NCBI GenBank assembly: GCA_026066175.1
Contig: GCA_026066175.1_4721.2
Source of the DNA: a phage
Direction: 5' to 3' (one strand)
Length of the DNA stretch: 64,000 nucleotides
Position 1 is the stretch's first letter. The number at the start of each line of letters is the position of its first letter. This document shows, one piece after another, positions 1-64,000 of this stretch. The notes below the pieces were generated by a model. It was given only the letters and a program-made list of their open reading frames with translations, had not been told where the DNA came from and ran no database searches. A program made the translations under genes and the position numbers.

Positions 1-61
1 ATTGCCTCATTTCTGACTCCTCGTATCGTATCAAGGTAAGGCTTCCTTGCCGTTCCTGGGT

Positions 62-2107
62 TTACCCGTTCATTCCTTTCACGTGATGTGCAATTTCTTC
101 AACCATTGCACGCAAAGCACGGAGCTGTTGATCATGTTCGTACCAACCGCCTAACAGAACCCCGCTATACACCATGGTGTCAAGACTTAACAGCCCTTTA
201 TCTGATACGTTGATCATTTCCGGGAACTGTTCTTGAACACGCTGTGCGATAACACCGATCTTCTCGACATCAGGATCGTAGTTGTGACGGAAACGGGCAA
301 GTCCGGTATACGCCATTTCACGTAAACGATCACTGAAAGATTCCGGATGATCTTTCAGATAACGAATGTCATGTTTACTACGTTCATCCGAGCGAATGTA
401 AGCGTTAGGAACATCGATATTGCTGTTGAAGTACAGCGCACTACCACCGCCTGCAGAGTTCCCCCAATAGAAGCGTGTGATCTCACCGCCACCATTCTCC
501 GTGATGATGACATGTTTACCTAAACGCGTACCACCACTACCATCAACGAAGACCAGTTTGTTTCCGCTGTAAGAACCCCAGAACAAACGTGTATCGATGA
601 TGTGCGTTGCAGCGAGGCGGGCGTTACGTGGTGTAGAATACACGGTGTTAACATCTTGCTGCGCTTGCGCATCGGAAGCGATACCATAGTTCTGTACGTT
701 ACCTAACCCAACCTGCGCTTTCGTAACAGCATGTGGGTTGTCTCGACGGTTAGCGTGAGCGTTAACCAGATCACCCGCTAATTTCTGGATTGCCCAGTTG
801 GTAGACTGTGGCGTCATGTAACGGTTCGTCGCAGAACCACCTTGCGCTTCAGCTTGGTTAGCGGTTGGATAGTTCTCAACGCTTCCCAACCCTACTTGTG
901 CCTTAGACACTTGGTGTGGGTTGTTCTTGTCGGCGATGTGCGCATTAAGCGGAACTAACGCAAAGGTCTCAATGGACGCTTTGGTTGTGTTCGGTGCCAT
1001 TAATCGGTTAGCTGCAACACCGGCACGCGCTTCTTCTTCAGAAGCCATCGGATAGTCTTGCACATTCCCTAACCCAACCTGCGCTTTGGTTACTCTGTGT
1101 GGGTTGTTGTAATCGGCTTTATGTGCATTAAGTGGAATCAATGCGAACTGTTCAATCGCTGCAACAGTGCGTAGCGGCGTCATGAAACGGTTGTTCGCTG
1201 TTCCGGCTTTCGCCTCATCATCCGAAGCGGTCGGGAAGTTATCAACGTTCCCAAGGTTAACCTGTGCTTTGGTGACGCTATGCGGGTTGTCTCGACGGTT
1301 AGCGTGAGCGTCGACTAGATCACCCGCCAGTTTAGCAATCGCCCATCCAACCGTTTGTGCCGTCATGTAACGGTCAGGTGCAGTACCGGCTTCTGCCTCC
1401 GCCTTGTTGGCGGTAGGATAGTTCTGTACATTACCTAGTCCGACTTGGGCTTTTGTTACTTCATGCGGGTTATCGGTACGGTTAGCATGTGCGTAATGCA
1501 GATCGGTAAGGTCTTTATCCGCCGCTTGCATGTCTTTACGTAGCTGATCGATTGCCGCCCAGAGACGGTTATCGGACGCAGCATCACCGATGAGTATTGC
1601 GGCTTTTAACGAATAGATCGCTAAGCAAAGATGTTCGGTACCGTAAATCGCGCTAACGTGGTGGATGTGTGGTTCAGGCGGATAAAGTTCCGGTTTGTTC
1701 TTGATGTCGTCCCAGTTGATCGGACGATCGTCAAGTTTGAGTTCTTCGATAGCCTGATATAACGCGTCAATAAGACTTACGTAAACACCACCGATGATAC
1801 GATAGTCGTTAACTAATGTGCCCTCGATATCATCGTTGATGATGGCGATGGCTGCACAGATTTCTTTACCTGCGTAAAGCGTTGCATCCTGATACAAGAA
1901 AATGGGTTTATAATCCACGCCTCGTACCAGTGTCTTACCGGTAAGCTTTTCGGTGATGACCAAGCTTTCGGTGAAGAACGGTCCGCCATCAAGGGCGTAG
2001 CATTTATTCTCGGTTCGTGGAACGGTATGCTCTTCACCAACGATGTGGTTGCTATCGAGTGTACCGGTCCAGTCCTCGGGGTACTTCAGGGTAATTGGTG
2101 TTGACAT
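62..2107 (-). CDS. tail fibre protein with tandem fibre repeats and C-terminal self-cleaving intramolecular-chaperone-like domain
   Basis: 681-aa ORF with ATG start. About five ~60-aa tandem repeats (H-A-x-N-R-x-D-N-P-H-x-V-T-K-A-Q-V-G-L-G-N-V-x-N-Y ... E-A-x-A-G-T-A-x-x-R-Y-M-T-P) typical of phage tail-fibre repeats. C-terminal ~110 aa contains SDERSK, resembling the Ser/Lys autoproteolytic motif of endosialidase/L-shaped-fibre chaperone domains (peptidase S74 type). Confidence 0.75.
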   Translation of the reverse strand: MSTPITLKYPEDWTGTLDSNHIVGEEHTVPRTENKCYALDGGPFFTESLVITEKLTGKTLVRGVDYKPIFLYQDATLYAGKEICAAIAIINDDIEGTLVNDYRIIGGVYVSLIDALYQAIEELKLDDRPINWDDIKNKPELYPPEPHIHHVSAIYGTEHLCLAIYSLKAAILIGDAASDNRLWAAIDQLRKDMQAADKDLTDLHYAHANRTDNPHEVTKAQVGLGNVQNYPTANKAEAEAGTAPDRYMTAQTVGWAIAKLAGDLVDAHANRRDNPHSVTKAQVNLGNVDNFPTASDDEAKAGTANNRFMTPLRTVAAIEQFALIPLNAHKADYNNPHRVTKAQVGLGNVQDYPMASEEEARAGVAANRLMAPNTTKASIETFALVPLNAHIADKNNPHQVSKAQVGLGSVENYPTANQAEAQGGSATNRYMTPQSTNWAIQKLAGDLVNAHANRRDNPHAVTKAQVGLGNVQNYGIASDAQAQQDVNTVYSTPRNARLAATHIIDTRLFWGSYSGNKLVFVDGSGGTRLGKHVIITENGGGEITRFYWGNSAGGGSALYFNSNIDVPNAYIRSDERSKHDIRYLKDHPESFSDRLREMAYTGLARFRHNYDPDVEKIGVIAQRVQEQFPEMINVSDKGLLSLDTMVYSGVLLGGWYEHDQQLRALRAMVEEIAHHVKGMNG
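670..1525 (-). repeat. in-frame ~180-bp coding tandem repeats inside the fibre gene (diverged copies)
   Basis: Repeated NPHxVTKAQVGLGNVxNY peptide units are visible in the translation; the DNA copies are recognisably related but diverged (for example ...gtgtgggttgt...gcattaagcgg/tgg...). Confidence 0.6.
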
Positions 2108-2120
2108 AACCTGGAGGTCC

Positions 2121-4718
2121 TTATAACGTGACTGTACCTAATTTGGTTGTCTTATTGAGATTAATGACAGATATCTGGGTATCGCTGGTCGTGATGGTGC
2201 CAATATTAACGCGCTGTCCTTTATCATCCTCTTGCTTGTGGATGGTTAACTCCAGCTCTAACTGGTTACCGTTAGGAACAACGGAAACGTACCATGTTTT
2301 ATTACCCGGGAAGCTATTATAGTCTTTTAGGTTATAATGGCCTTTAGGTAAGGTCATGACCTTACCGGCAAACAAGCAAGTGATGTCTTCGTTGACGTAA
2401 ACGTCGAAACCGGAAGAAGCGATGACTGTTGAGGTCATTATTCGAGACGTAACCATATCAGTAATGTAGTCATCGATTGTGGTACCTATGACATTGAATA
2501 CTTGCCCACCGTTACCCATAATGGCCGACTCGCTAGTGTTTACGTAGCCGATACCCCAAGTCGGATGAATGTTCCAGCGGTACCCACTGTTTTGTAAATA
2601 TGTATACATGTCCTCATAGGCCGCATTCACCCAACTACCATCACTTTTTCGTCCAGCCCTAAATTGGAATGTGTTGCCATTTCCAGATGTCCCTCGGCCA
2701 AGCGGGACATGTCCCGCTACTAACCAACCATCCGTACTTTGCATATATGCGAACGAACCGTACGCTCTGTTATCAGCCCAAATATTCACGGTATCAACAC
2801 GCTCAACGTAGGCGATTACCTTTTGTACGCCAGTTATAGCGATTGAACCCTTGCGTGCCGACACATTAACTTCTGCGATTACAACACCCATTTTACGCTG
2901 GCTGCCACTAAACCCCAATACAACCATTAAACACGGTGCGTTTGTTGCTTCAGGAGGGATTGTTATCGATTGTTTCCAGTCAGTGATTCCGTTGAGTTTT
3001 GTTCCAGTGTATGCGTTCCAGACGGTTTGTCCAGCCGATTTCAGATTCTGTTCAGAAATAGAAATGCTATCGCCCTCAGGGATTAACGTGTCGTAATTAA
3101 GACCGGTGTTACTGGATAGACGATTGTCATTTAAGTAAGATCCACTGAGTGTGACGTTATTGTTACGATATATTGTCAAGAATGGCGCAGCCAGAGCGTC
3201 TAATACCGTAAAGTTACTTGATGGCATGAAACCATAGACATCGATACCATTACCGCGATAATGGTAGTTTGTCCAACTACCTTGATAACTTACGGTACGC
3301 CCATCGTAGTGACCTTGTCCAGCGCTACTGCTAGACAACGTGTATATCTTGGTTGCTGATAGAAATGCGAGATACCCATGAGCCGCCAAAGCTCCAACAA
3401 CCCTGTCTTTTATCTTTAACCAAGCTGAAGTATATAACGTACTGTCGGGATTCATTTTGGCTATTTCATCGTAAGCTGTGCCTGCGAAGTTTCCGATAGT
3501 GTACGTACGTATATCCGGCTGTCCGTTATTGTCGTTCTGTACAGCAATTACTTGCCCAGAATCATTGATATCGATATTACCGATACAGTTGTGAGCCCCC
3601 CACACCCAATATCCATCTTTATAATTGGATTCTCCTTGTGTGAATGTTGATGGTCCTCGCCACGCGATGCCGTTCGATTCGGCGTAGTAGGTCGCTTGCC
3701 CCGATCCGGGATTCATGGCGTATTTGTTATTGGTTGGGTCAAAATCGATGTAAAAATGATGCATTCCTTGACGTTGATGATTGTTCTGATCATTTGTCCA
3801 CCACGATGAACCGACCAGAATTCGCGCTTTACCATTTTTTACAGTGGACCATAAACGTATTGCAGCGCGCCAGATGATTTGACCGATCCCGTTAGACGGG
3901 AAACTATTCGCACTTATACGGTTACAGACTATGAGTTCGCTGCTATTGTTTACTTGAGTCCCTTCAATTGTAACACCGTTTATGTTAGTGATCAGTGTTG
4001 CCGATACACTACCCCCTGTAGGGGCGATAGAGGAACGTTGAACGGTGTAAATTTTTAGTGATAATTTATAGCCGTCCCTAACAGCAATCCCAATGTAAAT
4101 AGTCCCGTTAATTTCCCAACAACAAACATCGGGCATCGTTTCTTTGAAATCGGATAAAGCACCATCGATATACATTGCAACGTGTTTACTGGCATCGAAT
4201 GTACCATCCGTTAACGCGATGAACATTTTGGCGTTATTACCGTTGATATCAGCCGCTAATCCGAGTAGTATGTTGTTCTGATGACAGTAGATGGCTTTAG
4301 GTGCTAGATCCAACATAGCCGGTTGGTACTGTCGGCTTGTCGGTATTACGCTAGTAACTGCACCATTTTGATCCGTTTTACAAATAACGTAATATACGCC
4401 ATGTATGATGCTGTTTGTCGCCGACCTTAGTAGGACAATCGTCCCGTCAGATTCACGACATATACCGTAATGACGATAGTCGGTGATTAAGCCGATAGCA
4501 CCATCAGCAGAGCCTTCAATTGCCAGAGGAAAATAACTTTGGTCCCCAACCTGTTCGATATCGGTTACGTCGATATCGATGTATTTTTCCATCTCAGTGT
4601 TGAACTCAGCGGTACTGTAGGCACCGAGATCGCTCGCCTTTAGTCCCGTTGGGTTGTCGCGACTGGCGATACGCGTAGTAACGCTACTCACCAGTTCGCT
4701 GAACTTTTTCATTGCCAT
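2121..4718 (-). CDS. large tail fibre/tailspike-like protein (putative receptor-binding protein)
   Basis: 865-aa ORF inside the fibre cassette. N-terminus (SELVSSVTTRIASRDNPTGLKASDLG) carries the same RDNPxxVTxAQ-type motif as the neighbouring fibre genes, followed by a large non-repetitive domain. SD gaggtg 5 nt upstream of ATG. Confidence 0.55.
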   Translation of the reverse strand: MAMKKFSELVSSVTTRIASRDNPTGLKASDLGAYSTAEFNTEMEKYIDIDVTDIEQVGDQSYFPLAIEGSADGAIGLITDYRHYGICRESDGTIVLLRSATNSIIHGVYYVICKTDQNGAVTSVIPTSRQYQPAMLDLAPKAIYCHQNNILLGLAADINGNNAKMFIALTDGTFDASKHVAMYIDGALSDFKETMPDVCCWEINGTIYIGIAVRDGYKLSLKIYTVQRSSIAPTGGSVSATLITNINGVTIEGTQVNNSSELIVCNRISANSFPSNGIGQIIWRAAIRLWSTVKNGKARILVGSSWWTNDQNNHQRQGMHHFYIDFDPTNNKYAMNPGSGQATYYAESNGIAWRGPSTFTQGESNYKDGYWVWGAHNCIGNIDINDSGQVIAVQNDNNGQPDIRTYTIGNFAGTAYDEIAKMNPDSTLYTSAWLKIKDRVVGALAAHGYLAFLSATKIYTLSSSSAGQGHYDGRTVSYQGSWTNYHYRGNGIDVYGFMPSSNFTVLDALAAPFLTIYRNNNVTLSGSYLNDNRLSSNTGLNYDTLIPEGDSISISEQNLKSAGQTVWNAYTGTKLNGITDWKQSITIPPEATNAPCLMVVLGFSGSQRKMGVVIAEVNVSARKGSIAITGVQKVIAYVERVDTVNIWADNRAYGSFAYMQSTDGWLVAGHVPLGRGTSGNGNTFQFRAGRKSDGSWVNAAYEDMYTYLQNSGYRWNIHPTWGIGYVNTSESAIMGNGGQVFNVIGTTIDDYITDMVTSRIMTSTVIASSGFDVYVNEDITCLFAGKVMTLPKGHYNLKDYNSFPGNKTWYVSVVPNGNQLELELTIHKQEDDKGQRVNIGTITTSDTQISVINLNKTTKLGTVTL

Positions 4719-4730
4719 TATTCACCTCGA

Positions 4731-5216
4731 TTAAATAGGCGAGTCGGGAAGCTGACCATCATCGATCTCGATGGCGGCCACCTTACGTGTTGCAGCAAGA
4801 TGCGATGTACCCTGGACTTTGTTCCAGGTACCGATACGCATGGTGTTTTTGTAGCTGCCATCGCTATCATTCAGCGTGTAAACAAAACCACGATCGGTTA
4901 CGGCAAGATAGATCCAGCCCACAGACTCACTGATACCAGACACATCCAAAGTCGTTGCTGGTACTGTCCCTACCATCGTGTTGTATTCCGCTGTACCTTG
5001 ACCAATGCTGATCTGCCCGTTGCTGTAACTGGCTGCCGGAAGCGTTTTATTTCGGCTGAAGAAAAGAAACGGAAGGTAACGCTGAGTAACAAGCGGTGCA
5101 AGTTTAGGAGCCACTTCGGTCTTAACGTAGACATTTGTTTGTGCTGGCGTTACCTCGTGAGGGTTCTTTTGGGTGAGATACGCTCCCCATTCAGAAAGCA
5201 ATGTTGATAGCTTCAT
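4731..5216 (-). CDS. small fibre-module protein (fibre-associated, function unknown)
   Basis: 161-aa ORF; N-terminus LSEWGAYLTQKNPHEVTPAQTNV shares the fibre N-terminal motif; 4-12 nt intergenic spacing with flanking fibre genes. Confidence 0.5.
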   Translation of the reverse strand: MKLSTLLSEWGAYLTQKNPHEVTPAQTNVYVKTEVAPKLAPLVTQRYLPFLFFSRNKTLPAASYSNGQISIGQGTAEYNTMVGTVPATTLDVSGISESVGWIYLAVTDRGFVYTLNDSDGSYKNTMRIGTWNKVQGTSHLAATRKVAAIEIDDGQLPDSPI

Positions 5217-5220
5217 GCGG

Positions 5221-5736
5221 TTACCCCATGTAACGTTTTTGGCCGAGGATGAAGACTTTGTTGAATACCACTGAAGTGATTCCTGATGCGTTACAGCTCA
5301 CCTGCCCGACACGAATTGCTGTTGATGTATCGACCCCAGCACTACTCTGCCAACTCCAATCAATCGATCCGTCTTTCTGACGAATGAAAAGATAACCGGT
5401 TTTGTTCGCCCAGTCAGAAGTAAGATTTTTGATATCTAGCGTTCCTTTCGCCAGAATATAGTCGGTACCCGCAATCATGACAGGTATTTCAGGATACGAG
5501 ATGGTTGTGCCACTGGTGGTAACACCGCTGATGCGATCGGTACGGGTATCGGTGCAGTCACCAAAGTAAGCAACGGGTAATACCCCTTTGGGAAGCTTTT
5601 GGGCGATTCTTGCATCGACGGCGTTTTTGTCGGGTGCGTCAAGCTGGGCAGCGGTAACCTGATTCGGGTTATCCTTTCTTGCGTACCACGCTGTCATGCG
5701 AGCACCCAGTTCACTCATTTTTGTGCCCATTTTCAC
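5221..5736 (-). CDS. small fibre-module protein (fibre-associated, function unknown)
   Basis: 171-aa ORF; N-terminus MSELGARMTAWYARKDNPNQVTAAQLD shares the fibre N-terminal motif; SD aggatg upstream. Confidence 0.5.
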   Translation of the reverse strand: MKMGTKMSELGARMTAWYARKDNPNQVTAAQLDAPDKNAVDARIAQKLPKGVLPVAYFGDCTDTRTDRISGVTTSGTTISYPEIPVMIAGTDYILAKGTLDIKNLTSDWANKTGYLFIRQKDGSIDWSWQSSAGVDTSTAIRVGQVSCNASGITSVVFNKVFILGQKRYMG

Positions 5737-5740
5737 ATCC

Positions 5741-5782
5741 TATCGAAAAATAAAAAGAAGGAAGGGTGGGTAGAACCCACCC
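5741..5782 (-). terminator. intrinsic terminator downstream of fibre gene 5788..7941
   Basis: Hairpin gggtggg-tagaa-cccaccc (5764-5782) followed on the minus strand by a T-rich tract (plus strand aaaaataaaaagaaggaa, 5745-5763), starting 5 nt after the stop codon. Confidence 0.65.
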
Positions 5783-5787
5783 ATCCG

Positions 5788-7941
5788 TTATAGCGTTTCG
5801 AAGTCTTTTGCCTTGATGACCGACTGGAAGTTCGCCAGGAATTCTTTCAACAACGCTTGGAATACCGTGCGGAACGCTGTATTCTTCTGCAGACTGGTTA
5901 GATAATCGTTAGCGAGATAATCGCTAAGCTTACCGATCTTCTGCATCTTCTGACCGTCGTCGTTCTCTCCGGGTTCTTGGCTGTTAACGTTAGCCCATTT
6001 GATCCCTTCGAGATCGCCATCGGCAAGGAAGTTAGCCGGGGTTTCATCATCGTTCAGGATCTTAATCGTATCGCTGGATTCGATGCCACCGTAAGCTTCC
6101 AGAAGCTGGTTAACCGTCAAGGTATTCGTGTTGATGGAACCATTAGCACCATCGATGCCGATACCCGTACCGGTAATCGTGGTTGCAGAAAGATCAATCG
6201 GACCGGTTAACTTACCACCGCTGATGGGTAACGCACCGACCTGCGCAGCCGTGTGGGTGTGGTTAGCCAATGCCGCAAATGCCGCAATAGACTTGTACGT
6301 CGAATACGGCGTCATGTACGCGGTCTGGTTGGTGTTATCAGCAGCTTGAACGTCGGTTGCAACGCTGAAGTTCTGAACATTCCCTAAACCAACCTGATCC
6401 TTCGTGACTTCGTGTGGGTTCGTTTTATCGACAACGTGTGCTGCAAAACCATCCCCAGCCAAAGCGATAATCGCCGCTTTCGTTGCTGCCGGTGTCATGT
6501 AACGATCTGCCGCTGTACCAGCTTGCGCTTCAGCATCCGATGCAACAGGATAGTTACCAACATTCCCTAATCCGACTTGAGTTTTAGTAACCTCGTGCGG
6601 GTTGTTGGTGTTGGCAATGTGACTGCTGAAACCTTGACCCGCCATTTGTTCGATAGCATAACGAACCAACAGTGGTGTCATGTACTTGTTCGTGACCTGA
6701 CCGTCGATAGCTTCCTGAGTGGTTGCGATACCGAAGTTTTGAACGCTTCCTAATCCCACTTGGGTCTTGGTGACGTTATGCGGGTTGTTGGTATCAGCCA
6801 GGTGTTGTGTTACTGTCGGGGTAATCAATGCAGCAATAGCATCCGCCACCAATGCAGGTGTTACGTATTTGTTCGTTGCCGTACCGGCTTTCGCTTCCGC
6901 GCTCGTTGCGATACCGTAGTTTTGGACTGAACCCAATCCTACCTGTGCCTTCGTAACACCGTGAGGGTTACTCTTGTTTTCGGTATGCGAGGTTAACGAG
7001 GTGTTGAGTGCATCAATACGCGCGCTTAAGCCATCGGTGATTGCTTTGATTGCTGCTTTCACCCCTGCTGGGGTTGTGTACAGGTTGGTTGCTGTTCCGG
7101 TAACAGTTGTAGTGCTGTCAGCAACACCATAGTTCTCAACACTCCCCAACCCTACCTGGGCTTTTGTTACCTTGTGTGGGTTGTTAAGGTTACTGATGTG
7201 TGCAGCAGCGCTATCACCGCTCAGGTTAGCGATCATTTTACGGGTCATCGCTAACGTCATGTACAGGTTTTCACCGATGCCGTCAAGATCGCTTTCGGTA
7301 GCCAGACGGTAGTTTAATACGTTTCCTAGCCCCACCTGCTCTTTCGTCACCCCATGGGGATTGTCACGACGTTTCTCGTGTTGCAGCAATGCGGTCATTG
7401 CTTTATTGAACCCTTCTTCCAGGGGTTCTCTCAATGATTCAATTGCAGCAACCACGTCATCCCACGTCATTGTGTCGGTTTCGACATTATGTTGGTGGTT
7501 GATTGGCGGGAATACGGAAGGAACGTCGGCAACCTTTTCCCAGAACGTCACACGGGGATCGTAAAGGTTGTTGGCTAGAACGTTAAGAATTTGTTGTTGA
7601 TCAAGTGTAAACTCACCCCCCAGTGAATAGTAGTTCAGTTGCAACTGTCCACTGAATGCGGTATCCAACAGCATGATGGAACCGTATAATTCCAGGCCGG
7701 TCAGCGCAGCCATGGCACGGAAGGGGTGAGTGCATAAAAAGTCAACGCCTTCTTCCAGATACGCGTTTGTCTCCGGGTTGTAGATCTTTAACCCATTACG
7801 AAAATATGGCGCGTATTTAGGAACGAGAAAGTTAAATCCGGTCCCCGTGGAAGGACGGACAGTGACGAGTTCTTCTGGAACCCATGCGCCATCCAAATTC
7901 CCCTGCGGGTTATACGGAAGGCGTTTAATTTCATCTGTCAT
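5788..7941 (-). CDS. tail fibre protein with tandem fibre repeats
   Basis: 717-aa ORF; at least six copies of the NPHxVTKxQVGLGxVxN(Y/F)...AGTAxxxYxTP repeat. Its N-terminal ~170-aa domain is related to that of 62..2107, and it has a distinct C-terminal domain (HTHTAAQVGALPISGG...). SD-like aaaggg upstream. Confidence 0.75.
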   Translation of the reverse strand: MTDEIKRLPYNPQGNLDGAWVPEELVTVRPSTGTGFNFLVPKYAPYFRNGLKIYNPETNAYLEEGVDFLCTHPFRAMAALTGLELYGSIMLLDTAFSGQLQLNYYSLGGEFTLDQQQILNVLANNLYDPRVTFWEKVADVPSVFPPINHQHNVETDTMTWDDVVAAIESLREPLEEGFNKAMTALLQHEKRRDNPHGVTKEQVGLGNVLNYRLATESDLDGIGENLYMTLAMTRKMIANLSGDSAAAHISNLNNPHKVTKAQVGLGSVENYGVADSTTTVTGTATNLYTTPAGVKAAIKAITDGLSARIDALNTSLTSHTENKSNPHGVTKAQVGLGSVQNYGIATSAEAKAGTATNKYVTPALVADAIAALITPTVTQHLADTNNPHNVTKTQVGLGSVQNFGIATTQEAIDGQVTNKYMTPLLVRYAIEQMAGQGFSSHIANTNNPHEVTKTQVGLGNVGNYPVASDAEAQAGTAADRYMTPAATKAAIIALAGDGFAAHVVDKTNPHEVTKDQVGLGNVQNFSVATDVQAADNTNQTAYMTPYSTYKSIAAFAALANHTHTAAQVGALPISGGKLTGPIDLSATTITGTGIGIDGANGSINTNTLTVNQLLEAYGGIESSDTIKILNDDETPANFLADGDLEGIKWANVNSQEPGENDDGQKMQKIGKLSDYLANDYLTSLQKNTAFRTVFQALLKEFLANFQSVIKAKDFETL
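6339..7389 (-). repeat. in-frame coding tandem repeats inside the fibre gene
   Basis: Repeated ~45-60-aa units are visible in the translation of 5788..7941. Confidence 0.6.
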
Positions 7942-7973
7942 GATGCGCCCTTTACAAGTTGTTAGTAAGTGTG

Positions 7974-7991
7974 GGATACCCTGGGGTATCC
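7974..7991. promoter_or_regulatory. 18-bp near-perfect palindrome GGATACCC-TG-GGGTATCC in a divergent intergenic region
   Basis: 8-bp arms that are exact reverse complements, separated by 2 nt, located between the divergent starts at 7941 (minus) and 8046 (plus). Candidate operator or bidirectional regulatory hairpin. Confidence 0.4.
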
Positions 7992-8045
7992 TGTGTTAAC
8001 AGCGGTAAAATATTACTGTAACTATAAAATAAGGGGGCCTCTCCC

Positions 8046-9323
8046 ATGTATACATTGGTAAAAACTTACGGATTACCCGTAGGTTCCGGCACGGCCTGGA
8101 CAGCACTTGAAGCGGGTGAAAGCGTCCTGAGCACGTTGTTCGCAACGTATCAAAAACTCAAGATCCAGGTCCATGAAAGCTATACTGACCAGCAACAGGT
8201 TATCGATCTTTATACGTTTCAATCCGAGCTTCAAAACAGCAGCGATACGCTTAATGCTTGGCTGAAAGCGAAGTCGGATGCCCACACCAACCTTCGTGGT
8301 CAACCGGGTGAACTCTCGATTAAAGCCCACAAGCTTTATTGTCACGACGTTATCACGGTAGGCTTTCTTCCTAAAGTCGGTAATAGCGGCTATCATCCAA
8401 GCAACGCGATTCCTGAATCGGAACGTACCGATATTCTCCTAACAAAAGCAAACACGAATTACGAGAACATCGGCAAGCACTGCTTGTTCACGGTAGGGGG
8501 TTACGTACACCCTCACGTTTACGGTAAGGATGTTGGTGTCTATATCCAAGGCGGATTCAAGACAGCCCAACGCAGCCAGGAAAACGATATCGGGATGATC
8601 GATTTCAGCCGTATCGGAAGTTTGGAGATTCATGCGATCACAGAAGACATGATTGCGGATTCCACGAAGCTTTTACCGTACAAAGATGAGATGTATTTAC
8701 GCTTACCCCGTAAAGTTGCGGAAGATGAAACGGTTGCATTGGTGTTCGGAGGCTACTTACATCTCCTCGACGACTGTTACACGATCGTTAGCGATACGAC
8801 AGCAAAAATAAACTGCATCAACATGTTCTTGTACGAAAGGTATTTTCGTTCCCGTGAGTATCTTGACTTAACCTCCCTCGGTATTCTCTTGGACGAAGAA
8901 AACCCACAATCGGATATTGTTGCGAACCGTTTGCTGTCCGATAAAGCCTTGAAAGCCTGGGTGACCCATCCTTGCAGCTTTTGGGTTTATATCAAAGCAA
9001 CCTCGATTCAAGTTACGCAAGAACCGTTACCGCGCAGTGGCGTACCAGGACAGTATTTCTTAGGTAAGAAACCGGAAGGATTAATTCGCGCGGATCTTGG
9101 AGAACTGCCCGCGTACGTACAGACTTACGAGAAACCATTATGGGTACTTCATTCACGATGGGGACTTCGTAAGAACATGCTGTTTGAAAACACGTTATAC
9201 AAACACACACGTGTTAAACGCCTCAATGATACACCGTATCTCCATCAGGTGTGGTTGGAAACGCATGCGACGTTACAAACCGTACACAAGCTGGAACTGA
9301 TCGATTCCAGTCAGAAAAAATAA
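8046..9323 (+). CDS. hypothetical protein
   Basis: 425-aa ORF on the plus strand; SD aaggggg 5-6 nt before ATG; tataaaat box about 20 nt upstream; ends 16 nt before hairpin element copy 1. Confidence 0.7.
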   Translation: MYTLVKTYGLPVGSGTAWTALEAGESVLSTLFATYQKLKIQVHESYTDQQQVIDLYTFQSELQNSSDTLNAWLKAKSDAHTNLRGQPGELSIKAHKLYCHDVITVGFLPKVGNSGYHPSNAIPESERTDILLTKANTNYENIGKHCLFTVGGYVHPHVYGKDVGVYIQGGFKTAQRSQENDIGMIDFSRIGSLEIHAITEDMIADSTKLLPYKDEMYLRLPRKVAEDETVALVFGGYLHLLDDCYTIVSDTTAKINCINMFLYERYFRSREYLDLTSLGILLDEENPQSDIVANRLLSDKALKAWVTHPCSFWVYIKATSIQVTQEPLPRSGVPGQYFLGKKPEGLIRADLGELPAYVQTYEKPLWVLHSRWGLRKNMLFENTLYKHTRVKRLNDTPYLHQVWLETHATLQTVHKLELIDSSQKK

Positions 9324-9338
9324 ACAAGACAAACATAA

Positions 9339-9370
9339 CCCTCCTCCAACCCGTAAGGGAAGGAGGAGGG
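9339..9370. terminator. conserved GNRA-capped hairpin element, copy 1 (bidirectional terminator candidate)
   Basis: ccctcctcc-aa-ccc-gtaa-ggg-aa-ggaggaggg with cataa/catatg flanks, between convergent genes (stops at 9323 and 9380). Confidence 0.6.
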
Positions 9371-9379
9371 CATATGCCG

Positions 9380-10285
9380 TCAGGCTACGTATAACGTTAG
9401 ATAACCTTCAATGAGGGTGTTCATTACACTGAGTTGGAGAACGACAGCTTTACTAACATCCGTACGCACCCCGAACGGTAGCGTTTTGAAGTGCTCTGGA
9501 TCCGTAATAACTTTCGCGTTTTGTAGGTTAAGCGATCCTGGTATCGCTGACAATACCCAACGATCGTTAACCGTCAGACCAACGATCTCTTCAGAAAGTC
9601 CTAACTTCAGAGTGTTCATTTCTGCAATCAGGGCTTCTGAATGCGCATCGCCCGATGTTAACGTGTAACCATCGGTTAACGCCGTCAACACCGCATCCGA
9701 TACGAACCAGTTGTACGATACGATTGCACCTGGTAGTTTATCGCTATCCCGGTCGATGATGTAGTTAAGACCCGCCAACATGTTGTTGCGGATGAGGTTG
9801 TTCAGGTCGTTATGACCTGACGTCAACTCAACAAGCAATTGACCGATCCAGACTTGGTTACCGGGTTTCGGTGTTATTACAACCTGTATCGGCTGTTTGG
9901 ATTTGTCCAGATCAGCATCAACGATTTCGGTTTTATTCAGCAGGATGCCGTACGTTGAGGCTAAGACAGGCAATACCTCAGAAACCTTGGTCAGTGTATC
10001 TAAGGTTTCGATTTCTATCGGCCAACGATGTTGCCCACCAGACCAAATACCAAGTTTGCTAAGATCGATACGGTTGTAATAGATGTCGACGGAGTTCACG
10101 AGCCCGGAACCCGGTTGTGGGTGCACGGTTAACATACTGTTGCGTTTGTATCCCGTGCTTTCAGAAGCCTCACCGATAACCAGCTTATCCAGCGTCACAC
10201 CTCGAGCGTCGAAATCGCTATGTTTTCGAATCAGTCGGAAGAGAATCTCCTTTGATTCTAGCCCCAGGATTTCACTGTACTCCAT
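9380..10285 (-). CDS. hypothetical virion-associated protein, paralogue family A
   Basis: 301-aa ORF; shares the LPVLASTYGILL.../...VWIGQL region with 11202..12053 and 12064..12999; SD aagggg upstream. Confidence 0.65.
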   Translation of the reverse strand: MEYSEILGLESKEILFRLIRKHSDFDARGVTLDKLVIGEASESTGYKRNSMLTVHPQPGSGLVNSVDIYYNRIDLSKLGIWSGGQHRWPIEIETLDTLTKVSEVLPVLASTYGILLNKTEIVDADLDKSKQPIQVVITPKPGNQVWIGQLLVELTSGHNDLNNLIRNNMLAGLNYIIDRDSDKLPGAIVSYNWFVSDAVLTALTDGYTLTSGDAHSEALIAEMNTLKLGLSEEIVGLTVNDRWVLSAIPGSLNLQNAKVITDPEHFKTLPFGVRTDVSKAVVLQLSVMNTLIEGYLTLYVA

Positions 10286-10300
10286 TTAACACCCCTTAGG

Positions 10301-11185
10301 TTACGGTAGGATTTCTGCACCGGTTGGACCTGCCTTACGGGCTTCCAACGCACCAAGGTCGTATTTCAACGTTAATGTATCGTTGGTGGTGTAGAGGTTG
10401 TGATACGTTGAAATCAGGTCGGTAACTTGAGCTCCTACGATTTCGTTCATATCGAAGTTGGAACCCAGACCATCATCGGTGCGGACGATTTTATCGCCTG
10501 CGGAAACCATCCCAATCTCAGAGATAACGGCGTACTCCTCACCACCCTCGGTGAGTTTAGCCACATTGAGGTATTCGTTAATGTCCCACGGTGTCCAAAC
10601 CAGAGATACCTTGCAGCTGTAATCGTAATACTCACCTGTCGCCACTAAAATTCCGGTGGTCGGAATATCCGGCCGAGGCGGGTTGAGGTTCGCATCGGTG
10701 GGATGCCATTCGATGGTCTGAGCAACGCCATCAACGTATTTGGTATAACGCATGGAGCGGACAACGTTATCGAAATCGATGCGTCGACCGTAATAACAGA
10801 TATACTTTTTACCGCTTTCCAGTGTCTCAATACGACGTAACCCAAATTTAGCACGTTCGTCCGTGGTTAAATCGTTACCCACTTCACGCATTACAAACGG
10901 CTTGATCTTCCATGGTGAAAGATCGCTTGCTTCATGGGCGATCGGCATCGAGGAAGGGATACCGTTAGCGTTACGGATGAATTCATGACCCAGGTTACCG
11001 ATACAGAAGTAACGGACGGCAGGATTACCTTCAGGGTAGATCTTCGCTTGGATCTGAAGTTTTTCGTTCAGGGTGCTATGTTCTTCCCATACATGAGGAA
11101 GCCCCAACGTCAGGTTGGTTTGTACTTGACCACCGATAATCGTACGAACGATACGATCGGTAGCACGGATTTGTGTAGAAGCCAT
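10301..11185 (-). CDS. hypothetical protein
   Basis: 294-aa ORF with SD aggaaaag; no obvious similarity to its flanking paralogues. Confidence 0.65.
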   Translation of the reverse strand: MASTQIRATDRIVRTIIGGQVQTNLTLGLPHVWEEHSTLNEKLQIQAKIYPEGNPAVRYFCIGNLGHEFIRNANGIPSSMPIAHEASDLSPWKIKPFVMREVGNDLTTDERAKFGLRRIETLESGKKYICYYGRRIDFDNVVRSMRYTKYVDGVAQTIEWHPTDANLNPPRPDIPTTGILVATGEYYDYSCKVSLVWTPWDINEYLNVAKLTEGGEEYAVISEIGMVSAGDKIVRTDDGLGSNFDMNEIVGAQVTDLISTYHNLYTTNDTLTLKYDLGALEARKAGPTGAEILP

Positions 11186-11201
11186 GTCTTTTCCTATTTA
11201 A

Positions 11202-12053
11202 TCAGTTATATTGCATCAACAGGATACCGCCGTAGTTCGTGCAGTAATCTTGACTTAGTGTAACGATAACCGCATTAGCGAATGCTGGGTTAACCGGATA
11301 GCCCTGGGCGATAAGGTCGGTTGTTTTACCGGTTGCAAGCACGGTTGCCCCATACAGGTTGTTTTCGTCCTCACGACCGTTATAAACCCAAGGGGTTGGT
11401 GCAACGTTGTTGAATAAACTCACCAGTGCGCTTAAGTTACCACCAACCTTTAATCCAGCAAGATCAGAACGGATGGCTGTACAATCAATAGCGTAACTGT
11501 AAACCAATGCCTGGATACGGTTGGCTGTGTAGTACGGGAAATTGAGGCCGGTCATTACCGTGGTCCTCATCATCCCCGCAATATCGCGTGCGCTATCGAG
11601 GAGATAAAATTTAACACTCCCCGTCCAGGCTAATCCGGTTGTTTTCAATTCTACGACATGAGGGAACGGATATTCATCACCTCGAACAATCGGAGAATCA
11701 ACGCAGCTTTCCTGATCGATAACGATTCCGTAGGTTGATTGGATCAGCGGGATAAGATCGTGCGTGGTTTTAACCCCAGCATCGATTGCAAGCTTCGGCT
11801 CCATTCCCAAGAAGAAATCCTGGATTGGAATACGATCGTACCATACGTAGCTGCTTTCACGGTACTGCGCTGGTGTCACGGTTGCCGAAGGCGATACTTT
11901 AGCGCGGGTATTTCGATTATACGCGTGGTTTCCGTTTTCAGCAACATCCGTGATATCAAGTGCATCGAAGTTAAAGTCGAAGTCAGGATTGGCTACCTGA
12001 ATAAGTTCGGCGACCAGTACTTTAGGACTTTTGTTTAACAATTTCTGACTCAT
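11202..12053 (-). CDS. hypothetical virion-associated protein, paralogue family A
   Basis: 283-aa ORF; LIPLIQSTYGIVID...LAWTGSV...YCTNYGG motifs shared with the 12064..12999 product; SD aagga. Confidence 0.65.
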   Translation of the reverse strand: MSQKLLNKSPKVLVAELIQVANPDFDFNFDALDITDVAENGNHAYNRNTRAKVSPSATVTPAQYRESSYVWYDRIPIQDFFLGMEPKLAIDAGVKTTHDLIPLIQSTYGIVIDQESCVDSPIVRGDEYPFPHVVELKTTGLAWTGSVKFYLLDSARDIAGMMRTTVMTGLNFPYYTANRIQALVYSYAIDCTAIRSDLAGLKVGGNLSALVSLFNNVAPTPWVYNGREDENNLYGATVLATGKTTDLIAQGYPVNPAFANAVIVTLSQDYCTNYGGILLMQYN

Positions 12054-12063
12054 TGTTTATTCC

Positions 12064-12999
12064 TTAGCCTTGTTCTTTCGGGGAACGGCCCTGAAGGCTT
12101 GCGGTATGCCCGTCGACATTATAATAGAAAATCAACGGACCGCCAACAGCAGTACAGTAGTTTTCATCCAGACTGATTTCGATGCCGTATTGGTAACCTG
12201 CGCGAGCCGGGATACGTTCGCCTAACTCACCGTTGAAATCCACCTTCGCGTTATACAGGTTGTATGGCGCTGTGTTATCGGTTAATACCCAACGATCGGT
12301 GGTCATTTCAGCCAGAAGGTCAGCAACCATCACATCGCTAACAACGGTACCTGTTACCAGCGAAGCCAAAAGCTCACCGTACTCAGACGTATCGCGACTG
12401 TAACTGTAGATTTCACCGCTTGCACGTACACCCTGTCCAAAGAACTTAAGACCGTCCAGCTCTTTGATCGCGATGATATCATCAAGATTCGGTACACGCG
12501 ATTTCATCAGGATACGAACGCTCCCCGTCCAAGCCAGGCAACTAGATACGACGCGAAGCAACTGTCCGTTAACGGTATCCCAGTTAAGTTCATCGTTGAC
12601 GATTTCTTCAGCTGTAAGGCCAAGACCGAAACGTTCCTTGATGATAGGCCAGATATCACGCATCTTGGTGGCGTCTGGCGCATCAATAAGAATAGGCGCT
12701 ACGTTACGCAGATACGCGCCGATATTAATACGATCGTAATACAGCGTCGTCGAACCTTCATAATCGTCTAACTCAGTAAGCTTAGCGGTTGCCGTTGCCG
12801 TAATCTGGGTGTCGCGCTCGTAGGCGCTTTGGTTAGTGGTTGGTGTTCCTAAAACCAATAATTCAGGTGTCAGGACGTGTTCTCCGTTCTGAGGTGGGTT
12901 ATCGTGGTTGATAAGACCGTACACGAGATCGGATGAAGGTAAAGAGACGTCAACCGGGTAAAGTTCGGTGCCGTCAGTAGTTGTTACCGTATCACTCAC
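12064..12999 (-). CDS. hypothetical virion-associated protein, paralogue family A
   Basis: 311-aa ORF, apparently GTG-initiated with a strong SD (gaggagg 6 nt upstream); LAWTGSV and YCTAVGG motifs shared with 11202..12053. Confidence 0.6.
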   Translation of the reverse strand: MSDTVTTTDGTELYPVDVSLPSSDLVYGLINHDNPPQNGEHVLTPELLVLGTPTTNQSAYERDTQITATATAKLTELDDYEGSTTLYYDRINIGAYLRNVAPILIDAPDATKMRDIWPIIKERFGLGLTAEEIVNDELNWDTVNGQLLRVVSSCLAWTGSVRILMKSRVPNLDDIIAIKELDGLKFFGQGVRASGEIYSYSRDTSEYGELLASLVTGTVVSDVMVADLLAEMTTDRWVLTDNTAPYNLYNAKVDFNGELGERIPARAGYQYGIEISLDENYCTAVGGPLIFYYNVDGHTASLQGRSPKEQG

Positions 13000-13058
13000 G
13001 GTGGCCTCCTCGCCAGAAATTAGTTAAAAAAGAGTTTGCGATATGCTGCGCTATCACG

Positions 13059-15470
13059 TTAAGCATCCTCGGTAGGTAATGGTTTCACAATCAAACGATT
13101 GAGCGGATTCGATAGGCGCATACTGATAGGCTTATACGCAGCATGATTCGTTTCGCTCAATACAGCGGATCGGAAGCGACCTTCAACACGTTTATAGATT
13201 GGGTTTATCCAAAGACCCTGAAGACCCGGTTGACGGAAACGTTGTTCGATAGGTTTAATCGGTTTCACGGTCAAACCACGTACCGCTTCTGACGGTATAC
13301 GTTCGCTGATGTCGCGAGGTGCTCGACCTGGGAATGGAGCCAACCAGAGACCATCCAGCGGGTTCTTACGGAAACGCAACGAGATAGGATCGCTGATAAC
13401 CTGCGCCCAGTACTGCGTGCTGAACCGTACCGTCTGGGTATTCTCGTATCCGCTGCAATCGCACCAGGTGGGTTTCGGCGGGGCTTCTAAGCTCTCAACC
13501 GCGGATTCACGCCAGTTCGTCATTGGGTTGTTATCATGGACGAATTTGATAACTTCCGTAGCTTGGTTATCCGTATCGTGAACGTTTGCTTGTGCCCAGT
13601 CCTCCCACAGTTCTTCACTGCCGCTTACCAAACTTGAACCGAGCCGAACGGCAATTTTGTTCAGTGGTTTGATCGGATCGCTGTTGATTGTCTGGATAAA
13701 ATGGATGGTGTAACTGCTCAGTGTTTTAAGCAGTTGTAGCATCCCGTATTGAATATCCTTAAGACTGGTAACGTCTTCCAAGTCTTGACCGGTGGCCTTC
13801 GTGAAGATATCGAGAGCCAGAATCCCCGCTTCTTCTTGACTGATTGCGTCAAGCTCCCAATCCATCGCTAAGAACCATTCCTTGTAAAGCTGTCCAATAC
13901 CGAAATCAACCCCAACGTCCATGTAGAAGTTTTCAACGATAGCCTCAGCCATACCTCGAGCCTGGTAATGCTCCTGAAGCTGATACATGAACTGATGACG
14001 ACGCCATCCCTGATAGATTTCTGTAACGATGTTAAGAAATTCCTCAGTACTGACAATAGGACGTAATGTCACCTGTTTATCTAAACACCACCAGATCAGT
14101 TTGTCAGGAATGATAACCGGATCGGTAATGCTACGAAGATGCTCGAATGTCGGTAACGTTAAAACGCGGACGTGGTTAGCATGGATCTTAGGTACTTCAA
14201 TGAGCGTCATACCCATCGAATAGTTCAGCAAATACAAGAATAGCTTGTAGGCATCTTTCATCGACATGGTCATGGTATCACCCGTCACCGGGTTGGTGGT
14301 GGTTAACCGTGACTGATACATGCCGATGGAACTCAGATGGATCCATTCGTTGAGCAAGAAATCGTATTTCGGGTATAACTCACTGTCGGTAAGATCTTCC
14401 GCTTCACTTTCCAATACCTTGGTTGTTAAGGTATTATTGTCATGCATCGACATCTTCTCTATTGTGCGGTTAAGCTCGGTATAATACTCCGCTTCGTTAT
14501 CCCGCGCTAGAGGGAACTGTTGTTGCATTACGGTGGTGACCTTACGACGTACCGTCCCGTTACCAACGATCTCTTGAAGGTTAAGCGGTTTACGTTCCAT
14601 GTAAACAGTGGGTTTTAACGTCTGAGGTATTTCGGAAGCGTCTTGTTTGATCGAGAACGCACCGATTGGAATACCACGATCGGTGAGTACCTTCTGAATA
14701 AGCTTATCGTAGTTTTCCGTTCTACCCATGTTCCTTTCGACGTAAGCGATGTTACGATAAAACCAGAGCATTTGGGATTCTGTCATGTATCGCTTGAAAC
14801 GATCAAGGCCTTGATGGCTTGCCAGATAGCTCCAGATATGGAAGCTATGGGCATAATGGGTATGACAGTTTTCCCAACGAATACCTTTTATCATCTCAGG
14901 TATTTGTGTGAATAGAATAGCATATAACGCAGGCCAATGAAGCATATCGACGCTTTCATACGCGGGATGTTCCCAGCGCCGGAAGTAGTCGTCGATTTCT
15001 TGCTGTAATCGTGGAATAAGGTTGGCTTCGCGTGATTCAACCTCGCGGGTATCGTACCAGAGAATCTCGTGATTGCGTGCAGCAAGGGCTTTCTCGATAT
15101 CGATGGGGTTAAGGATACCCAGGATTAACATACGTTGTTCTGGGTACCGTGCAATTAGACGATTGAAATAATCTCCGCCGTACGCGTATTCCCTTGCGGT
15201 CATGCGGTGCCGTAGCATGTTTTCCTTGGTGAACTCGATCTCTTCGAGCGTATCCAGGGAATTGACGGTCATCATTGTCTGACAAGGATGATACTCGCCA
15301 GCGAGATTCATGTAGTATAACCACGTGCGTGGGTCGTCCCCGACGGCCATCTGGTAGACTTCGGAAACCTTGAGGTTTAACCGTTCTGCCGTGATGTCGC
15401 TTTTAATAATCAGGGTGTCCGTTAGACGCTGCACGCTTTCCGAATAAAGCTGATAGTCAGTGTTGGACAC
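13059..15470 (-). CDS. large hypothetical protein with C-terminal RFR/GLW short repeats (start uncertain)
   Basis: Long ORF; the track start at 15539 is a TTG with no SD, whereas the in-frame GTG at 15470 is preceded by ggagga (6-nt spacer); the first in-frame ATG is at 15350. C-terminus has repeats SLRFRKNPLDGLWLAP / EQRFRQPGLQGLWINP / EGRFRSAVL. Confidence 0.55.
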   Translation of the reverse strand: MSNTDYQLYSESVQRLTDTLIIKSDITAERLNLKVSEVYQMAVGDDPRTWLYYMNLAGEYHPCQTMMTVNSLDTLEEIEFTKENMLRHRMTAREYAYGGDYFNRLIARYPEQRMLILGILNPIDIEKALAARNHEILWYDTREVESREANLIPRLQQEIDDYFRRWEHPAYESVDMLHWPALYAILFTQIPEMIKGIRWENCHTHYAHSFHIWSYLASHQGLDRFKRYMTESQMLWFYRNIAYVERNMGRTENYDKLIQKVLTDRGIPIGAFSIKQDASEIPQTLKPTVYMERKPLNLQEIVGNGTVRRKVTTVMQQQFPLARDNEAEYYTELNRTIEKMSMHDNNTLTTKVLESEAEDLTDSELYPKYDFLLNEWIHLSSIGMYQSRLTTTNPVTGDTMTMSMKDAYKLFLYLLNYSMGMTLIEVPKIHANHVRVLTLPTFEHLRSITDPVIIPDKLIWWCLDKQVTLRPIVSTEEFLNIVTEIYQGWRRHQFMYQLQEHYQARGMAEAIVENFYMDVGVDFGIGQLYKEWFLAMDWELDAISQEEAGILALDIFTKATGQDLEDVTSLKDIQYGMLQLLKTLSSYTIHFIQTINSDPIKPLNKIAVRLGSSLVSGSEELWEDWAQANVHDTDNQATEVIKFVHDNNPMTNWRESAVESLEAPPKPTWCDCSGYENTQTVRFSTQYWAQVISDPISLRFRKNPLDGLWLAPFPGRAPRDISERIPSEAVRGLTVKPIKPIEQRFRQPGLQGLWINPIYKRVEGRFRSAVLSETNHAAYKPISMRLSNPLNRLIVKPLPTEDA

Positions 15471-15497
15471 GATCGGTCCTCCAAGGAGCCAGTGTAA

Positions 15498-18416
15498 ATG
15501 AACGATATAAATAAAGGGCGCGTCGCCCTCGAACGTCAAATGAGCAATAATGACGTTGCGAAGGCACTCATGAACAAATTTGTCGCTCCTGCTCCGCAGT
15601 CACGTCTTTATAACACACGTGAAGCGGAAGGAGCGAGCGGTCGTTTCGGGTTAGTTGTTCCCGACCAGATGACGATGAACACGGTGACGCGTGCGACCGC
15701 AACAAACGTCGAGGATAATAAAAACATCCTCGAGTTGTTCCCTGAACTTAAACGCGTGATGCAGATCTATGTTGCCGCGTTGACGAACCCTAACGATCTT
15801 AAGACGGTCGAGATGTTCATCGACAGCGAAGATTTCCCCGGCAGAGTCGCAGAAATCGTTCAGCCGATGATCGATACCATCGACACGCATTTTAAGAATA
15901 TCTATAAAATAAAGACGCTTATCCCTCGTATCATCGAAGATGTCTTCTTTATCAAGGGCAGCTATAACTTCGTTGTTCTGCCTGAAAGCACGCTCGATCG
16001 TGCTATTAACGGCAACGGCCAACTGAAACTCGAAGAATACGGATTTAAAAACAATCATTTCGCCAGCTGGGGGCTGCTGGGGAATGACAGCCGTATACGC
16101 AGTCAACATCAGTTACCGACAACGGTTTCGATGGAAGATTATTTTTCAGGCGTTAACGAAACCATCCCGTACGATCCGGTTGTCCGTATCGATAGCATCA
16201 AGTTTACCAACACGATGCTCCGTGATAAAGACGGTAAATTCATTGAAGCGAAGGTCGATATTCCGGATATGGTTACGGTTGTTGATAACCCAGACATCCT
16301 TCGCATGCCGATTTTACACCAACGTCGTGCGTCAACAGCCGTGCAACGTGCATTACGTGCAAACACCTTAGGCGGTAACGGCCTGGTGACGTTATCAGGC
16401 GATCCGACGCAAACCGCGAATCGACGTGAGCTGACACAAGAGCAAGTTAATGAGATCTGGAATAAACTAAACATCCAACGTCATACCAAGGTATCGCCTG
16501 TGTACGCACTAGCAACCCCGGATACCCTTGACCGTCAAAGCGTTGGTCATCCTGGCGTAATGCATGTACCACCTGAGTCATTAGAACCGGTTCATGCGCC
16601 TGGCGATCCAGAGAACCATATCGGTTATCTCGTCCAGCTGGATGAATTCGGTTACCCAGTACGTTTGGTTGAAGATGCTGCGTATTACAAACAGCTGGAA
16701 GGTCGACTGTCGAAGATCACGGCGGATATTGCCGGTACATCAAGCAACGGAATGGCGAGTGAGATGATCGGGGCAGCGAAGAACATGGTTCAAGGTACGT
16801 CGTGTAACCAAGTCGATATGTCAGCGTTTGTCTCGTCGTACGAATCACTGATGCAACGTTATATCGTTGAACGTATCGTTAACGGTTACCTCGGCAGTGC
16901 GGTAGAAATCGGTGCAACGTCGTCGTTCTATCTGTCGATGCTTGCCCGCAGTCTTGCTCACAAGCAAACCCGTGTTTTGTTTATTCCTCGTGAGATGGTG
17001 ACATACATCGCCTACGAATACAACAAATACGGGATTGGACGTTCCTTGCTTGAAAGTACGAAGATGATCTCATCGCAACGCGCGATGCTCATGGTTCAGG
17101 AACTGATGGCGAAAATCAAAAGTTCGTTGAACTATACGACGCTGAGCGTGATGCTCGAAGACACCGATAGAAACCCGGTTGATACCGTTGAGCAGGCATT
17201 GCACAGTTTTGCTCGTGTTTATCAATCTGGTTTCCCGTTGGGTGAAACCAACCCAATGGATATCATCAATGCATACGAACGAAGCTCGATTCGATTGAAG
17301 GTTGAAGGGAACAACCCACGCTTCCCGAAACTGAACACCGACGTTAGCGTTGAACAACGTAACTACCAATCCCCGGATGATGAGCTGATGGATCGTTACC
17401 GTCGTGATCATTTCATGGGTCTGGGTGTTTCTCCAGAGATCGTTGATACGTCCTACCAATCTGAATTCGCGGCGTCGGTGATTACGGCTAACGCGATGCA
17501 AGAGAAACAGTTCACGGTTTGTCGTGAGGTCGTCACGAATGGCTTAACTGATCACATCAAGAAGTATACGGCTTATAGTCCTGTGCTTCTGACGTCGTTA
17601 CGCAATACCGTTCGCGCGAATATGTCAAAGCTCTCTCAAGCGCAGCTGCAACAGCTCTTTGGTAGCGACTTCGAAAACGGTGTTATTCGTAACGTGAACG
17701 CGTATCAGGAGATTGATGATCGATCGGTGACAATGGATCTGGATTACACCAAACCGGAAGTCCAGGAAGTGATTGCTGACGCTTATGTCTCCATGTTCTT
17801 AAACAGCTTGCAGGTACGTTTACCGGATAGCAACGCGCGTCGCCTTGAAGATCAGGTACGTGAATATAATCAGTACAAGGAAGCGATTACAGCACAACTT
17901 GATGATTATTTAACACCGGATTATGTCATGGGTCTGGGTGGGGTCGATGAAACAACCCTGCAGATGATTCGAGCGTGCATCATTGGTACGGCGATGAGGA
18001 CATGGGCGAAAGAAAACAACTTCAATCAGGAGCTGGCCGATCTCTTTAGTCTCGACGATAAGAAGAATGCCGTCCAGGATTGGAAACGTGCATCCATGGA
18101 GCATATTGAAATCATGGGTAAATGCATGGGTGATTTCGCACTCTATATCCAAAACCTGACGAAGCAAATCGAAGAGAAGATGGGCGACCAAGCACAAGAC
18201 GGTAGCGTTTCATCTGACGGCTCATGGTCATCGGATTCCGGTTCGGATAGCGGTTCTTCCGATGATTTCGGTGGTGGTGATGACTTTGGTGGCGACGACG
18301 ATTTCGGAATGGAAGAAACCGAAGAATCCACCGAGGAAACCACTACGGAAGAAACAACCGATGAAACTGGTGATAATGCCGCATCAGAAGACGATACCGC
18401 AGGTGATATTGTCTAA
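15498..18416 (+). CDS. large hypothetical virion protein with acidic DDFGG-repeat C-terminal tail (portal-like size; function unverified)
   Basis: 972-aa ORF; SD aaggag 9 nt before ATG; C-terminus SSDDFGGGDDFGGDDDFGMEETEESTEETTTEETTDE... is low-complexity and acidic. Confidence 0.6.
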   Translation: MNDINKGRVALERQMSNNDVAKALMNKFVAPAPQSRLYNTREAEGASGRFGLVVPDQMTMNTVTRATATNVEDNKNILELFPELKRVMQIYVAALTNPNDLKTVEMFIDSEDFPGRVAEIVQPMIDTIDTHFKNIYKIKTLIPRIIEDVFFIKGSYNFVVLPESTLDRAINGNGQLKLEEYGFKNNHFASWGLLGNDSRIRSQHQLPTTVSMEDYFSGVNETIPYDPVVRIDSIKFTNTMLRDKDGKFIEAKVDIPDMVTVVDNPDILRMPILHQRRASTAVQRALRANTLGGNGLVTLSGDPTQTANRRELTQEQVNEIWNKLNIQRHTKVSPVYALATPDTLDRQSVGHPGVMHVPPESLEPVHAPGDPENHIGYLVQLDEFGYPVRLVEDAAYYKQLEGRLSKITADIAGTSSNGMASEMIGAAKNMVQGTSCNQVDMSAFVSSYESLMQRYIVERIVNGYLGSAVEIGATSSFYLSMLARSLAHKQTRVLFIPREMVTYIAYEYNKYGIGRSLLESTKMISSQRAMLMVQELMAKIKSSLNYTTLSVMLEDTDRNPVDTVEQALHSFARVYQSGFPLGETNPMDIINAYERSSIRLKVEGNNPRFPKLNTDVSVEQRNYQSPDDELMDRYRRDHFMGLGVSPEIVDTSYQSEFAASVITANAMQEKQFTVCREVVTNGLTDHIKKYTAYSPVLLTSLRNTVRANMSKLSQAQLQQLFGSDFENGVIRNVNAYQEIDDRSVTMDLDYTKPEVQEVIADAYVSMFLNSLQVRLPDSNARRLEDQVREYNQYKEAITAQLDDYLTPDYVMGLGGVDETTLQMIRACIIGTAMRTWAKENNFNQELADLFSLDDKKNAVQDWKRASMEHIEIMGKCMGDFALYIQNLTKQIEEKMGDQAQDGSVSSDGSWSSDSGSDSGSSDDFGGGDDFGGDDDFGMEETEESTEETTTEETTDETGDNAASEDDTAGDIV

Positions 18417-18451
18417 CCGTTCGTTAAAAAAAAAAAATAACACATAGTTAA

Positions 18452-18485
18452 CCTTCTCCCCAACCCGGAAGGGAAGGGGAGAAGG
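18452..18485. terminator. conserved GNRA-capped hairpin element, copy 2
   Basis: ccttctcccc-aa-ccc-ggaa-ggg-aa-ggggagaagg between convergent stops (18416 and 18503); preceded on the plus strand by an A12 run (18426-18437), which is a U-tract for the minus-strand transcript. Confidence 0.65.
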
Positions 18486-18502
18486 GCTATGCGCTATTTA
18501 AC

Positions 18503-18778
18503 TTATCTCGAGTTTAACCACGATTCAATTGTGGTGAGGTTGCTTCGCAATACGCGCCAACTAGGGTGTGGTGGGATCACAGCACCTTTGTCGATTACGG
18601 TTAGCTGAGCCTGGTACTTCTGTTTCATACGGGCTACCGTAGCGCTTACCGAAAGGAAAAGCTGGTAACGTTCGTACACCGTCAGTTCATCTTCCCGTCG
18701 AACTGCTCCTGTTGCTAACGTAATTTCGCGTAAGTCCTTTGCGTCCATCGGGACAGTAATGAGTTTATAATGACTCAT
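18503..18778 (-). CDS. small hypothetical protein
   Basis: 91-aa ORF between the hairpin element and the 18799-18820 hairpin. Confidence 0.5.
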   Translation of the reverse strand: MSHYKLITVPMDAKDLREITLATGAVRREDELTVYERYQLFLSVSATVARMKQKYQAQLTVIDKGAVIPPHPSWRVLRSNLTTIESWLNSR

Positions 18779-18798
18779 AGGGGTTTCCTTATCAACCA

Positions 18799-18820
18799 GG
18801 GTATTGCGTTAACAATACCC
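18799..18820. terminator. hairpin gggtattg-cgttaa-caataccc between genes (terminator or operator candidate)
   Basis: 8-bp perfect inverted repeat centred on a gttaac palindrome, 9 nt downstream of the stop of 18829..21420. Confidence 0.35.
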
Positions 18821-18828
18821 ATCGTCAA

Positions 18829-21420
18829 TTACTGTTCGTCGCGTTCCAACAGGTACTCGGAAGCCGTAACACCGTTTACAGTACGGATGGCTTTCAGACG
18901 TGTATCATCGTTCAGAATCACGGTAACAGACTGCAGACCTTTTACCTTGGTTTCGAAGGTTTTGAATACCTGGTCTAACATACGTGCGATGCTTGGGTTG
19001 GTGGCAGCTGATGCGTGGGTATACCCACTCTGATTAAGTTTCAGAATCTTCGCGTTGGTTGGTACACGAACGATAACATGCGGACGCATAGCGAACACGC
19101 TGTGGTTGAACCAGTACGCATCCGGGCTGTCTTCATCGGTCACGAGGTCTGGATGGGTCTGCATATCTTCAGCTGCAGCATCCGCCAAACGACGTTCGAT
19201 TTCGTCAGCATCCAGAGAACCATCTTTCTCCAGCTCAGCACGATACTCATCCATGATTGCCGCGCGACGCTCTTGATTTGCGACCATCTTATCATGAGCC
19301 GCATTCAGGTAATCGTTCATGCTGTAAAGCTCTGCCATGGAAAGACGGATGTTCCACTGACCAACACCGTCACGATTGCAGTAGAGGCATTTCAACATAT
19401 TGCCCCAGGTGTGATAGCAACGGGTGAACTCGTCTTCGATGAACTTCTGATCCATTTTAAGTTCGTTGATCAGCCAGCTATACAGCTCACCGACATCATC
19501 TACGAAGCTTGCAATGGTGGTTTCAGAGAAGTTCTTAGGTACAACACGCTTGATCCATTTGTTGATGTCTTTGGTCATGCTGTCGTTCAGGAAATGCCAG
19601 ATACGCAGAGGGATAACCTCTCTGTGTTGTTGCATGACCTGACGATAGGCTGACACACCTTCAATATGACCTTTATCAATAGACAGGGCATCCAGGAATT
19701 CCTGGATAGCATCAAGCTGTTTATCGGTGTAGGTTCCCAGGTAGGAATTGACTGTGGTCAGGAACGCCAAAGCATCGTTCTGGTTGACGTCGGTATTGGT
19801 CTGCTGGATGATCGCAACCGTCGCTTTGGTTTCAGCGTCTTCGATGCTGGATGCCGGAACCATGTCAGTGACAGTGAACAGTTTCATCTCACGCTGTTCG
19901 CCAACAACAATCGGTTCACGTCTAACCGGTTTGTTCAGGCTAACACGCACAACTTCTGCTTGCGCGATACGATCCCATTCTGCCATTTCCAGCTCCGCCA
20001 TACGACGTGCGGTTGGATCTGTTTCAAGTTGAATGTATTCCATTTCTTCCACCGTAAGTGAGGTAATATCAACAATGGTTTCATGAAGAATTCCGTTTTC
20101 GTCAATGCGAGCGCGACGAGCGAATTGCCTGAAGTCATACGCGGTTGGCCAACGGCTATCAGGCGCGTAGTCTTTGGCCTTCAGACGCATTTGCATGAAT
20201 TCTTCATGGTGAACAACACGACCGTATTGCTTCGCATCTTCGGTCGCATCAAGAGGGTCAACCGTTTTGGTTACCGTCGCAGGACGTACGCTACGTACCG
20301 GCTCAGGTTTTACCTTCACGGTTTCAGGTTGAGTAGGTGCTTTCTGCTCAGCCTTAACATGCCATTTCGGTTCTTCGTACTGCTCAGCGAATTGCTCAGC
20401 TACCGCAAAGATATCGTTGATGCCGCCAATATCTCCATCCGGATGGGTTGAGTAAATACGCGTTTGTGGTGCTTCCTGACGCGTTGCTGCTGGAGCAGGT
20501 TTATCGTCAACTGGGTCATCATCACCAACATCGTACAAACGGTTGAACGCACACTCCTTCGAATCCATATACGAAGGTGCTTGCTGCTGAACAACCGTTG
20601 GTCGAGGTTGTGTGCCGTATCCTGGCATTGTCGGAGCCATACCACGCATAACCGCTGGATTAGGTTGGTACTGCGGCTGAGGATAAGCTCCACCGTACGT
20701 GTTATACACAGGTTGTTGAGGTTGACCGTATCCGGCGTTGACCATCGCGTTTGCTTGCGGTCCGCGATAGGTCATTCCCAACTGCGTTACCTGCGCTTTT
20801 AACGCACGTGTCTTCTGCGCGATTTGATTCAGAGTCCCACCTTGATTCAGTTGTGTATACTTATTCGCTGCTTCCGGGTTAATGCGCGTTAATTCCTTTG
20901 CACGATAATACTCAGGATATTGATTGGCCTCAAAGAGCCACTGTACAAGATGCATAAGTATCGTTGTACGTACCGCGGTGTCGATAATCTGATCGACTGA
21001 TGCATTCTGAGGCGCTGGGTTGATATAAGAGAATACGTTCCAGCAGCAGTCCTCAACAAGTGACTCCATCGCCTCGTTGTTATTGGCGTAACGTGCCACG
21101 AACTGTGTTTGAATATCGTCTTGCTGAGCATGCTCTTTCAGGACATTAAAGATAGCCTGACGGATTTTGACGATATTTCCTTCGTTGGTGATGAACTGGT
21201 AGTTCTGCTGATATGCTGGATTAGGTTGGTATTGCGGTGGTTGTTGGTAACCGCCCCCGTATTGTGGATAAGCCGGTTGCTGGGGTTGGTACGGAGGTTG
21301 TTGATATTGCGGTTGCTGGTACTGTTGTTGACGCACCTGGTCAGCTGCAAATCGAACCGTGCTTGCGTACGGGTTCTCGCTATAGCCCATTTGTTGGTAT
21401 ATGTTGTTACCGTTATACAT
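18829..21420 (-). CDS. hypothetical protein with two Q/Y/P-rich low-complexity (prion-like) segments
   Basis: 863-aa ORF; residues ~28-75 (QQYQQPQYQQPPYQPQQPAYPQYGGGYQQPPQYQPNPAYQQNYQ) and ~225-270 (GYGQPQQPVYNTYGGAYPQPQYQPNP...); SD aaaagga upstream. Confidence 0.7.
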   Translation of the reverse strand: MYNGNNIYQQMGYSENPYASTVRFAADQVRQQQYQQPQYQQPPYQPQQPAYPQYGGGYQQPPQYQPNPAYQQNYQFITNEGNIVKIRQAIFNVLKEHAQQDDIQTQFVARYANNNEAMESLVEDCCWNVFSYINPAPQNASVDQIIDTAVRTTILMHLVQWLFEANQYPEYYRAKELTRINPEAANKYTQLNQGGTLNQIAQKTRALKAQVTQLGMTYRGPQANAMVNAGYGQPQQPVYNTYGGAYPQPQYQPNPAVMRGMAPTMPGYGTQPRPTVVQQQAPSYMDSKECAFNRLYDVGDDDPVDDKPAPAATRQEAPQTRIYSTHPDGDIGGINDIFAVAEQFAEQYEEPKWHVKAEQKAPTQPETVKVKPEPVRSVRPATVTKTVDPLDATEDAKQYGRVVHHEEFMQMRLKAKDYAPDSRWPTAYDFRQFARRARIDENGILHETIVDITSLTVEEMEYIQLETDPTARRMAELEMAEWDRIAQAEVVRVSLNKPVRREPIVVGEQREMKLFTVTDMVPASSIEDAETKATVAIIQQTNTDVNQNDALAFLTTVNSYLGTYTDKQLDAIQEFLDALSIDKGHIEGVSAYRQVMQQHREVIPLRIWHFLNDSMTKDINKWIKRVVPKNFSETTIASFVDDVGELYSWLINELKMDQKFIEDEFTRCYHTWGNMLKCLYCNRDGVGQWNIRLSMAELYSMNDYLNAAHDKMVANQERRAAIMDEYRAELEKDGSLDADEIERRLADAAAEDMQTHPDLVTDEDSPDAYWFNHSVFAMRPHVIVRVPTNAKILKLNQSGYTHASAATNPSIARMLDQVFKTFETKVKGLQSVTVILNDDTRLKAIRTVNGVTASEYLLERDEQ

Positions 21421-21454
21421 CTTCTTACAATCCTTTTATTTATTCGATTAGGTG

Positions 21455-23251
21455 TCAATCGATTATGTCACGATCGTTAATTTCTACAATTTCTTCATCG
21501 AATCGACCGACGTCTTTCTTCAAGCCTGCGTTTGTTGCTGCAACGTCATTTGCGATTTGTGGGGTAACGATTAACCGACCACGATCGTCAATCGGTGCGT
21601 ACATACTGAACTTCTGGCGTCCGGTTGGTTCGGAGTGCGGAAGATTCAGATAGCTCGCGCAGAACGGGATGGAACCGCTCACCAAACGACTCTCGTCAGC
21701 CAATGCGGCCCCGCCCGCATTTTGACTCTGGAGAACAACATGTGTACTTACTTTGAACAGCATGCAGTCACCAGGTGATTGAATCGAGGTTGCCACTTTC
21801 TCGCGTTTATCACGATTGCTCTGGATGTTGAGAATCGCTTCTGTTGCAACTTGATTGCGTAACGCTTTTTGTACATCGCGATTGGTCATCTCTTTCCGGT
21901 TGTTCTGTCGTTTACCACGTTCAGTGGTTTTAAGATGGAACCCCAGTTTAAAGATGCTCTTACGCACATCCTCCATGACGTATTCCAACACCATCAGTTC
22001 CTTACCGAACATCGTCGTGGTGTCGACACGACTCATTTCGATAGTGACGTTATCAATCAAATACGCCATGAATTCGTAGAAGTCGTCGCACGGAATATTT
22101 TCCTGTTTGAACTTCTTCTGTTGAATTTCGTCAACGTAAAGATCGAGGCTGTCGATGTGGTGGTTTACATCACGCAACAAACGCGCATCCGCATTGTTGT
22201 TATTAAAGATAATCAAACCGAGTAGCGTACGCCAGTGGTCTGTCGCATTCGCGAACTCTTCAACCGGATAGTCTTCTGGAAAACGATCGTAATAACGGTC
22301 GATGAGATAGAGGAACGCACCGACAAGACCGAGCACAATACGTTCCGTGCCGCCACGTCTTACCGCGATTTGAATATCAGGATGTTTATAACGTACCGCG
22401 CTAACGCTACGACTCTTACCGCTTTTGCTAATACTAAAGCCTTTAGGAATAACGCCCATGGTGCGATAGATTACCCATTGGTCGCGCGGAAAATCACGTT
22501 CAGCGAGATTCCGTCCGGTTATTGCTTCGACGCCTGCAAAACGCCGGAAACATTCACCCACGCCATATTTCGCAAAGAGATAATGGCCCAACGTGGTTAC
22601 GCTGGTGTGGTTGATGTTGTCCCCGTTCACCTTGCTTTGTTTGGTAAGGTGATAGATTTGCGACCAGGGCAATGACAAGTAATGTCGATAATCATTACCG
22701 GTTGGTGTATCATTGCTCAGGAACTGATACGGCGTACGCTTAACGGTGATTTTGTCACGCGGAAGCATGATGAACGCCATGTCTTTCGTGTAACTGATTA
22801 CCGGGTCAGCAAGCACCGCACTGAGAATGAAGTTCGCACCACGTAGACGCATCTTGCCACCCTGACCTACCGCAGGCAATAGGAGAGGATGCCGGATGAT
22901 GCAGTAATCCTTGCCGGGTTCACGACGGTCACCTGCTTCCATCGCGCCATACCAGCGGAATTCTAACATCACCATGAACACATCGGAAGGCGCAAGGTCG
23001 AACGTCAGCTTACCGCTATCCTTCCCTTTGGTTTTCTTTCCTCCGCTTAAGTAGTGAAACTGTTCGCGGGCCATACAACGACGTAGGCCATGATACACCA
23101 GATCCTTAGGTAAACTATCTTTGCTGTTCCGCCAAAGACGATCGACGTAGGACTCAACATCTTGCATCTTATCGACGACGATGTTGCGTGCTATCTTCTC
23201 GTTCATCTTCGGTGCAAGCTCAGCGACAGCTTTGCAGAATCTAGGATCCAT
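21455..23251 (-). CDS. hypothetical protein
   Basis: ~598-aa ORF; the ATG at 23251 has SD aaggag with a 6-nt spacer (the track start at 23254 is a GTG only 3 nt from the SD). Confidence 0.65.
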   Translation of the reverse strand: MDPRFCKAVAELAPKMNEKIARNIVVDKMQDVESYVDRLWRNSKDSLPKDLVYHGLRRCMAREQFHYLSGGKKTKGKDSGKLTFDLAPSDVFMVMLEFRWYGAMEAGDRREPGKDYCIIRHPLLLPAVGQGGKMRLRGANFILSAVLADPVISYTKDMAFIMLPRDKITVKRTPYQFLSNDTPTGNDYRHYLSLPWSQIYHLTKQSKVNGDNINHTSVTTLGHYLFAKYGVGECFRRFAGVEAITGRNLAERDFPRDQWVIYRTMGVIPKGFSISKSGKSRSVSAVRYKHPDIQIAVRRGGTERIVLGLVGAFLYLIDRYYDRFPEDYPVEEFANATDHWRTLLGLIIFNNNNADARLLRDVNHHIDSLDLYVDEIQQKKFKQENIPCDDFYEFMAYLIDNVTIEMSRVDTTTMFGKELMVLEYVMEDVRKSIFKLGFHLKTTERGKRQNNRKEMTNRDVQKALRNQVATEAILNIQSNRDKREKVATSIQSPGDCMLFKVSTHVVLQSQNAGGAALADESRLVSGSIPFCASYLNLPHSEPTGRQKFSMYAPIDDRGRLIVTPQIANDVAATNAGLKKDVGRFDEEIVEINDRDIID

Positions 23252-23290
23252 CACACACTCCTTACAGAAAGTTGCTTAAGCAGATTAAAG

Positions 23291-24673
23291 TTATTTCTTC
23301 GATGACACCTTCTCAAGAATCTTGAAAAAGGTCATACCTATACCGACAACGGCTGCGGTGATGCTTGCTGCAGCTTTCCAAACATCGACGTTACGTTGAC
23401 GTCGTGCTTCTTCCGCTTCACGTTGTCTTTTTGCCTCTTCATCACGTCGGCGTATTTCAGCAGCGAATTCCTCATGCTTACGTTTCGCGTCTTCGTCTCG
23501 GCGACGCATTTCAGCGATAAGTTCATCGTGCTTACGTTTCGCGTCTTCATCGCGACGTTTGAGTTCAGCCAGATGGTCATCTTGCATTTGTCGCCGAAGT
23601 TCGTCCTGACGTTTCATTTCGGCTCTATGCTGCTCATCACGCAGTTTTGCTTCAGCGCGATGGGTCTCTTGCATCCGTTCGATGATGTCTTTATGTTCAT
23701 CCGCCATACGTCGCATTTCAGCCATCACCCCTTTAAGGGTTTCTTCTGATGACTTACGTTCGTAGCTACGCTGGTCGAAATCATTTTTGTAGGCTTCCTT
23801 CTGGATGGGATCGCGCCAATGCAATGCCGATTCGCGGGTTGGAAAAACATTGTATTTCCACATTTCTTTTTCCAAATCTTCTACCGGTACGAAGACGGAA
23901 TCATTATTCCCGAAGGTAACCAACATCCCTGGAGCACCTGCCCCGTTCGTTGGTTTTATTTCGAACGCTTTCCCCAAGACGTTAACCCATAAGCTGTACG
24001 GATTATGGAAGTCTGGTGGCGTCCAATGGATGGTGAGCTGTGTTCCGAGAATCCGGAACCCCTCTGGTTTTCCTGTTAAACTTCGCGCACATGTTGCGAT
24101 ATAGGGGTGATCAATCCCTTTCGTAACATGGTCAGCGCTTTTGTATTCTCCTTTAACTTTTACGATTGCCACGTTAATTTGCGCGACATACACAGGTTGA
24201 TTAAAATTTAAGGCTGTTAGGTCTATTCGACATATCTCGTCCAAGGTGTCGTACCAATCTTCCTGGTCGAGCAACCTGGGTTTTCTCTCGACGCACGTAA
24301 TGCGTCGGATATGGGGTTTTCTTACCGCATAACCGCTTCGGTTTTTAACGCCCAGTATATCCCGTCGTCTACCGTCGTAGACGAAGTTCTTGAACGCGCC
24401 ATTCGCATTAGATATGTCATGGCTGTCAACTATTACAGGACTACGAAATTTTGAACGTCGTACGATCCTGAATGTGTTACCCTCTTCGACCCTACCTGGA
24501 ATGTATTGGAACATATTGTCGGATGTAATGACCAATACCGTATGCCCAGACTCATTAATACAACCCCACCCTAACTCTAAGTCATATAACGGTTCCTGGT
24601 ATCCGTCGATGCTATACGTGCCTGTGCCATCCCACGGCTCAAACGGCGTATCGCAAACCGGCATAGAGGACAT
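23291..24673 (-). CDS. C-terminally membrane-anchored protein with ER/K-rich charged helical stalk
   Basis: 460-aa ORF with a strong SD (gagggagga). C-terminal third is highly charged and repetitive (RRDEDAKRKHDELIAEMRRRDEDAKRKHEEFAAEIRRRDEEAKRQ), followed by a hydrophobic segment AAASITAAVVGIGMTFF and a basic tail. Confidence 0.65.
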   Translation of the reverse strand: MSSMPVCDTPFEPWDGTGTYSIDGYQEPLYDLELGWGCINESGHTVLVITSDNMFQYIPGRVEEGNTFRIVRRSKFRSPVIVDSHDISNANGAFKNFVYDGRRRDILGVKNRSGYAVRKPHIRRITCVERKPRLLDQEDWYDTLDEICRIDLTALNFNQPVYVAQINVAIVKVKGEYKSADHVTKGIDHPYIATCARSLTGKPEGFRILGTQLTIHWTPPDFHNPYSLWVNVLGKAFEIKPTNGAGAPGMLVTFGNNDSVFVPVEDLEKEMWKYNVFPTRESALHWRDPIQKEAYKNDFDQRSYERKSSEETLKGVMAEMRRMADEHKDIIERMQETHRAEAKLRDEQHRAEMKRQDELRRQMQDDHLAELKRRDEDAKRKHDELIAEMRRRDEDAKRKHEEFAAEIRRRDEEAKRQREAEEARRQRNVDVWKAAASITAAVVGIGMTFFKILEKVSSKK

Positions 24674-24885
24674 TGATTATCCTCCCTCAAACAGACAACA
24701 TACATGCATAATGCACGTCCCTTTTCTTGTTATCATCACAACGACAGTCGACGGTTTCAGCATCATTCTTAGCGCGAGAACGACCTTACGTGTTGTCTAT
24801 GCCTTTTTTCATTGAAGGCTTCTGTCACCTAGGTAATGTAAGCGTCAAATTTTTTCTAATCTAACCCAGCATAACAGCATAATAA

Positions 24886-24915
24886 CCTCCCTCAGCCCGT
24901 AAGGACCGAGGGAGG
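24886..24915. terminator. degenerate copy (3) of the conserved hairpin element, downstream of the capsid-candidate gene
   Basis: cctccctc-agcccgtaaggacc-gagggagg with cataataa and ttatg flanks, inside the 340-bp non-coding stretch after the stop at 25015. Confidence 0.5.
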
Positions 24916-25014
24916 TTGACTTATGTATCACGGTGCCGGATGAATGTCCGGTGTAATGAAACCATCCGCAACGTTGTTTTCAAGAACTTCATCCAACGAA
25001 GCAGCTCCGGTATT

Positions 25015-27237
25015 TCAGTTAGTCTGAACCGGCAGCTTGATGTTTTCAGTGTAGACCTTACGCAGGTTCACAACGTTGATCAGACCCAGCAGCGGGCAGT
25101 TGTTCACGAAACGGCAGCGCGGCTGAACCATGGTTTCTTTAGAAACCTGACCGTTACGAGTAACCTGAGCAACGGATACCAGTTCCGGTACGTACAGGAA
25201 CATACCGAAGGTCAGCGGATCCGGAGAACCCTGGATACCACGAGACAGGGTCACGAAGATCTTGTCGCGCAACATGACGTTCGGGTTGTCTACAACCACG
25301 AAGTTGAAGCTTACACCCACGGTGCGGAAGTCACCATCGGTCTGCAGGAACTGCGGGATGTAGTTGTCGGTTGCTACTACGCAACGCGGTTTCTCATCAG
25401 CGTTGGAAGACAGCAGCTGCAGAGCTGGCTGATAACCAGACTCGGAGTACATGCGGTACGCCATTTCACGAATCACGTTCATGATCGCAGCGGATACTTC
25501 AGCACGACGTTCTGCAGTGGTGGTACCCTGAACGGATTTCTCCAGGTCCAGATCGATTTCTTCGAACCACGGACGAATCAGGTAACGACCGAAACCTTCG
25601 ATCTGAATGTCACCGAACTGACGGAAGCGAGAAGTTGCAACCGCTTTCAGGGCGTCTTTGTAGCTGAACAGTTTCTCAACCATCAGGTTGTCGAAACGTG
25701 CGTTAGCTGCTTGGATCAGAACATCCAGGTCAGCAGCGTTTTCTTCCCAATCCAGCGGACGAGGAATGGAGAACGGAGCCAGCAGGCCGATTGCGTAACG
25801 TTCTTGCTTCATGTTGAAGTCAAGATGTTTACCGCGTTCACGACGGTTGCTGTTGTTACGACGGATACGCAGTTCGTAACCCACCAGTTTGAAGCTCAGG
25901 TCTTCAGCCAGATCTTTGAATTCCTGGCTCTTACGCGGTTGTTCGATGTTGTCCTGGTCAACCAGACGATACAGTTCAGCGGTAGCGCCATTAACACGCA
26001 GACCCGCTTTCTCTACGTTGGAAGAACCGTAAACTTCGATCGCCAGCTGAGCAGCAGATTTCGCATCGATGATGTCCTGCAGCGCTTCAGCTTTCGCACC
26101 TTTAACGTCAACGGTGTTCTCATCAACGAAGATGGAGTGGGTGTCGAACGCCAGGGTCATTTTGCGGAAGTCGCCTTCCAGGGATTTCTGGAAACCGTTG
26201 GTGATCAGACCGGATACGTCGAACGGAACGTAAGAGGTTTTGCTGTGCTTGGTGGATTTAATTTCCACCAGGATTTTGGTCAGCGTGATCTGAGCATCCA
26301 GCGCGTCAGTGTTGTCGCTGTAACCGTTAGCCAGAATGCTATCGTCTTCAGCGATACCGATCATGTCGATCAGTTTATCAACCGCCAGGTAAGACGTTTT
26401 GTAAGTAACGCCTTTGATTTCGATGTCGCGCGGAGCAACGATGGTTTTATCAACGAAGTACTGCGCGTTAGCATCGTCAGCACGGTAGATCGGATGCAGA
26501 TCGGTCACGTCGTTGGACAGAACGTCGTTGTACATGAACGCATCCAGCAGCGGACGACGTACCCAATCAGCCGGAGTACCATCACCGTTACGACGCAGGT
26601 GGTTGAACACCAGCGGACGACGGAAGGAAACGTCATAACCGATCTGGTTCGGAGCCAGAACGATGGTGTTGTACAGTTCGTTACCCATGCGGCTCAGACG
26701 AGACGCCTTCACGTTGAACACAACGGAGTACGGCATCATGTCACGCAGTTCTTTCTGGTCGTAGGACAGCTGAACCAGTTCTTCAGATTCACAACCGCAG
26801 GAATCCGCAGCCATCATGACGAAGTTAGCGCTGTCAACATCACGGCCGGACGGCGAGGTGCTGATGTTCATGGAACGTGCTTGTTTAGCATATTCCACCG
26901 GGTTGCCATGTGCCAGCATGATCAGCGCTGCAGCGCGAGCCTGCTGTGCGTTCATGGTGAACAGCTGTTCTTCAATACGTTGCTTCTCTTCCGGAGTTGT
27001 GGTTTCGAAGCCCAGCATGGACAGAACCGGTTCTTCAGCTTTACGGATGTCGCTGCTGAAGCTCTTAACATCCATTTCGTTAACCAGTTTGTCCATGGAT
27101 TTGAAATCAACCTTAGAAGCAGATTCCATAGACAGGAAGGTGTTTTCCAGACCTTTGTCTGCTGGTTTGCTACCATTAGCGGTCAGGAACTGGCGAGTGG
27201 CCGCGACCTGTTGGCTAAGAAGGGTTTTATCATTCAT
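25015..27237 (-). CDS. putative major capsid protein (highly expressed virion protein)
   Basis: 740-aa ORF with markedly optimised codon usage (CTG, CGT, GGT, AAC, TTC, GAA) compared with its neighbours; size matches jumbo-phage major capsid proteins; SD taaagga. The opposite strand carries a long stop-free antisense ORF, typical of highly biased genes. Identity not verified by similarity search. Confidence 0.5.
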   Translation of the reverse strand: MNDKTLLSQQVAATRQFLTANGSKPADKGLENTFLSMESASKVDFKSMDKLVNEMDVKSFSSDIRKAEEPVLSMLGFETTTPEEKQRIEEQLFTMNAQQARAAALIMLAHGNPVEYAKQARSMNISTSPSGRDVDSANFVMMAADSCGCESEELVQLSYDQKELRDMMPYSVVFNVKASRLSRMGNELYNTIVLAPNQIGYDVSFRRPLVFNHLRRNGDGTPADWVRRPLLDAFMYNDVLSNDVTDLHPIYRADDANAQYFVDKTIVAPRDIEIKGVTYKTSYLAVDKLIDMIGIAEDDSILANGYSDNTDALDAQITLTKILVEIKSTKHSKTSYVPFDVSGLITNGFQKSLEGDFRKMTLAFDTHSIFVDENTVDVKGAKAEALQDIIDAKSAAQLAIEVYGSSNVEKAGLRVNGATAELYRLVDQDNIEQPRKSQEFKDLAEDLSFKLVGYELRIRRNNSNRRERGKHLDFNMKQERYAIGLLAPFSIPRPLDWEENAADLDVLIQAANARFDNLMVEKLFSYKDALKAVATSRFRQFGDIQIEGFGRYLIRPWFEEIDLDLEKSVQGTTTAERRAEVSAAIMNVIREMAYRMYSESGYQPALQLLSSNADEKPRCVVATDNYIPQFLQTDGDFRTVGVSFNFVVVDNPNVMLRDKIFVTLSRGIQGSPDPLTFGMFLYVPELVSVAQVTRNGQVSKETMVQPRCRFVNNCPLLGLINVVNLRKVYTENIKLPVQTN

Positions 27238-27386
27238 TGAAAGTATCCTTTACAGATTTAACTTATATAAGTCGGTCGATAGACCATAGCGTACACGCGT
27301 GCATGCGCCACTATAGTATCAGTAAACACTTACCGTTATTGAGGTTGTGATACAACACTAAAAATGCCGCATAACTTTTCCCTACG

Positions 27387-28007
27387 TCACAAACGACGCA
27401 GGCGATAATGGATGGAACGATTGGTGCAATATGAACGGAACAGCGGTAATTGCGCAACTTCCGCAAGACTCATATTAATTCGCAGATGTTCGATAACCGC
27501 GCTGTAGTTATCGGCGATACGATCGCTCAGTAACTCTTCTGCCAATAAAGGAAGACAATCGACAACGATGGCGATCACATCCTCATTAACATAACGCACC
27601 CGAACATTGAGTGGACGTTTGTCTGGGCCGTAAGTTGGATCCGCCAAACGACGTTCAATATCGCGTGGATAGCTCGTCAGTAAATGGTAATAACCATTGT
27701 CATAACGATTGATGTACTCACACAGCACATCAACATTCTTCTCTGGCGGCAAACCTGTTTCGTCATAGTGATACGCAAACATACCACCAAGCAGGTTGTT
27801 AAGATGAACCGCAGGGTTCGCTTGTTCGTGTTCTTTCGTGATGAAGAAAGGCACGTTCTGGGCTGCGAAATAAAAACCTACATCATTGGGCGATAGTATG
27901 CCGAAAAGACTTTTAGGGTCTAATAACACCTGTAAGTCATCACGCGCATTTCGAATAATCGCGTGTTCTACCCAATTCGGAACGACGAGATATCGGAGTT
28001 CCTTCAT
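27387..28007 (-). CDS. hypothetical protein
   Basis: 206-aa ORF; SD agagg 8 nt upstream. Confidence 0.6.
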   Translation of the reverse strand: MKELRYLVVPNWVEHAIIRNARDDLQVLLDPKSLFGILSPNDVGFYFAAQNVPFFITKEHEQANPAVHLNNLLGGMFAYHYDETGLPPEKNVDVLCEYINRYDNGYYHLLTSYPRDIERRLADPTYGPDKRPLNVRVRYVNEDVIAIVVDCLPLLAEELLSDRIADNYSAVIEHLRINMSLAEVAQLPLFRSYCTNRSIHYRLRRL

Positions 28008-28045
28008 TATGATTACCTCTTTGCAAGTATCGAAAGGATTGAGTC

Positions 28046-29657
28046 GATGGACCCAAAACAGATAGCCATTAAGATTATTACGTTACTGTTTCGTAATGCA
28101 CAATTGAACCATCCCGATCCCAGTACGATCGAACATGTTAAATCCGTCTTAGATAAAATCGAACCCCCGAAAAACCATCTCACCGTTGATGTGGATAGAG
28201 AGGTTTTCAACAACCTGATGAACACCATTCATTGGATGTTGGAACAACCGTTATCGGAACCTTTCGATAAACAACAGTTGCTACAAAGGATACGTTTAGA
28301 TTGCCTGGAACAAAGCCACGTTTACGAAATTCTCGCCGACGGATTGTACGATATCGAAGACGATGCTCATATCAGTAAGGTCTGTTCGCTTTACTACAAT
28401 GAATTACGTAATCTGATTACCCGTCGTCGTGTATTTGAAACCTTTAAAAACACGTACATGGATATCAGTAACGGCCGCCTTGGGGACAAAGAATTTTTCG
28501 ACGCGATGGCGAATTTGAAACTATCGCTAGATACCATCGAAATGGATACTGAAAACCCCGAAGAAATGTCCTGTATGATTGACGGCTTCATCGCTGATAG
28601 TGAAGACGATATTGAAAAAGTCGAACGTATGTTCGTTAAGGCGATGGAGCGTAACAGTCCTGAAGGGGGATTTGTCACCGGCTGGCAGGGGTTTAATAAA
28701 ATGTTGGGGTCGGTCGGCGTATTACGTCGTGGTACTCTAGGATTGATTGGCGCGATGCAACACCGTAATAAATCAGGGGTGTTATTAAAACTTTTCACCC
28801 ACCTGGCGTTGTACAATAAACCCCATTTCTTTTTTCCGGAGCGCGCAAAGAAAGCCTTATTGATTCATCTCTCAACAGAGAACGAAGTTGAAGAAAACAC
28901 GCTTCAAATCTACAAGAACATGCGAGAACAGGAAACAGGTGAATATGTCGATATTCGTAAGATTGACCCACGTGAAGCTTCACGCTATGTACTGAACGTT
29001 TTCAATAATGCGGGGTTCTCTGTCTGCATGCGTCGTGTTGATGGAATGAGCTATAAACAACTTGCTAACCTTATCGACCATTTTGAACGTATGGGTTATG
29101 AAGTTATGGCTTTGTTCATCGACTATCTAAAAATGTTCTCGTCAGAAGGATTAGATAGGAATGGGCCTACGGGCGCTTGGCTGCAAGAACTCTTCAACAA
29201 AGTACGTAACCTCTGTAGCGTTAAACGTATTTTAGGTATGACCGTACACCAGTTGTCTTCTGATGCGAAGATGCGGGCACGTGATGGTAACGATGAAGAA
29301 TTTGTTGACCAAGTCGCCGGTTTAAGTTACTGGGATGGATGTAAAGGGATTGACCGTGAGATTGACCTTGAGGTAATTGTTGATATCGTTAAGGAACCTG
29401 GCAAACGTCAAAGCTGGCAGGTCTTTGCGCTAGGGAAAGACCGTCAACCGGATAACGGCTCAACAAAACCTGAAGATAAACATTTTGCGATGCCGTTCCA
29501 AACCATCGGGATGCTTCCTGACGATTACGGTAAGAAAGCGGTGTATTGCCGCAAGGTTGGCGGACAACCGGTCTCTGAAGGAGGCAAAGGTCCGTGGAAC
29601 AAGTTTGATGAACATGCCGCACCGAGTAATGAACTACAATTTGATTTAGAATTCTAA
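28046..29657 (+). CDS. hypothetical protein
   Basis: The ATG at 28046 (MDPKQIAIK...) is preceded by aaagga; the upstream in-frame extension from 27963 overlaps the divergent minus-strand gene and lacks an SD. Ends 26 nt before hairpin copy 4. Confidence 0.65.
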
Positions 29658-29682
29658 AACGCAAAAAAAAAATCGTACGGTT

Positions 29683-29714
29683 CCCTCCTCCAACCCGGAA
29701 GGGAAGGAGGAGGG
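29683..29714. terminator. conserved GNRA-capped hairpin element, copy 4
   Basis: ccctcctcc-aa-ccc-ggaa-ggg-aa-ggaggaggg between convergent stops (29657 and 29732); an A10 run lies upstream on the plus strand. Confidence 0.65.
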
Positions 29715-29731
29715 TTATGACCGTTATGGTG

Positions 29732-30058
29732 TTAACTTATCGTCATGAATTCCGTAGGTGAGAATTTCCAACCGTTTTCATTGAGAAGCGTGTTAAGTTT
29801 CGCTGCAACGATAAGCCATGCGTGCATGGCTGTCACATCGTATTGGCGATTAACACGGCGTTGGTTTTCGATATCGATTTGCTCCCGTTCGGTGATGTTT
29901 GGGTAGAGCGCGACGGCGCTGGGCTTCCCTAACGCATCACTCATTACCGCCTGACATTCACTGATGATGTTATTGAGATGATAATTGTAAACCGTTCCAC
30001 GCATAACACGATGACGGCATTCAATAATAGCGTCGTAAATAATTTCTCTTGTTGTCAT
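29732..30058 (-). CDS. small hypothetical protein
   Basis: 108-aa ORF with ATG start, 6 nt from the stop of the next gene. Confidence 0.55.
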   Translation of the reverse strand: MTTREIIYDAIIECRHRVMRGTVYNYHLNNIISECQAVMSDALGKPSAVALYPNITEREQIDIENQRRVNRQYDVTAMHAWLIVAAKLNTLLNENGWKFSPTEFMTIS

Positions 30059-30064
30059 GATCGA

Positions 30065-30466
30065 TTAAAACACACGTTCGTTTTTAGCACGGGCATCCAT
30101 AACCAAATCGTAGATACCAGCTGTTCGTAAACATTCTTCGTAATAACGGTGCGTACCTTCCTCCGCCATCCACGATAACCCACGACTATCGGCAACAATA
30201 ACCAGTTTGTTATTGTTGAATGCGCATACCACACGGTAAGTCGCATTGTTGTTTGGATCACGTGTAATCAGTTCGTAAACACCATTAACCGGTTTACTGA
30301 ATTCACCGTTCAGCGGAATAAGTTCCGTTGTACCTTCAGCAAACGTTACATTGATTGATGCTGGCTCTTTAGCAATGACGGTGTATTCCACGTTGTGTTC
30401 TTTACTGGTCATGATACCGAAATAAGAACTTACTGGAGAACGTGGTACACTAAGAATATTAAACAT
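30065..30466 (-). CDS. small hypothetical protein
   Basis: 133-aa ORF with ATG start. Confidence 0.55.
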   Translation of the reverse strand: MFNILSVPRSPVSSYFGIMTSKEHNVEYTVIAKEPASINVTFAEGTTELIPLNGEFSKPVNGVYELITRDPNNNATYRVVCAFNNNKLVIVADSRGLSWMAEEGTHRYYEECLRTAGIYDLVMDARAKNERVF

Positions 30467-30529
30467 GAATGTTGTCCTCTTAATTGGATATAGATTGTTG
30501 GTATGTATTTGAATAAGGTTGGTTTACTT

Positions 30530-31099
30530 TTAGACGATGAGCGTCCAGGTGGTCAGTACACCGCTTGCGAATTCAAGCTTAAGACGTTTACCAATAAGCT
30601 GTTGTTGGATCATCTTTTCCGTGATCCGACGATCGTGTTGAACGGCTTTATCGAATGCCTCTTTTGCTTCGGCTTGATAAAAGTTCGTTTCTTCGTTCTC
30701 GTCGATATCTTCGAATGCATCATCGTCGATATCAGCAAGTTTTACACGGCCGTTTTCATCGGGTTGTTCGGCCGGTTCGTTGTCGTAAGGCGTGTCTTTT
30801 GTCGGTGCGACACGGTGCTGTAGTTCAACCTGGGTTAGCATCACTTCCATCTCACCGTCGATAGGGATGATGTCATCAGCACTACCGTTTTCGGTTAGCT
30901 CTCGACTTTCCAGTAACGTCGTAGTAACAGTGAACACCTCCTCGACAGGAACCTCATCATCGTCGATGGTGTTAACCGTACCGCTGGTCACTTCGGCAAC
31001 AACCATCAAATCGAATGCGTGAGGGTCGCCGGGCATTTTGATCCCAGGAAGTTTGTTGAGATACCAAGGATCAAGAATCATGATTTCGGGATTAAACAT
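30530..31099 (-). CDS. acidic hypothetical protein
   Basis: 189-aa ORF, D/E-rich (DIDDDAFEDIDENEE); SD aaaagg. Confidence 0.55.
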   Translation of the reverse strand: MFNPEIMILDPWYLNKLPGIKMPGDPHAFDLMVVAEVTSGTVNTIDDDEVPVEEVFTVTTTLLESRELTENGSADDIIPIDGEMEVMLTQVELQHRVAPTKDTPYDNEPAEQPDENGRVKLADIDDDAFEDIDENEETNFYQAEAKEAFDKAVQHDRRITEKMIQQQLIGKRLKLEFASGVLTTWTLIV

Positions 31100-31174
31100 C
31101 GTATTTACCTTTTTATGTTAGGTGGGTTGCGGATGGAAGAATCAATGCATAGTCTGATTTAAGTTTGTTAAGAC

Positions 31175-32008
31175 TTACTTAGCTTTCGGATTATACGGAC
31201 TAACATGTTGTTGCATTCGTTGGATTGTTTCGTAGTACGGGTTATAATGAGTGAACATATTGTTGTATGGATGGTAGCCGTAAAGCGCATTTTGCCTTGC
31301 CGGTGAGAAACCTTTTTGAGAAGGACGATTTGAATTTACTGCGAGCACGTAGTAAACCAAATTTTGATGGTCGAATGTTCCTTCGTTTTTGAAGGTGTCA
31401 GCATAGGCGCTTACCGCAGGAGCAAGTCTATCACCATCGGTTGTAATGATCGTACCATCCGGGTAAACTTCTCGAACGATACACCATGTTCCGATGAGAA
31501 CATCTTCGGGTGTCTTATTACTGTATCCGACTGTAACGGTAAGGTAAGTATCGAATCCTCCTGAGCGCTGCGGATGTCGATAAATTGGGCCAGTCGTTTC
31601 TGCTTTATCGGTTACGGTTTTTTCGTAAGGACACTTCTTGATTGCTTTGATGTAAATATCGGGAATCTCTAATACCGCCTTATCAGGATGAATTCTAAAA
31701 TGATTCTTGAGTAAGCCCAAAAGGTTGGTTGCTACCACGTCGTGAGGTAGTACCCAATAACTGGTAGGGGAGTCATCGCCGTCTCTCTTGGAGAAGATGA
31801 CTGCCTTGTTATCGTCGTCTGGTAGACTGAAGAAAACGATTGACTCAATAGGCATAGCCAGCTCACCACAACAGGGGTCAGCGGATAACACCCAATTGTA
31901 TTTGTTGTCCGTTTCGTATAAATGTTCTGTTCTGTCGATACTACGATCCTTCAATTGGATGTAGCGTTCACGTTGTTTCTTGGTTAATTTACGGTAGATA
32001 GTGGTCAT
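31175..32008 (-). CDS. hypothetical protein, paralogue family B
   Basis: 277-aa ORF with SD aaggag; shares the N-terminal MT(D/T)(I/V)Y(R/T)KL and the PIY(R/V)HP...YPDG(T/R)I motifs with 32094..32867. Confidence 0.65.
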   Translation of the reverse strand: MTTIYRKLTKKQRERYIQLKDRSIDRTEHLYETDNKYNWVLSADPCCGELAMPIESIVFFSLPDDDNKAVIFSKRDGDDSPTSYWVLPHDVVATNLLGLLKNHFRIHPDKAVLEIPDIYIKAIKKCPYEKTVTDKAETTGPIYRHPQRSGGFDTYLTVTVGYSNKTPEDVLIGTWCIVREVYPDGTIITTDGDRLAPAVSAYADTFKNEGTFDHQNLVYYVLAVNSNRPSQKGFSPARQNALYGYHPYNNMFTHYNPYYETIQRMQQHVSPYNPKAK

Positions 32009-32093
32009 GTTAAGCTCCTTGATTACGGTAAGGATGATTTCGGTTTTGTGATGATGGTAGGACCACTTTGTTTAGGATCCTACCAGTACGGGA

Positions 32094-32867
32094 TTATTCA
32101 TGATCAGTGTAGAAATGGTGAGGATAGCCGGAGTACGATCCTGCGTTACCGGCTATGGATTCTTTCTGGGAATCGACGACGAGCGCGTAGAACTGTCGGG
32201 AATTTGTTAACGTTGAGAAATAAGAGGAAAGGACTTTTTCGTTCAACGCATCGCACGGTAGACAGGTACGCCCACAGAACGTCGTAATACGGCCATCCGG
32301 ATAGATCTCACGGATCATACGCCATTCACCGATATCAACCGGCGATGGCGCTGCTACACCACCTGTTATCGTTAAATAACGATCATACGTGGTATGACAT
32401 TCTGGATGTACGTAAATTGGCTTATTGGCCTCAACTTCTTCAGGAGCATAGCGTCGACCGAGAAGTTCAATAACCTCCAGATAGATTGTAGGCAGATCGC
32501 AAAGAACCCCTTCCTCTTTACGTTTCTTCGTGATTCGAGGACGAACCTCATTGATAACGTAGGCGAGTTCATTCAGCGCTTCTTGCGCTGGTAGCACGAA
32601 TAAACGGTCCGGTTTGTCGGACAAGTCTTCATTTACGTAAACGTAACAAACATCGTCTTTAGGCGCGTAGAAGAAGCGAGAGACCTTAAAGGTTTCCGTA
32701 GTACGATAACCGAGACGCGTTTGGTCCTGCACCAGAGAAAATATCCAGCGACGTCCTTCGTCCTGTTCAATGATATCATTGAACATCTTTGTTTGATCAG
32801 GAAGTTGATATTCTTCCTGTAATTTAGCAAGTGCTTCATTATCCAGTTTGGTGTAAACATCAGTCAT
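32094..32867 (-). CDS. hypothetical protein, paralogue family B
   Basis: 257-aa ORF; related to the 31175..32008 product over its full length. Confidence 0.65.
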   Translation of the reverse strand: MTDVYTKLDNEALAKLQEEYQLPDQTKMFNDIIEQDEGRRWIFSLVQDQTRLGYRTTETFKVSRFFYAPKDDVCYVYVNEDLSDKPDRLFVLPAQEALNELAYVINEVRPRITKKRKEEGVLCDLPTIYLEVIELLGRRYAPEEVEANKPIYVHPECHTTYDRYLTITGGVAAPSPVDIGEWRMIREIYPDGRITTFCGRTCLPCDALNEKVLSSYFSTLTNSRQFYALVVDSQKESIAGNAGSYSGYPHHFYTDHE

Positions 32868-32894
32868 GATAGTATCCTCGATTAGTAAGGTTGG

Positions 32895-33299
32895 CTAGTC
32901 TATCTTAAGCCAGATTGATGGTAAATGGAAATAGACACCGTCGTCTATTTGTTTTTGTGTTAACGGGGTTGGAAGTTTAGTGATGATGTTGTCGATCGAT
33001 TCCTCAATGTCACTTGTTAGAACGTCGATGTGGTAATAGCGAGCGATGCGTCCGTTACGTTCTAGCCAAAACAGACGAACGAAATCACTATTTTTATTAA
33101 TCGCATTCATAAACACGATTTGATGAAGCAGGATCATTCTTGACGAGGGGTAATCGTCAGGACGCGGAGTCATCACCAGTTCCCAACGTTTCCGTCGCAC
33201 GCCTTTTTTGAATTGACTCGTTACATTTGAACCACTTTTACCTAAGTTTATAACAAATTGCTTTAGACGATACGGTGTGTTTCTGTAAATATCGGTCAT
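32895..33299 (-). CDS. hypothetical protein, paralogue family B (N-terminal-domain-only member)
   Basis: 134-aa ORF; N-terminus MTDIYRNTPYRLKQF and C-terminal ...HLPSIWLKID align with the first ~130 aa of the two longer paralogues and stop at the LP(S/T/D)IY(L/I)K domain boundary. Confidence 0.55.
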   Translation of the reverse strand: MTDIYRNTPYRLKQFVINLGKSGSNVTSQFKKGVRRKRWELVMTPRPDDYPSSRMILLHQIVFMNAINKNSDFVRLFWLERNGRIARYYHIDVLTSDIEESIDNIITKLPTPLTQKQIDDGVYFHLPSIWLKID

Positions 33300-33383
33300 T
33301 GATTATAGCTCCAGGTTATTATCACTAAGGTAATATAGTCGTGAAATAAACTGGAGTAATAGAAATAATAAGACGGCATAAGA

Positions 33384-33414
33384 CCCTCTCCCAACCCGGA
33401 AGGGAAGGGAGAGG
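33384..33414. terminator. conserved GNRA-capped hairpin element, copy 5
   Basis: gcataaga-ccctctccc-aa-ccc-ggaa-ggg-aa-gggagagg, 6 nt downstream of the stop of 33420..34787; identical over ~39 nt to copy 7. Confidence 0.6.
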
Positions 33415-33419
33415 AAGTA

Positions 33420-34787
33420 TTAAACGGTTGGACGAACGGTGTTGTCTTTTTCCGGTGCAAGCCAGAGTGTGACGGTACCGTGGCAGGTCCATTGGGGTTC
33501 ACGTACAGAAGAACCCGCCATCGTAACAGCGCAATCGGTACGCATAACAACGCCGTAAGCTTCGCAAAGGTTATTGTCTTGCATCCAAACAACTTTAGCA
33601 GGCATGCCAGGATACAGTAAATCCATGTTGGCATGTTCCCATACCAACTGCATCGTTCGACCGCGTAACCCAGCAGTATTACTTAATTCCCGCCAACGGT
33701 TATCCGTTACCCGGCCCATCCCTTTTGCTACCTTCACGTTATCACTACGTTCTTCCGTCACATACTCGCTTACGTTCACGGTACGACTGATGATCGTATC
33801 ACCGCCCTTCGATAACGTCATTCCCTGGCTCATCTGACTCGCTGAAACAAAGCGTCCACCCGCATTACCTAACAATGAAGCTGCGTTGCTGATATCGCTG
33901 ACCGACGCACCTCGTGTACACGCGATCTCCACGTATTTGTCACGATTGATCCAGGTATTTTCCATGCCGGGAAACATATCGGCCGGATAATTGTAAAAAA
34001 TCGCCGTACGTCGACCGTCGGAGAAACGGGTTTCGTCATACAGAGGGTAGATATACAAATACGGTGATTGGTAATAGCAACCAACGTCCGCTGAATAAAT
34101 ACCGACCTGGTTCTGGATCTTATCAACAAGATCCATCGCGTTGGTACCATGAGGAAGAATCAATAACTTGAACAAATCATTGTTATTCGGTGCGACAATA
34201 TCAACACCCTGCATTTTGAAGCCGGTATCCGCTTCAACAGCAGAAAGGATTTTACTGAATTCGAGTCGCAGTACATCCAGAACTTTCGATCCAGTATAGT
34301 TCTCACCGGTTTCTGACTGCATGAAGCTTTCAAGAACAGGATCGAACAACTGGAATTGAAGATCGACCATCTGCTCGTAATCTTTCTTCGCAGAATCGGT
34401 TGCAGTACGTTCATCGGTTGCGGACATACGACTGTCTACGGTGGTTAAACAAACTGCCCGATAGACATAAGCTTGTGCGGCATCGTCTACGGTTTGGCGT
34501 TGTCCACGCATCAGACTGTACGCCTGCACGATGACGCGCATTTTAAGTTGTTGCTGGTACGGTAAAATGTATTTTCCGTAACTGCCCGGAGGGAACTTTA
34601 CAGAGATATAAAGTTCATCTCCTGCGTTACGTTCATAGTCTCGATACGTGTGGACTTGAGTCACTAAAGGAACAGACACCGTCATTGACGGCGTGATTAA
34701 TTCCGCGGTGACTTTATACGCAACAGCAACTGCTTCCTGCGCAAATGTACCGATATACCGTCCTAACGGCGTCTGTTTGTAATCCAT
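33420..34787 (-). CDS. hypothetical virion protein
   Basis: 455-aa ORF with ATG start, followed by the hairpin element. Confidence 0.65.
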   Translation of the reverse strand: MDYKQTPLGRYIGTFAQEAVAVAYKVTAELITPSMTVSVPLVTQVHTYRDYERNAGDELYISVKFPPGSYGKYILPYQQQLKMRVIVQAYSLMRGQRQTVDDAAQAYVYRAVCLTTVDSRMSATDERTATDSAKKDYEQMVDLQFQLFDPVLESFMQSETGENYTGSKVLDVLRLEFSKILSAVEADTGFKMQGVDIVAPNNNDLFKLLILPHGTNAMDLVDKIQNQVGIYSADVGCYYQSPYLYIYPLYDETRFSDGRRTAIFYNYPADMFPGMENTWINRDKYVEIACTRGASVSDISNAASLLGNAGGRFVSASQMSQGMTLSKGGDTIISRTVNVSEYVTEERSDNVKVAKGMGRVTDNRWRELSNTAGLRGRTMQLVWEHANMDLLYPGMPAKVVWMQDNNLCEAYGVVMRTDCAVTMAGSSVREPQWTCHGTVTLWLAPEKDNTVRPTV

Positions 34788-34789
34788 GT

Positions 34790-35395
34790 TTAACGACCCC
34801 GTTGCTGTTGTTGAATGATGAATTCTTCGATCTTCGTACCACGGAATTCGCTGTGACGAACCGCTTGCAGTTGCTCTTCAACGGTTGGGCCTGCATTGAG
34901 ACCACCACGACGTGCACGGTGGATACCGATTTTACGTCGCTGACCGATTTCACGTAAACGTGAGGTTAACCCGCTCATTTCCGTCGGATCTTTAATACGT
35001 CCACGTGCAACGTTCCATAGACCACCCATGAACTCTTCGAGGATACGACTTGCTTCAAGCGAAGGCGCACGTGCGTTAGGATCGTTTTCAAGATTGTACT
35101 TTACATACTCCGTGTGCTCCAGAAGAAGCGTGAACATTTTCATCGCGTTGACATCAGGATTAGCGATACGCATCGGAACACCACGAGAGTGCTTTTCAGC
35201 GGCTTGTGGGATGGTAAGCTGTGCCGGTACCTCTTCGTTCATCGTCATATCGTCGATTTCTGCAACCCCTGACGAGTAGACACCACTGACTTCGTTGGTA
35301 TAGTTATCCACCATGAATTTACGGGGGATCCAGAATTCGAATTTACGTTCGAAAAGACGTTTGGTTGGGGTATCTTTAACGTGTTGTAGACTCAT
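34790..35395 (-). CDS. hypothetical protein
   Basis: 201-aa ORF; its start overlaps the upstream stop (ATGA), suggesting translational coupling. Confidence 0.6.
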   Translation of the reverse strand: MSLQHVKDTPTKRLFERKFEFWIPRKFMVDNYTNEVSGVYSSGVAEIDDMTMNEEVPAQLTIPQAAEKHSRGVPMRIANPDVNAMKMFTLLLEHTEYVKYNLENDPNARAPSLEASRILEEFMGGLWNVARGRIKDPTEMSGLTSRLREIGQRRKIGIHRARRGGLNAGPTVEEQLQAVRHSEFRGTKIEEFIIQQQQRGR

Positions 35396-36708
35396 GGTTC
35401 AATAGCTCCTGCTCGTAACAGCATAATAACGAACGGTGTGAAATAATAACGATCTAACGGAGAAAGCAGTGGTATAGCGTCAACCATCTGCTTCAGTGCC
35501 GGATGACTGATTGCCTTTTCATCAATCATGTCGCGCACCATACTTTCAATAATCGTCATTGGTGCTTGGTTGCGATAGAACGCCTCGGTGAAAACGTAGT
35601 ACGGGTCATCGGCGACCGACGGGAATAACGGAATGCCGTCATACTCCATTGAGGTAAGGTTGGTCACCAATGGGTTCGTCGGTGGTGTGCTTTCAGGAAC
35701 AGCCAACGTTTTACCTACATCCTCACCCAGCGACGTGGTCGCAGGCCATATACAGAACCGTGCGCCACTAAAACGAATTCCACCCGCCGCCGGATACTGA
35801 TAGAAACGCTTTGTTGACAACAGCGTGAATTTCACCGTCAACCGCGCCTCGTCTTCCCGACGTCCGTCCATTACCCATTCAAAGACAGAAATCGCATTCG
35901 CTTCCTGGCTGTCGTCTACGTTAAGACGTCCGAAGTTCCATGAAGGTTTTCCTTCAAGCGACGACCATAATTTCGTAAACGCGTTAACACACCAGGGATC
36001 GTAGGTTGCAGCATCTTGACCAGGAACAAGCAGTGTGTTGAGTTCACGGCTGTAGAATTCATGGTAATACGCGTGACAAAGTCCCAGTGCACGACGGAGA
36101 TAATCGTACTTACGATTGTATTTCTCCGTTGCCATTACGGGATGTTTTCCGTGCTTTAACTGGTCTTGGTCGTATAGCGTATCCTCAACGATTTTTGCTT
36201 CCAGTTCGATAAGCTGTTTTTCGTCAAGAATACGTTGGAAGGAAATATCGCATTCGTAAGCCGGTGCTAAGCTGATGTTCTTCGGCGTGATTCGGGTGAT
36301 CGTGTACACCGCGATACGATGATCGAGACCGGAGATTAACAGCATGTTACCTAAAAGAGGAACCGATACCGCCGGAAGTATACACGTACCCTCTGATTGA
36401 AAACGTGCGGTCCCGTTGTCGTACGACGGCGTCAATGATGACATTAACTTGATAGGGTAATGTCTGATGCGACGGTACTGCTGTTCAGCGATGTCTCGGT
36501 TAGCTTGAAAACTGCTTTGTTCATCATCGCGACCGAGAATCTGTTCGTAATAATCACATTCTACGGAATAACCGGATGCGTAATTCACTAACCCGATTTG
36601 ACTATTGTATTGCTCATCTACCACCGCAGAACGATAAACATCGTCGCGAGCCTTCGCGGGTTGTTGGGGGTTGATGATGGGTTTCGCGGGCTTCTTAGCG
36701 AGCGCCAT
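35392..36708 (-). CDS. hypothetical virion protein
   Basis: 438-aa ORF with ATG start; overlaps the upstream gene by 14 nt. Confidence 0.65.
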   Translation of the reverse strand: MALAKKPAKPIINPQQPAKARDDVYRSAVVDEQYNSQIGLVNYASGYSVECDYYEQILGRDDEQSSFQANRDIAEQQYRRIRHYPIKLMSSLTPSYDNGTARFQSEGTCILPAVSVPLLGNMLLISGLDHRIAVYTITRITPKNISLAPAYECDISFQRILDEKQLIELEAKIVEDTLYDQDQLKHGKHPVMATEKYNRKYDYLRRALGLCHAYYHEFYSRELNTLLVPGQDAATYDPWCVNAFTKLWSSLEGKPSWNFGRLNVDDSQEANAISVFEWVMDGRREDEARLTVKFTLLSTKRFYQYPAAGGIRFSGARFCIWPATTSLGEDVGKTLAVPESTPPTNPLVTNLTSMEYDGIPLFPSVADDPYYVFTEAFYRNQAPMTIIESMVRDMIDEKAISHPALKQMVDAIPLLSPLDRYYFTPFVIMLLRAGAIEP

Positions 36709-38260
36709 AGCGTTTCACTCCTACGATGGTACCGACAAGGATTCTCGGTACGAATAAACTACGATGTTTGAACCACGAAGCGGTTGTTGGGATACGTTTG
36801 ATGGCTTCGATAAGCCCGATTAGCGTATAGCACCCCCGACTGTTCTTCTTAGGCCAGTACTTTTTATCTAGACCTAATACTGCAAACAGTTCATCCACCA
36901 GATTGGGATAACAACACAACGCTTCAAGTGTTTCAACCTGTAACTGACTTAAATCTAACAGTATCGCTAGACGAACGTGGTAATCACTCCGTAGGTCTAA
37001 TGGATCTTTCGCTTCAAGATCACCAACGTCGGTTAATGTCCACGCGTCTCTTGCGTAGCGGTATTTACCCTTCCAAACCTCAAGGAAAAAAGGAGACCGG
37101 TAATGACATTTTGACCATTCTGGGTACTCACGGAACCACCGAACAAGATCGGGATGGAATTCACCTTCTTCGGCTAACGAGTCCAACGTCACCAACAGGT
37201 TAGGTTGTTCAGGATCGATGGCAAGCAGCGCGGTGAAAAGCGTGCTTGATGGAAGTTCGGTTTCCACACTTGATGGCGGTAGCCATTCATCCAGATCAGG
37301 ATACCGATACGCTTGAATCGATGCACCCTGCTCGGGCAAGAACGAATCACGAAGAATGTCCTGATACTGCACCACCATACCACCACGACGCGCACGGGAT
37401 TTATCACGCACCGAAAGGCTCGGTTTGTAAAGGTACTCTTCGGGGAGTATCTGTTGGTGTACTTGAACAGGATACCGCGCTACGATGTGTGTTGGCGTGT
37501 CGTATGTGTAACGGTAAGAGAAGGTTGCGTTGTACGAAGAACTGTTCTCATTCTTCTCGGGTTTCGGAGCGTCGGTGAAATCAAATTGACCAGAGATCTC
37601 TTCTTGCATTTCCCTGATAACCAATTTAACGCTCTTACCGTCACCTGCAACCGTCGTCATGGTGGTTGCGCGGTTGTCGAACCCGTCTCTAAGGTATTCG
37701 CTGAACTTATCCCCGTAACCCGCTATTGCTTCCCGGTGTGTATGAATAACTTTTAACAACATGAGAAACTGTGTTGGGATCGCATAGCTGTATTCGGCGC
37801 TAAGGAAGGCAGCGACGTGCTGACTTGTCAGCAAACGTTTCATGTCGTACCACCAACGTTCGGCGGTGACCTGATCCTCGAAACGTTTGGTGATTTGCAT
37901 GGTCGCAACCATCGTACTGTAAACAGGCACTAACGACACACCAAGGTTACGGTCTTCAAATACTGGAAGACTGTTTCGTTTGTAAACGGTATCGTACATG
38001 GACGCCTGTTCTTCAGGGACAACGTTAAGCTCGATTTGGATAAACCCGTCAGCAGGCCCCTTTACATCCTGATCAACAACTTGCGGTGGTTGCTCGTTCG
38101 CGGCGCTCATTTTAGCGTGAAGCGCTTCCCCTCGAAAAAGAATGTTCTCCCGACTATAATCCCACCCGCAAAGCTCGCTGATCTGCCGTAACACCGCGAT
38201 TGCAACCGGACGTGTTACCGTCGCGTATACGTCATTGATTTTTCGATCAAGTTTAGGCAT
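36695..38260 (-). CDS. hypothetical virion protein (start uncertain)
   Basis: The ATG at 38260 (MPKLDRK...) has SD gagga with a 9-nt spacer; the track start at 38287 is a GTG placed directly against an aaggag. Confidence 0.6.
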   Translation of the reverse strand: MPKLDRKINDVYATVTRPVAIAVLRQISELCGWDYSRENILFRGEALHAKMSAANEQPPQVVDQDVKGPADGFIQIELNVVPEEQASMYDTVYKRNSLPVFEDRNLGVSLVPVYSTMVATMQITKRFEDQVTAERWWYDMKRLLTSQHVAAFLSAEYSYAIPTQFLMLLKVIHTHREAIAGYGDKFSEYLRDGFDNRATTMTTVAGDGKSVKLVIREMQEEISGQFDFTDAPKPEKNENSSSYNATFSYRYTYDTPTHIVARYPVQVHQQILPEEYLYKPSLSVRDKSRARRGGMVVQYQDILRDSFLPEQGASIQAYRYPDLDEWLPPSSVETELPSSTLFTALLAIDPEQPNLLVTLDSLAEEGEFHPDLVRWFREYPEWSKCHYRSPFFLEVWKGKYRYARDAWTLTDVGDLEAKDPLDLRSDYHVRLAILLDLSQLQVETLEALCCYPNLVDELFAVLGLDKKYWPKKNSRGCYTLIGLIEAIKRIPTTASWFKHRSLFVPRILVGTIVGVKRYGAR

Positions 38261-38636
38261 CGATGTCGTCCTCGCTAATTTCCTCACCTCCTTGTTGTCG
38301 ATATCCGGTATAATGAATCAGACTGCTCTGTAGAAGCTCTTTAACGAGCCCTAGACGCGTTTTATCTGTTTCATTGGACGTTTCCATTAATGTTTCTATT
38401 TCGTTGTTTAAAACAGCGTATAGCGCTTCTAACGGCAATCCTTGGATGATTGGTTTGATGGTACCTTCCGGTAGTGCCGCAACAGGAATCTGCACGACGG
38501 TTTCGTGTGCGGTATGTGGGTTAATACGGCAAATATACATACCGGGTACTGAATGTCGCGGGCACGCCGCTACCAAGCATGTCTGTTGCTGCGCACCGTT
38601 AAGTGCGAGTGAAAGAAATTTTGCTTCACGTGTCAT
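38253..38636 (-). CDS. small hypothetical protein
   Basis: 127-aa ORF with ATG start; ends in an acidic tail EEISEDDIDA. Confidence 0.55.
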   Translation of the reverse strand: MTREAKFLSLALNGAQQQTCLVAACPRHSVPGMYICRINPHTAHETVVQIPVAALPEGTIKPIIQGLPLEALYAVLNNEIETLMETSNETDKTRLGLVKELLQSSLIHYTGYRQQGGEEISEDDIDA

Positions 38637-38682
38637 CGCAGATTCCTGTTTGAAAGATAAGATATCACATGATGGTCGACAG

Positions 38683-38716
38683 CATAAAGCCCACCCCGAA
38701 GGGCGGGCTGTTTATG
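38683..38716. terminator. hairpin cataa-agcccaccc-cgaa-gggcgggct-g-tttatg downstream of the 1127-aa gene
   Basis: 9-bp GC-rich stem (one mismatch) plus 5-bp A/T flanks that extend the stem, 9 nt after the stop at 38725; it has the same CATAA...TTATG flanks as the conserved element family. Confidence 0.5.
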
Positions 38717-38724
38717 CGTACGGA

Positions 38725-41700
38725 TTACTTGTAGGCACCGCAATGGGCTTTGATGAGGAAAAGCACCGCTTGCATCGGTTTATTGAACTGTTGCCATAAC
38801 GTTAATGCCGGATGGAACAGCCAATCTTCCAGGCCGAGAACAATACCGTAGTTAACGACATTATTAACATCGTTCTCAACGTTGAGTTCGCTATCCAGGA
38901 ATTTATCGATTGAACGCAGGGTCTGCATGGCGTTGTCAGCAATAAGCCAAGCTTCATGCGCTTCACGAGCCGCACGCAGCACTGCCTCCAGTTCGCTGAT
39001 AGTAGCTACCGGTAATTCCTCACTGGTGAGGTCGTCAGAAACCGTAAACTGGCGATTGATACCGGTGTAGATCCACTGCATCAGTTTCGCTGCTTCCTCG
39101 TTCGGGTTGTTACGCGTTGTCGCATAGGTCGCGCTCATCTTCACGATATGCGTTTCACCAAGATACGCTTTGGACCCAACGCCTTTACGATCGCTGTCTT
39201 TCCACGGTTGTACGGTAGCGACCATGAGCTTATCCCATTTCTGAATAGGAATACGCTTCAGACCAACAACCGATCCGGCCGATGTTTCGGACTGGTTGCT
39301 CTTCCGCACTTCGCTGAGCTCGCGATCGATAGCAACGATTAATTCACGCGTCATGTTACCAAGCATTTTGATTTCACCCAACGCAGCGATGAGCTTCTTC
39401 ACATCGGTAATAGGTTCACCACCGATGGTAAGATGACGGATGAAACGTTTCAGAATAATCCGTTCTGCTGCTGGGTTACCACGACGCGCTTTAGCCAACG
39501 CTTGCTGTGTTTCGGCGAACAGCTTATCCCATGGAGCCGTAGCGGCGGTATAGTAACGGTGGTTGGTTTCAATCCAGTTACCGATACGGTTGACCGCACT
39601 CTTAACGGTATCCATGAACCCTTCCATCGCAATTTCGGTGGCTTCGACGTTACCCTGGAAGTTATCAGGACCGATCTCACGCGCCGCCACCAGAATACCT
39701 TCCACCGCACTCACCGCATGCCGACCGATAGCCAGATTTCGCTGCGCTTCTTCAGCACGCTCAACGAATTCTACAACCGCAGGATCGTCAACGATTTCCG
39801 CCTCAGCAACAACACGAGTACCAGCATCGCCTTCCAGTGTCTCGATGGTGACAACCGGATCGTTTTCACCAGCAACATCCTGGTACTCTTCCTGTTTGAG
39901 ATCGCCGTTATCAGCCGCTGCGACAGCGGTGAGTATACGGACGGTAACATCACCGAGTTCTTTCGCAGCGAATCCGTAGACGGTACATGCTGTTGTCGCA
40001 AAGTTCATCAGTGTGCGCGTGCGTTTAACGATGTAACCAACATCGTAATCGTTGCCGCTCTTATCGATGTCGCGGATTAACCGTTCAGCTGTCTCCTGAA
40101 GCTGTGTAGCTGCTTTCAGAAGGTCTTCGTTAAACAGTTTCGTTGACGCATCGATCAGCATATCAACACTAACGTTAGACGGTACGGCATCATCCTGCTG
40201 TTTCATGGCGCTAAGTTCGTCACGGAACTTACGAATACCGTCTAAAGCGGCGTCGGCGCTATGTCCGAACGCGGCCACGCCAGACATTGTTGTTGCTGTC
40301 AGCATGTCCGTATCAGCGTTTGGACTTTCGCCTTCTTTAAGATCCTTCAGCTGGTCGAAGAACTTACGGGATGCTTCAGCGATACGTTTGCTGTCTTTGA
40401 CTGCGTTTACGATTTTATCAACCGATTTAGCATCGTTCGCAAGCAGCGTATCGAGTTTGTTCCATTCGACGTTGACTTTCTTTTCATCCGAAGTATTACT
40501 CGGCGGAGGAAGCAGTTTCATCACCGGTGCTGTGCGTTGTTCTTTGGTCAGCTTGTTGGCCTTCCCTTCGATTTTTTTCTTATTAACACCAAAGAGATTT
40601 TTCAAACGCGCCACGAGGGCTTTTAAGAACTTCGCGACCGCTTCGTAAACCGATTTCAGAATCTGTTTAAAGCGACCCGGCTGCTTTTCCCCGTCTTCCA
40701 GATTAAGATCGCTGTTCAGCGCGACATCAAGCTGTTTGTACGATTCCATGATGTATTCGTCTTTGATTTCAGGACGAATCTCGAAGCTTTCCATCGGACC
40801 TTCAGCCGGACGGAATTCCATTTTCAGTTCGCCTTGCAGAGTAGGGTCGACAATGGCGATCGCTTCACCCTGACCATCAGCGTTAAAGCGTTCAGCGTAA
40901 CGAGTACGGCGAACAATAACACTCTTATCCCCATCAAGACGACGTACCACCATGGTGCCAGGAATGTATGGTTGTTCTGTTTCAATGACGGTTACATCTG
41001 CCTCACCTTCGCCGAGAATAACCGATGCACGCTGTTCAACAACAGGAACATCTAATACGCCACGTGCTTCCAGCTCTTGATGAATTTCGAACGACTCTTG
41101 TTTCAGATCTTCATCTTCTTCGTTTTCGTCTTCATCACCGTCACCTTTGGTGTCTTCATTACCCTCGGTGGTTTTGGTGTCGGTAGCATCAGCGTCGGCG
41201 TCTGTGTTGGTAGGTTCTTCGGACGCGGGTTCGGTGGTGCTATCCTCGGTGGACGTTTCGTCGGCGTTATCGACGTCAACATCACCTTGCAGCTCCGTTT
41301 CTTGAGCAACGGCGTCGGCTTTCTGCTCACCAGTATTGCCGTCATTAGCGTCGACAACAGGTTGTTCGTCAGCGACGGTATCTTCAACCTTTTCTACTTT
41401 CTCCACAACACGTTTAATCACGGTGACTTTGATGGGTTCTTCCGTCGTTTTGGTTTCTGGCGTCGCCTCGGCTACCTCAGCTGCTGTTTCAGCAACAGGT
41501 TCTGCTTTTTCCGGTTCGACGACATTGCCTTTAACACCTTCGGTGGTTTCTGCAGGTTGCGTCGCCTGTTCGATTTGTGCCGGATTGGTTGGATCGATGG
41601 CGTTAGCCGCATCCTGAATCTTGTTCTTCAGGTTGTCACGGTCAGCGTTAACGGTCGGATCATTGGTCACTTTCGGTGCCGGTGTTTCGGTCGGTGCGTT

Positions 41701-42108
41701 TGCTGGATATGGGTTCTTCGGCTCTTCACCAGGTGCGGTCGGTACGGCGATCAGCACGAACGGCTGCACGTCGTTACCGTCTTCCATGGTAACGCCACCG
41801 TTGCTCGGTGTGAAACGAATTCGTAAACTACCATCGATAGGACGGGTCACAATAACAGCACGTACGACATCCTCGCCGTTCTCATCCGTGCTACGAATTA
41901 CGCGAACGGCATCATCAACAGTAGCCCCTTCCTCGAGCGTATCTGATTCGATCGTCGCTTCGATGCTGTCTGGCCGTGCCGCTGTAGGTAATGCGATCAC
42001 CTGCTCTTCTTTATCAGTAGAAAGCGTTGCTTTGACTTCGATCGGTGTATCGCCGCTTTCCAGGTTAAGATGCGACTTACGCATCAAATCAGCTAACGAT
42101 TTTTTCAT
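38725..42108 (-). CDS. large virion protein with long acidic low-complexity region and internal duplication
   Basis: 1127-aa ORF with SD gagga. Residues ~130-330 are T/E/D/A/P-rich (...TEDSTTEPASEEPTNTDADADATDTKTTEGNEDTKGDGDEDENEEDED...). Two related segments (VVRAVIVTRPIDGSLRIRFTPSNGG and MVVRRLDGDKSVIVRRTRYAERFNADG) flank the acidic region. Confidence 0.65.
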   Translation of the reverse strand: MKKSLADLMRKSHLNLESGDTPIEVKATLSTDKEEQVIALPTAARPDSIEATIESDTLEEGATVDDAVRVIRSTDENGEDVVRAVIVTRPIDGSLRIRFTPSNGGVTMEDGNDVQPFVLIAVPTAPGEEPKNPYPANAPTETPAPKVTNDPTVNADRDNLKNKIQDAANAIDPTNPAQIEQATQPAETTEGVKGNVVEPEKAEPVAETAAEVAEATPETKTTEEPIKVTVIKRVVEKVEKVEDTVADEQPVVDANDGNTGEQKADAVAQETELQGDVDVDNADETSTEDSTTEPASEEPTNTDADADATDTKTTEGNEDTKGDGDEDENEEDEDLKQESFEIHQELEARGVLDVPVVEQRASVILGEGEADVTVIETEQPYIPGTMVVRRLDGDKSVIVRRTRYAERFNADGQGEAIAIVDPTLQGELKMEFRPAEGPMESFEIRPEIKDEYIMESYKQLDVALNSDLNLEDGEKQPGRFKQILKSVYEAVAKFLKALVARLKNLFGVNKKKIEGKANKLTKEQRTAPVMKLLPPPSNTSDEKKVNVEWNKLDTLLANDAKSVDKIVNAVKDSKRIAEASRKFFDQLKDLKEGESPNADTDMLTATTMSGVAAFGHSADAALDGIRKFRDELSAMKQQDDAVPSNVSVDMLIDASTKLFNEDLLKAATQLQETAERLIRDIDKSGNDYDVGYIVKRTRTLMNFATTACTVYGFAAKELGDVTVRILTAVAAADNGDLKQEEYQDVAGENDPVVTIETLEGDAGTRVVAEAEIVDDPAVVEFVERAEEAQRNLAIGRHAVSAVEGILVAAREIGPDNFQGNVEATEIAMEGFMDTVKSAVNRIGNWIETNHRYYTAATAPWDKLFAETQQALAKARRGNPAAERIILKRFIRHLTIGGEPITDVKKLIAALGEIKMLGNMTRELIVAIDRELSEVRKSNQSETSAGSVVGLKRIPIQKWDKLMVATVQPWKDSDRKGVGSKAYLGETHIVKMSATYATTRNNPNEEAAKLMQWIYTGINRQFTVSDDLTSEELPVATISELEAVLRAAREAHEAWLIADNAMQTLRSIDKFLDSELNVENDVNNVVNYGIVLGLEDWLFHPALTLWQQFNKPMQAVLFLIKAHCGAYK

Positions 42109-42123
42109 AAAACGTTGTTCCTC

Positions 42124-43227
42124 TTAAAAGTAATATTTCAGCGCCTCGCGAGAGACGTCAAGCATAGCCGCCGTTGAGTTCGTGAAGAACTCGGCATAGC
42201 CCACAAGCGGCACCTTGATCCACGCGGTATACGCTGTAAGGTATCGAGAAAGGGCTACCATAGCATCATCAGAAGCTGTAATGGATAACTGACCTTGTTG
42301 ACGATACACATCGTTCAGTTTTGCTTGCAGGTTCCCTGCGATCTCAAGTAATTCGTTGGCGTACTTTTTACGATGGTACGTAATAAGCAGATCAACACCG
42401 GTATTTACCGATTCGAGTAAAACGCCAATCTGCTCCAACGACGGCATGGTTACAACCATATCACGCTCAACAGACACGACGTCCTGAACTTCAAATCGTG
42501 CTGATTGAATCGCGAGAGATTGTTGGATTGCTCCAGAACCCGTTGCGGTAACCTGATCAAGTCGTAGCATCCGGTTACCTAACAACGTCGTGTTAACCAG
42601 CCGCGATTCATTCAACGCACTGTACACCTTGTTCAACAGCGTGTGTGCATCACGATTAATCACATCGATTAATGCGGTATCCGTCTGTTTTAAGATGATG
42701 TCAAGCGCTCTGTCTAACGTGTTTGCGAACTGTTTGAAGTCATCACGGAACGACGTTGACAACAGGTATTCTGCGATCTTCAGGTTTTGTTTGTATAACG
42801 TGTTTCCGGTGGTGAAGTCGAACCCGAAACTGTTTCCATAACGCAAATGTGGTGCGAGCGTGGGTGAGGCTTCAAAACTTTGCGCGATGGGTTTATGTCC
42901 AACCGCTTTCGTGTATTGACGACGGATATTACTCAGCTCGATTTGCAACGCACGACTGCGGTCGATATACCGTGCGATGAAAGCAGTGATATTCCGCAAC
43001 GTTGTCCAAATCGCATCGATGATCGCTTTGATGATTTTCATCGCAAGCTGGTTGTATGATTCCAGGGTAAGGAGATCAGCGCTTTCTGTAGCATAACCGG
43101 TTGCCAGAGCGCCGCCCGCTTGCTGATAAATAAGCTGATGGATTTGTCGTTGTGTTGCCGTCTCAGGTAGAGGTAAGGTTTTTAACAAGCTTAAGGCTTG
43201 GATTTGTCCATCATTGGTCTGCAGCAT
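42124..43227 (-). CDS. virion protein, paralogue family C (head-internal/ejection-type protein candidate)
   Basis: The ATG at 43227 (MLQTNDGQ...) has SD gagga with an 8-nt spacer; the track start at 43290 would overlap the upstream gene by 80 nt. Shares the central A..A(L)..W....I helix region with 43211..48721 genes. Confidence 0.55.
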   Translation of the reverse strand: MLQTNDGQIQALSLLKTLPLPETATQRQIHQLIYQQAGGALATGYATESADLLTLESYNQLAMKIIKAIIDAIWTTLRNITAFIARYIDRSRALQIELSNIRRQYTKAVGHKPIAQSFEASPTLAPHLRYGNSFGFDFTTGNTLYKQNLKIAEYLLSTSFRDDFKQFANTLDRALDIILKQTDTALIDVINRDAHTLLNKVYSALNESRLVNTTLLGNRMLRLDQVTATGSGAIQQSLAIQSARFEVQDVVSVERDMVVTMPSLEQIGVLLESVNTGVDLLITYHRKKYANELLEIAGNLQAKLNDVYRQQGQLSITASDDAMVALSRYLTAYTAWIKVPLVGYAEFFTNSTAAMLDVSREALKYYF

Positions 43228-44512
43228 TGCGGGTTTCCTCAAGTTCGAGATGTGCATCAAGGTAATCGTTAAGACCATCGATGACGTCACAGACCGTTAA
43301 CAGGAATCGAGCAAAAGCAACGGCCTGGAAGCCAACGACATTACGAGCAATGCTAACACGTTGCACAATGGCGGTTGAAGCCGCTTGGTCATCGTAGATC
43401 TGATGCAACAAACGTTCGTAGGGCTGAATCCATTCATCTTGATCAGCGAGGCTTGCCTCAAGACAACGTTTAAATTCCAATTGACGTAGCGTTGACCATA
43501 AGGTGCTTAATGCGCCGATGATGGCGTTGGTTCCATCAAGAACATCGTTCAAGGGCAGGAAACGGAATCCGTCCTTCGCTGACTGGAAAGGAATGGCTTC
43601 CCATACAACGCTAAACTGTGCGCCAGTATAATCATCGACGTTCAGTACTTTTAACTGCGAAGCGCCAACCGGTGCGTTTATGATGACGTCATTGGTTTCA
43701 GTGTTCTCCAACGGCTTTTCACACAACGCGTCGTTGATCGCCTTAAGGATGTTTTCCCAACATGCCTCATTTTCAGCCGCGATGTTATCTTTGTTCTCCA
43801 ACACCGGTGCTTTTAATAACCGCATCAGTAACGGATCAAGCTGACGATGCCATGCCGCCAGTATCCCGGTATTTGTCATGATGTTTTCTGCGGTCTGTTG
43901 TAAATCCGCAACGCTGCTTACCGCACCGCCTCTTGGATGGAGATATCGCCAGTTATACGGGAAGTTCTCCCAGAAGGCATTATCTTCGTTAACCGTATAT
44001 GCAGGAAGATTTTTCAGTTTTACGGCTTTCTTCAGCAACGGTTTTACTTGACGCACAAAACGACGATAACTGCGGTTGCAAATATCAATGGCGTAGCGAT
44101 ACAACTCGTTCATGTAAAGCCATAACGCTCGGGTTGCCTCTTTCGCGGTTTTGTCAAAACTTTCCATGTTAAGACTCATCCCACCTGAGGTTTCCTCTTC
44201 CATCCCATCGATGATCTGATTGGGATCCATTCCCATCCCAGCCGCTGCGGTTGAAGCGATATGTTTGATGGTATTAATATCACGTTCTTCAACTTCGGTC
44301 ATGTTAGGGACAATATCTAACCGGAGTTTGTTTAATGTTTGAAGGTGTTGTTCACCTTCCTTCATGACGGTGTTCGTTTCATCGAGTGAGCGAAGCTGAT
44401 TTTCGATATTACCGACATCGAGGATGTTGCCAGCGACACCGAATGATTCTACAGGTTCATCATCTATCCCTTGAAACAACGCGGTCATGGGTTGTTGCAA
44501 CACGTTTTCCAT
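43211..44512 (-). CDS. virion protein, paralogue family C
   Basis: 433-aa ORF with SD aggag; DINTIKHIASTAAAGMGMDPNQ...TAKEATRALWLYMNEL aligns with DVALIRQIASTSAANLGMSDED...KERAAQALYAVWVTI in 44666..45958. Confidence 0.65.
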   Translation of the reverse strand: MENVLQQPMTALFQGIDDEPVESFGVAGNILDVGNIENQLRSLDETNTVMKEGEQHLQTLNKLRLDIVPNMTEVEERDINTIKHIASTAAAGMGMDPNQIIDGMEEETSGGMSLNMESFDKTAKEATRALWLYMNELYRYAIDICNRSYRRFVRQVKPLLKKAVKLKNLPAYTVNEDNAFWENFPYNWRYLHPRGGAVSSVADLQQTAENIMTNTGILAAWHRQLDPLLMRLLKAPVLENKDNIAAENEACWENILKAINDALCEKPLENTETNDVIINAPVGASQLKVLNVDDYTGAQFSVVWEAIPFQSAKDGFRFLPLNDVLDGTNAIIGALSTLWSTLRQLEFKRCLEASLADQDEWIQPYERLLHQIYDDQAASTAIVQRVSIARNVVGFQAVAFARFLLTVCDVIDGLNDYLDAHLELEETRNAADQ

Positions 44513-44568
44513 TTAGGACTCCTACGTAGGAAAGATCATGGTGGGTGATCATGTCCACCATTGTGCGC

Positions 44569-44591
44569 GGTATGGAGCGTGGCTCCATACC
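44569..44591 (-). promoter_or_regulatory. perfect 10-bp stem / 3-nt loop hairpin in the 5' leader of 43211..44512
   Basis: ggtatggagc-gtg-gctccatacc, about 60 nt upstream of the start codon. Confidence 0.4.
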
Positions 44592-44626
44592 CAAGTCAAA
44601 AGATAACCGGATATTAACGGCATATA

Positions 44627-44658
44627 CCCTCCTCCTTCCCTTCCGGGTTGGAGGAGGG
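44627..44658. terminator. conserved GNRA-capped hairpin element, copy 6 (canonical sequence on the minus strand)
   Basis: Plus strand reads ccctcctcc-tt-ccc-ttcc-ggg-tt-ggaggaggg, the reverse complement of the canonical element; 8 nt downstream of the stop of 44666..45958. Confidence 0.6.
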
Positions 44659-44665
44659 ATTTAGC

Positions 44666-45958
44666 TTATTTTGCTTTCTCGGTTACCGCGTTGAAGTATT
44701 TCGCTGCAGCAAATACCGCCTCCGCATACTGACGGACAGAGGCACGGAGGATCTTGGTTCCTAATACCGAGCTTAAACGAGCCATTTCTGTTACAGCCGC
44801 GATATAAGGACGTACGGTTTCACGATCGGCCTCAGGTAACTTGTCGAGCATTTCGCCCCACTTCGTTTTGATTTTCATTCCGTTGAGTTTAGCATCTCGT
44901 CCTACAGTGCTTGCCAAACTTTCAACTTTATGCAAATATGTCGGCTCCACCCTATGGAATGCCTTCAGATATGCCGTCAATGCGCTTTTCAGCTCATTCC
45001 CATCGTGGAAAATATTCACATTTTCGATATTATCTGTTACGGTGTCAACAACTTCGATATGAACATCCTTCACCAAAGCACATGCTTTAATGACATCTTT
45101 CTCTTTTTCTAACGCATCCAGCCCTTTAACGACATATTGTTTTCCGCCGCTTTCTGGAAGTCTGAACGCTCTCAGCGCAGCTTTAGTGGTCTGAAGATAC
45201 TTATCTAGAACACTATCGAGCGTTGTTAAATCAGTTAGGACATTGATGTCGTAGTTGATGTCACCGATCATAGTAAATAGGAAATCTGACGTCGCCGCAC
45301 TTGCAGCTAATTGTTCGATATGTTTGCTAACGGATGTTGCATTAACCGATTTTGCGTTCGGGAACATATTAACCATATTCCCGGTAGGCTTCTCTAGCTG
45401 CTTGATCTGACGTTCCCCTTTATTGACTTCGGATGCGATTTTGGTGATCTCAGCATAAGCCAGAACGAGATTCTTGAAAAGCGTCTGGAGCAACTTAAAC
45501 AATTGTTCAGCAATATTCGCGATGGTGACCCAGACCGCATACAGTGCTTGCGCTGCACGTTCCTTGAAGCCTTCCAGCACGATAGCTTGGCCTTCGACTA
45601 ACTTATCATTAGCCTGGAACATGTCTTCATCAGACATACCCAGGTTAGCTGCCGATGTTGATGCGATTTGGCGGATAAGCGCAACGTCGCTGGCGCGGGC
45701 TTCTGTGATCGTTGATGCGATTACGTAGGCGGTATCTTCCAACGTTGCTGATGTCCGTACAGCGATTTCAGCCAGTTCGCTGTTCTCGTCGATGCTGTCG
45801 TCGGTATGTCGAATCACCAACTCAACTTCATCTTCCTCAATTTCTGCGTTGGGGTCTTGTTGCTCGGGTGAAATCGATGCAAGAACATCTTCAGCGCTGA
45901 GTAGTGCGAGTTCAAAAGCGTTTTTATTGATGTTATCAAAAAGAGAAATACGGGCCAT
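44666..45958 (-). CDS. virion protein, paralogue family C
   Basis: 430-aa ORF with SD aaggaa; acidic N-terminal region (PEQQDPNAEIEEDEVELV...) followed by the conserved family core. Confidence 0.65.
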   Translation of the reverse strand: MARISLFDNINKNAFELALLSAEDVLASISPEQQDPNAEIEEDEVELVIRHTDDSIDENSELAEIAVRTSATLEDTAYVIASTITEARASDVALIRQIASTSAANLGMSDEDMFQANDKLVEGQAIVLEGFKERAAQALYAVWVTIANIAEQLFKLLQTLFKNLVLAYAEITKIASEVNKGERQIKQLEKPTGNMVNMFPNAKSVNATSVSKHIEQLAASAATSDFLFTMIGDINYDINVLTDLTTLDSVLDKYLQTTKAALRAFRLPESGGKQYVVKGLDALEKEKDVIKACALVKDVHIEVVDTVTDNIENVNIFHDGNELKSALTAYLKAFHRVEPTYLHKVESLASTVGRDAKLNGMKIKTKWGEMLDKLPEADRETVRPYIAAVTEMARLSSVLGTKILRASVRQYAEAVFAAAKYFNAVTEKAK

Positions 45959-45967
45959 GTGGGTTCC

Positions 45968-47287
45968 TTAACCTTTAGTATAGGCTTTAACGAGGGTGTT
46001 AATAAAAGAAGTTAATGCACGAAGGTACTGATAAGCGAATTGGTTTTCAATACGTTGCTCTTTACTGCAGAGCATGATCGCCCGTTTCACCAGTTTGGGA
46101 TATATTTCAACGTACGGTTTATAACTGTCGTCGTATTGCTGCGTATCGAATTTTTTCATGGCTTCATACTGCAGCTTTTCCATCTGACGAACACGAGCAC
46201 GATCGAAGATCTTGGAGAACGCACGTCCGCGTTGGGTGATCGCAATCAGATCTTTCGCTAACGAAAGCGGTTTAACGCTACGGAAATCATCCGGTGTGGG
46301 TAGCGTGTAGTTTTCTGGATCGCTATCCCATTCGGTCGCTGCGTCTTCAACCACGACATCCAATTTCAGATAATTTTCAATCGCGGCAAGAACGTTGTCT
46401 TTTGCCGCATTGAATTCTTTTAAGAACACAGCAGCATTAACATAACGAATACGTTTACCAGAAACCGCCGGTGTAACCACATCACTCCCGTCAACGGAAC
46501 CTCTGTTCTCCAATGCGGTTTTCAGTGTATCCAGAAACGACATGTAGTCCACAGGAAGTTGGTCAACACGATCTAAACGAAAATCGAATGTCTTCACACC
46601 AAGACCGGTGGTAAGGTCGTAACGTGCACCGCCTGCCATGATTCGGTTATAGTTCTCAAGGTTCTTCTTGATTTCGTCAACACCACCGACATGATTGCGA
46701 TTGGAAAAGAGGATACGCCAACCGGCTTTGAACGGCACGGTAACCGTTTCTTCTTTACCTTTCGGAAGTTTTTCTAACGCTTTGATCGCATTCTGGAAAT
46801 TGCGGGTTTCATCATAGATGATCCGCGTTAATCCTTCCAGGACAGCAGCCAGTTGCAGAACAATATCAACAATGATATCCCAGATCTTTTTCAACGCTCG
46901 AACGACGGTGTCTTTGAACCCTTCAACAACCAACGCTTCACCCACGGTGATGTTGTCAGTAGGACGAAGCATTGCATCGGAAGGCAGACCTAAAGCGATT
47001 GAGGCGGATTCTTGAACGTTACGTACCAATGCAACGTCGCTGTAGTTAGCCGTCTCAATCGTTGGTGCAACATCAAAACTGATTTCTCGTAATGCTTCAA
47101 CAGCAGGGAAAGCACGATCGAGCGCCTCTTCATGTTCATCGATGTTCGCTAAACGGAGTTCAACCCCATCAGCGTCAATGACTTCGGTGGTAGGCTCTGC
47201 TGCAAGCGCCTCGGCAACGATGGGATCCTTCTCAAAAGCTTCAAGGCTAATATCGCCTTGTGTAGCAAATAGTGGTATACGTACCAT
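45968..47287 (-). CDS. virion protein, paralogue family C
   Basis: The ATG at 47287 (MVRIPLFATQGDISLEAF...) is preceded by tggaga; the track start at 47311 is a TTG with no SD. Collinear with 44666..45958 (RI(S/P)LF...DVAL(I/V)R...EGFK(E/D)). Confidence 0.65.
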   Translation of the reverse strand: MVRIPLFATQGDISLEAFEKDPIVAEALAAEPTTEVIDADGVELRLANIDEHEEALDRAFPAVEALREISFDVAPTIETANYSDVALVRNVQESASIALGLPSDAMLRPTDNITVGEALVVEGFKDTVVRALKKIWDIIVDIVLQLAAVLEGLTRIIYDETRNFQNAIKALEKLPKGKEETVTVPFKAGWRILFSNRNHVGGVDEIKKNLENYNRIMAGGARYDLTTGLGVKTFDFRLDRVDQLPVDYMSFLDTLKTALENRGSVDGSDVVTPAVSGKRIRYVNAAVFLKEFNAAKDNVLAAIENYLKLDVVVEDAATEWDSDPENYTLPTPDDFRSVKPLSLAKDLIAITQRGRAFSKIFDRARVRQMEKLQYEAMKKFDTQQYDDSYKPYVEIYPKLVKRAIMLCSKEQRIENQFAYQYLRALTSFINTLVKAYTKG

Positions 47288-47335
47288 GTGATGTCTCCAG
47301 TAATAATTCAAAAGATAAATCAGCGCAGCATAAGA

Positions 47336-47367
47336 CCCTCTCCCAACCCGGAAGGGAAGGGAGAGGG
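47336..47367. terminator. conserved GNRA-capped hairpin element, copy 7
   Basis: gcataaga-ccctctccc-aa-ccc-ggaa-ggg-aa-gggagaggg-aatatg, 23 nt downstream of the stop of 47390..48721. Confidence 0.6.
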
Positions 47368-47389
47368 AATATGTCAGTTTACTAACTGA

Positions 47390-48721
47390 TTATTTCTGTG
47401 CTGCGTCAGCCGGTTTTTCAGCCGCCTGGCCGCTGTACTCTTTCAGCATTTTAGCAACGCCGTCCAGTACTGCGTTACCCGCCTGAACACCGTACTTCAT
47501 CAGGCTAACCTGCGGGTTGATGTAGCAAGAACGTGCGTCTTTCAGTGCAGACAGCACAGTTTTAACACGCTGTTTCTCTTGAGCAGAAACTTCGCCTTTC
47601 TTAGCCAGTTCAGCTTCCATATCGTCGCCGAATTTAACAGCGTCTTTGAAGCCCTGGGATTTCTTACCGATGTTACCTTTCGCAGCCAGCAGTTTATCGG
47701 CCAGCGCTTCAACGCTGTTGATCACCGCAGCCATCTGGTTCGGGGACAGTACATCGGCTTCCTGTTCCATCACGGTGATTGCGTTATTGCCGCGTTCCCA
47801 GGTCACTTTACCGTCGGTGGTTTTGAATCCCCAACCGTTCGGACCTTTCACATCAGCGATCGCAGGCGCGTTCAGTTTGTCGGTGTACTCAGTATGTGAT
47901 TTAGACTTAACGAGTTCAACGAATTTATCCGCACGATCGTCAGCCGCCTTCATTGCTTTCTCGAAGGTATCTGCGATTTTGCTTGATGCACCAGCGATAT
48001 CGATATCGCCAATATAACCGGTAACAGTGGTGCCCAGTTTAACTTTCGCGTTCTTCGGAGAGCCTTTACGTTTGGCGATCATTTCTTTCAGTTTAGCCGC
48101 ACGTGCTTTCAGTTTGGTTGCACCGTCGAAGATACGATCGATGAACTTCACGAAGTTGTCCCAGGTGGATTTCAGGAAGTTCTTAATTGCAGTCCACAGT
48201 TTCTGCCACCATTTCTGTTCTTCCAGGAAGATCATGTTGGTTGCATCATAACGGGAAGCGGAACCGCCGAAGCTTTCGAAGGAAGGCATGGTTTCCGGCA
48301 GTTTGAAGCCGATAGTACCACACAGACGTTTCAGATTACGCATGTGTTCTTGCGCGGTCTGTGCAGACATACCACCGTCTTTCAGATAGCTTTCGGTCGC
48401 AACAACGGTTTCCGTCATTTCGTCCATGGCTTCGTCCATGGCTTCAGCGGTTTCGTCGTCTTTTGCGATTTCGATAACAACAGCATCAACCTGCTCGATG
48501 TCACCACGGACTTCGATAGCCAGTTCGGTTTCAGCAGCGGTGTCTTCAGCGATTTCAGCACGTTCGGTCAGTTCAGCCACAACGGTTTCATCGCCTGCAG
48601 CAGCATCGGCTGCCGGTTCTGCTTCAACGGTTGCCGCAGCTTCCGGATCGATCTCAGCAGCCAGTTGAACCAGCTGTGCGTTAGATGGATTTGCGACAAG
48701 ACGATCAAAAATAGAAGGCAT
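47390..48721 (-). CDS. abundant virion protein, paralogue family C, with acidic AxE-rich N-terminal region (propeptide-like)
   Basis: 443-aa ORF with SD taaagga; strongly optimised codon usage; N-terminal ~100 aa are acidic and alanine-rich with many A-x-E triplets (AAEIDPEAAATVEAEPAADAAAGDETVVAELTERAEIAEDTAAETELAIE...). Confidence 0.65.
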   Translation of the reverse strand: MPSIFDRLVANPSNAQLVQLAAEIDPEAAATVEAEPAADAAAGDETVVAELTERAEIAEDTAAETELAIEVRGDIEQVDAVVIEIAKDDETAEAMDEAMDEMTETVVATESYLKDGGMSAQTAQEHMRNLKRLCGTIGFKLPETMPSFESFGGSASRYDATNMIFLEEQKWWQKLWTAIKNFLKSTWDNFVKFIDRIFDGATKLKARAAKLKEMIAKRKGSPKNAKVKLGTTVTGYIGDIDIAGASSKIADTFEKAMKAADDRADKFVELVKSKSHTEYTDKLNAPAIADVKGPNGWGFKTTDGKVTWERGNNAITVMEQEADVLSPNQMAAVINSVEALADKLLAAKGNIGKKSQGFKDAVKFGDDMEAELAKKGEVSAQEKQRVKTVLSALKDARSCYINPQVSLMKYGVQAGNAVLDGVAKMLKEYSGQAAEKPADAAQK

Positions 48722-48764
48722 AATTTTGTTTCCTTTACAATAAATTGCACATTAGCTAATGCGG

Positions 48765-48791
48765 CTTAAGCAAGGCTAAAGCTTGCTTAAA
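48765..48791. terminator. hairpin cttaagcaag-gctaaag-cttgcttaa overlapping the stop codon of 48787..49317
   Basis: 9-bp inverted repeat with a 7-nt loop, lying between the stop of the 176-aa gene and the start of the highly expressed 47390..48721 gene. Confidence 0.4.
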
Positions 48792-49317
48792 AGCCCTTAA
48801 AACCCGGTGCCATAGGTTGCCCAAACACCGCATTTAAAGTACATATGATGTCCTGGATGCCATTGTCCCAATGGAGCCAAGTACGCACCATCTCTTCGTC
48901 TGACAACGTGATATAACTCATAAGTTTACCGCTGCTTTCCAGACGTTGGTGTGAACTTAACGACTGACGATCTGACCAGTTATCGATCAGCTGTCCTGCA
49001 ATCTGAACGTTCGTGTCCCGTCGACCCGTGTGAATGAACCGTAATGTATCACGGATAAACTCCAGGCTCGCGAAGTTCAGGTTGGGGTTATGGCTGTTCA
49101 TTTCCACCCAATCGGTGATGGGGTACATCAAACGATAAAGGGTAGAAAGTACCTGACGTTCATATTTCCAGTCATCCAGAGGAGTACCATCGACCAGACG
49201 CTGATACAAACTTACCACGTCACGGTCGTAGTTCTCCTGCCGCTTTACACCGTTAACCGGGAAACCAAAGAACCCAGTACCGTATAAAGTTAAAGGTACG
49301 TCACGGAGTGCACTCAT
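48787..49317 (-). CDS. hypothetical protein
   Basis: 176-aa ORF; ATGA start/stop overlap with the upstream gene. Confidence 0.6.
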   Translation of the reverse strand: MSALRDVPLTLYGTGFFGFPVNGVKRQENYDRDVVSLYQRLVDGTPLDDWKYERQVLSTLYRLMYPITDWVEMNSHNPNLNFASLEFIRDTLRFIHTGRRDTNVQIAGQLIDNWSDRQSLSSHQRLESSGKLMSYITLSDEEMVRTWLHWDNGIQDIICTLNAVFGQPMAPGFKGF

Positions 49318-50213
49318 ACAGCCGCCTCTTCTTTTCGTTTGATGTTGTAACGAAGTGTCTTCAGACGGTCTTCATGATATTCGATCTGTTGTTGGATCTT
49401 CGGATCGTTACCCGCGTTCTGTTGCTGTTGCTTCAACGAAAGAATCCAGTATTCCAGCGCTTGCGCTTCTTCTTTAGCCACCTGTAATGCGGCTTCTTCT
49501 TTCTCGCTACGATAGATGCGGAAACGATAAATCCATGAGTTGGTCATCTGTGGGTTCCACATCCCCAGACGCATCGGGTCGGTATTACCTGCGTTGTATA
49601 ATCCGTTACCCACACCGTCTTCATCAGAAACGATGACGTCAGGGATTTTATCCAGACCGGCAAGGATCTGTTGTTTCTGCCCACACAACACTTCGGTAGC
49701 GGTGGCGAAACCGTACATATTCGCTGTCAGGTAAGCGATGTCGTTTTTGGTGAAGAATTCACCAAGGGCTTTATCCCCACCAGGCATACTTTCACAGATG
49801 ATTGTTGCGCGTAGCAGTGTACGAGCATAGCCGACGTAGAAACTCAAAGATTCAACAAGACGTACCAACGCGGCTTCTTTGAAGCTCAACCCGTCAGCGG
49901 CAACATCGATCTCCAGGTTTTTATTCACACGTTTAACGATTTCTGGAATCAGATCAACCGCGTTACGTAACGCGAGATGAACGTTTTCAACCCAGCTGCC
50001 AGAACGCACACGTGTTAAACGTTGATGGAGGTCTTTATCCGCCAGTTTCCATAAGGCGCTTTCCCCTTTCTGAAGAAGGGGTGCGGATGTTTCGTAGTAA
50101 GGGATGGCGGTGTTGCTGATTTCGTCGCGAATCGACTCCAGTGCGTCAGCAACGCCGTTGCGTTTAAACAGCGGTTTTAAACCGCGAATGAATTCTTTAA
50201 AATCGATCGCCAT
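49314..50213 (-). CDS. hypothetical protein
   Basis: 299-aa ORF with ATG start. Confidence 0.6.
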   Translation of the reverse strand: MAIDFKEFIRGLKPLFKRNGVADALESIRDEISNTAIPYYETSAPLLQKGESALWKLADKDLHQRLTRVRSGSWVENVHLALRNAVDLIPEIVKRVNKNLEIDVAADGLSFKEAALVRLVESLSFYVGYARTLLRATIICESMPGGDKALGEFFTKNDIAYLTANMYGFATATEVLCGQKQQILAGLDKIPDVIVSDEDGVGNGLYNAGNTDPMRLGMWNPQMTNSWIYRFRIYRSEKEEAALQVAKEEAQALEYWILSLKQQQQNAGNDPKIQQQIEYHEDRLKTLRYNIKRKEEAAV

Positions 50214-50251
50214 GGATAAGCACCTATGCTATTTCAAAACGGTTTTGTATA

Positions 50252-51358
50252 TCAACGGATCTGTGGGATGTTTCCGGTGCGTAAAGCCTGAAGAATCGCC
50301 AACAAATCGGAACCTGAGGTTGAAGAACTGTTGGCTTTCTCCAGCTGTTTGAAGCTGACGGTGGTTCCCTGATCCATGCTGTGGAAATAGAAGGTCGCCA
50401 TCTCTTCTGCTTCATCGATGATGATCAGCTGCATCGCAAGGGCTTCAGCCATGACTTTCTGACGCACGCTGTAATCCGATAAACGACGTCCGATCTTACG
50501 CTCGATGGCTTCTTGGTTAGCCTTAGAGATGATATAGGTGGAGGCGATGGCTCCAGAAGAAGGGATCTTTGTGCTGGCTGCGGCTTTTGCTGCGTTGATA
50601 CGCGCCGCGTTAACCGCTTTGCGAATACCTTCTTTATCCATACGCGAAATGCGTTTATGCTCACGAACCAGATCACTCAACAGAATGATGTCACTCCAGA
50701 AGGACAGTTCACCCGCCATCATGCGATGCCAGCGTGCACGCCAGGTGTTCTGTGGGCCACCAATCGCGAGAATAGAGGCGAGCACTTCTGCTGGGGAGCT
50801 TGCGATACGCATGCTGATGTTCAACGGCATTTTCATCGTGGCCTGACCATCGGTCAACGTAACCGTCAGGAACTTCCCGGTCACCGCGTTCGCATCTTTG
50901 TTCAGCATTTCAATGGCGGCATCGCTAGCACCGACATCAAGGCTATTTTTCTGTTTTCCTTGTAAGTTAAAGCCTTTCTCATCAAGGAAGACAAGACTTT
51001 TGCTATCCGCGCTTTCGAATGCGATTTTTGCGGCTTTACCGAACAGATCGGCGTTACGATTTGGGTTAACACGACCCAGGGTTTTATCCACGCTGATGTT
51101 ACCGACCTGCATGATGGTATTCAACGCCAACAGATAAAAACCGGTATACATGTTTTCGGCGGTACGCATGCAGTTGCCTAACGCATTGCGTGCGTCGCTG
51201 TAGTACAGTTCACGTTCGAAAATAAGCGGAGCAATGACACGTGACGGTTGCGAGAGTTCAACCAGCGAACCCGGCTGGATAAGTTTATTGACTTCGTAGA
51301 CTTTAGCGATACCGGACGCAACAACGTTAACGGCGTCGGCAATTTCTGATGCTACCAT
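50252..51358 (-). CDS. hypothetical protein
   Basis: 368-aa ORF; SD aaggat; only 35 bp separate its start from the divergent plus-strand gene. Confidence 0.6.
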   Translation of the reverse strand: MVASEIADAVNVVASGIAKVYEVNKLIQPGSLVELSQPSRVIAPLIFERELYYSDARNALGNCMRTAENMYTGFYLLALNTIMQVGNISVDKTLGRVNPNRNADLFGKAAKIAFESADSKSLVFLDEKGFNLQGKQKNSLDVGASDAAIEMLNKDANAVTGKFLTVTLTDGQATMKMPLNISMRIASSPAEVLASILAIGGPQNTWRARWHRMMAGELSFWSDIILLSDLVREHKRISRMDKEGIRKAVNAARINAAKAAASTKIPSSGAIASTYIISKANQEAIERKIGRRLSDYSVRQKVMAEALAMQLIIIDEAEEMATFYFHSMDQGTTVSFKQLEKANSSSTSGSDLLAILQALRTGNIPQIR

Positions 51359-51393
51359 ATTGAAATCCTTAGTTACAAATAAAGGAAAGAAGA

Positions 51394-52602
51394 ATGTCTA
51401 ATTACTACGACCAAGCTATTCAAACCATTCAGGAGAATAATGCGTCGTTAACACCCGAAGCGGTGGAGGCGGCGGGCAACACAGCGTTATTCACTGATTC
51501 GGATTGGGCAATAGCGCGGAAGAATATTCGTACCAGTGTCGGTCAGGGGACATACGAGGACAGTATCGCCAGACGGTATCGAAATGTCTCCCCGATTCCA
51601 GGGAACAGCCCGATTCCGATCAACCGCGATCATGCCGGTATCACCTTCTTTACACGACCCAATTTAAATCTTACCGACGCGAATTTAAAACGCGATCGTC
51701 GCTTATGGTCGTTACGTACGGATAACCCCAATAGTATCCAGGCGGTTGTCCGTGACTATTTAGACCCTGTAGGAGCCAGAAAGCGTAACCATCGAGGACG
51801 TGCCATCGTCGACGAGCGCAATCCATTCATAAGTATACTGACGGATAACCTGACGGATATCAGTGGTTTTAACGACATGGAGATGCAGGTTTATCAAGGT
51901 AAACCCGGATTACGGCAAGAAACCGTGGTGATGGCCGACGGTTCGGTGGATATGTTTCAGCCTTATAATCTTAACGCGACGTTCAAGAACATCATGGGTA
52001 ACCCCATCATGTTCCTTCATTATATTTGGCTGATTTACATTGCAGGCGTGCATAACGGTGAATTGTCGCCAAGCCCGCAGGCCATCATCGATAACGAGAT
52101 GGATTATTGGACACGGTGCTATCGCATCATTCTCGATCCTACTGGCATGTATGTTCGTTACATCTTTGCACCAACAGCGATGTTCCCTGTGGGGCTACCG
52201 ATTGGTAACATGGCCAACTACAGCATTGATAAGCCATTCACGCAGGATAACGAACGTATCACCATTCCGTATCAAGCGGTGGGGAACAACGCGTTCGATG
52301 AAATCCTGAAGGACGAATTCAACCGTTTGGTGTTGATGTTCTATTACGGTGATAATGATACCCGTACGTTCCTTGAGGACGAAGAGGTCGTCCCGATTTC
52401 ACCCTACGAACGTCGGATTATGTCCTATCGTGTCGATATGTATCCCTTCATCCATCCATTAACCTCGGAGCTGCTCTGGTTTGTTCCGGCTGATGACTAT
52501 AATGAATTCTATCTGGATCTTGAACCATCTGCATTACCGCCGGATACGTTCAGTCGCGATCTTGTCCGTACCACTATTCCGCAAAGTTACGAGGGAGAAT
52601 AA
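51394..52602 (+). CDS. hypothetical virion protein
   Basis: 402-aa ORF with SD aaagga; its stop is immediately followed by the ATG of the next gene (taaATG). Confidence 0.65.
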   Translation: MSNYYDQAIQTIQENNASLTPEAVEAAGNTALFTDSDWAIARKNIRTSVGQGTYEDSIARRYRNVSPIPGNSPIPINRDHAGITFFTRPNLNLTDANLKRDRRLWSLRTDNPNSIQAVVRDYLDPVGARKRNHRGRAIVDERNPFISILTDNLTDISGFNDMEMQVYQGKPGLRQETVVMADGSVDMFQPYNLNATFKNIMGNPIMFLHYIWLIYIAGVHNGELSPSPQAIIDNEMDYWTRCYRIILDPTGMYVRYIFAPTAMFPVGLPIGNMANYSIDKPFTQDNERITIPYQAVGNNAFDEILKDEFNRLVLMFYYGDNDTRTFLEDEEVVPISPYERRIMSYRVDMYPFIHPLTSELLWFVPADDYNEFYLDLEPSALPPDTFSRDLVRTTIPQSYEGE

Positions 52603-55596
52603 ATGAGCGTAACCAACAAAGATCTTGCCGAACAGCTCAATCGCTATATGCTCTCACCGATTGAGATGCAAGCTGTTGCAAGTGATATGATTCGCCTGGC
52701 CTCCGACGGAGAATTAACTTTGGTTGACCCAAGCTGTCCGTTTGTGTATCTGTTGGAAGTTGCCACCGCCACAGCCGCCAACCAGAATGCGCGTGATGAG
52801 TCACGGGTGCGCGAACTGTATCCGAAGTTAGCAACGACCTGGAGCCAACTCTACCGTTGGATGTACGATGAGTCTTACGTGGGCCGGTTCGCAACACCCG
52901 GCAAAACCGAAATCATCTATTCATTAGGTTACCAGGAAATCCTTGATCGCGCTGTTGAAATCCCAAGCACCGCCGCATCGAACGATTTAAGTCGTTCTTA
53001 TAGCCGTAAGTTGGTGATTCCACGTACCACGGTGTTTACGGTTGCCGGTATGGATTTTGGGGTGCATTACCCGATTGAGATTCAGGTACAAGCGCACGAT
53101 CAAATACGTGCTGTATATAACACGGATACCATCAGCCCGTTACAAACCCTGGAAAGCAACCAGGTTGAATACGGTGTTGTTCGTGTAAAAGCAGGTAAAG
53201 TGCTGGTGATGCGTATTCCGTTATACCAGTTTAAGACGTTAACGAAAGATGTGCCGTTTAACAGCGTTCACGGGATGAACAGCAGTATCACCTTTGAGGA
53301 TCAATTCTATCATTGTCGTGCGTATATGTCATCGAACAACGATACCTGGACGGAAATCGCAACGACACACAGCCAGCAGATTTACGATCCATTAACACCA
53401 ACCATCGCATTACAGGTTGAAGGCAATACCCTGAACTGGCGCGTACCTGAAATCTACCTTTCTCAAGGGACGATGGATAAAAGCACGATACGGCTTGAAG
53501 TTCTCACCACGAAAGGTAAGATAAGTGTCGATCCGTCCGATTACGATGTAACGGATTGGAAAGATAACTACATCGATCTGTCGCCAAAAGCAGAGCAGAA
53601 ATACAGTGCGCCGTTAAGCGCATTCAACATTAAGGGTATTTACAGCGAAGGTGCGTTGTCAGGTGGGCGATCGGCGCTGACTTTTGAAGAACAGCGCGAA
53701 CGCGTTATGGCGGGTGTGAACAAAACCAAGGTACCGATTACAGGAACGCAGGTGGAACTGGTGTTGCAAGACGCCGGTTACGGGATGGTCACCACGATCG
53801 ATAACGTCACGAATCGTTCGTTCCTGGCAACGCGAGATCTTCCGCAGCTGAGCGACAGCGTACCGCAGGCAGGTTCGTTGATGGGATCTTTCTATACATC
53901 GGCTGCTGCGTTGGTGAAAAGCAAATTCGTTGCGGATAATGGCGATCGTATTACGATTAAACCGGATTGCCTGTACCGGGATAGTAACGGTAACATCACG
54001 TTAATGACAGATGACGAGATCGACCGTATTAATGCCGGGAACTCCGACGTCAAACTGAACGCGGTTAATAATGCGATGGTCATGTATAGCCCGTTCCATT
54101 ACGTGTTGGACGCAACAAGTGATTTTGATATCCATGCTTATTACTTAGACGCACCGAAAATTGGTACGCAAGCGTTTCTTGATGCGAACGAAACCATCCC
54201 ATTAACGGCGATGGTAACCGGTTATCGCCTCGATCGTAATGCTGAAGGATACCGTTTAAATCTTATCGTTGAAGGTAACGACGCGTGGAAAGCGCTTGAC
54301 GATAAGAACGTGCACGTGCAGCTTGCGTTCAACCCGCGCGGTGAAGGTGATTATGCAACGATGGTTGCATCGCCAACCACGGATGAACAGGGTCGTCGTT
54401 TGTTTACGTTTGATATCACGACGAACTACGACTTCACACGGGTGTTGGCTGATGACTCTACAGCGTACGAGCCGTATATCGCATTGACGTCTTTCTCGAT
54501 GTATGAATCCACACCACGCGATTACTGGGCGTCATTACAACAGTACCTGGAAATCTTCCATGTGGTGACGGATTACGCGCCGGAGGACGTTGATGGTATT
54601 CTGCATAGTGCTTCCGACAATTACCTGGTTAAGAAACTGACGCTTCAGAATGGTTATTGCTTCTATCGTGAACGCCTCACCGCAACCTTCGGTTACGATT
54701 TGGACGGTCTCTGGATGCGCTCAAGAACGGTGGCTTCGGAAATCACGTATAAGCGTTACACCGAGAACATTCCGTGGGTATACGAAGAAGATATTCCAGC
54801 TACGGATGAAACAGGTTCGGTGATCATCGAACAAGGTGATGGTGGTACGTTGTCAGTGAAATACCTGCACCGTAAAGGGGATCCGAAATTAAACAGTGAT
54901 GGTAGCCAAGCGTATCGTTATTTGAAAGGCGACATCATGAGAGATAATTACGGGAATCCTATTCCGGTCGATGAACGTGAGGTTCTGCGTAATCTGGATA
55001 TGTTCTTTATTGACGCGTCGTATCTCCTGGCGAACGATACCGACGTTGCAGATTACCGTAACGCGATCCCCACACAACTGATTGAATGGATCCAAAACGA
55101 TATCAGTACCTTCAGAACGTTCTGTTACGAAGAGACCGAGATCTCACTGTATCCGAAACAATCGTTGGGTTACGTCGATGTTATCGTTGAAAACGGGTTG
55201 GAAACCACACTGCCTGCTGCTTTGTCGTTCAACGTGACGTTGTATTTACCGGCGAAGCAATACGCTGACCTGGATTTACGTCAGGTACTACAATCGATGG
55301 TTTCTAAAGTCATCAATGAGTGCTTAACGTCGCGTACGGTAGCAAAAGCAGAGATGATTGCAATGATCCGTGAAGAAGGTGGGGAAGATATCCTGAACGT
55401 TGAAATCGATGATTTCGGTCCAGGTAGGAACCTCAGTGTGTATACGGCGAAGAACGACGGTGTTCGTTGTGCGGTGAAGAAAGAGCTTTACGTGAAAGCA
55501 GATGGTATCTTATCTGTACGTGAAGCGATTGACGTGAGCTTTGTAAAACACGCACAAAGCAACAGTTCTGCATTAGCACAGGGTCTTCGTATCTAA
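52603..55596 (+). CDS. large hypothetical virion protein
   Basis: 997-aa ORF tightly coupled to the upstream gene; ends 20 nt before hairpin copy 8. Confidence 0.65.
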   Translation: MSVTNKDLAEQLNRYMLSPIEMQAVASDMIRLASDGELTLVDPSCPFVYLLEVATATAANQNARDESRVRELYPKLATTWSQLYRWMYDESYVGRFATPGKTEIIYSLGYQEILDRAVEIPSTAASNDLSRSYSRKLVIPRTTVFTVAGMDFGVHYPIEIQVQAHDQIRAVYNTDTISPLQTLESNQVEYGVVRVKAGKVLVMRIPLYQFKTLTKDVPFNSVHGMNSSITFEDQFYHCRAYMSSNNDTWTEIATTHSQQIYDPLTPTIALQVEGNTLNWRVPEIYLSQGTMDKSTIRLEVLTTKGKISVDPSDYDVTDWKDNYIDLSPKAEQKYSAPLSAFNIKGIYSEGALSGGRSALTFEEQRERVMAGVNKTKVPITGTQVELVLQDAGYGMVTTIDNVTNRSFLATRDLPQLSDSVPQAGSLMGSFYTSAAALVKSKFVADNGDRITIKPDCLYRDSNGNITLMTDDEIDRINAGNSDVKLNAVNNAMVMYSPFHYVLDATSDFDIHAYYLDAPKIGTQAFLDANETIPLTAMVTGYRLDRNAEGYRLNLIVEGNDAWKALDDKNVHVQLAFNPRGEGDYATMVASPTTDEQGRRLFTFDITTNYDFTRVLADDSTAYEPYIALTSFSMYESTPRDYWASLQQYLEIFHVVTDYAPEDVDGILHSASDNYLVKKLTLQNGYCFYRERLTATFGYDLDGLWMRSRTVASEITYKRYTENIPWVYEEDIPATDETGSVIIEQGDGGTLSVKYLHRKGDPKLNSDGSQAYRYLKGDIMRDNYGNPIPVDEREVLRNLDMFFIDASYLLANDTDVADYRNAIPTQLIEWIQNDISTFRTFCYEETEISLYPKQSLGYVDVIVENGLETTLPAALSFNVTLYLPAKQYADLDLRQVLQSMVSKVINECLTSRTVAKAEMIAMIREEGGEDILNVEIDDFGPGRNLSVYTAKNDGVRCAVKKELYVKADGILSVREAIDVSFVKHAQSNSSALAQGLRI

Positions 55597-55616
55597 AACA
55601 AATAGCGCAAACATAA

Positions 55617-55648
55617 CCCTCCTCCAACCCGTAAGGGAAGGAGGAGGG
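55617..55648. terminator. conserved GNRA-capped hairpin element, copy 8
   Basis: acataa-ccctcctcc-aa-ccc-gtaa-ggg-aa-ggaggaggg-aatatg between convergent stops (55596 and 55658); identical to copy 1 over ~40 nt. Confidence 0.6.
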
Positions 55649-55657
55649 AATATGCTG

Positions 55658-58600
55658 TTATCTTACGTTATTGCTATTCTGCTGTTCACTGAACCAACCA
55701 TAGACTTTGAGATCGGTACCGTATCTCAGTGCAAGGTATGCGTTCATCGCAGCACAGAACAACGTCGCGTAGTGCCATAAGAGCTCAACATCCATGTCAT
55801 CGGGAGTCTTGGTAAAACCAGCACCTGGTACAAAGCGTGACGGTTCATGCATGAACGTGCGGTACCAGTCGTGCTGTTGTTGTTTCGTCGTGAAATCACG
55901 GTGTGGTTCTAACGCTTCTCTTGCAAGACGACGATACTCGAGAAGATGGTGATTAGCCCGATTATTGCGAGGGTAACTGACTTCGTAGTTAGGATCGACA
56001 GCTTGGCATAGCGCTGTTGAGTCTAATAACTCGATGGCTTTGACTAACTTATCGCTCGCGTTGGTGATGAGCGCCGATCTGTAATACTCGATCGAATTAG
56101 CAAGTTGCGAATAGAAGTCATCTAAGGCATCTGGATTTGATACCTGCAGATCAAGACCTAATGTCCACGGATAGCTGCTTTCATCATTGAGTTGCGGTAC
56201 GACACCCAGGAGATGTTGGCAGATAGCTGCGTGATTATTGAACTGATCGTGGAAAATAGCTCGTGCAACTTCAATCGCATGATGATAACTCAAACGCCGT
56301 TCCTGACGTGTCGTCCTAAATGAGTTAACGGCGAGCAGTCCCGCGGTAGCCGCGCAAACATCAGTGTCGTTGACGTTGTTAAGCACATAGTTACTAAGCT
56401 GGAAAGATTCTTGCTTCAACGTTCCATTGGTCGCCGTTGCTTCGCTATTCGCTTTATCAACGATGGTGCTTAGCGCGTTAATATAACGTTTAGCGCGAAC
56501 TTCCAACCACTGTGCGATCCCAAGCACATCCACAGCCGCTTTAGCAAGGTCACGTGCGTTCACGATTTCGTTCTTCAATGCACCCAGCCCTTTATTTTCA
56601 GGTGAGGAGGCTTGTTGTCGAATCATGCTGTTCAACATGGTAAGCAGGTTATCCAGCTCGTGTCCGCTGACCTTGTTACGTGCGTCAGTAATCGGCCCTT
56701 GCAGGAATTTACGACAACCGTCATTATACCGAATCAGTTTATCCACGTCGATGGATTCGTTCGCGGTTTCCTTGAACTGATTCTTTAATTCTTCACGGTA
56801 GTCGTGTATCTCGCTTGTAAGATTATCAACGGTGATACCATTGTGACCAAGAAGAACTTTACTGAAGTTGCCCTTCTCGAACGCCAGTGCGATGCCTTCA
56901 CGAATCTTAGCCAGCTTATCCTGATCTAACTCACGACCGTTTGACAGTTCTTTCACTTCAGCGCTGATTATTGCTGCAACTGTTCCAAGGTTATCGGTAA
57001 CCCCTTTGAACGTGCTTGACCAAACACTTCCCGCTTCAGCGTATTTTGCGATGGTCTGGATACCGACGCTATGTAGCGACGCTAAACGTTTCTTCGTACC
57101 TTCGGTAAGCAATGCATCTTTAGCTCGCGTAAGTTGACTGTTATTGGCTTCCGCTTGCTGGATGGCCGCTTTCGCATTCCCGTTACGCCAGCTCTTAACC
57201 AACCAATCGACTAAACGTTTCAGGATATTGATGGTATATTCCATCGTACGTCGTAACGTTTCCCACGCGCTTTCAGCGGTATAGATCCCACCAACAGTGT
57301 ACCCTTCCATCTTCAGCGCTTTGGTATCGGTTTGACGTGCCAACCATTCTACCGTCGCAGAACAAACGTTTACGAACGCCTCCAGGTAGTTGTAATAGGC
57401 CTCTGTTGCGGAGGTTTCGTTGAGCTTGGAATGCAGATAAAACTGTTCGTATAGCTCGTCGTCATCACCGAAGGCGTCGTAGTTCCACAGTTCGGTATCG
57501 CAGCCGGTACCACAGAAGACATCCGCCGTTGTAAACTCCTTAAGTGCTTTCGTTGCGTCGTTGGTCAGGAATTTACCTGTCTCAAGTACGTCGTCAACAT
57601 TAAGTCTCGGGAGTTCGTCAGTAATTGGGTTTTCCAGCATCAACGTATTGAAGAACACGCTGTACTTGTATCCAAGCCATTTTGGATAACTGTTTTCAGA
57701 TATCGTAGACGCCGGTTTGATTTTCTTGGCTTCAGCCAACGTGTCTTCTGCAACCTGATATTGGTTTTCCCCAGCTTTGATACGTCGTAATGCTTTTTCT
57801 TCCAACTGTTTGAGTTTGGTGTGCCGTGCTTGAGCTGGAGCCTCAACCAGTTTTTGTACCGACCGCATGGCGGAAATCGCTTCTTTCAATGTGGTGATCG
57901 GCATACGAACTTTACCGTCATCGAAACTCAGCGCGCGAGCAATACGTCGACTTACAACAGGTTCGGTATGGATGTTTCTTTCTACCCACGATTTGTTTGC
58001 GTAGGTTTGCGTGATTTGCTGCTGGATCTTTTCAAGATAGCCCCAGCTTTTGGATGCTTTGCCGTCCAAAAGCGGATTAGGTCCTTTCTTATCAAAAAGC
58101 TTTTTGATAGGATCAAAGAAACCTTCTTGCACGAGATCGATACGGGTGTAACCATCAGCTGCTTCGATTTCTTCTTGGGTTTTATCCCAGAAGTCGTCGC
58201 TCTTTGCAGCAACCGCTGTATCTTTAATGTCCAGGATGATCTGACCCACCGTTTGCGCAAACAGCAAGGCCGCACGTACCGATTGTGCGAACATCCGCTG
58301 ATATTTGATTCGAACGCATTGCATCTGGGTTAGCAGATTCAGTTGCGCGATCCCATCCAAGGTGCTATCTTGAGCAAGTCCTTCAGCCTTAGCGATAACC
58401 TGTTTTACACGTTCAGCGACATCAACGTATTGCTGGCATACATCCCGCAGAATACGTGCTGCGAAGACCCCGGTACCGATATAGTTCAACAGGTCTTTTA
58501 ATGACCATTCAGACGGACAATCGGCTGGTGCGGTAGGGAGTAAGCAACCATCACCGTCCATGAATCGCTCTAATGCGCTAATATCCTGATTTTCTACGCT

Positions 58601-59263
58601 CATGGGGATATCGACATCAGCCGCTTGCAGATCCAGCATCTGTTGTAGGATGTTGGTGTCGGCTTGTACGAGCGTTGCAAGCGCTCGGCTGTGTGAGATT
58701 ATTGGTAACGCTGGTGACCATACTGCAGCAAGCTTGTCGGCGTGACGTTGAATGGCATACCCCATATCCTCGATCACATCGGGATGCTCGATAACCCCCT
58801 GAAGCGTTTGATGCAGCTCACCGAGTTGCTGAGACAGATCGACCATCATGGTGTTGAAGGTTTCGCCATCCTCTTTGTGGTTGTCCAGACGCTCGAGTTC
58901 ATGTTGCAGCAATGCGACGAGCTGTCCGTTGCCTTCTTGCTTCAGCTTGCTTTCCATTAATGTAATGGCTTTATCGACGATCTGACGCGCTTCACGAAAA
59001 CCGGTTGTGGAAGGAAGCTCTGTCCATAACGCCAGCGGTTTACCGTCAAGGGCTTCCGGCATCGATAACGAAAGCATAGTCAGTTGTTGGCGTGATACTT
59101 GCTGTTCACGGTGTAATGTTTCTTTTAACGCCAGGAGATCGTCAAGAAACGCGCCGTTAAGGGCGGTCGTACGCGGTGTTGAATTAATACCGTCAGTTAA
59201 TGATTCAAGCACCAGGAGACCGTTATCAGCTGAAGAGAGTCCCGCGGCAAGATATTTGTTCAT
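55658..59263 (-). CDS. very large, mostly alpha-helical hypothetical virion protein (start revised)
   Basis: ~1201-aa ORF; the ATG at 59263 (MNKYLAAGL...) has SD ggag with an 8-nt spacer. The track start at 59320 would translate through a perfect 12-bp-stem hairpin (59279-59309) and gives a P/G-rich leader. Confidence 0.6.
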   Translation of the reverse strand: MNKYLAAGLSSADNGLLVLESLTDGINSTPRTTALNGAFLDDLLALKETLHREQQVSRQQLTMLSLSMPEALDGKPLALWTELPSTTGFREARQIVDKAITLMESKLKQEGNGQLVALLQHELERLDNHKEDGETFNTMMVDLSQQLGELHQTLQGVIEHPDVIEDMGYAIQRHADKLAAVWSPALPIISHSRALATLVQADTNILQQMLDLQAADVDIPMSVENQDISALERFMDGDGCLLPTAPADCPSEWSLKDLLNYIGTGVFAARILRDVCQQYVDVAERVKQVIAKAEGLAQDSTLDGIAQLNLLTQMQCVRIKYQRMFAQSVRAALLFAQTVGQIILDIKDTAVAAKSDDFWDKTQEEIEAADGYTRIDLVQEGFFDPIKKLFDKKGPNPLLDGKASKSWGYLEKIQQQITQTYANKSWVERNIHTEPVVSRRIARALSFDDGKVRMPITTLKEAISAMRSVQKLVEAPAQARHTKLKQLEEKALRRIKAGENQYQVAEDTLAEAKKIKPASTISENSYPKWLGYKYSVFFNTLMLENPITDELPRLNVDDVLETGKFLTNDATKALKEFTTADVFCGTGCDTELWNYDAFGDDDELYEQFYLHSKLNETSATEAYYNYLEAFVNVCSATVEWLARQTDTKALKMEGYTVGGIYTAESAWETLRRTMEYTINILKRLVDWLVKSWRNGNAKAAIQQAEANNSQLTRAKDALLTEGTKKRLASLHSVGIQTIAKYAEAGSVWSSTFKGVTDNLGTVAAIISAEVKELSNGRELDQDKLAKIREGIALAFEKGNFSKVLLGHNGITVDNLTSEIHDYREELKNQFKETANESIDVDKLIRYNDGCRKFLQGPITDARNKVSGHELDNLLTMLNSMIRQQASSPENKGLGALKNEIVNARDLAKAAVDVLGIAQWLEVRAKRYINALSTIVDKANSEATATNGTLKQESFQLSNYVLNNVNDTDVCAATAGLLAVNSFRTTRQERRLSYHHAIEVARAIFHDQFNNHAAICQHLLGVVPQLNDESSYPWTLGLDLQVSNPDALDDFYSQLANSIEYYRSALITNASDKLVKAIELLDSTALCQAVDPNYEVSYPRNNRANHHLLEYRRLAREALEPHRDFTTKQQQHDWYRTFMHEPSRFVPGAGFTKTPDDMDVELLWHYATLFCAAMNAYLALRYGTDLKVYGWFSEQQNSNNVR

Positions 59264-59278
59264 AAAACACTCCGTTGG

Positions 59279-59309
59279 CCTAGGGGAAGGCTGAAAACCT
59301 TCCCCTAGG
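59279..59309 (-). promoter_or_regulatory. perfect 12-bp-stem hairpin cctaggggaagg-ctgaaaa-ccttcccctagg between two large genes
   Basis: Exact 12-bp inverted repeat with a 7-nt loop, 13 nt after the stop of 59323..62118 and 15 nt before the ATG at 59263; the SD lies 4 nt downstream of the stem. Confidence 0.55.
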
Positions 59310-59322
59310 GTTATAAACACAA

Positions 59323-62118
59323 TTAAGCTAATTTACCGAAACCGGCTTTCTGCAGTTTCTCGTTGATGATTTTCGCTTCAGCGAAGACGTAATCGCGGTA
59401 GGCGGTCACTAACGCATCCACGCGTGAACGCAAGGCTTCTTCGAAGCTATACCAGGCGGCGATTTCACGAATCTGCACGCTGATATAATCAACGGTTGAG
59501 CGAAGCTCGGTTGCGTTTTCTTGCGGGATGGCTTTCACTTGGCGAGCAACATCGCTTAAACGGCGGAACTGTGTTTCGATTTCTTTAAACTTACTGTCGG
59601 CAAGTTTGCTGAATTCGTCACCAGAACGGGTAAATAACAGATAGCTGTTGCCGTCAAGTGCGGTCGCTAACTGCTGAAGTACGTTGGTGTCCGGATACAC
59701 AGGAGTACCGCTTTGCAGTACTTTCTCACCGAATTCCGCGAAGTCCTTCGGTGGTAAGTGTGCAGACGTTGTCAATTCGTTGAAACGGAAAGTCAGCGAA
59801 TTATCATACAGCATCCGGTACGCTTCCATACCCTGTTTCATGGTACCGGCCAGGTTAGCCAGACGCGGAGCAATCTCGCCTTCTTTAGCGCGTTTCTGGT
59901 CTTCTAACGCCCCTTCGAGTTCTTTACACTGGTCGTTCAGATACACGATACGATCAGGACGTAGACGACGCATCTCACGAAGAATAGTATCCAGCTTACC
60001 TTCCTGGAAATAACCCAACGTTAAAGACGTACACGCTTGCTGAAGACGATCGAACACCGGTAAGGTTACCATCTCCTTACGGATACCATCAACAATCGCA
60101 GAAACAGCCGAAAGTTTCTGTTCTGTAGTCAATGGAACATCAGAGGCCGACTTGCTGGGTGCACCAACAACGTTACGCATTGCGTCGGTATCCTCGGTTT
60201 TATCAACCTCTTTACGAACATGCTCATCAGGAACATAAACGTTCGCGTTACGTTTCGCCTGCTTGATGGCGTCGTTGGCCGCTTTTTCGGTGGCCGCTAC
60301 GCTATCGGCACGTTTCTTCAAGAGTTCAATAATCCAGAGCAACAGACGACGAATCGCAGTGTAGGCTGTCGTGATGATGACACCGATAACAGCCATCTTC
60401 ATGATACCGAACGATTCCATGGTCGGCTCTAACGCTTGGTCTGGCATATACCGTTCACGCAGCTCCAGATAGATCTGCTCATCTGGTTTGCTGACCTCAC
60501 CACGATGCGAAGTCCGATAAATGGCTTCGTCAATCTCAACAAGATCTTTGCGTGCCTGACGGTCAGATTCTGTTAGGTAAGCACAACCGGATACGTCGTC
60601 TTCGAAGCTTAAGAATTTGAAAAAGTCACTGACGTCGATCTTGATCTTCTTCGCTTCATTATCGACATCGATAACATCTTTTTTCTGTGCCTGATATTCC
60701 GCTTTGATGTCGTTCACCGGCTTCAACGCACGTTCTTTTAATACCTGCACGATCTGTTTCCAGTCGGCGTCACGCTCAAGAACAAGGAAGTAATTCTTGA
60801 GTTCAAAAGCACGGTAACGCGCAACGAGTTGTTCTACCTGAATATGAGCGAGTTGCACATCCATCAGCCAACGCGACATTGCTGAGATCAAACGGCTATA
60901 AGCAAGCAATGTCTGATATGTTAGCTTCATGTGCTTTTCGTACAGCTCAATATCGCCGTCTTGAATATCAGCCGTTGGGTTCATTTCCTTCGTTGCTTTG
61001 AAGATCTGTTCGGCCTCATTTAACGTTTGTTCGAATTTGACTTCATTAAACGTGTCAAACGGTTCAGCCAACTCCATCATTCGATCGTGAAGCTCACGAA
61101 CCCAGGCTTCCTTATTGTTGCGAATAGCTGCGTCATCGTGAAGTTCAGTTTGATGTTTCTGTACCCATTCTTCGACGATATCAGCGGCGGCAACAATTCC
61201 TGTACCATCGGAAACTAACGGAACAACTCCAGCAAGTACGCCTACACACGCCGGGGTTTTCCAATAATCGTTCAAAGCGTTTCTGAATTCAACGATGGAT
61301 TGTACGTTTGGTACCGTATCCAAAAACGTACTGCCGTTACGGCTCATTGTCGTTACGATATCAGCGAATTCCTTCTGCTTAGCGGTAACAAAAGGAACCA
61401 GGACCATAAGCCATTCAGCAACCGACTTCGCTTTCTCTTTCAGATTTTTGTCAGCGATTTCCTTAAGGTTTATCGCACCACCGTAACCTGCAAGCTCTTT
61501 ATATACGTCGCTAAGGGTCATCTGTTTATCCAACATTTCTTTGAAACGTGGGTAATCAGCACCTAACGCATCGACAATATCGTTGATTACGTCATCAGTT
61601 GTTGCGATAAACTTCTTCGTATCAACGTTTGAATATTTCCAGACGTATCGTACTGCTTTCTTGATTCCTGCAAAGATAAACGCCCAGATACGCTTGATGA
61701 GTTCCCAGACTTTCTTCGCGCCATCGACAAACAGTTTAGAGACCTTGGCAACGAATCCTTCCTGCACCAATTCAACGCCGTTACGTGATGGGATTTCCGT
61801 GAAGAAAGCATCCGGCAGTTGTTTCGGGAATGCGTCACCAAGACGCATACGCAGTTCCGGTACATCAGCACGAGAAATACCGCGTGTTACTAATTGTTCG
61901 TGAAGACGAACGTTTTCTTCACCAGAGGTCACGAATTCGTCAACATCGAAGGAGACCATTGTTTCCTGATCTTCGGTGGTAACGACGCTTGAACCATCAC
62001 TGGTTTGGATGTCTTCGTCAGGGAATGCCATGAGCATACCGTGACGCATTTCAACCACCCCGTAATCGGTTGCTAAACCGAATTCGTTGTGGTCTGGGGT
62101 AATAACTGGGATACTCAT
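59323..62118 (-). CDS. large hypothetical virion protein with internal hydrophobic segment
   Basis: 931-aa ORF with ATGA overlap to the upstream gene; hydrophobic stretch MKMAVIGVIITTAYTAIRRLLLWIIELL; predicted largely helical. Confidence 0.6.
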   Translation of the reverse strand: MSIPVITPDHNEFGLATDYGVVEMRHGMLMAFPDEDIQTSDGSSVVTTEDQETMVSFDVDEFVTSGEENVRLHEQLVTRGISRADVPELRMRLGDAFPKQLPDAFFTEIPSRNGVELVQEGFVAKVSKLFVDGAKKVWELIKRIWAFIFAGIKKAVRYVWKYSNVDTKKFIATTDDVINDIVDALGADYPRFKEMLDKQMTLSDVYKELAGYGGAINLKEIADKNLKEKAKSVAEWLMVLVPFVTAKQKEFADIVTTMSRNGSTFLDTVPNVQSIVEFRNALNDYWKTPACVGVLAGVVPLVSDGTGIVAAADIVEEWVQKHQTELHDDAAIRNNKEAWVRELHDRMMELAEPFDTFNEVKFEQTLNEAEQIFKATKEMNPTADIQDGDIELYEKHMKLTYQTLLAYSRLISAMSRWLMDVQLAHIQVEQLVARYRAFELKNYFLVLERDADWKQIVQVLKERALKPVNDIKAEYQAQKKDVIDVDNEAKKIKIDVSDFFKFLSFEDDVSGCAYLTESDRQARKDLVEIDEAIYRTSHRGEVSKPDEQIYLELRERYMPDQALEPTMESFGIMKMAVIGVIITTAYTAIRRLLLWIIELLKKRADSVAATEKAANDAIKQAKRNANVYVPDEHVRKEVDKTEDTDAMRNVVGAPSKSASDVPLTTEQKLSAVSAIVDGIRKEMVTLPVFDRLQQACTSLTLGYFQEGKLDTILREMRRLRPDRIVYLNDQCKELEGALEDQKRAKEGEIAPRLANLAGTMKQGMEAYRMLYDNSLTFRFNELTTSAHLPPKDFAEFGEKVLQSGTPVYPDTNVLQQLATALDGNSYLLFTRSGDEFSKLADSKFKEIETQFRRLSDVARQVKAIPQENATELRSTVDYISVQIREIAAWYSFEEALRSRVDALVTAYRDYVFAEAKIINEKLQKAGFGKLA

Positions 62119-62555
62119 GCATTCTCTCCTTGCAGTGCGTTAGCGAAAGCCGTTGCGAGTTGCGCAACCAGCTTAGGATCAACACCTTCGATAACGTCGG
62201 GCAGCCCTGCGGTTTCTTGGTCACGAACGGCGGAGGCTAATAACAGCATGGTTTCAGGTGCGGTCGGCTCATGCACCATGCGGTAACGCAGGCACCAGAA
62301 GTAGCGGGCAACGTCTAACGCATCGGCCAGCCCAATAACCAGTACCTTGTTCAGCTTATCCAGCCCTTCACGGATTTTAGGGAGATGTTCGCGAACGAAA
62401 ATGCTATCTGCGGTCAGATCTTCTTTTTCAGCGAATACGGGCATGCTGTAACCAGCGATATAACCTGCGGCAATACTTAGCGCACGGGTCTGTTGTTCGG
62501 CTGGGAAATCACGTACCAGGTCTTTCAGTTGAACAGCGAAATCAGAAATATTCAT
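62115..62555 (-). CDS. hypothetical protein
   Basis: 146-aa ORF with SD taaaggaat. Confidence 0.6.
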   Translation of the reverse strand: MNISDFAVQLKDLVRDFPAEQQTRALSIAAGYIAGYSMPVFAEKEDLTADSIFVREHLPKIREGLDKLNKVLVIGLADALDVARYFWCLRYRMVHEPTAPETMLLLASAVRDQETAGLPDVIEGVDPKLVAQLATAFANALQGENA

Positions 62556-62588
62556 GTTAAATTCCTTTATAGTAGAAGGTGAATTAGG

Positions 62589-63899
62589 TTACGCGATGAT
62601 GGAGTCGAGTTTCGCTGACGCTTTGAACAGATCGTTGTTCATTGTTGAAGAAAGGACTTGCTGAATCTCTTCCTGTTTAACGGCTTTACGAACCCCAGGA
62701 CGAAGGATAAGCGTAACCATCTGCGAGAAGGTACGATTATTGTTCATCACACTCAGTGTTTCATCGATTGTTTTGATGGTATCCAACGTCATGGAACGAA
62801 CATCGCTTGGGATATCACGATCTTTCAGGCGTATGATTAAATCTTGTTTGATTTTACGGAATCGTTCCATGTCGTTATCGTAAATGTTGTATGTTGGATC
62901 TAACCAAACCGAAAGCGCGGTTACCGCTACAACAACTAACACGCCGATAGCACCAACAGAAGCTAAACCTATCGCCATCATGGAGACGATAGTAGCATCC
63001 ATGATGAAGGAGAGCCAGAACATCGTTTTGGACTTCATGGAGTTGGTACCATAAAGTCGAAACATTTTAGCAAGCCCGCTAACGAGATACTCCCCACCAC
63101 CATGACGCGTAGCGAACTGATCAGCCATGAATTCGGAAGAAACGTCGGTATAGCGTCCAGCGTTGTTGACATTTCTTAACTGCATCGCTTTGTTAGAAAC
63201 ATAAACCGTGTACCAGACATTACCATCGTCTGAATCGCTGATTTTGTTTACGTCGACGTTAGTATCCAGCGTTTTGTTTAACGCCTTAGCCAGTTCAATA
63301 CGTTTTACCTTATCGGTTGTCCCTAGCAGTTCACGCTGTACAGTCATGATTGAGGCTTCAACACGAACCGTTTCCGATAATGTTTCAAGGAAAGTAAATG
63401 CGTGCCCGATTTCATGCAGCATTATGGCCGCTTTTTCTTCCGGAATAAATGGTTCTGTCGCTGTTAGCAATTCATACGTGATGGCGGAACGAATCTTCAA
63501 TTCCTCAAAGATACCGTAAACACGACCTTTTTCTAAATCGACATAACCGACAGGCGTATCTTTAATCTTCTTAAGGAGTGTGACACCATCGGCACCGCGC
63601 ATCCATAATCGATGATAGTCTGCCATGATCGTGTTGTTTGTCGAAATATCCGGCGGGTACACGTAGGCGTTCATCTGGCCCATTTTCACATCAACCGAAA
63701 ATTCGATGTTCAACCCCGTATAGCGTTTAACCATCTCGGTTAAATGACCGTCCTTGAAAACGTTTAAAACCTCTTTTTTATCCAGTCCTTGTTTGCTTCT
63801 GAAGAACTCGGTCATTTCCTTGAACAAAGAACCATCCTGGAATTTGATGGCCTCCATCGTTAACTCGTCATGACCATACACACGTTGTAGTAATGACAT
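62589..63899 (-). CDS. putative membrane-associated zinc metallopeptidase (M48/HtpX-like motifs)
   Basis: 436-aa ORF with HEIGH (HExxH zinc-binding motif) at ~152, a downstream SSEFMADQFA (ExxAD-type third-ligand motif as in M48 peptidases) at ~245, and a ~40-residue hydrophobic region (MFWLSFIMDATIVSMMAIGLASVGAIGVLVVVAVTALSVWL) consistent with two TM helices. Confidence 0.5.
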   Translation of the reverse strand: MSLLQRVYGHDELTMEAIKFQDGSLFKEMTEFFRSKQGLDKKEVLNVFKDGHLTEMVKRYTGLNIEFSVDVKMGQMNAYVYPPDISTNNTIMADYHRLWMRGADGVTLLKKIKDTPVGYVDLEKGRVYGIFEELKIRSAITYELLTATEPFIPEEKAAIMLHEIGHAFTFLETLSETVRVEASIMTVQRELLGTTDKVKRIELAKALNKTLDTNVDVNKISDSDDGNVWYTVYVSNKAMQLRNVNNAGRYTDVSSEFMADQFATRHGGGEYLVSGLAKMFRLYGTNSMKSKTMFWLSFIMDATIVSMMAIGLASVGAIGVLVVVAVTALSVWLDPTYNIYDNDMERFRKIKQDLIIRLKDRDIPSDVRSMTLDTIKTIDETLSVMNNNRTFSQMVTLILRPGVRKAVKQEEIQQVLSSTMNNDLFKASAKLDSIIA

Positions 63900-63910
63900 T
63901 TTACACTCTC

Positions 63911-63928
63911 TAAATTTACGTAAATTTA
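63911..63928. promoter_or_regulatory. perfect 18-bp AT-rich palindrome TAAATTTACGTAAATTTA upstream of the metallopeptidase gene
   Basis: Exact reverse-complement symmetry, 12-29 nt upstream of the ATG at 63899; candidate operator or promoter element. Confidence 0.45.
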
Positions 63929-64000
63929 AGGGTTGGTTAAAAGCAGGTTGGCTGGCCTCGCCAATCTGTCACAGCCGTTGTGCTGCAACGGCATTCATAG

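Follow-up and report, generated by a model that had tools for sequence, protein, structure and literature searches.

Why does a gene carrying the motifs of a membrane-bound zinc protease lie among the virion genes of a phage, and does the perfect palindrome directly upstream of it serve in its regulation? The stretch of phage DNA in which this locus was noticed (64,000 nucleotides, referred to as the window) belongs to a Goslar-like chimallivirus (jumbo phage) and is about 91% identical to phage Goslar. The open reading frame in question was read on the minus strand from an ATG start, and encodes 436 aa followed by a stop codon. HEIGH, EFMADQFA and a hydrophobic region, the three elements for which it had been singled out in the initial annotation, were all found in its product. 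That annotation had also placed it inside a virion-gene block, which is borne out by its neighbours, both of them capsid vertex-binding-complex genes:

62589..63899, minus strand: coding sequence of an M48-like zinc metallopeptidase head protein, cg22 (predicted from the ORF, homology and synteny)
62115..62555, minus strand: next gene, 146 aa, ortholog of Goslar gp66 / phiKZ gp85, capsid vertex-binding-complex protein (homology)
59323..62118, minus strand: following gene, 931 aa, ortholog of Goslar gp65 / phiKZ gp86, capsid vertex-binding-complex protein (homology)

The vertex-binding-complex roles of both neighbours were assigned by cryo-EM (bioRxiv 10.64898/2026.04.21.720040). The same order, in which a gene of ~146 aa precedes a larger head gene, is kept in Goslar, OMKO1/phiKZ, RAY, Moabite, PCH45 and SPN3US, and in those genomes a DNA-polymerase-exonuclease-like gene (gp68 in Goslar) is divergent from the cg22 gene.

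The orthologs of the gene are Goslar gp67, phiKZ gp84, SPN3US gp45 and RAY gp286, which together constitute the Chimalliviridae core gene cg22. The product is 90.8% identical to Goslar gp67 in amino acid sequence, the ~9% divergence falling mostly in the hydrophobic hairpin, and its full-length identity to phiKZ gp84, SPN3US gp45 and RAY gp286 is ~25%; length, motifs, hairpin and propeptide site are common to all of them. It matched PHROG 2767 with an E-value of 4e-83 and SPN3US gp45 with a BLASTP E-value of 8e-28, the latter assignment being backed by synteny, and the phiKZ assignment (PHIKZ084) was made via OMKO1. A homolog is present in 248 phage records, and 4043 matching clusters at 50% identity were retrieved from a metagenome search of 1.84 billion representatives. 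The best 150 matches of that search were all full-length family members and hence gave no bridge to cellular M48 proteins. The family is thus one that has already been catalogued (as cg22), and some GenBank records already say M48. It may be noted that the commonest database label for cg22 proteins is just 'virion structural protein'. A functional study of phiKZ gp84/PHIKZ084, of Goslar gp67 or of a jumbo-phage virion M48 protein was not found in the literature.

From its sequence and the AlphaFold2 (AF2) model, the protein would consist of a 16-residue N-terminal propeptide, an alpha/beta plus helical M48-type domain, a two-helix hydrophobic hairpin and a C-terminal helical domain:

63852..63899, minus strand: codons 1-16 (MSLLQRVYGHDELTME), predicted to be a propeptide or a segment resembling a capsid-targeting sequence, cut between E16 and A17 (T-M-E↓A) (alignment)
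63402..63416, minus strand: HEIGH, residues 162-166, predicted zinc-binding/catalytic HExxH on a long active-site helix (conservation, alignment)
63111..63134, minus strand: EFMADQFA, residues 256-263, with Glu as candidate third zinc ligand, in an E-x-x-A-D motif of M48 type (conservation, profile alignment)
62901..63029, minus strand: hydrophobic helical hairpin, residues 291-333 (~43), candidate membrane-insertion or buried oligomerisation element (hydropathy, AF2)
62592..62882, minus strand: C-terminal helical domain, residues 340-436, with Y340, D341, R346 and K359 near-invariant (alignment, AF2)

The propeptide was considered together with published data on virions. Goslar gp67 (gp067) was detected in CsCl-purified virions by proteomics (19 peptides, 46.8% coverage), with a copy number of ~48 per virion (range 32-76), and the active-site peptide AAIMLHEIGHAFTFLETLSETVR was among those detected. 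The cleavage site, S/A/G/T-x-E, had been predicted from the alignment by the time the proteomic data were turned to. Its P1 Glu and its P3 S/A/G/T were each present in 44 of the 46 homologs; P3 is Thr in the Goslar lineage, in contrast to S/A/G in other cg22 members. The leader that precedes the site varies from 8 to 30 residues across homologs and has a pLDDT below 50. In SPN3US, a 20-residue propeptide is cut off gp45 by the prohead protease gp245 at an A-X-E motif (PMC10052503, PMC5694885). When that site (A-S-E20↓S) was aligned with the window protein, E20 fell on E16. Moreover, a semi-tryptic peptide from Goslar virions, AIKFQDGSLFKEMTEFFR, has its N-terminus exactly at A17; it is a single spectrum, and in the same search 5 of 15 sampled phage peptides, about one in three, were semi-specific, so that it is supportive only as evidence for processing. 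The unprocessed form would be represented by VYGHDELTMEAIK. The orthologs are capsid-internal virion proteins whose N-terminal propeptide is cut off by the prohead protease. In the phage of the window itself the T-M-E16↓A17 site is present, while the virion detection and the A17 peptide come from Goslar. Taken jointly, the identity, head location and processing of the window protein are regarded as very likely.

The M48-type core was assessed by conservation and by profile comparison. H162, E163, G165, H166, E256 and D260 were invariant in 46/46 homologs with identity down to 21%, for a mean column identity of 31% in the same alignment, and R265 and G267 were conserved too. Judged from these sequences, the protein motifs exceed chance by far. 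HEIGH aligned with the HExxH of ZMPSTE24 and of E. coli HtpX, BepA, LoiP and YcaL. When the family profile was compared with ZMPSTE24, an E-value of 3e-4 was obtained with both motifs aligned, EFMAD being matched to the EFQAD of 'RRFEFQADAFA' (residues 412-442). A comparison with the four E. coli M48 paralogs by hhalign gave 89.9% probability and an E-value of 1.7e-6, over only 34 columns. At the level of profiles and of the fold, the protein resembles solved M48 members. The NCBIfam HtpX models matched with E-values of 0.001 or worse. With Pfam Peptidase_M48 (PF01435), the test proposed in the initial annotation, the outcome was divided: weak matches appeared in 27/46 homologs (best E 2.5e-5), but the window protein itself scored 11.6 bits (E 0.25) and did not reach the gathering threshold of 20.3 bits. 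The GenBank note for Moabite records a 98% HHpred match to HtpX 3CQB. A phmmer search of PDB sequences with the single protein returned nothing relevant, and a Foldseek search of the PDB with the full-length model gave no match at E 0.001 or better. Among the relatives in BFVD, some carry the names 'Zincin protease [AR9]' and 'Peptidase M48 domain-containing protein'. These proteins of Bacillus jumbo phage AR9 and uncultured myoviruses (zincin or M48-like by their UniProt names) showed full-length structural similarity to the window protein (Foldseek E 7e-8 to 1e-4), at just 12-15% identity and TM-scores of ~0.4-0.5. The evidence supports assigning the protein to the gluzincins as a remote member of M48 type (HtpX/Ste24/BepA-like) that has a hydrophobic region. 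Its zinc ligands are best explained as H162, H166 and E256, with E163 as the catalytic base, and on these predicted residues it is fairly probable that the window protein is catalytically competent.

When the protein was compared with the M48 family (HtpX, Ste24/ZMPSTE24, BepA, LoiP, YcaL, Oma1), the likeness was confined to the HExxH on an active-site helix, in an 'E-x-x-A-(V/I)-x-x-HE' context, and to the distal Glu in an E-x-x-A-D motif. The window protein differs in having an extra N-terminal alpha/beta region of ~130 residues and a unique C-terminal helical domain. Its hairpin comes after the Glu motif, whereas M48 transmembrane helices flank or split the catalytic domain. Unlike M48 enzymes, cg22 proteins are packaged in the capsid and matured by another protease. 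No N-terminal transmembrane helix, signal peptide or lipobox was found in the sequence of the window protein; LoiP, YcaL and BepA, in contrast, have a lipoprotein or periplasmic signal. The label 'lipoprotein' was rejected on the absence of both signal peptide and lipobox. Hence, of the HtpX/Ste24-type M48 reading offered initially, the motifs and the M48-type core stand and the membrane architecture does not: the protein is not a free-standing membrane protease of HtpX/Ste24 architecture.

The hydropathy of residues ~291-333 was high (Kyte-Doolittle 19-mer means up to 2.57), and AlphaFold2 placed the hairpin helices at 291-314 and 317-333. In all 46 homologs the top hydrophobic 19-mer sits between the Glu motif and the YD motif. 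Within a membrane-less capsid, a hydrophobic hairpin could equally be a buried protein-protein interface.

It was further observed that the core and hairpin are exchanged together, as one cassette, between genomes sharing 96-97% identity. The hairpin is hypervariable, with 35-70% identity between alleles that are 92% identical overall. From codon 352 onward two Goslar-type alleles share 96% nucleotide identity, while the core is replaced; the catalytic residues are retained in both of these deeply diverged alleles. Such a cassette exchange fits an effector under diversifying pressure. In phiKZ, 0 transposon insertions were recovered in the 1242 bp of orf84, for a genome-wide rate of one per 42 bp. 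Since orf85-86 of phiKZ are also without insertions yet tolerate deletion, the gap at orf84 could be polar. The cg22 gene may confer fitness in phiKZ.

A parallel is offered by the internal head proteins of phage T4. IPI* and Alt have a short N-terminal propeptide (10-20 residues) that is removed after Glu by the prohead protease; each head holds tens of copies, which enter the cell together with the DNA and act on targets in the host. The window protein resembles them in its short propeptide cut after Glu, in its tens of copies (as counted for Goslar gp67) and in being, as predicted, an enzyme rather than a shell component. It differs in that there is no sequence or fold relationship, and the membrane-type hairpin is found only in the window protein. 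The comparison with T4 in terms of a capsid-targeting sequence (CTS) was made in PMC5694885.

Taken together, the best overall explanation, held with moderate confidence, is that the gene represents, in the Goslar lineage, a head protein belonging to the jumbo-phage core. The product is best read as a packaged and processed zinc protease that may be delivered with the DNA, a delivery that we infer. According to this proposal, the gene would be expressed late, in a single transcription unit with the two capsid vertex-binding-complex genes; the prohead protease would trim the protein after the conserved x-x-Glu site (E16↓A17), and a few dozen copies would be retained per head. The protein might then exit from the head with the DNA, in the manner of T4's capsid-targeted internal enzymes. 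The hairpin might anchor in the membrane around the entering genome, either the inner membrane or the early-infection vesicle, and a host or phage protein might be cleaved at that membrane. For the window protein, ejection and membrane action are put forward tentatively, by analogy, and at well under an even chance; the Goslar delivery study covered proteins other than gp67, among them gp60 and gp61, which were followed as packaged fusions into untagged cells. A link to Avs5 was considered and rejected, as a different protein triggers that defence system.

Alternatively, the protein could be a minor capsid-internal enzyme near the vertex-binding complex that trims or remodels internal head proteins during or after DNA packaging. 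This would agree with its co-transcription with the vertex-binding-complex genes gp66 and gp65, and the ~48 copies (32-76) are compatible with 55, that is, 5 at each of 11 non-portal vertices. An unassigned helical density adjoins gp65, but it has been likened to the PF12699 fold. Furthermore, the vertex-binding complex is missing from empty capsids, which indicates its late assembly. Against such trimming, the mapped SPN3US head cleavages all match the A-X-E of the prohead protease, with no orphan sites for a second protease, and the conservation of the hydrophobic hairpin and the cassette-like diversification of the core would be left unexplained. An enzyme confined to the head is on balance unlikely.

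It could also be argued that the protein serves the head as a structural or scaffolding part and that its zincin fold is a non-catalytic evolutionary relic. The similarity to M48 is weak, most records say just 'virion structural protein' and an activity is unreported. The active sites of relics normally decay, however, and here both His, the Glu of the HExxH, the distal Glu and the Asp stayed invariant to 21% identity in columns that average 31%, and the catalytic residues are intact in both diverged Goslar-type alleles. The loss of catalysis is therefore improbable.

The region upstream of the gene was examined next to the protein, and the following elements were listed:

63911..63928, no strand: 18-bp palindrome TAAATTTACGTAAATTTA in the leader (exact, single copy in the window)
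63906..63910, minus strand: GAGAG, Shine-Dalgarno-like, 6 nt before the ATG (read from the sequence)
63987..64000, minus strand: TCTATGAATGCCGT, cut by the window end, degenerate copy of (T/C)TTATGC(C/T)G and candidate phage-RNAP promoter (k-mer enrichment)
63974..63992, minus strand: small GC-rich hairpin GCCGTTG-CAGCA-CAACGGC in the putative leader (RNA folding)

The palindrome was indeed exact over 18 bp and directly upstream of the gene, as first reported; it ends 11 nt before the ATG and abuts the Shine-Dalgarno sequence. Its proposed role as an operator did not hold up. A second copy was sought in the window with up to 3 mismatches allowed, and in the complete Goslar genome (237 kb) with up to 4, and none was found. 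The search for other copies suggested in the initial annotation thus left the sequence unique, in the terms of the refuting condition set there; further half-site pairs were likewise absent. No equivalent was present upstream of the orthologs in OMKO1, RAY, Moabite and PCH45 (four other genera). Statistically, its length is unexceptional: when the window was simulated 100 times with a first-order Markov model, 23 simulations contained a perfect palindrome of at least 18 bp (~0.25 expected per window), and the window actually has six of them, mutually unrelated in sequence. The palindrome is identical in 4 Goslar-like sequences, which amount to only 2 independent haplotypes. As RNA it forms just a 7-bp A/U stem, and a structured RNA element was rejected given a leader fold z of -1.08 and two haplotypes only. 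The pairing of the GC-rich hairpin survives U-A to U-G changes in the Goslar haplotype, which with only two haplotypes is weak evidence.

The promoter motifs of phiKZ, 'TATG' (late) and 'TATATTAC' (early), served as a lead only; both were recovered when k-mers enriched upstream of Goslar genes were searched for de novo. The same analysis showed that (T/C)TTATGC(C/T)G recurs between Goslar genes. The copy in the window lies ~96 nt upstream of the ATG, and from this recurrence we infer a promoter role for the (T/C)TTATGC(C/T)G-like TCTATGAATGCCGT.

A dimeric phage regulator that binds the palindrome as an operator, and so governs the divergent promoters of gp67 and the DNA-polymerase gene (gp68), would account for the perfect dyad symmetry and for the position within a divergent intergenic region. 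The 31-nt block with the palindrome and GAGAG is 100% identical between the window and Goslar, in contrast to the adjoining upstream 25 nt, which carry a 7-nt indel and several substitutions. With two haplotypes only, however, the chance of 31 unchanged nt at 9% divergence is ~0.05, and the palindrome is a single copy and lacks a counterpart in the four other genera; a perfect palindrome of at least 18 bp has a chance of ~0.23 in a window of this size. It also adjoins the Shine-Dalgarno sequence, downstream of the promoter-like motif. A regulator of this kind is very improbable, and a role as operator is not demonstrable. The palindrome is best explained as a Goslar-lineage-specific piece of the leader, at most a weak A/U hairpin or an A/U-rich translation element.

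The M48 homology with a hydrophobic segment and the Moabite record ('M48 family lipoprotein protease') might instead suggest an HtpX-like membrane protease that stays outside the virion and is made in the infected cell for quality control or for remodelling the envelope. This is barely credible for the protein, because it is found in CsCl-purified Goslar virions and SPN3US heads, is processed by the prohead protease in SPN3US, has neither signal peptide nor lipobox, and has a topology unlike that of HtpX.

For annotation, the appropriate name is prohead-protease-processed M48-like head protein, ortholog of phiKZ gp84 / SPN3US gp45; 'lipoprotein' and HtpX-type membrane protease should be avoided, and the palindrome should receive no operator label. 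Few core head proteins have an active site that can be recognised as enzymatic; the cg22 protein is one of them, and it has a membrane-type hairpin in addition. The active site, the hairpin and the possible fitness role in phiKZ make it a concrete target for mutation. A rather unlikely generalization is that all phiKZ-like jumbo phages pack into their heads a zinc protease that is injected with the DNA, inserts its hairpin into the host inner membrane or the membrane of the early-infection (EPI) vesicle, and cuts either a host protein of the envelope or of defence or a phage protein injected alongside it. If it were true, such a protease would be indispensable for building or protecting the first infection compartment, and the cassette exchange of core and hairpin would reflect an arms race with the host target. 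The packaged zinc protease proposed here bears on how chimalliviruses form and use a membrane-bound early-infection vesicle, and on the roles of co-injected head proteins.

The region of the window shares 90.6% DNA identity with the nucleus-forming Escherichia jumbo phage Goslar, and the product of the gene under study is 90.8% identical to Goslar_00067 (gp67).

62589..63899, - strand: gp67-ortholog ORF, ATG start, 436 aa

Homologs were detected by tblastn in 248 phage records, including phiKZ-like, RAY-like, SPN3US-like, PCH45-like, and other jumbo phages. In phiKZ, the ortholog is PHIKZ084 (linked through OMKO1), and in SPN3US it is gp45 (BLASTP E 8e-28, full length, together with synteny). 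In their supplement, Prichard et al. (2023) list Goslar gp067, phiKZ gp084, and RAY gp286 together as cg22, a core gene described as a 'putative virion structural protein'. PHROGs places the ORF product in phrog_2767, of unknown function in that database. In a search of 1.84 billion representatives, 4043 clusters matched the family profile at E <=0.001; the family is therefore very large in metagenomes. The ORF product is closely orthologous to a core head protein that had been catalogued before, and the M48 similarity of the family is already recorded in some database entries. New here are the chain of orthologs that leads to SPN3US gp45 and, through it, to an experimentally mapped cleavage site; the family-wide conservation of that site; the peptide beginning at A17 and the copy number from public Goslar data; and the distinct topology, the cassette-like diversification, and the negative result for the upstream palindrome.

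The initial annotation had called the product a putative HtpX/Ste24-type (M48) zinc protease, on the strength of a HEIGH motif, an EFMADQFA motif, and a long hydrophobic region. All three were read from the sequence, at residues 162–166, 256–263, and 291–333, respectively, the last being the sole strongly hydrophobic stretch of the product. An AlphaFold2 model (46-sequence alignment, mean pLDDT 80, pTM 0.81) predicted a two-helix hairpin for residues 291–333. When the ORF product alone was compared with Pfam Peptidase_M48, it scored 11.6 bits (E 0.25), under the cutoff of 20.3. At the family level, 27 of the 46 aligned homologs matched Peptidase_M48 (best E 2.5e-5). H162, E163, G165, H166, E256, and D260 were invariant in all 46, at identities down to 21% and a mean column identity of 31%. 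The family profile matched human ZMPSTE24 (E 3e-4), in an alignment that takes in 'EE..A.l.HE.GH' and 'R..E..AD.FA...G', and an hhalign comparison with aligned E. coli HtpX, BepA, LoiP, and YcaL gave 89.9% probability (E 1.7e-6) over 34 columns only. BFVD matches past the orthologs were named 'Zincin protease [Bacillus phage AR9]' or 'Peptidase M48 domain-containing protein', and the GenBank record of the Moabite ortholog gives HHpred 98% to HtpX. Thus, the family-level evidence converges on a putative M48 protease, though the single protein is sub-threshold.

Unlike cellular M48 enzymes, the ORF product has no N-terminal TM helix, signal peptide, or lipobox, its hairpin is placed downstream of the Glu motif, and it bears a family-specific C-terminal helical domain (Y340, D341, R346, and K359 near-invariant). 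Since the architecture differs while the family-level evidence points to M48, we treat the product as a distant M48-type gluzincin, outside the HtpX/Ste24 architectural type. The protease call was broadly right: the M48-type core holds, by profile matches and invariant motifs, but the HtpX/Ste24 architecture does not.

The position of the hairpin was kept in 46/46 homologs and its sequence was not conserved; its hydrophobicity, like its position, was retained in every homolog despite the hypervariability. Between alleles 92% identical overall, the hairpin (window 62901–63029) is only 35–70% identical. A Goslar-like clade (22 clusters at 90% identity, P0007–P0028) showed 96–97% DNA identity to Goslar on both flanks and no detectable nucleotide similarity across codons 35–351 (window 62846–63797; 6104–7053 of the Goslar-like relative L005; compared with the Goslar piece L001). 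The protein identity of this allele is 47% overall, down to 10–35% in places, and among isolated phages none is nearer to it than Goslar (48.5%). Catalytic residues are present in both Goslar-type alleles. As judged from the alignments, the predicted protease core and hairpin are exchanged as a cassette, with the propeptide, first helix, and C-terminal domain kept.

The N-terminal leader is variable and low-confidence in the alignment (8–30 residues) and ends at a near-invariant Glu (44/46); P3 is S, A, G, or T in 44/46, and P1' is usually Ala or Ser. The prohead-protease reading of this site came from the alignment, ahead of any proteomics; the predicted site in the ORF product is T-M-E16/A17 (the slash marks the cut). 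In SPN3US, the prohead protease gp245, which cuts after A-X-E, has been shown to process gp45, and the authors likened the N-terminal propeptide of gp45 (20 residues) to the capsid-targeting sequences of T4 (PMC10052503, PMC5694885). The gp45 site, A-S-E20/S, aligns exactly on E16/A17. In a cryo-EM and proteomics preprint (10.64898/2026.04.21.720040), Goslar gp067 appears in Table S4 with 19 peptides, 46.8% coverage, and an estimate of ~48 copies per virion (range 32–76), and is neither modelled nor discussed. In the published peptide list, the virion peptide AAIMLHEIGHAFTFLETLSETVR spans the gp67 active site, and the semi-tryptic peptide AIKFQDGSLFKEMTEFFR starts at A17. The latter, seen in one spectrum and drawn from a list in which 5 of 15 sampled phage peptides were semi-specific, is supportive rather than decisive for cleavage at E16/A17; that a peptide would begin at just the predicted residue by chance is unlikely. 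Three published data sets (SPN3US processing, Goslar copy number, and Goslar peptides) agree with the predicted prohead-protease site. It may be noted that residues 1–157 of the Goslar major capsid protein (L009, Goslar 43439–45661; window ortholog ~25000–27250) are without density, and that G-C-E150 and S-E-E153, just before density onset, fit the S/A/G-x-E rule used for gp67.

The following neighbours were considered:

Next gene, same direction: ortholog of Goslar gp66 = phiKZ gp85
Second next gene, same direction: ortholog of Goslar gp65 = phiKZ gp86
51394–52602, + strand: phiKZ gp88 ortholog, Pfam PF23971 'Putative phage tail tube protein', E 2e-79

Virion genes do surround the ORF, as initially annotated; the PF23971 match shows that the block interleaves head genes, of the capsid vertex-binding complex (VBC), with tail or baseplate genes. 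Density without assignment near Goslar gp65 has been described as like the PF12699 fold. The gp67 copy estimate fits 55, or 5 at each of 11 vertices, so far a mere numerical coincidence. In phiKZ transposon sequencing, orf84 had 0 insertions over 1242 bp, against one per 42 bp genome-wide; the authors caution on polar effects, and orf85–86 were deletable. Elsewhere in the window, the ORF at 55658–59320 (- strand) encodes 1220 aa and its Goslar counterpart, gp64, 930 aa (1205 aa in the relative L004, 930 aa in L005). An additional ~290 aa are thus present in the window lineage, and the 20-bp palindrome at 58090–58109 falls within this segment.

The perfect palindrome TAAATTTACGTAAATTTA, found exactly at 63911–63928, had been proposed as an operator for a dimeric regulator. 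It adjoins a GAGAG Shine-Dalgarno, 6 nt before the ATG. Scans of the window (<=3 mismatches) and of the complete Goslar genome (<=4 mismatches) found no second copy of the palindrome, its half-site was not enriched, and nothing similar was present upstream of the orthologs in OMKO1, RAY, Moabite, and PCH45. Of 100 simulated windows, 23 held a perfect palindrome of 18 bp or longer. The operator proposal thus found no support, the element being single-copy, absent upstream of those four orthologs, and attainable by chance.

A 31-nt block (palindrome, Shine-Dalgarno, and start) was identical in four Goslar-like sequences, which represent two haplotypes only, and the 25 nt directly upstream carried a 7-nt indel and several substitutions; at the divergence seen locally, 31 nt would stay unchanged with a probability of ~0.05. 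As RNA, the palindrome forms a 7-bp A/U stem only, extendable into the Shine-Dalgarno, and the 5' leader fold was no more stable than shuffled sequences (z = -1.08). In two small hairpins of the putative leader (63941–63992, - strand), the window and Goslar haplotypes differ by U-A to U-G and C-G to U-G changes that preserve the pairing; with two haplotypes only, this is not statistically meaningful. The palindrome is taken as a lineage-specific leader element whose function is uncertain and probably minor.

Six perfect spacer-less palindromes of 18–22 bp, unrelated in sequence, lie in the 64-kb window, against ~0.25 expected (Markov-1 simulations):

2347–2366
2701–2718
19690–19707
32764–32785
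58090–58109
63911–63928

Five of the six are within long ORFs. Only 2347–2366 and 63911–63928 are perfect in Goslar, two others being imperfect there; the whole Goslar genome has four perfect palindromes against ~1.3 expected.

Two motifs emerged from a de novo search for enriched k-mers in the intergenic regions of Goslar. The first, TTTCACGGC-TATATTAC-TTAgGTGA, is strongly conserved and looks like an early phage-RNAP promoter consensus, with ~10 copies in Goslar and one in the window (33330–33346, - strand, upstream of ORF 32895–33299). The second, a GC-rich hairpin directly followed by (T/C)TTATGC(C/T)G, has ~20 copies in Goslar and may mark a junction of terminator and promoter used by the phage non-virion RNA polymerase. 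Its window copies are:

47326–47334, - strand, intergenic
38680–38688, - strand, intergenic
33374–33382, - strand, intergenic

A degenerate (T/C)TTATGC(C/T)G copy, TCTATGAATGCCGT, lies at the window edge, ~96 nt upstream of the gp67-ortholog ATG; if it is a promoter, the palindrome would be transcribed within the 5' leader.

From what is shown or strongly supported by orthologs, the gp67 ortholog would be a late virion gene, its product being packaged in the head in tens of copies, with the N-terminal propeptide cut off after Glu and the zincin active site left intact in the virion. The protein may be catalytically active, since the active site is invariant, also in two alleles merely 47% identical. 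It would exit the head with the DNA, and the hairpin would enter the membrane around the incoming genome, by analogy with T4 capsid-targeted enzymes and because many chimallivirus head proteins are known to be ejected into the early-infection (EPI) vesicle. The main rival explanation has the protein acting inside the capsid, at the VBC. The invariance of the catalytic residues makes a purely structural role less likely. The protein offers a tractable enzymatic entry point to the early, still unexplained steps of infection by chimalliviruses.
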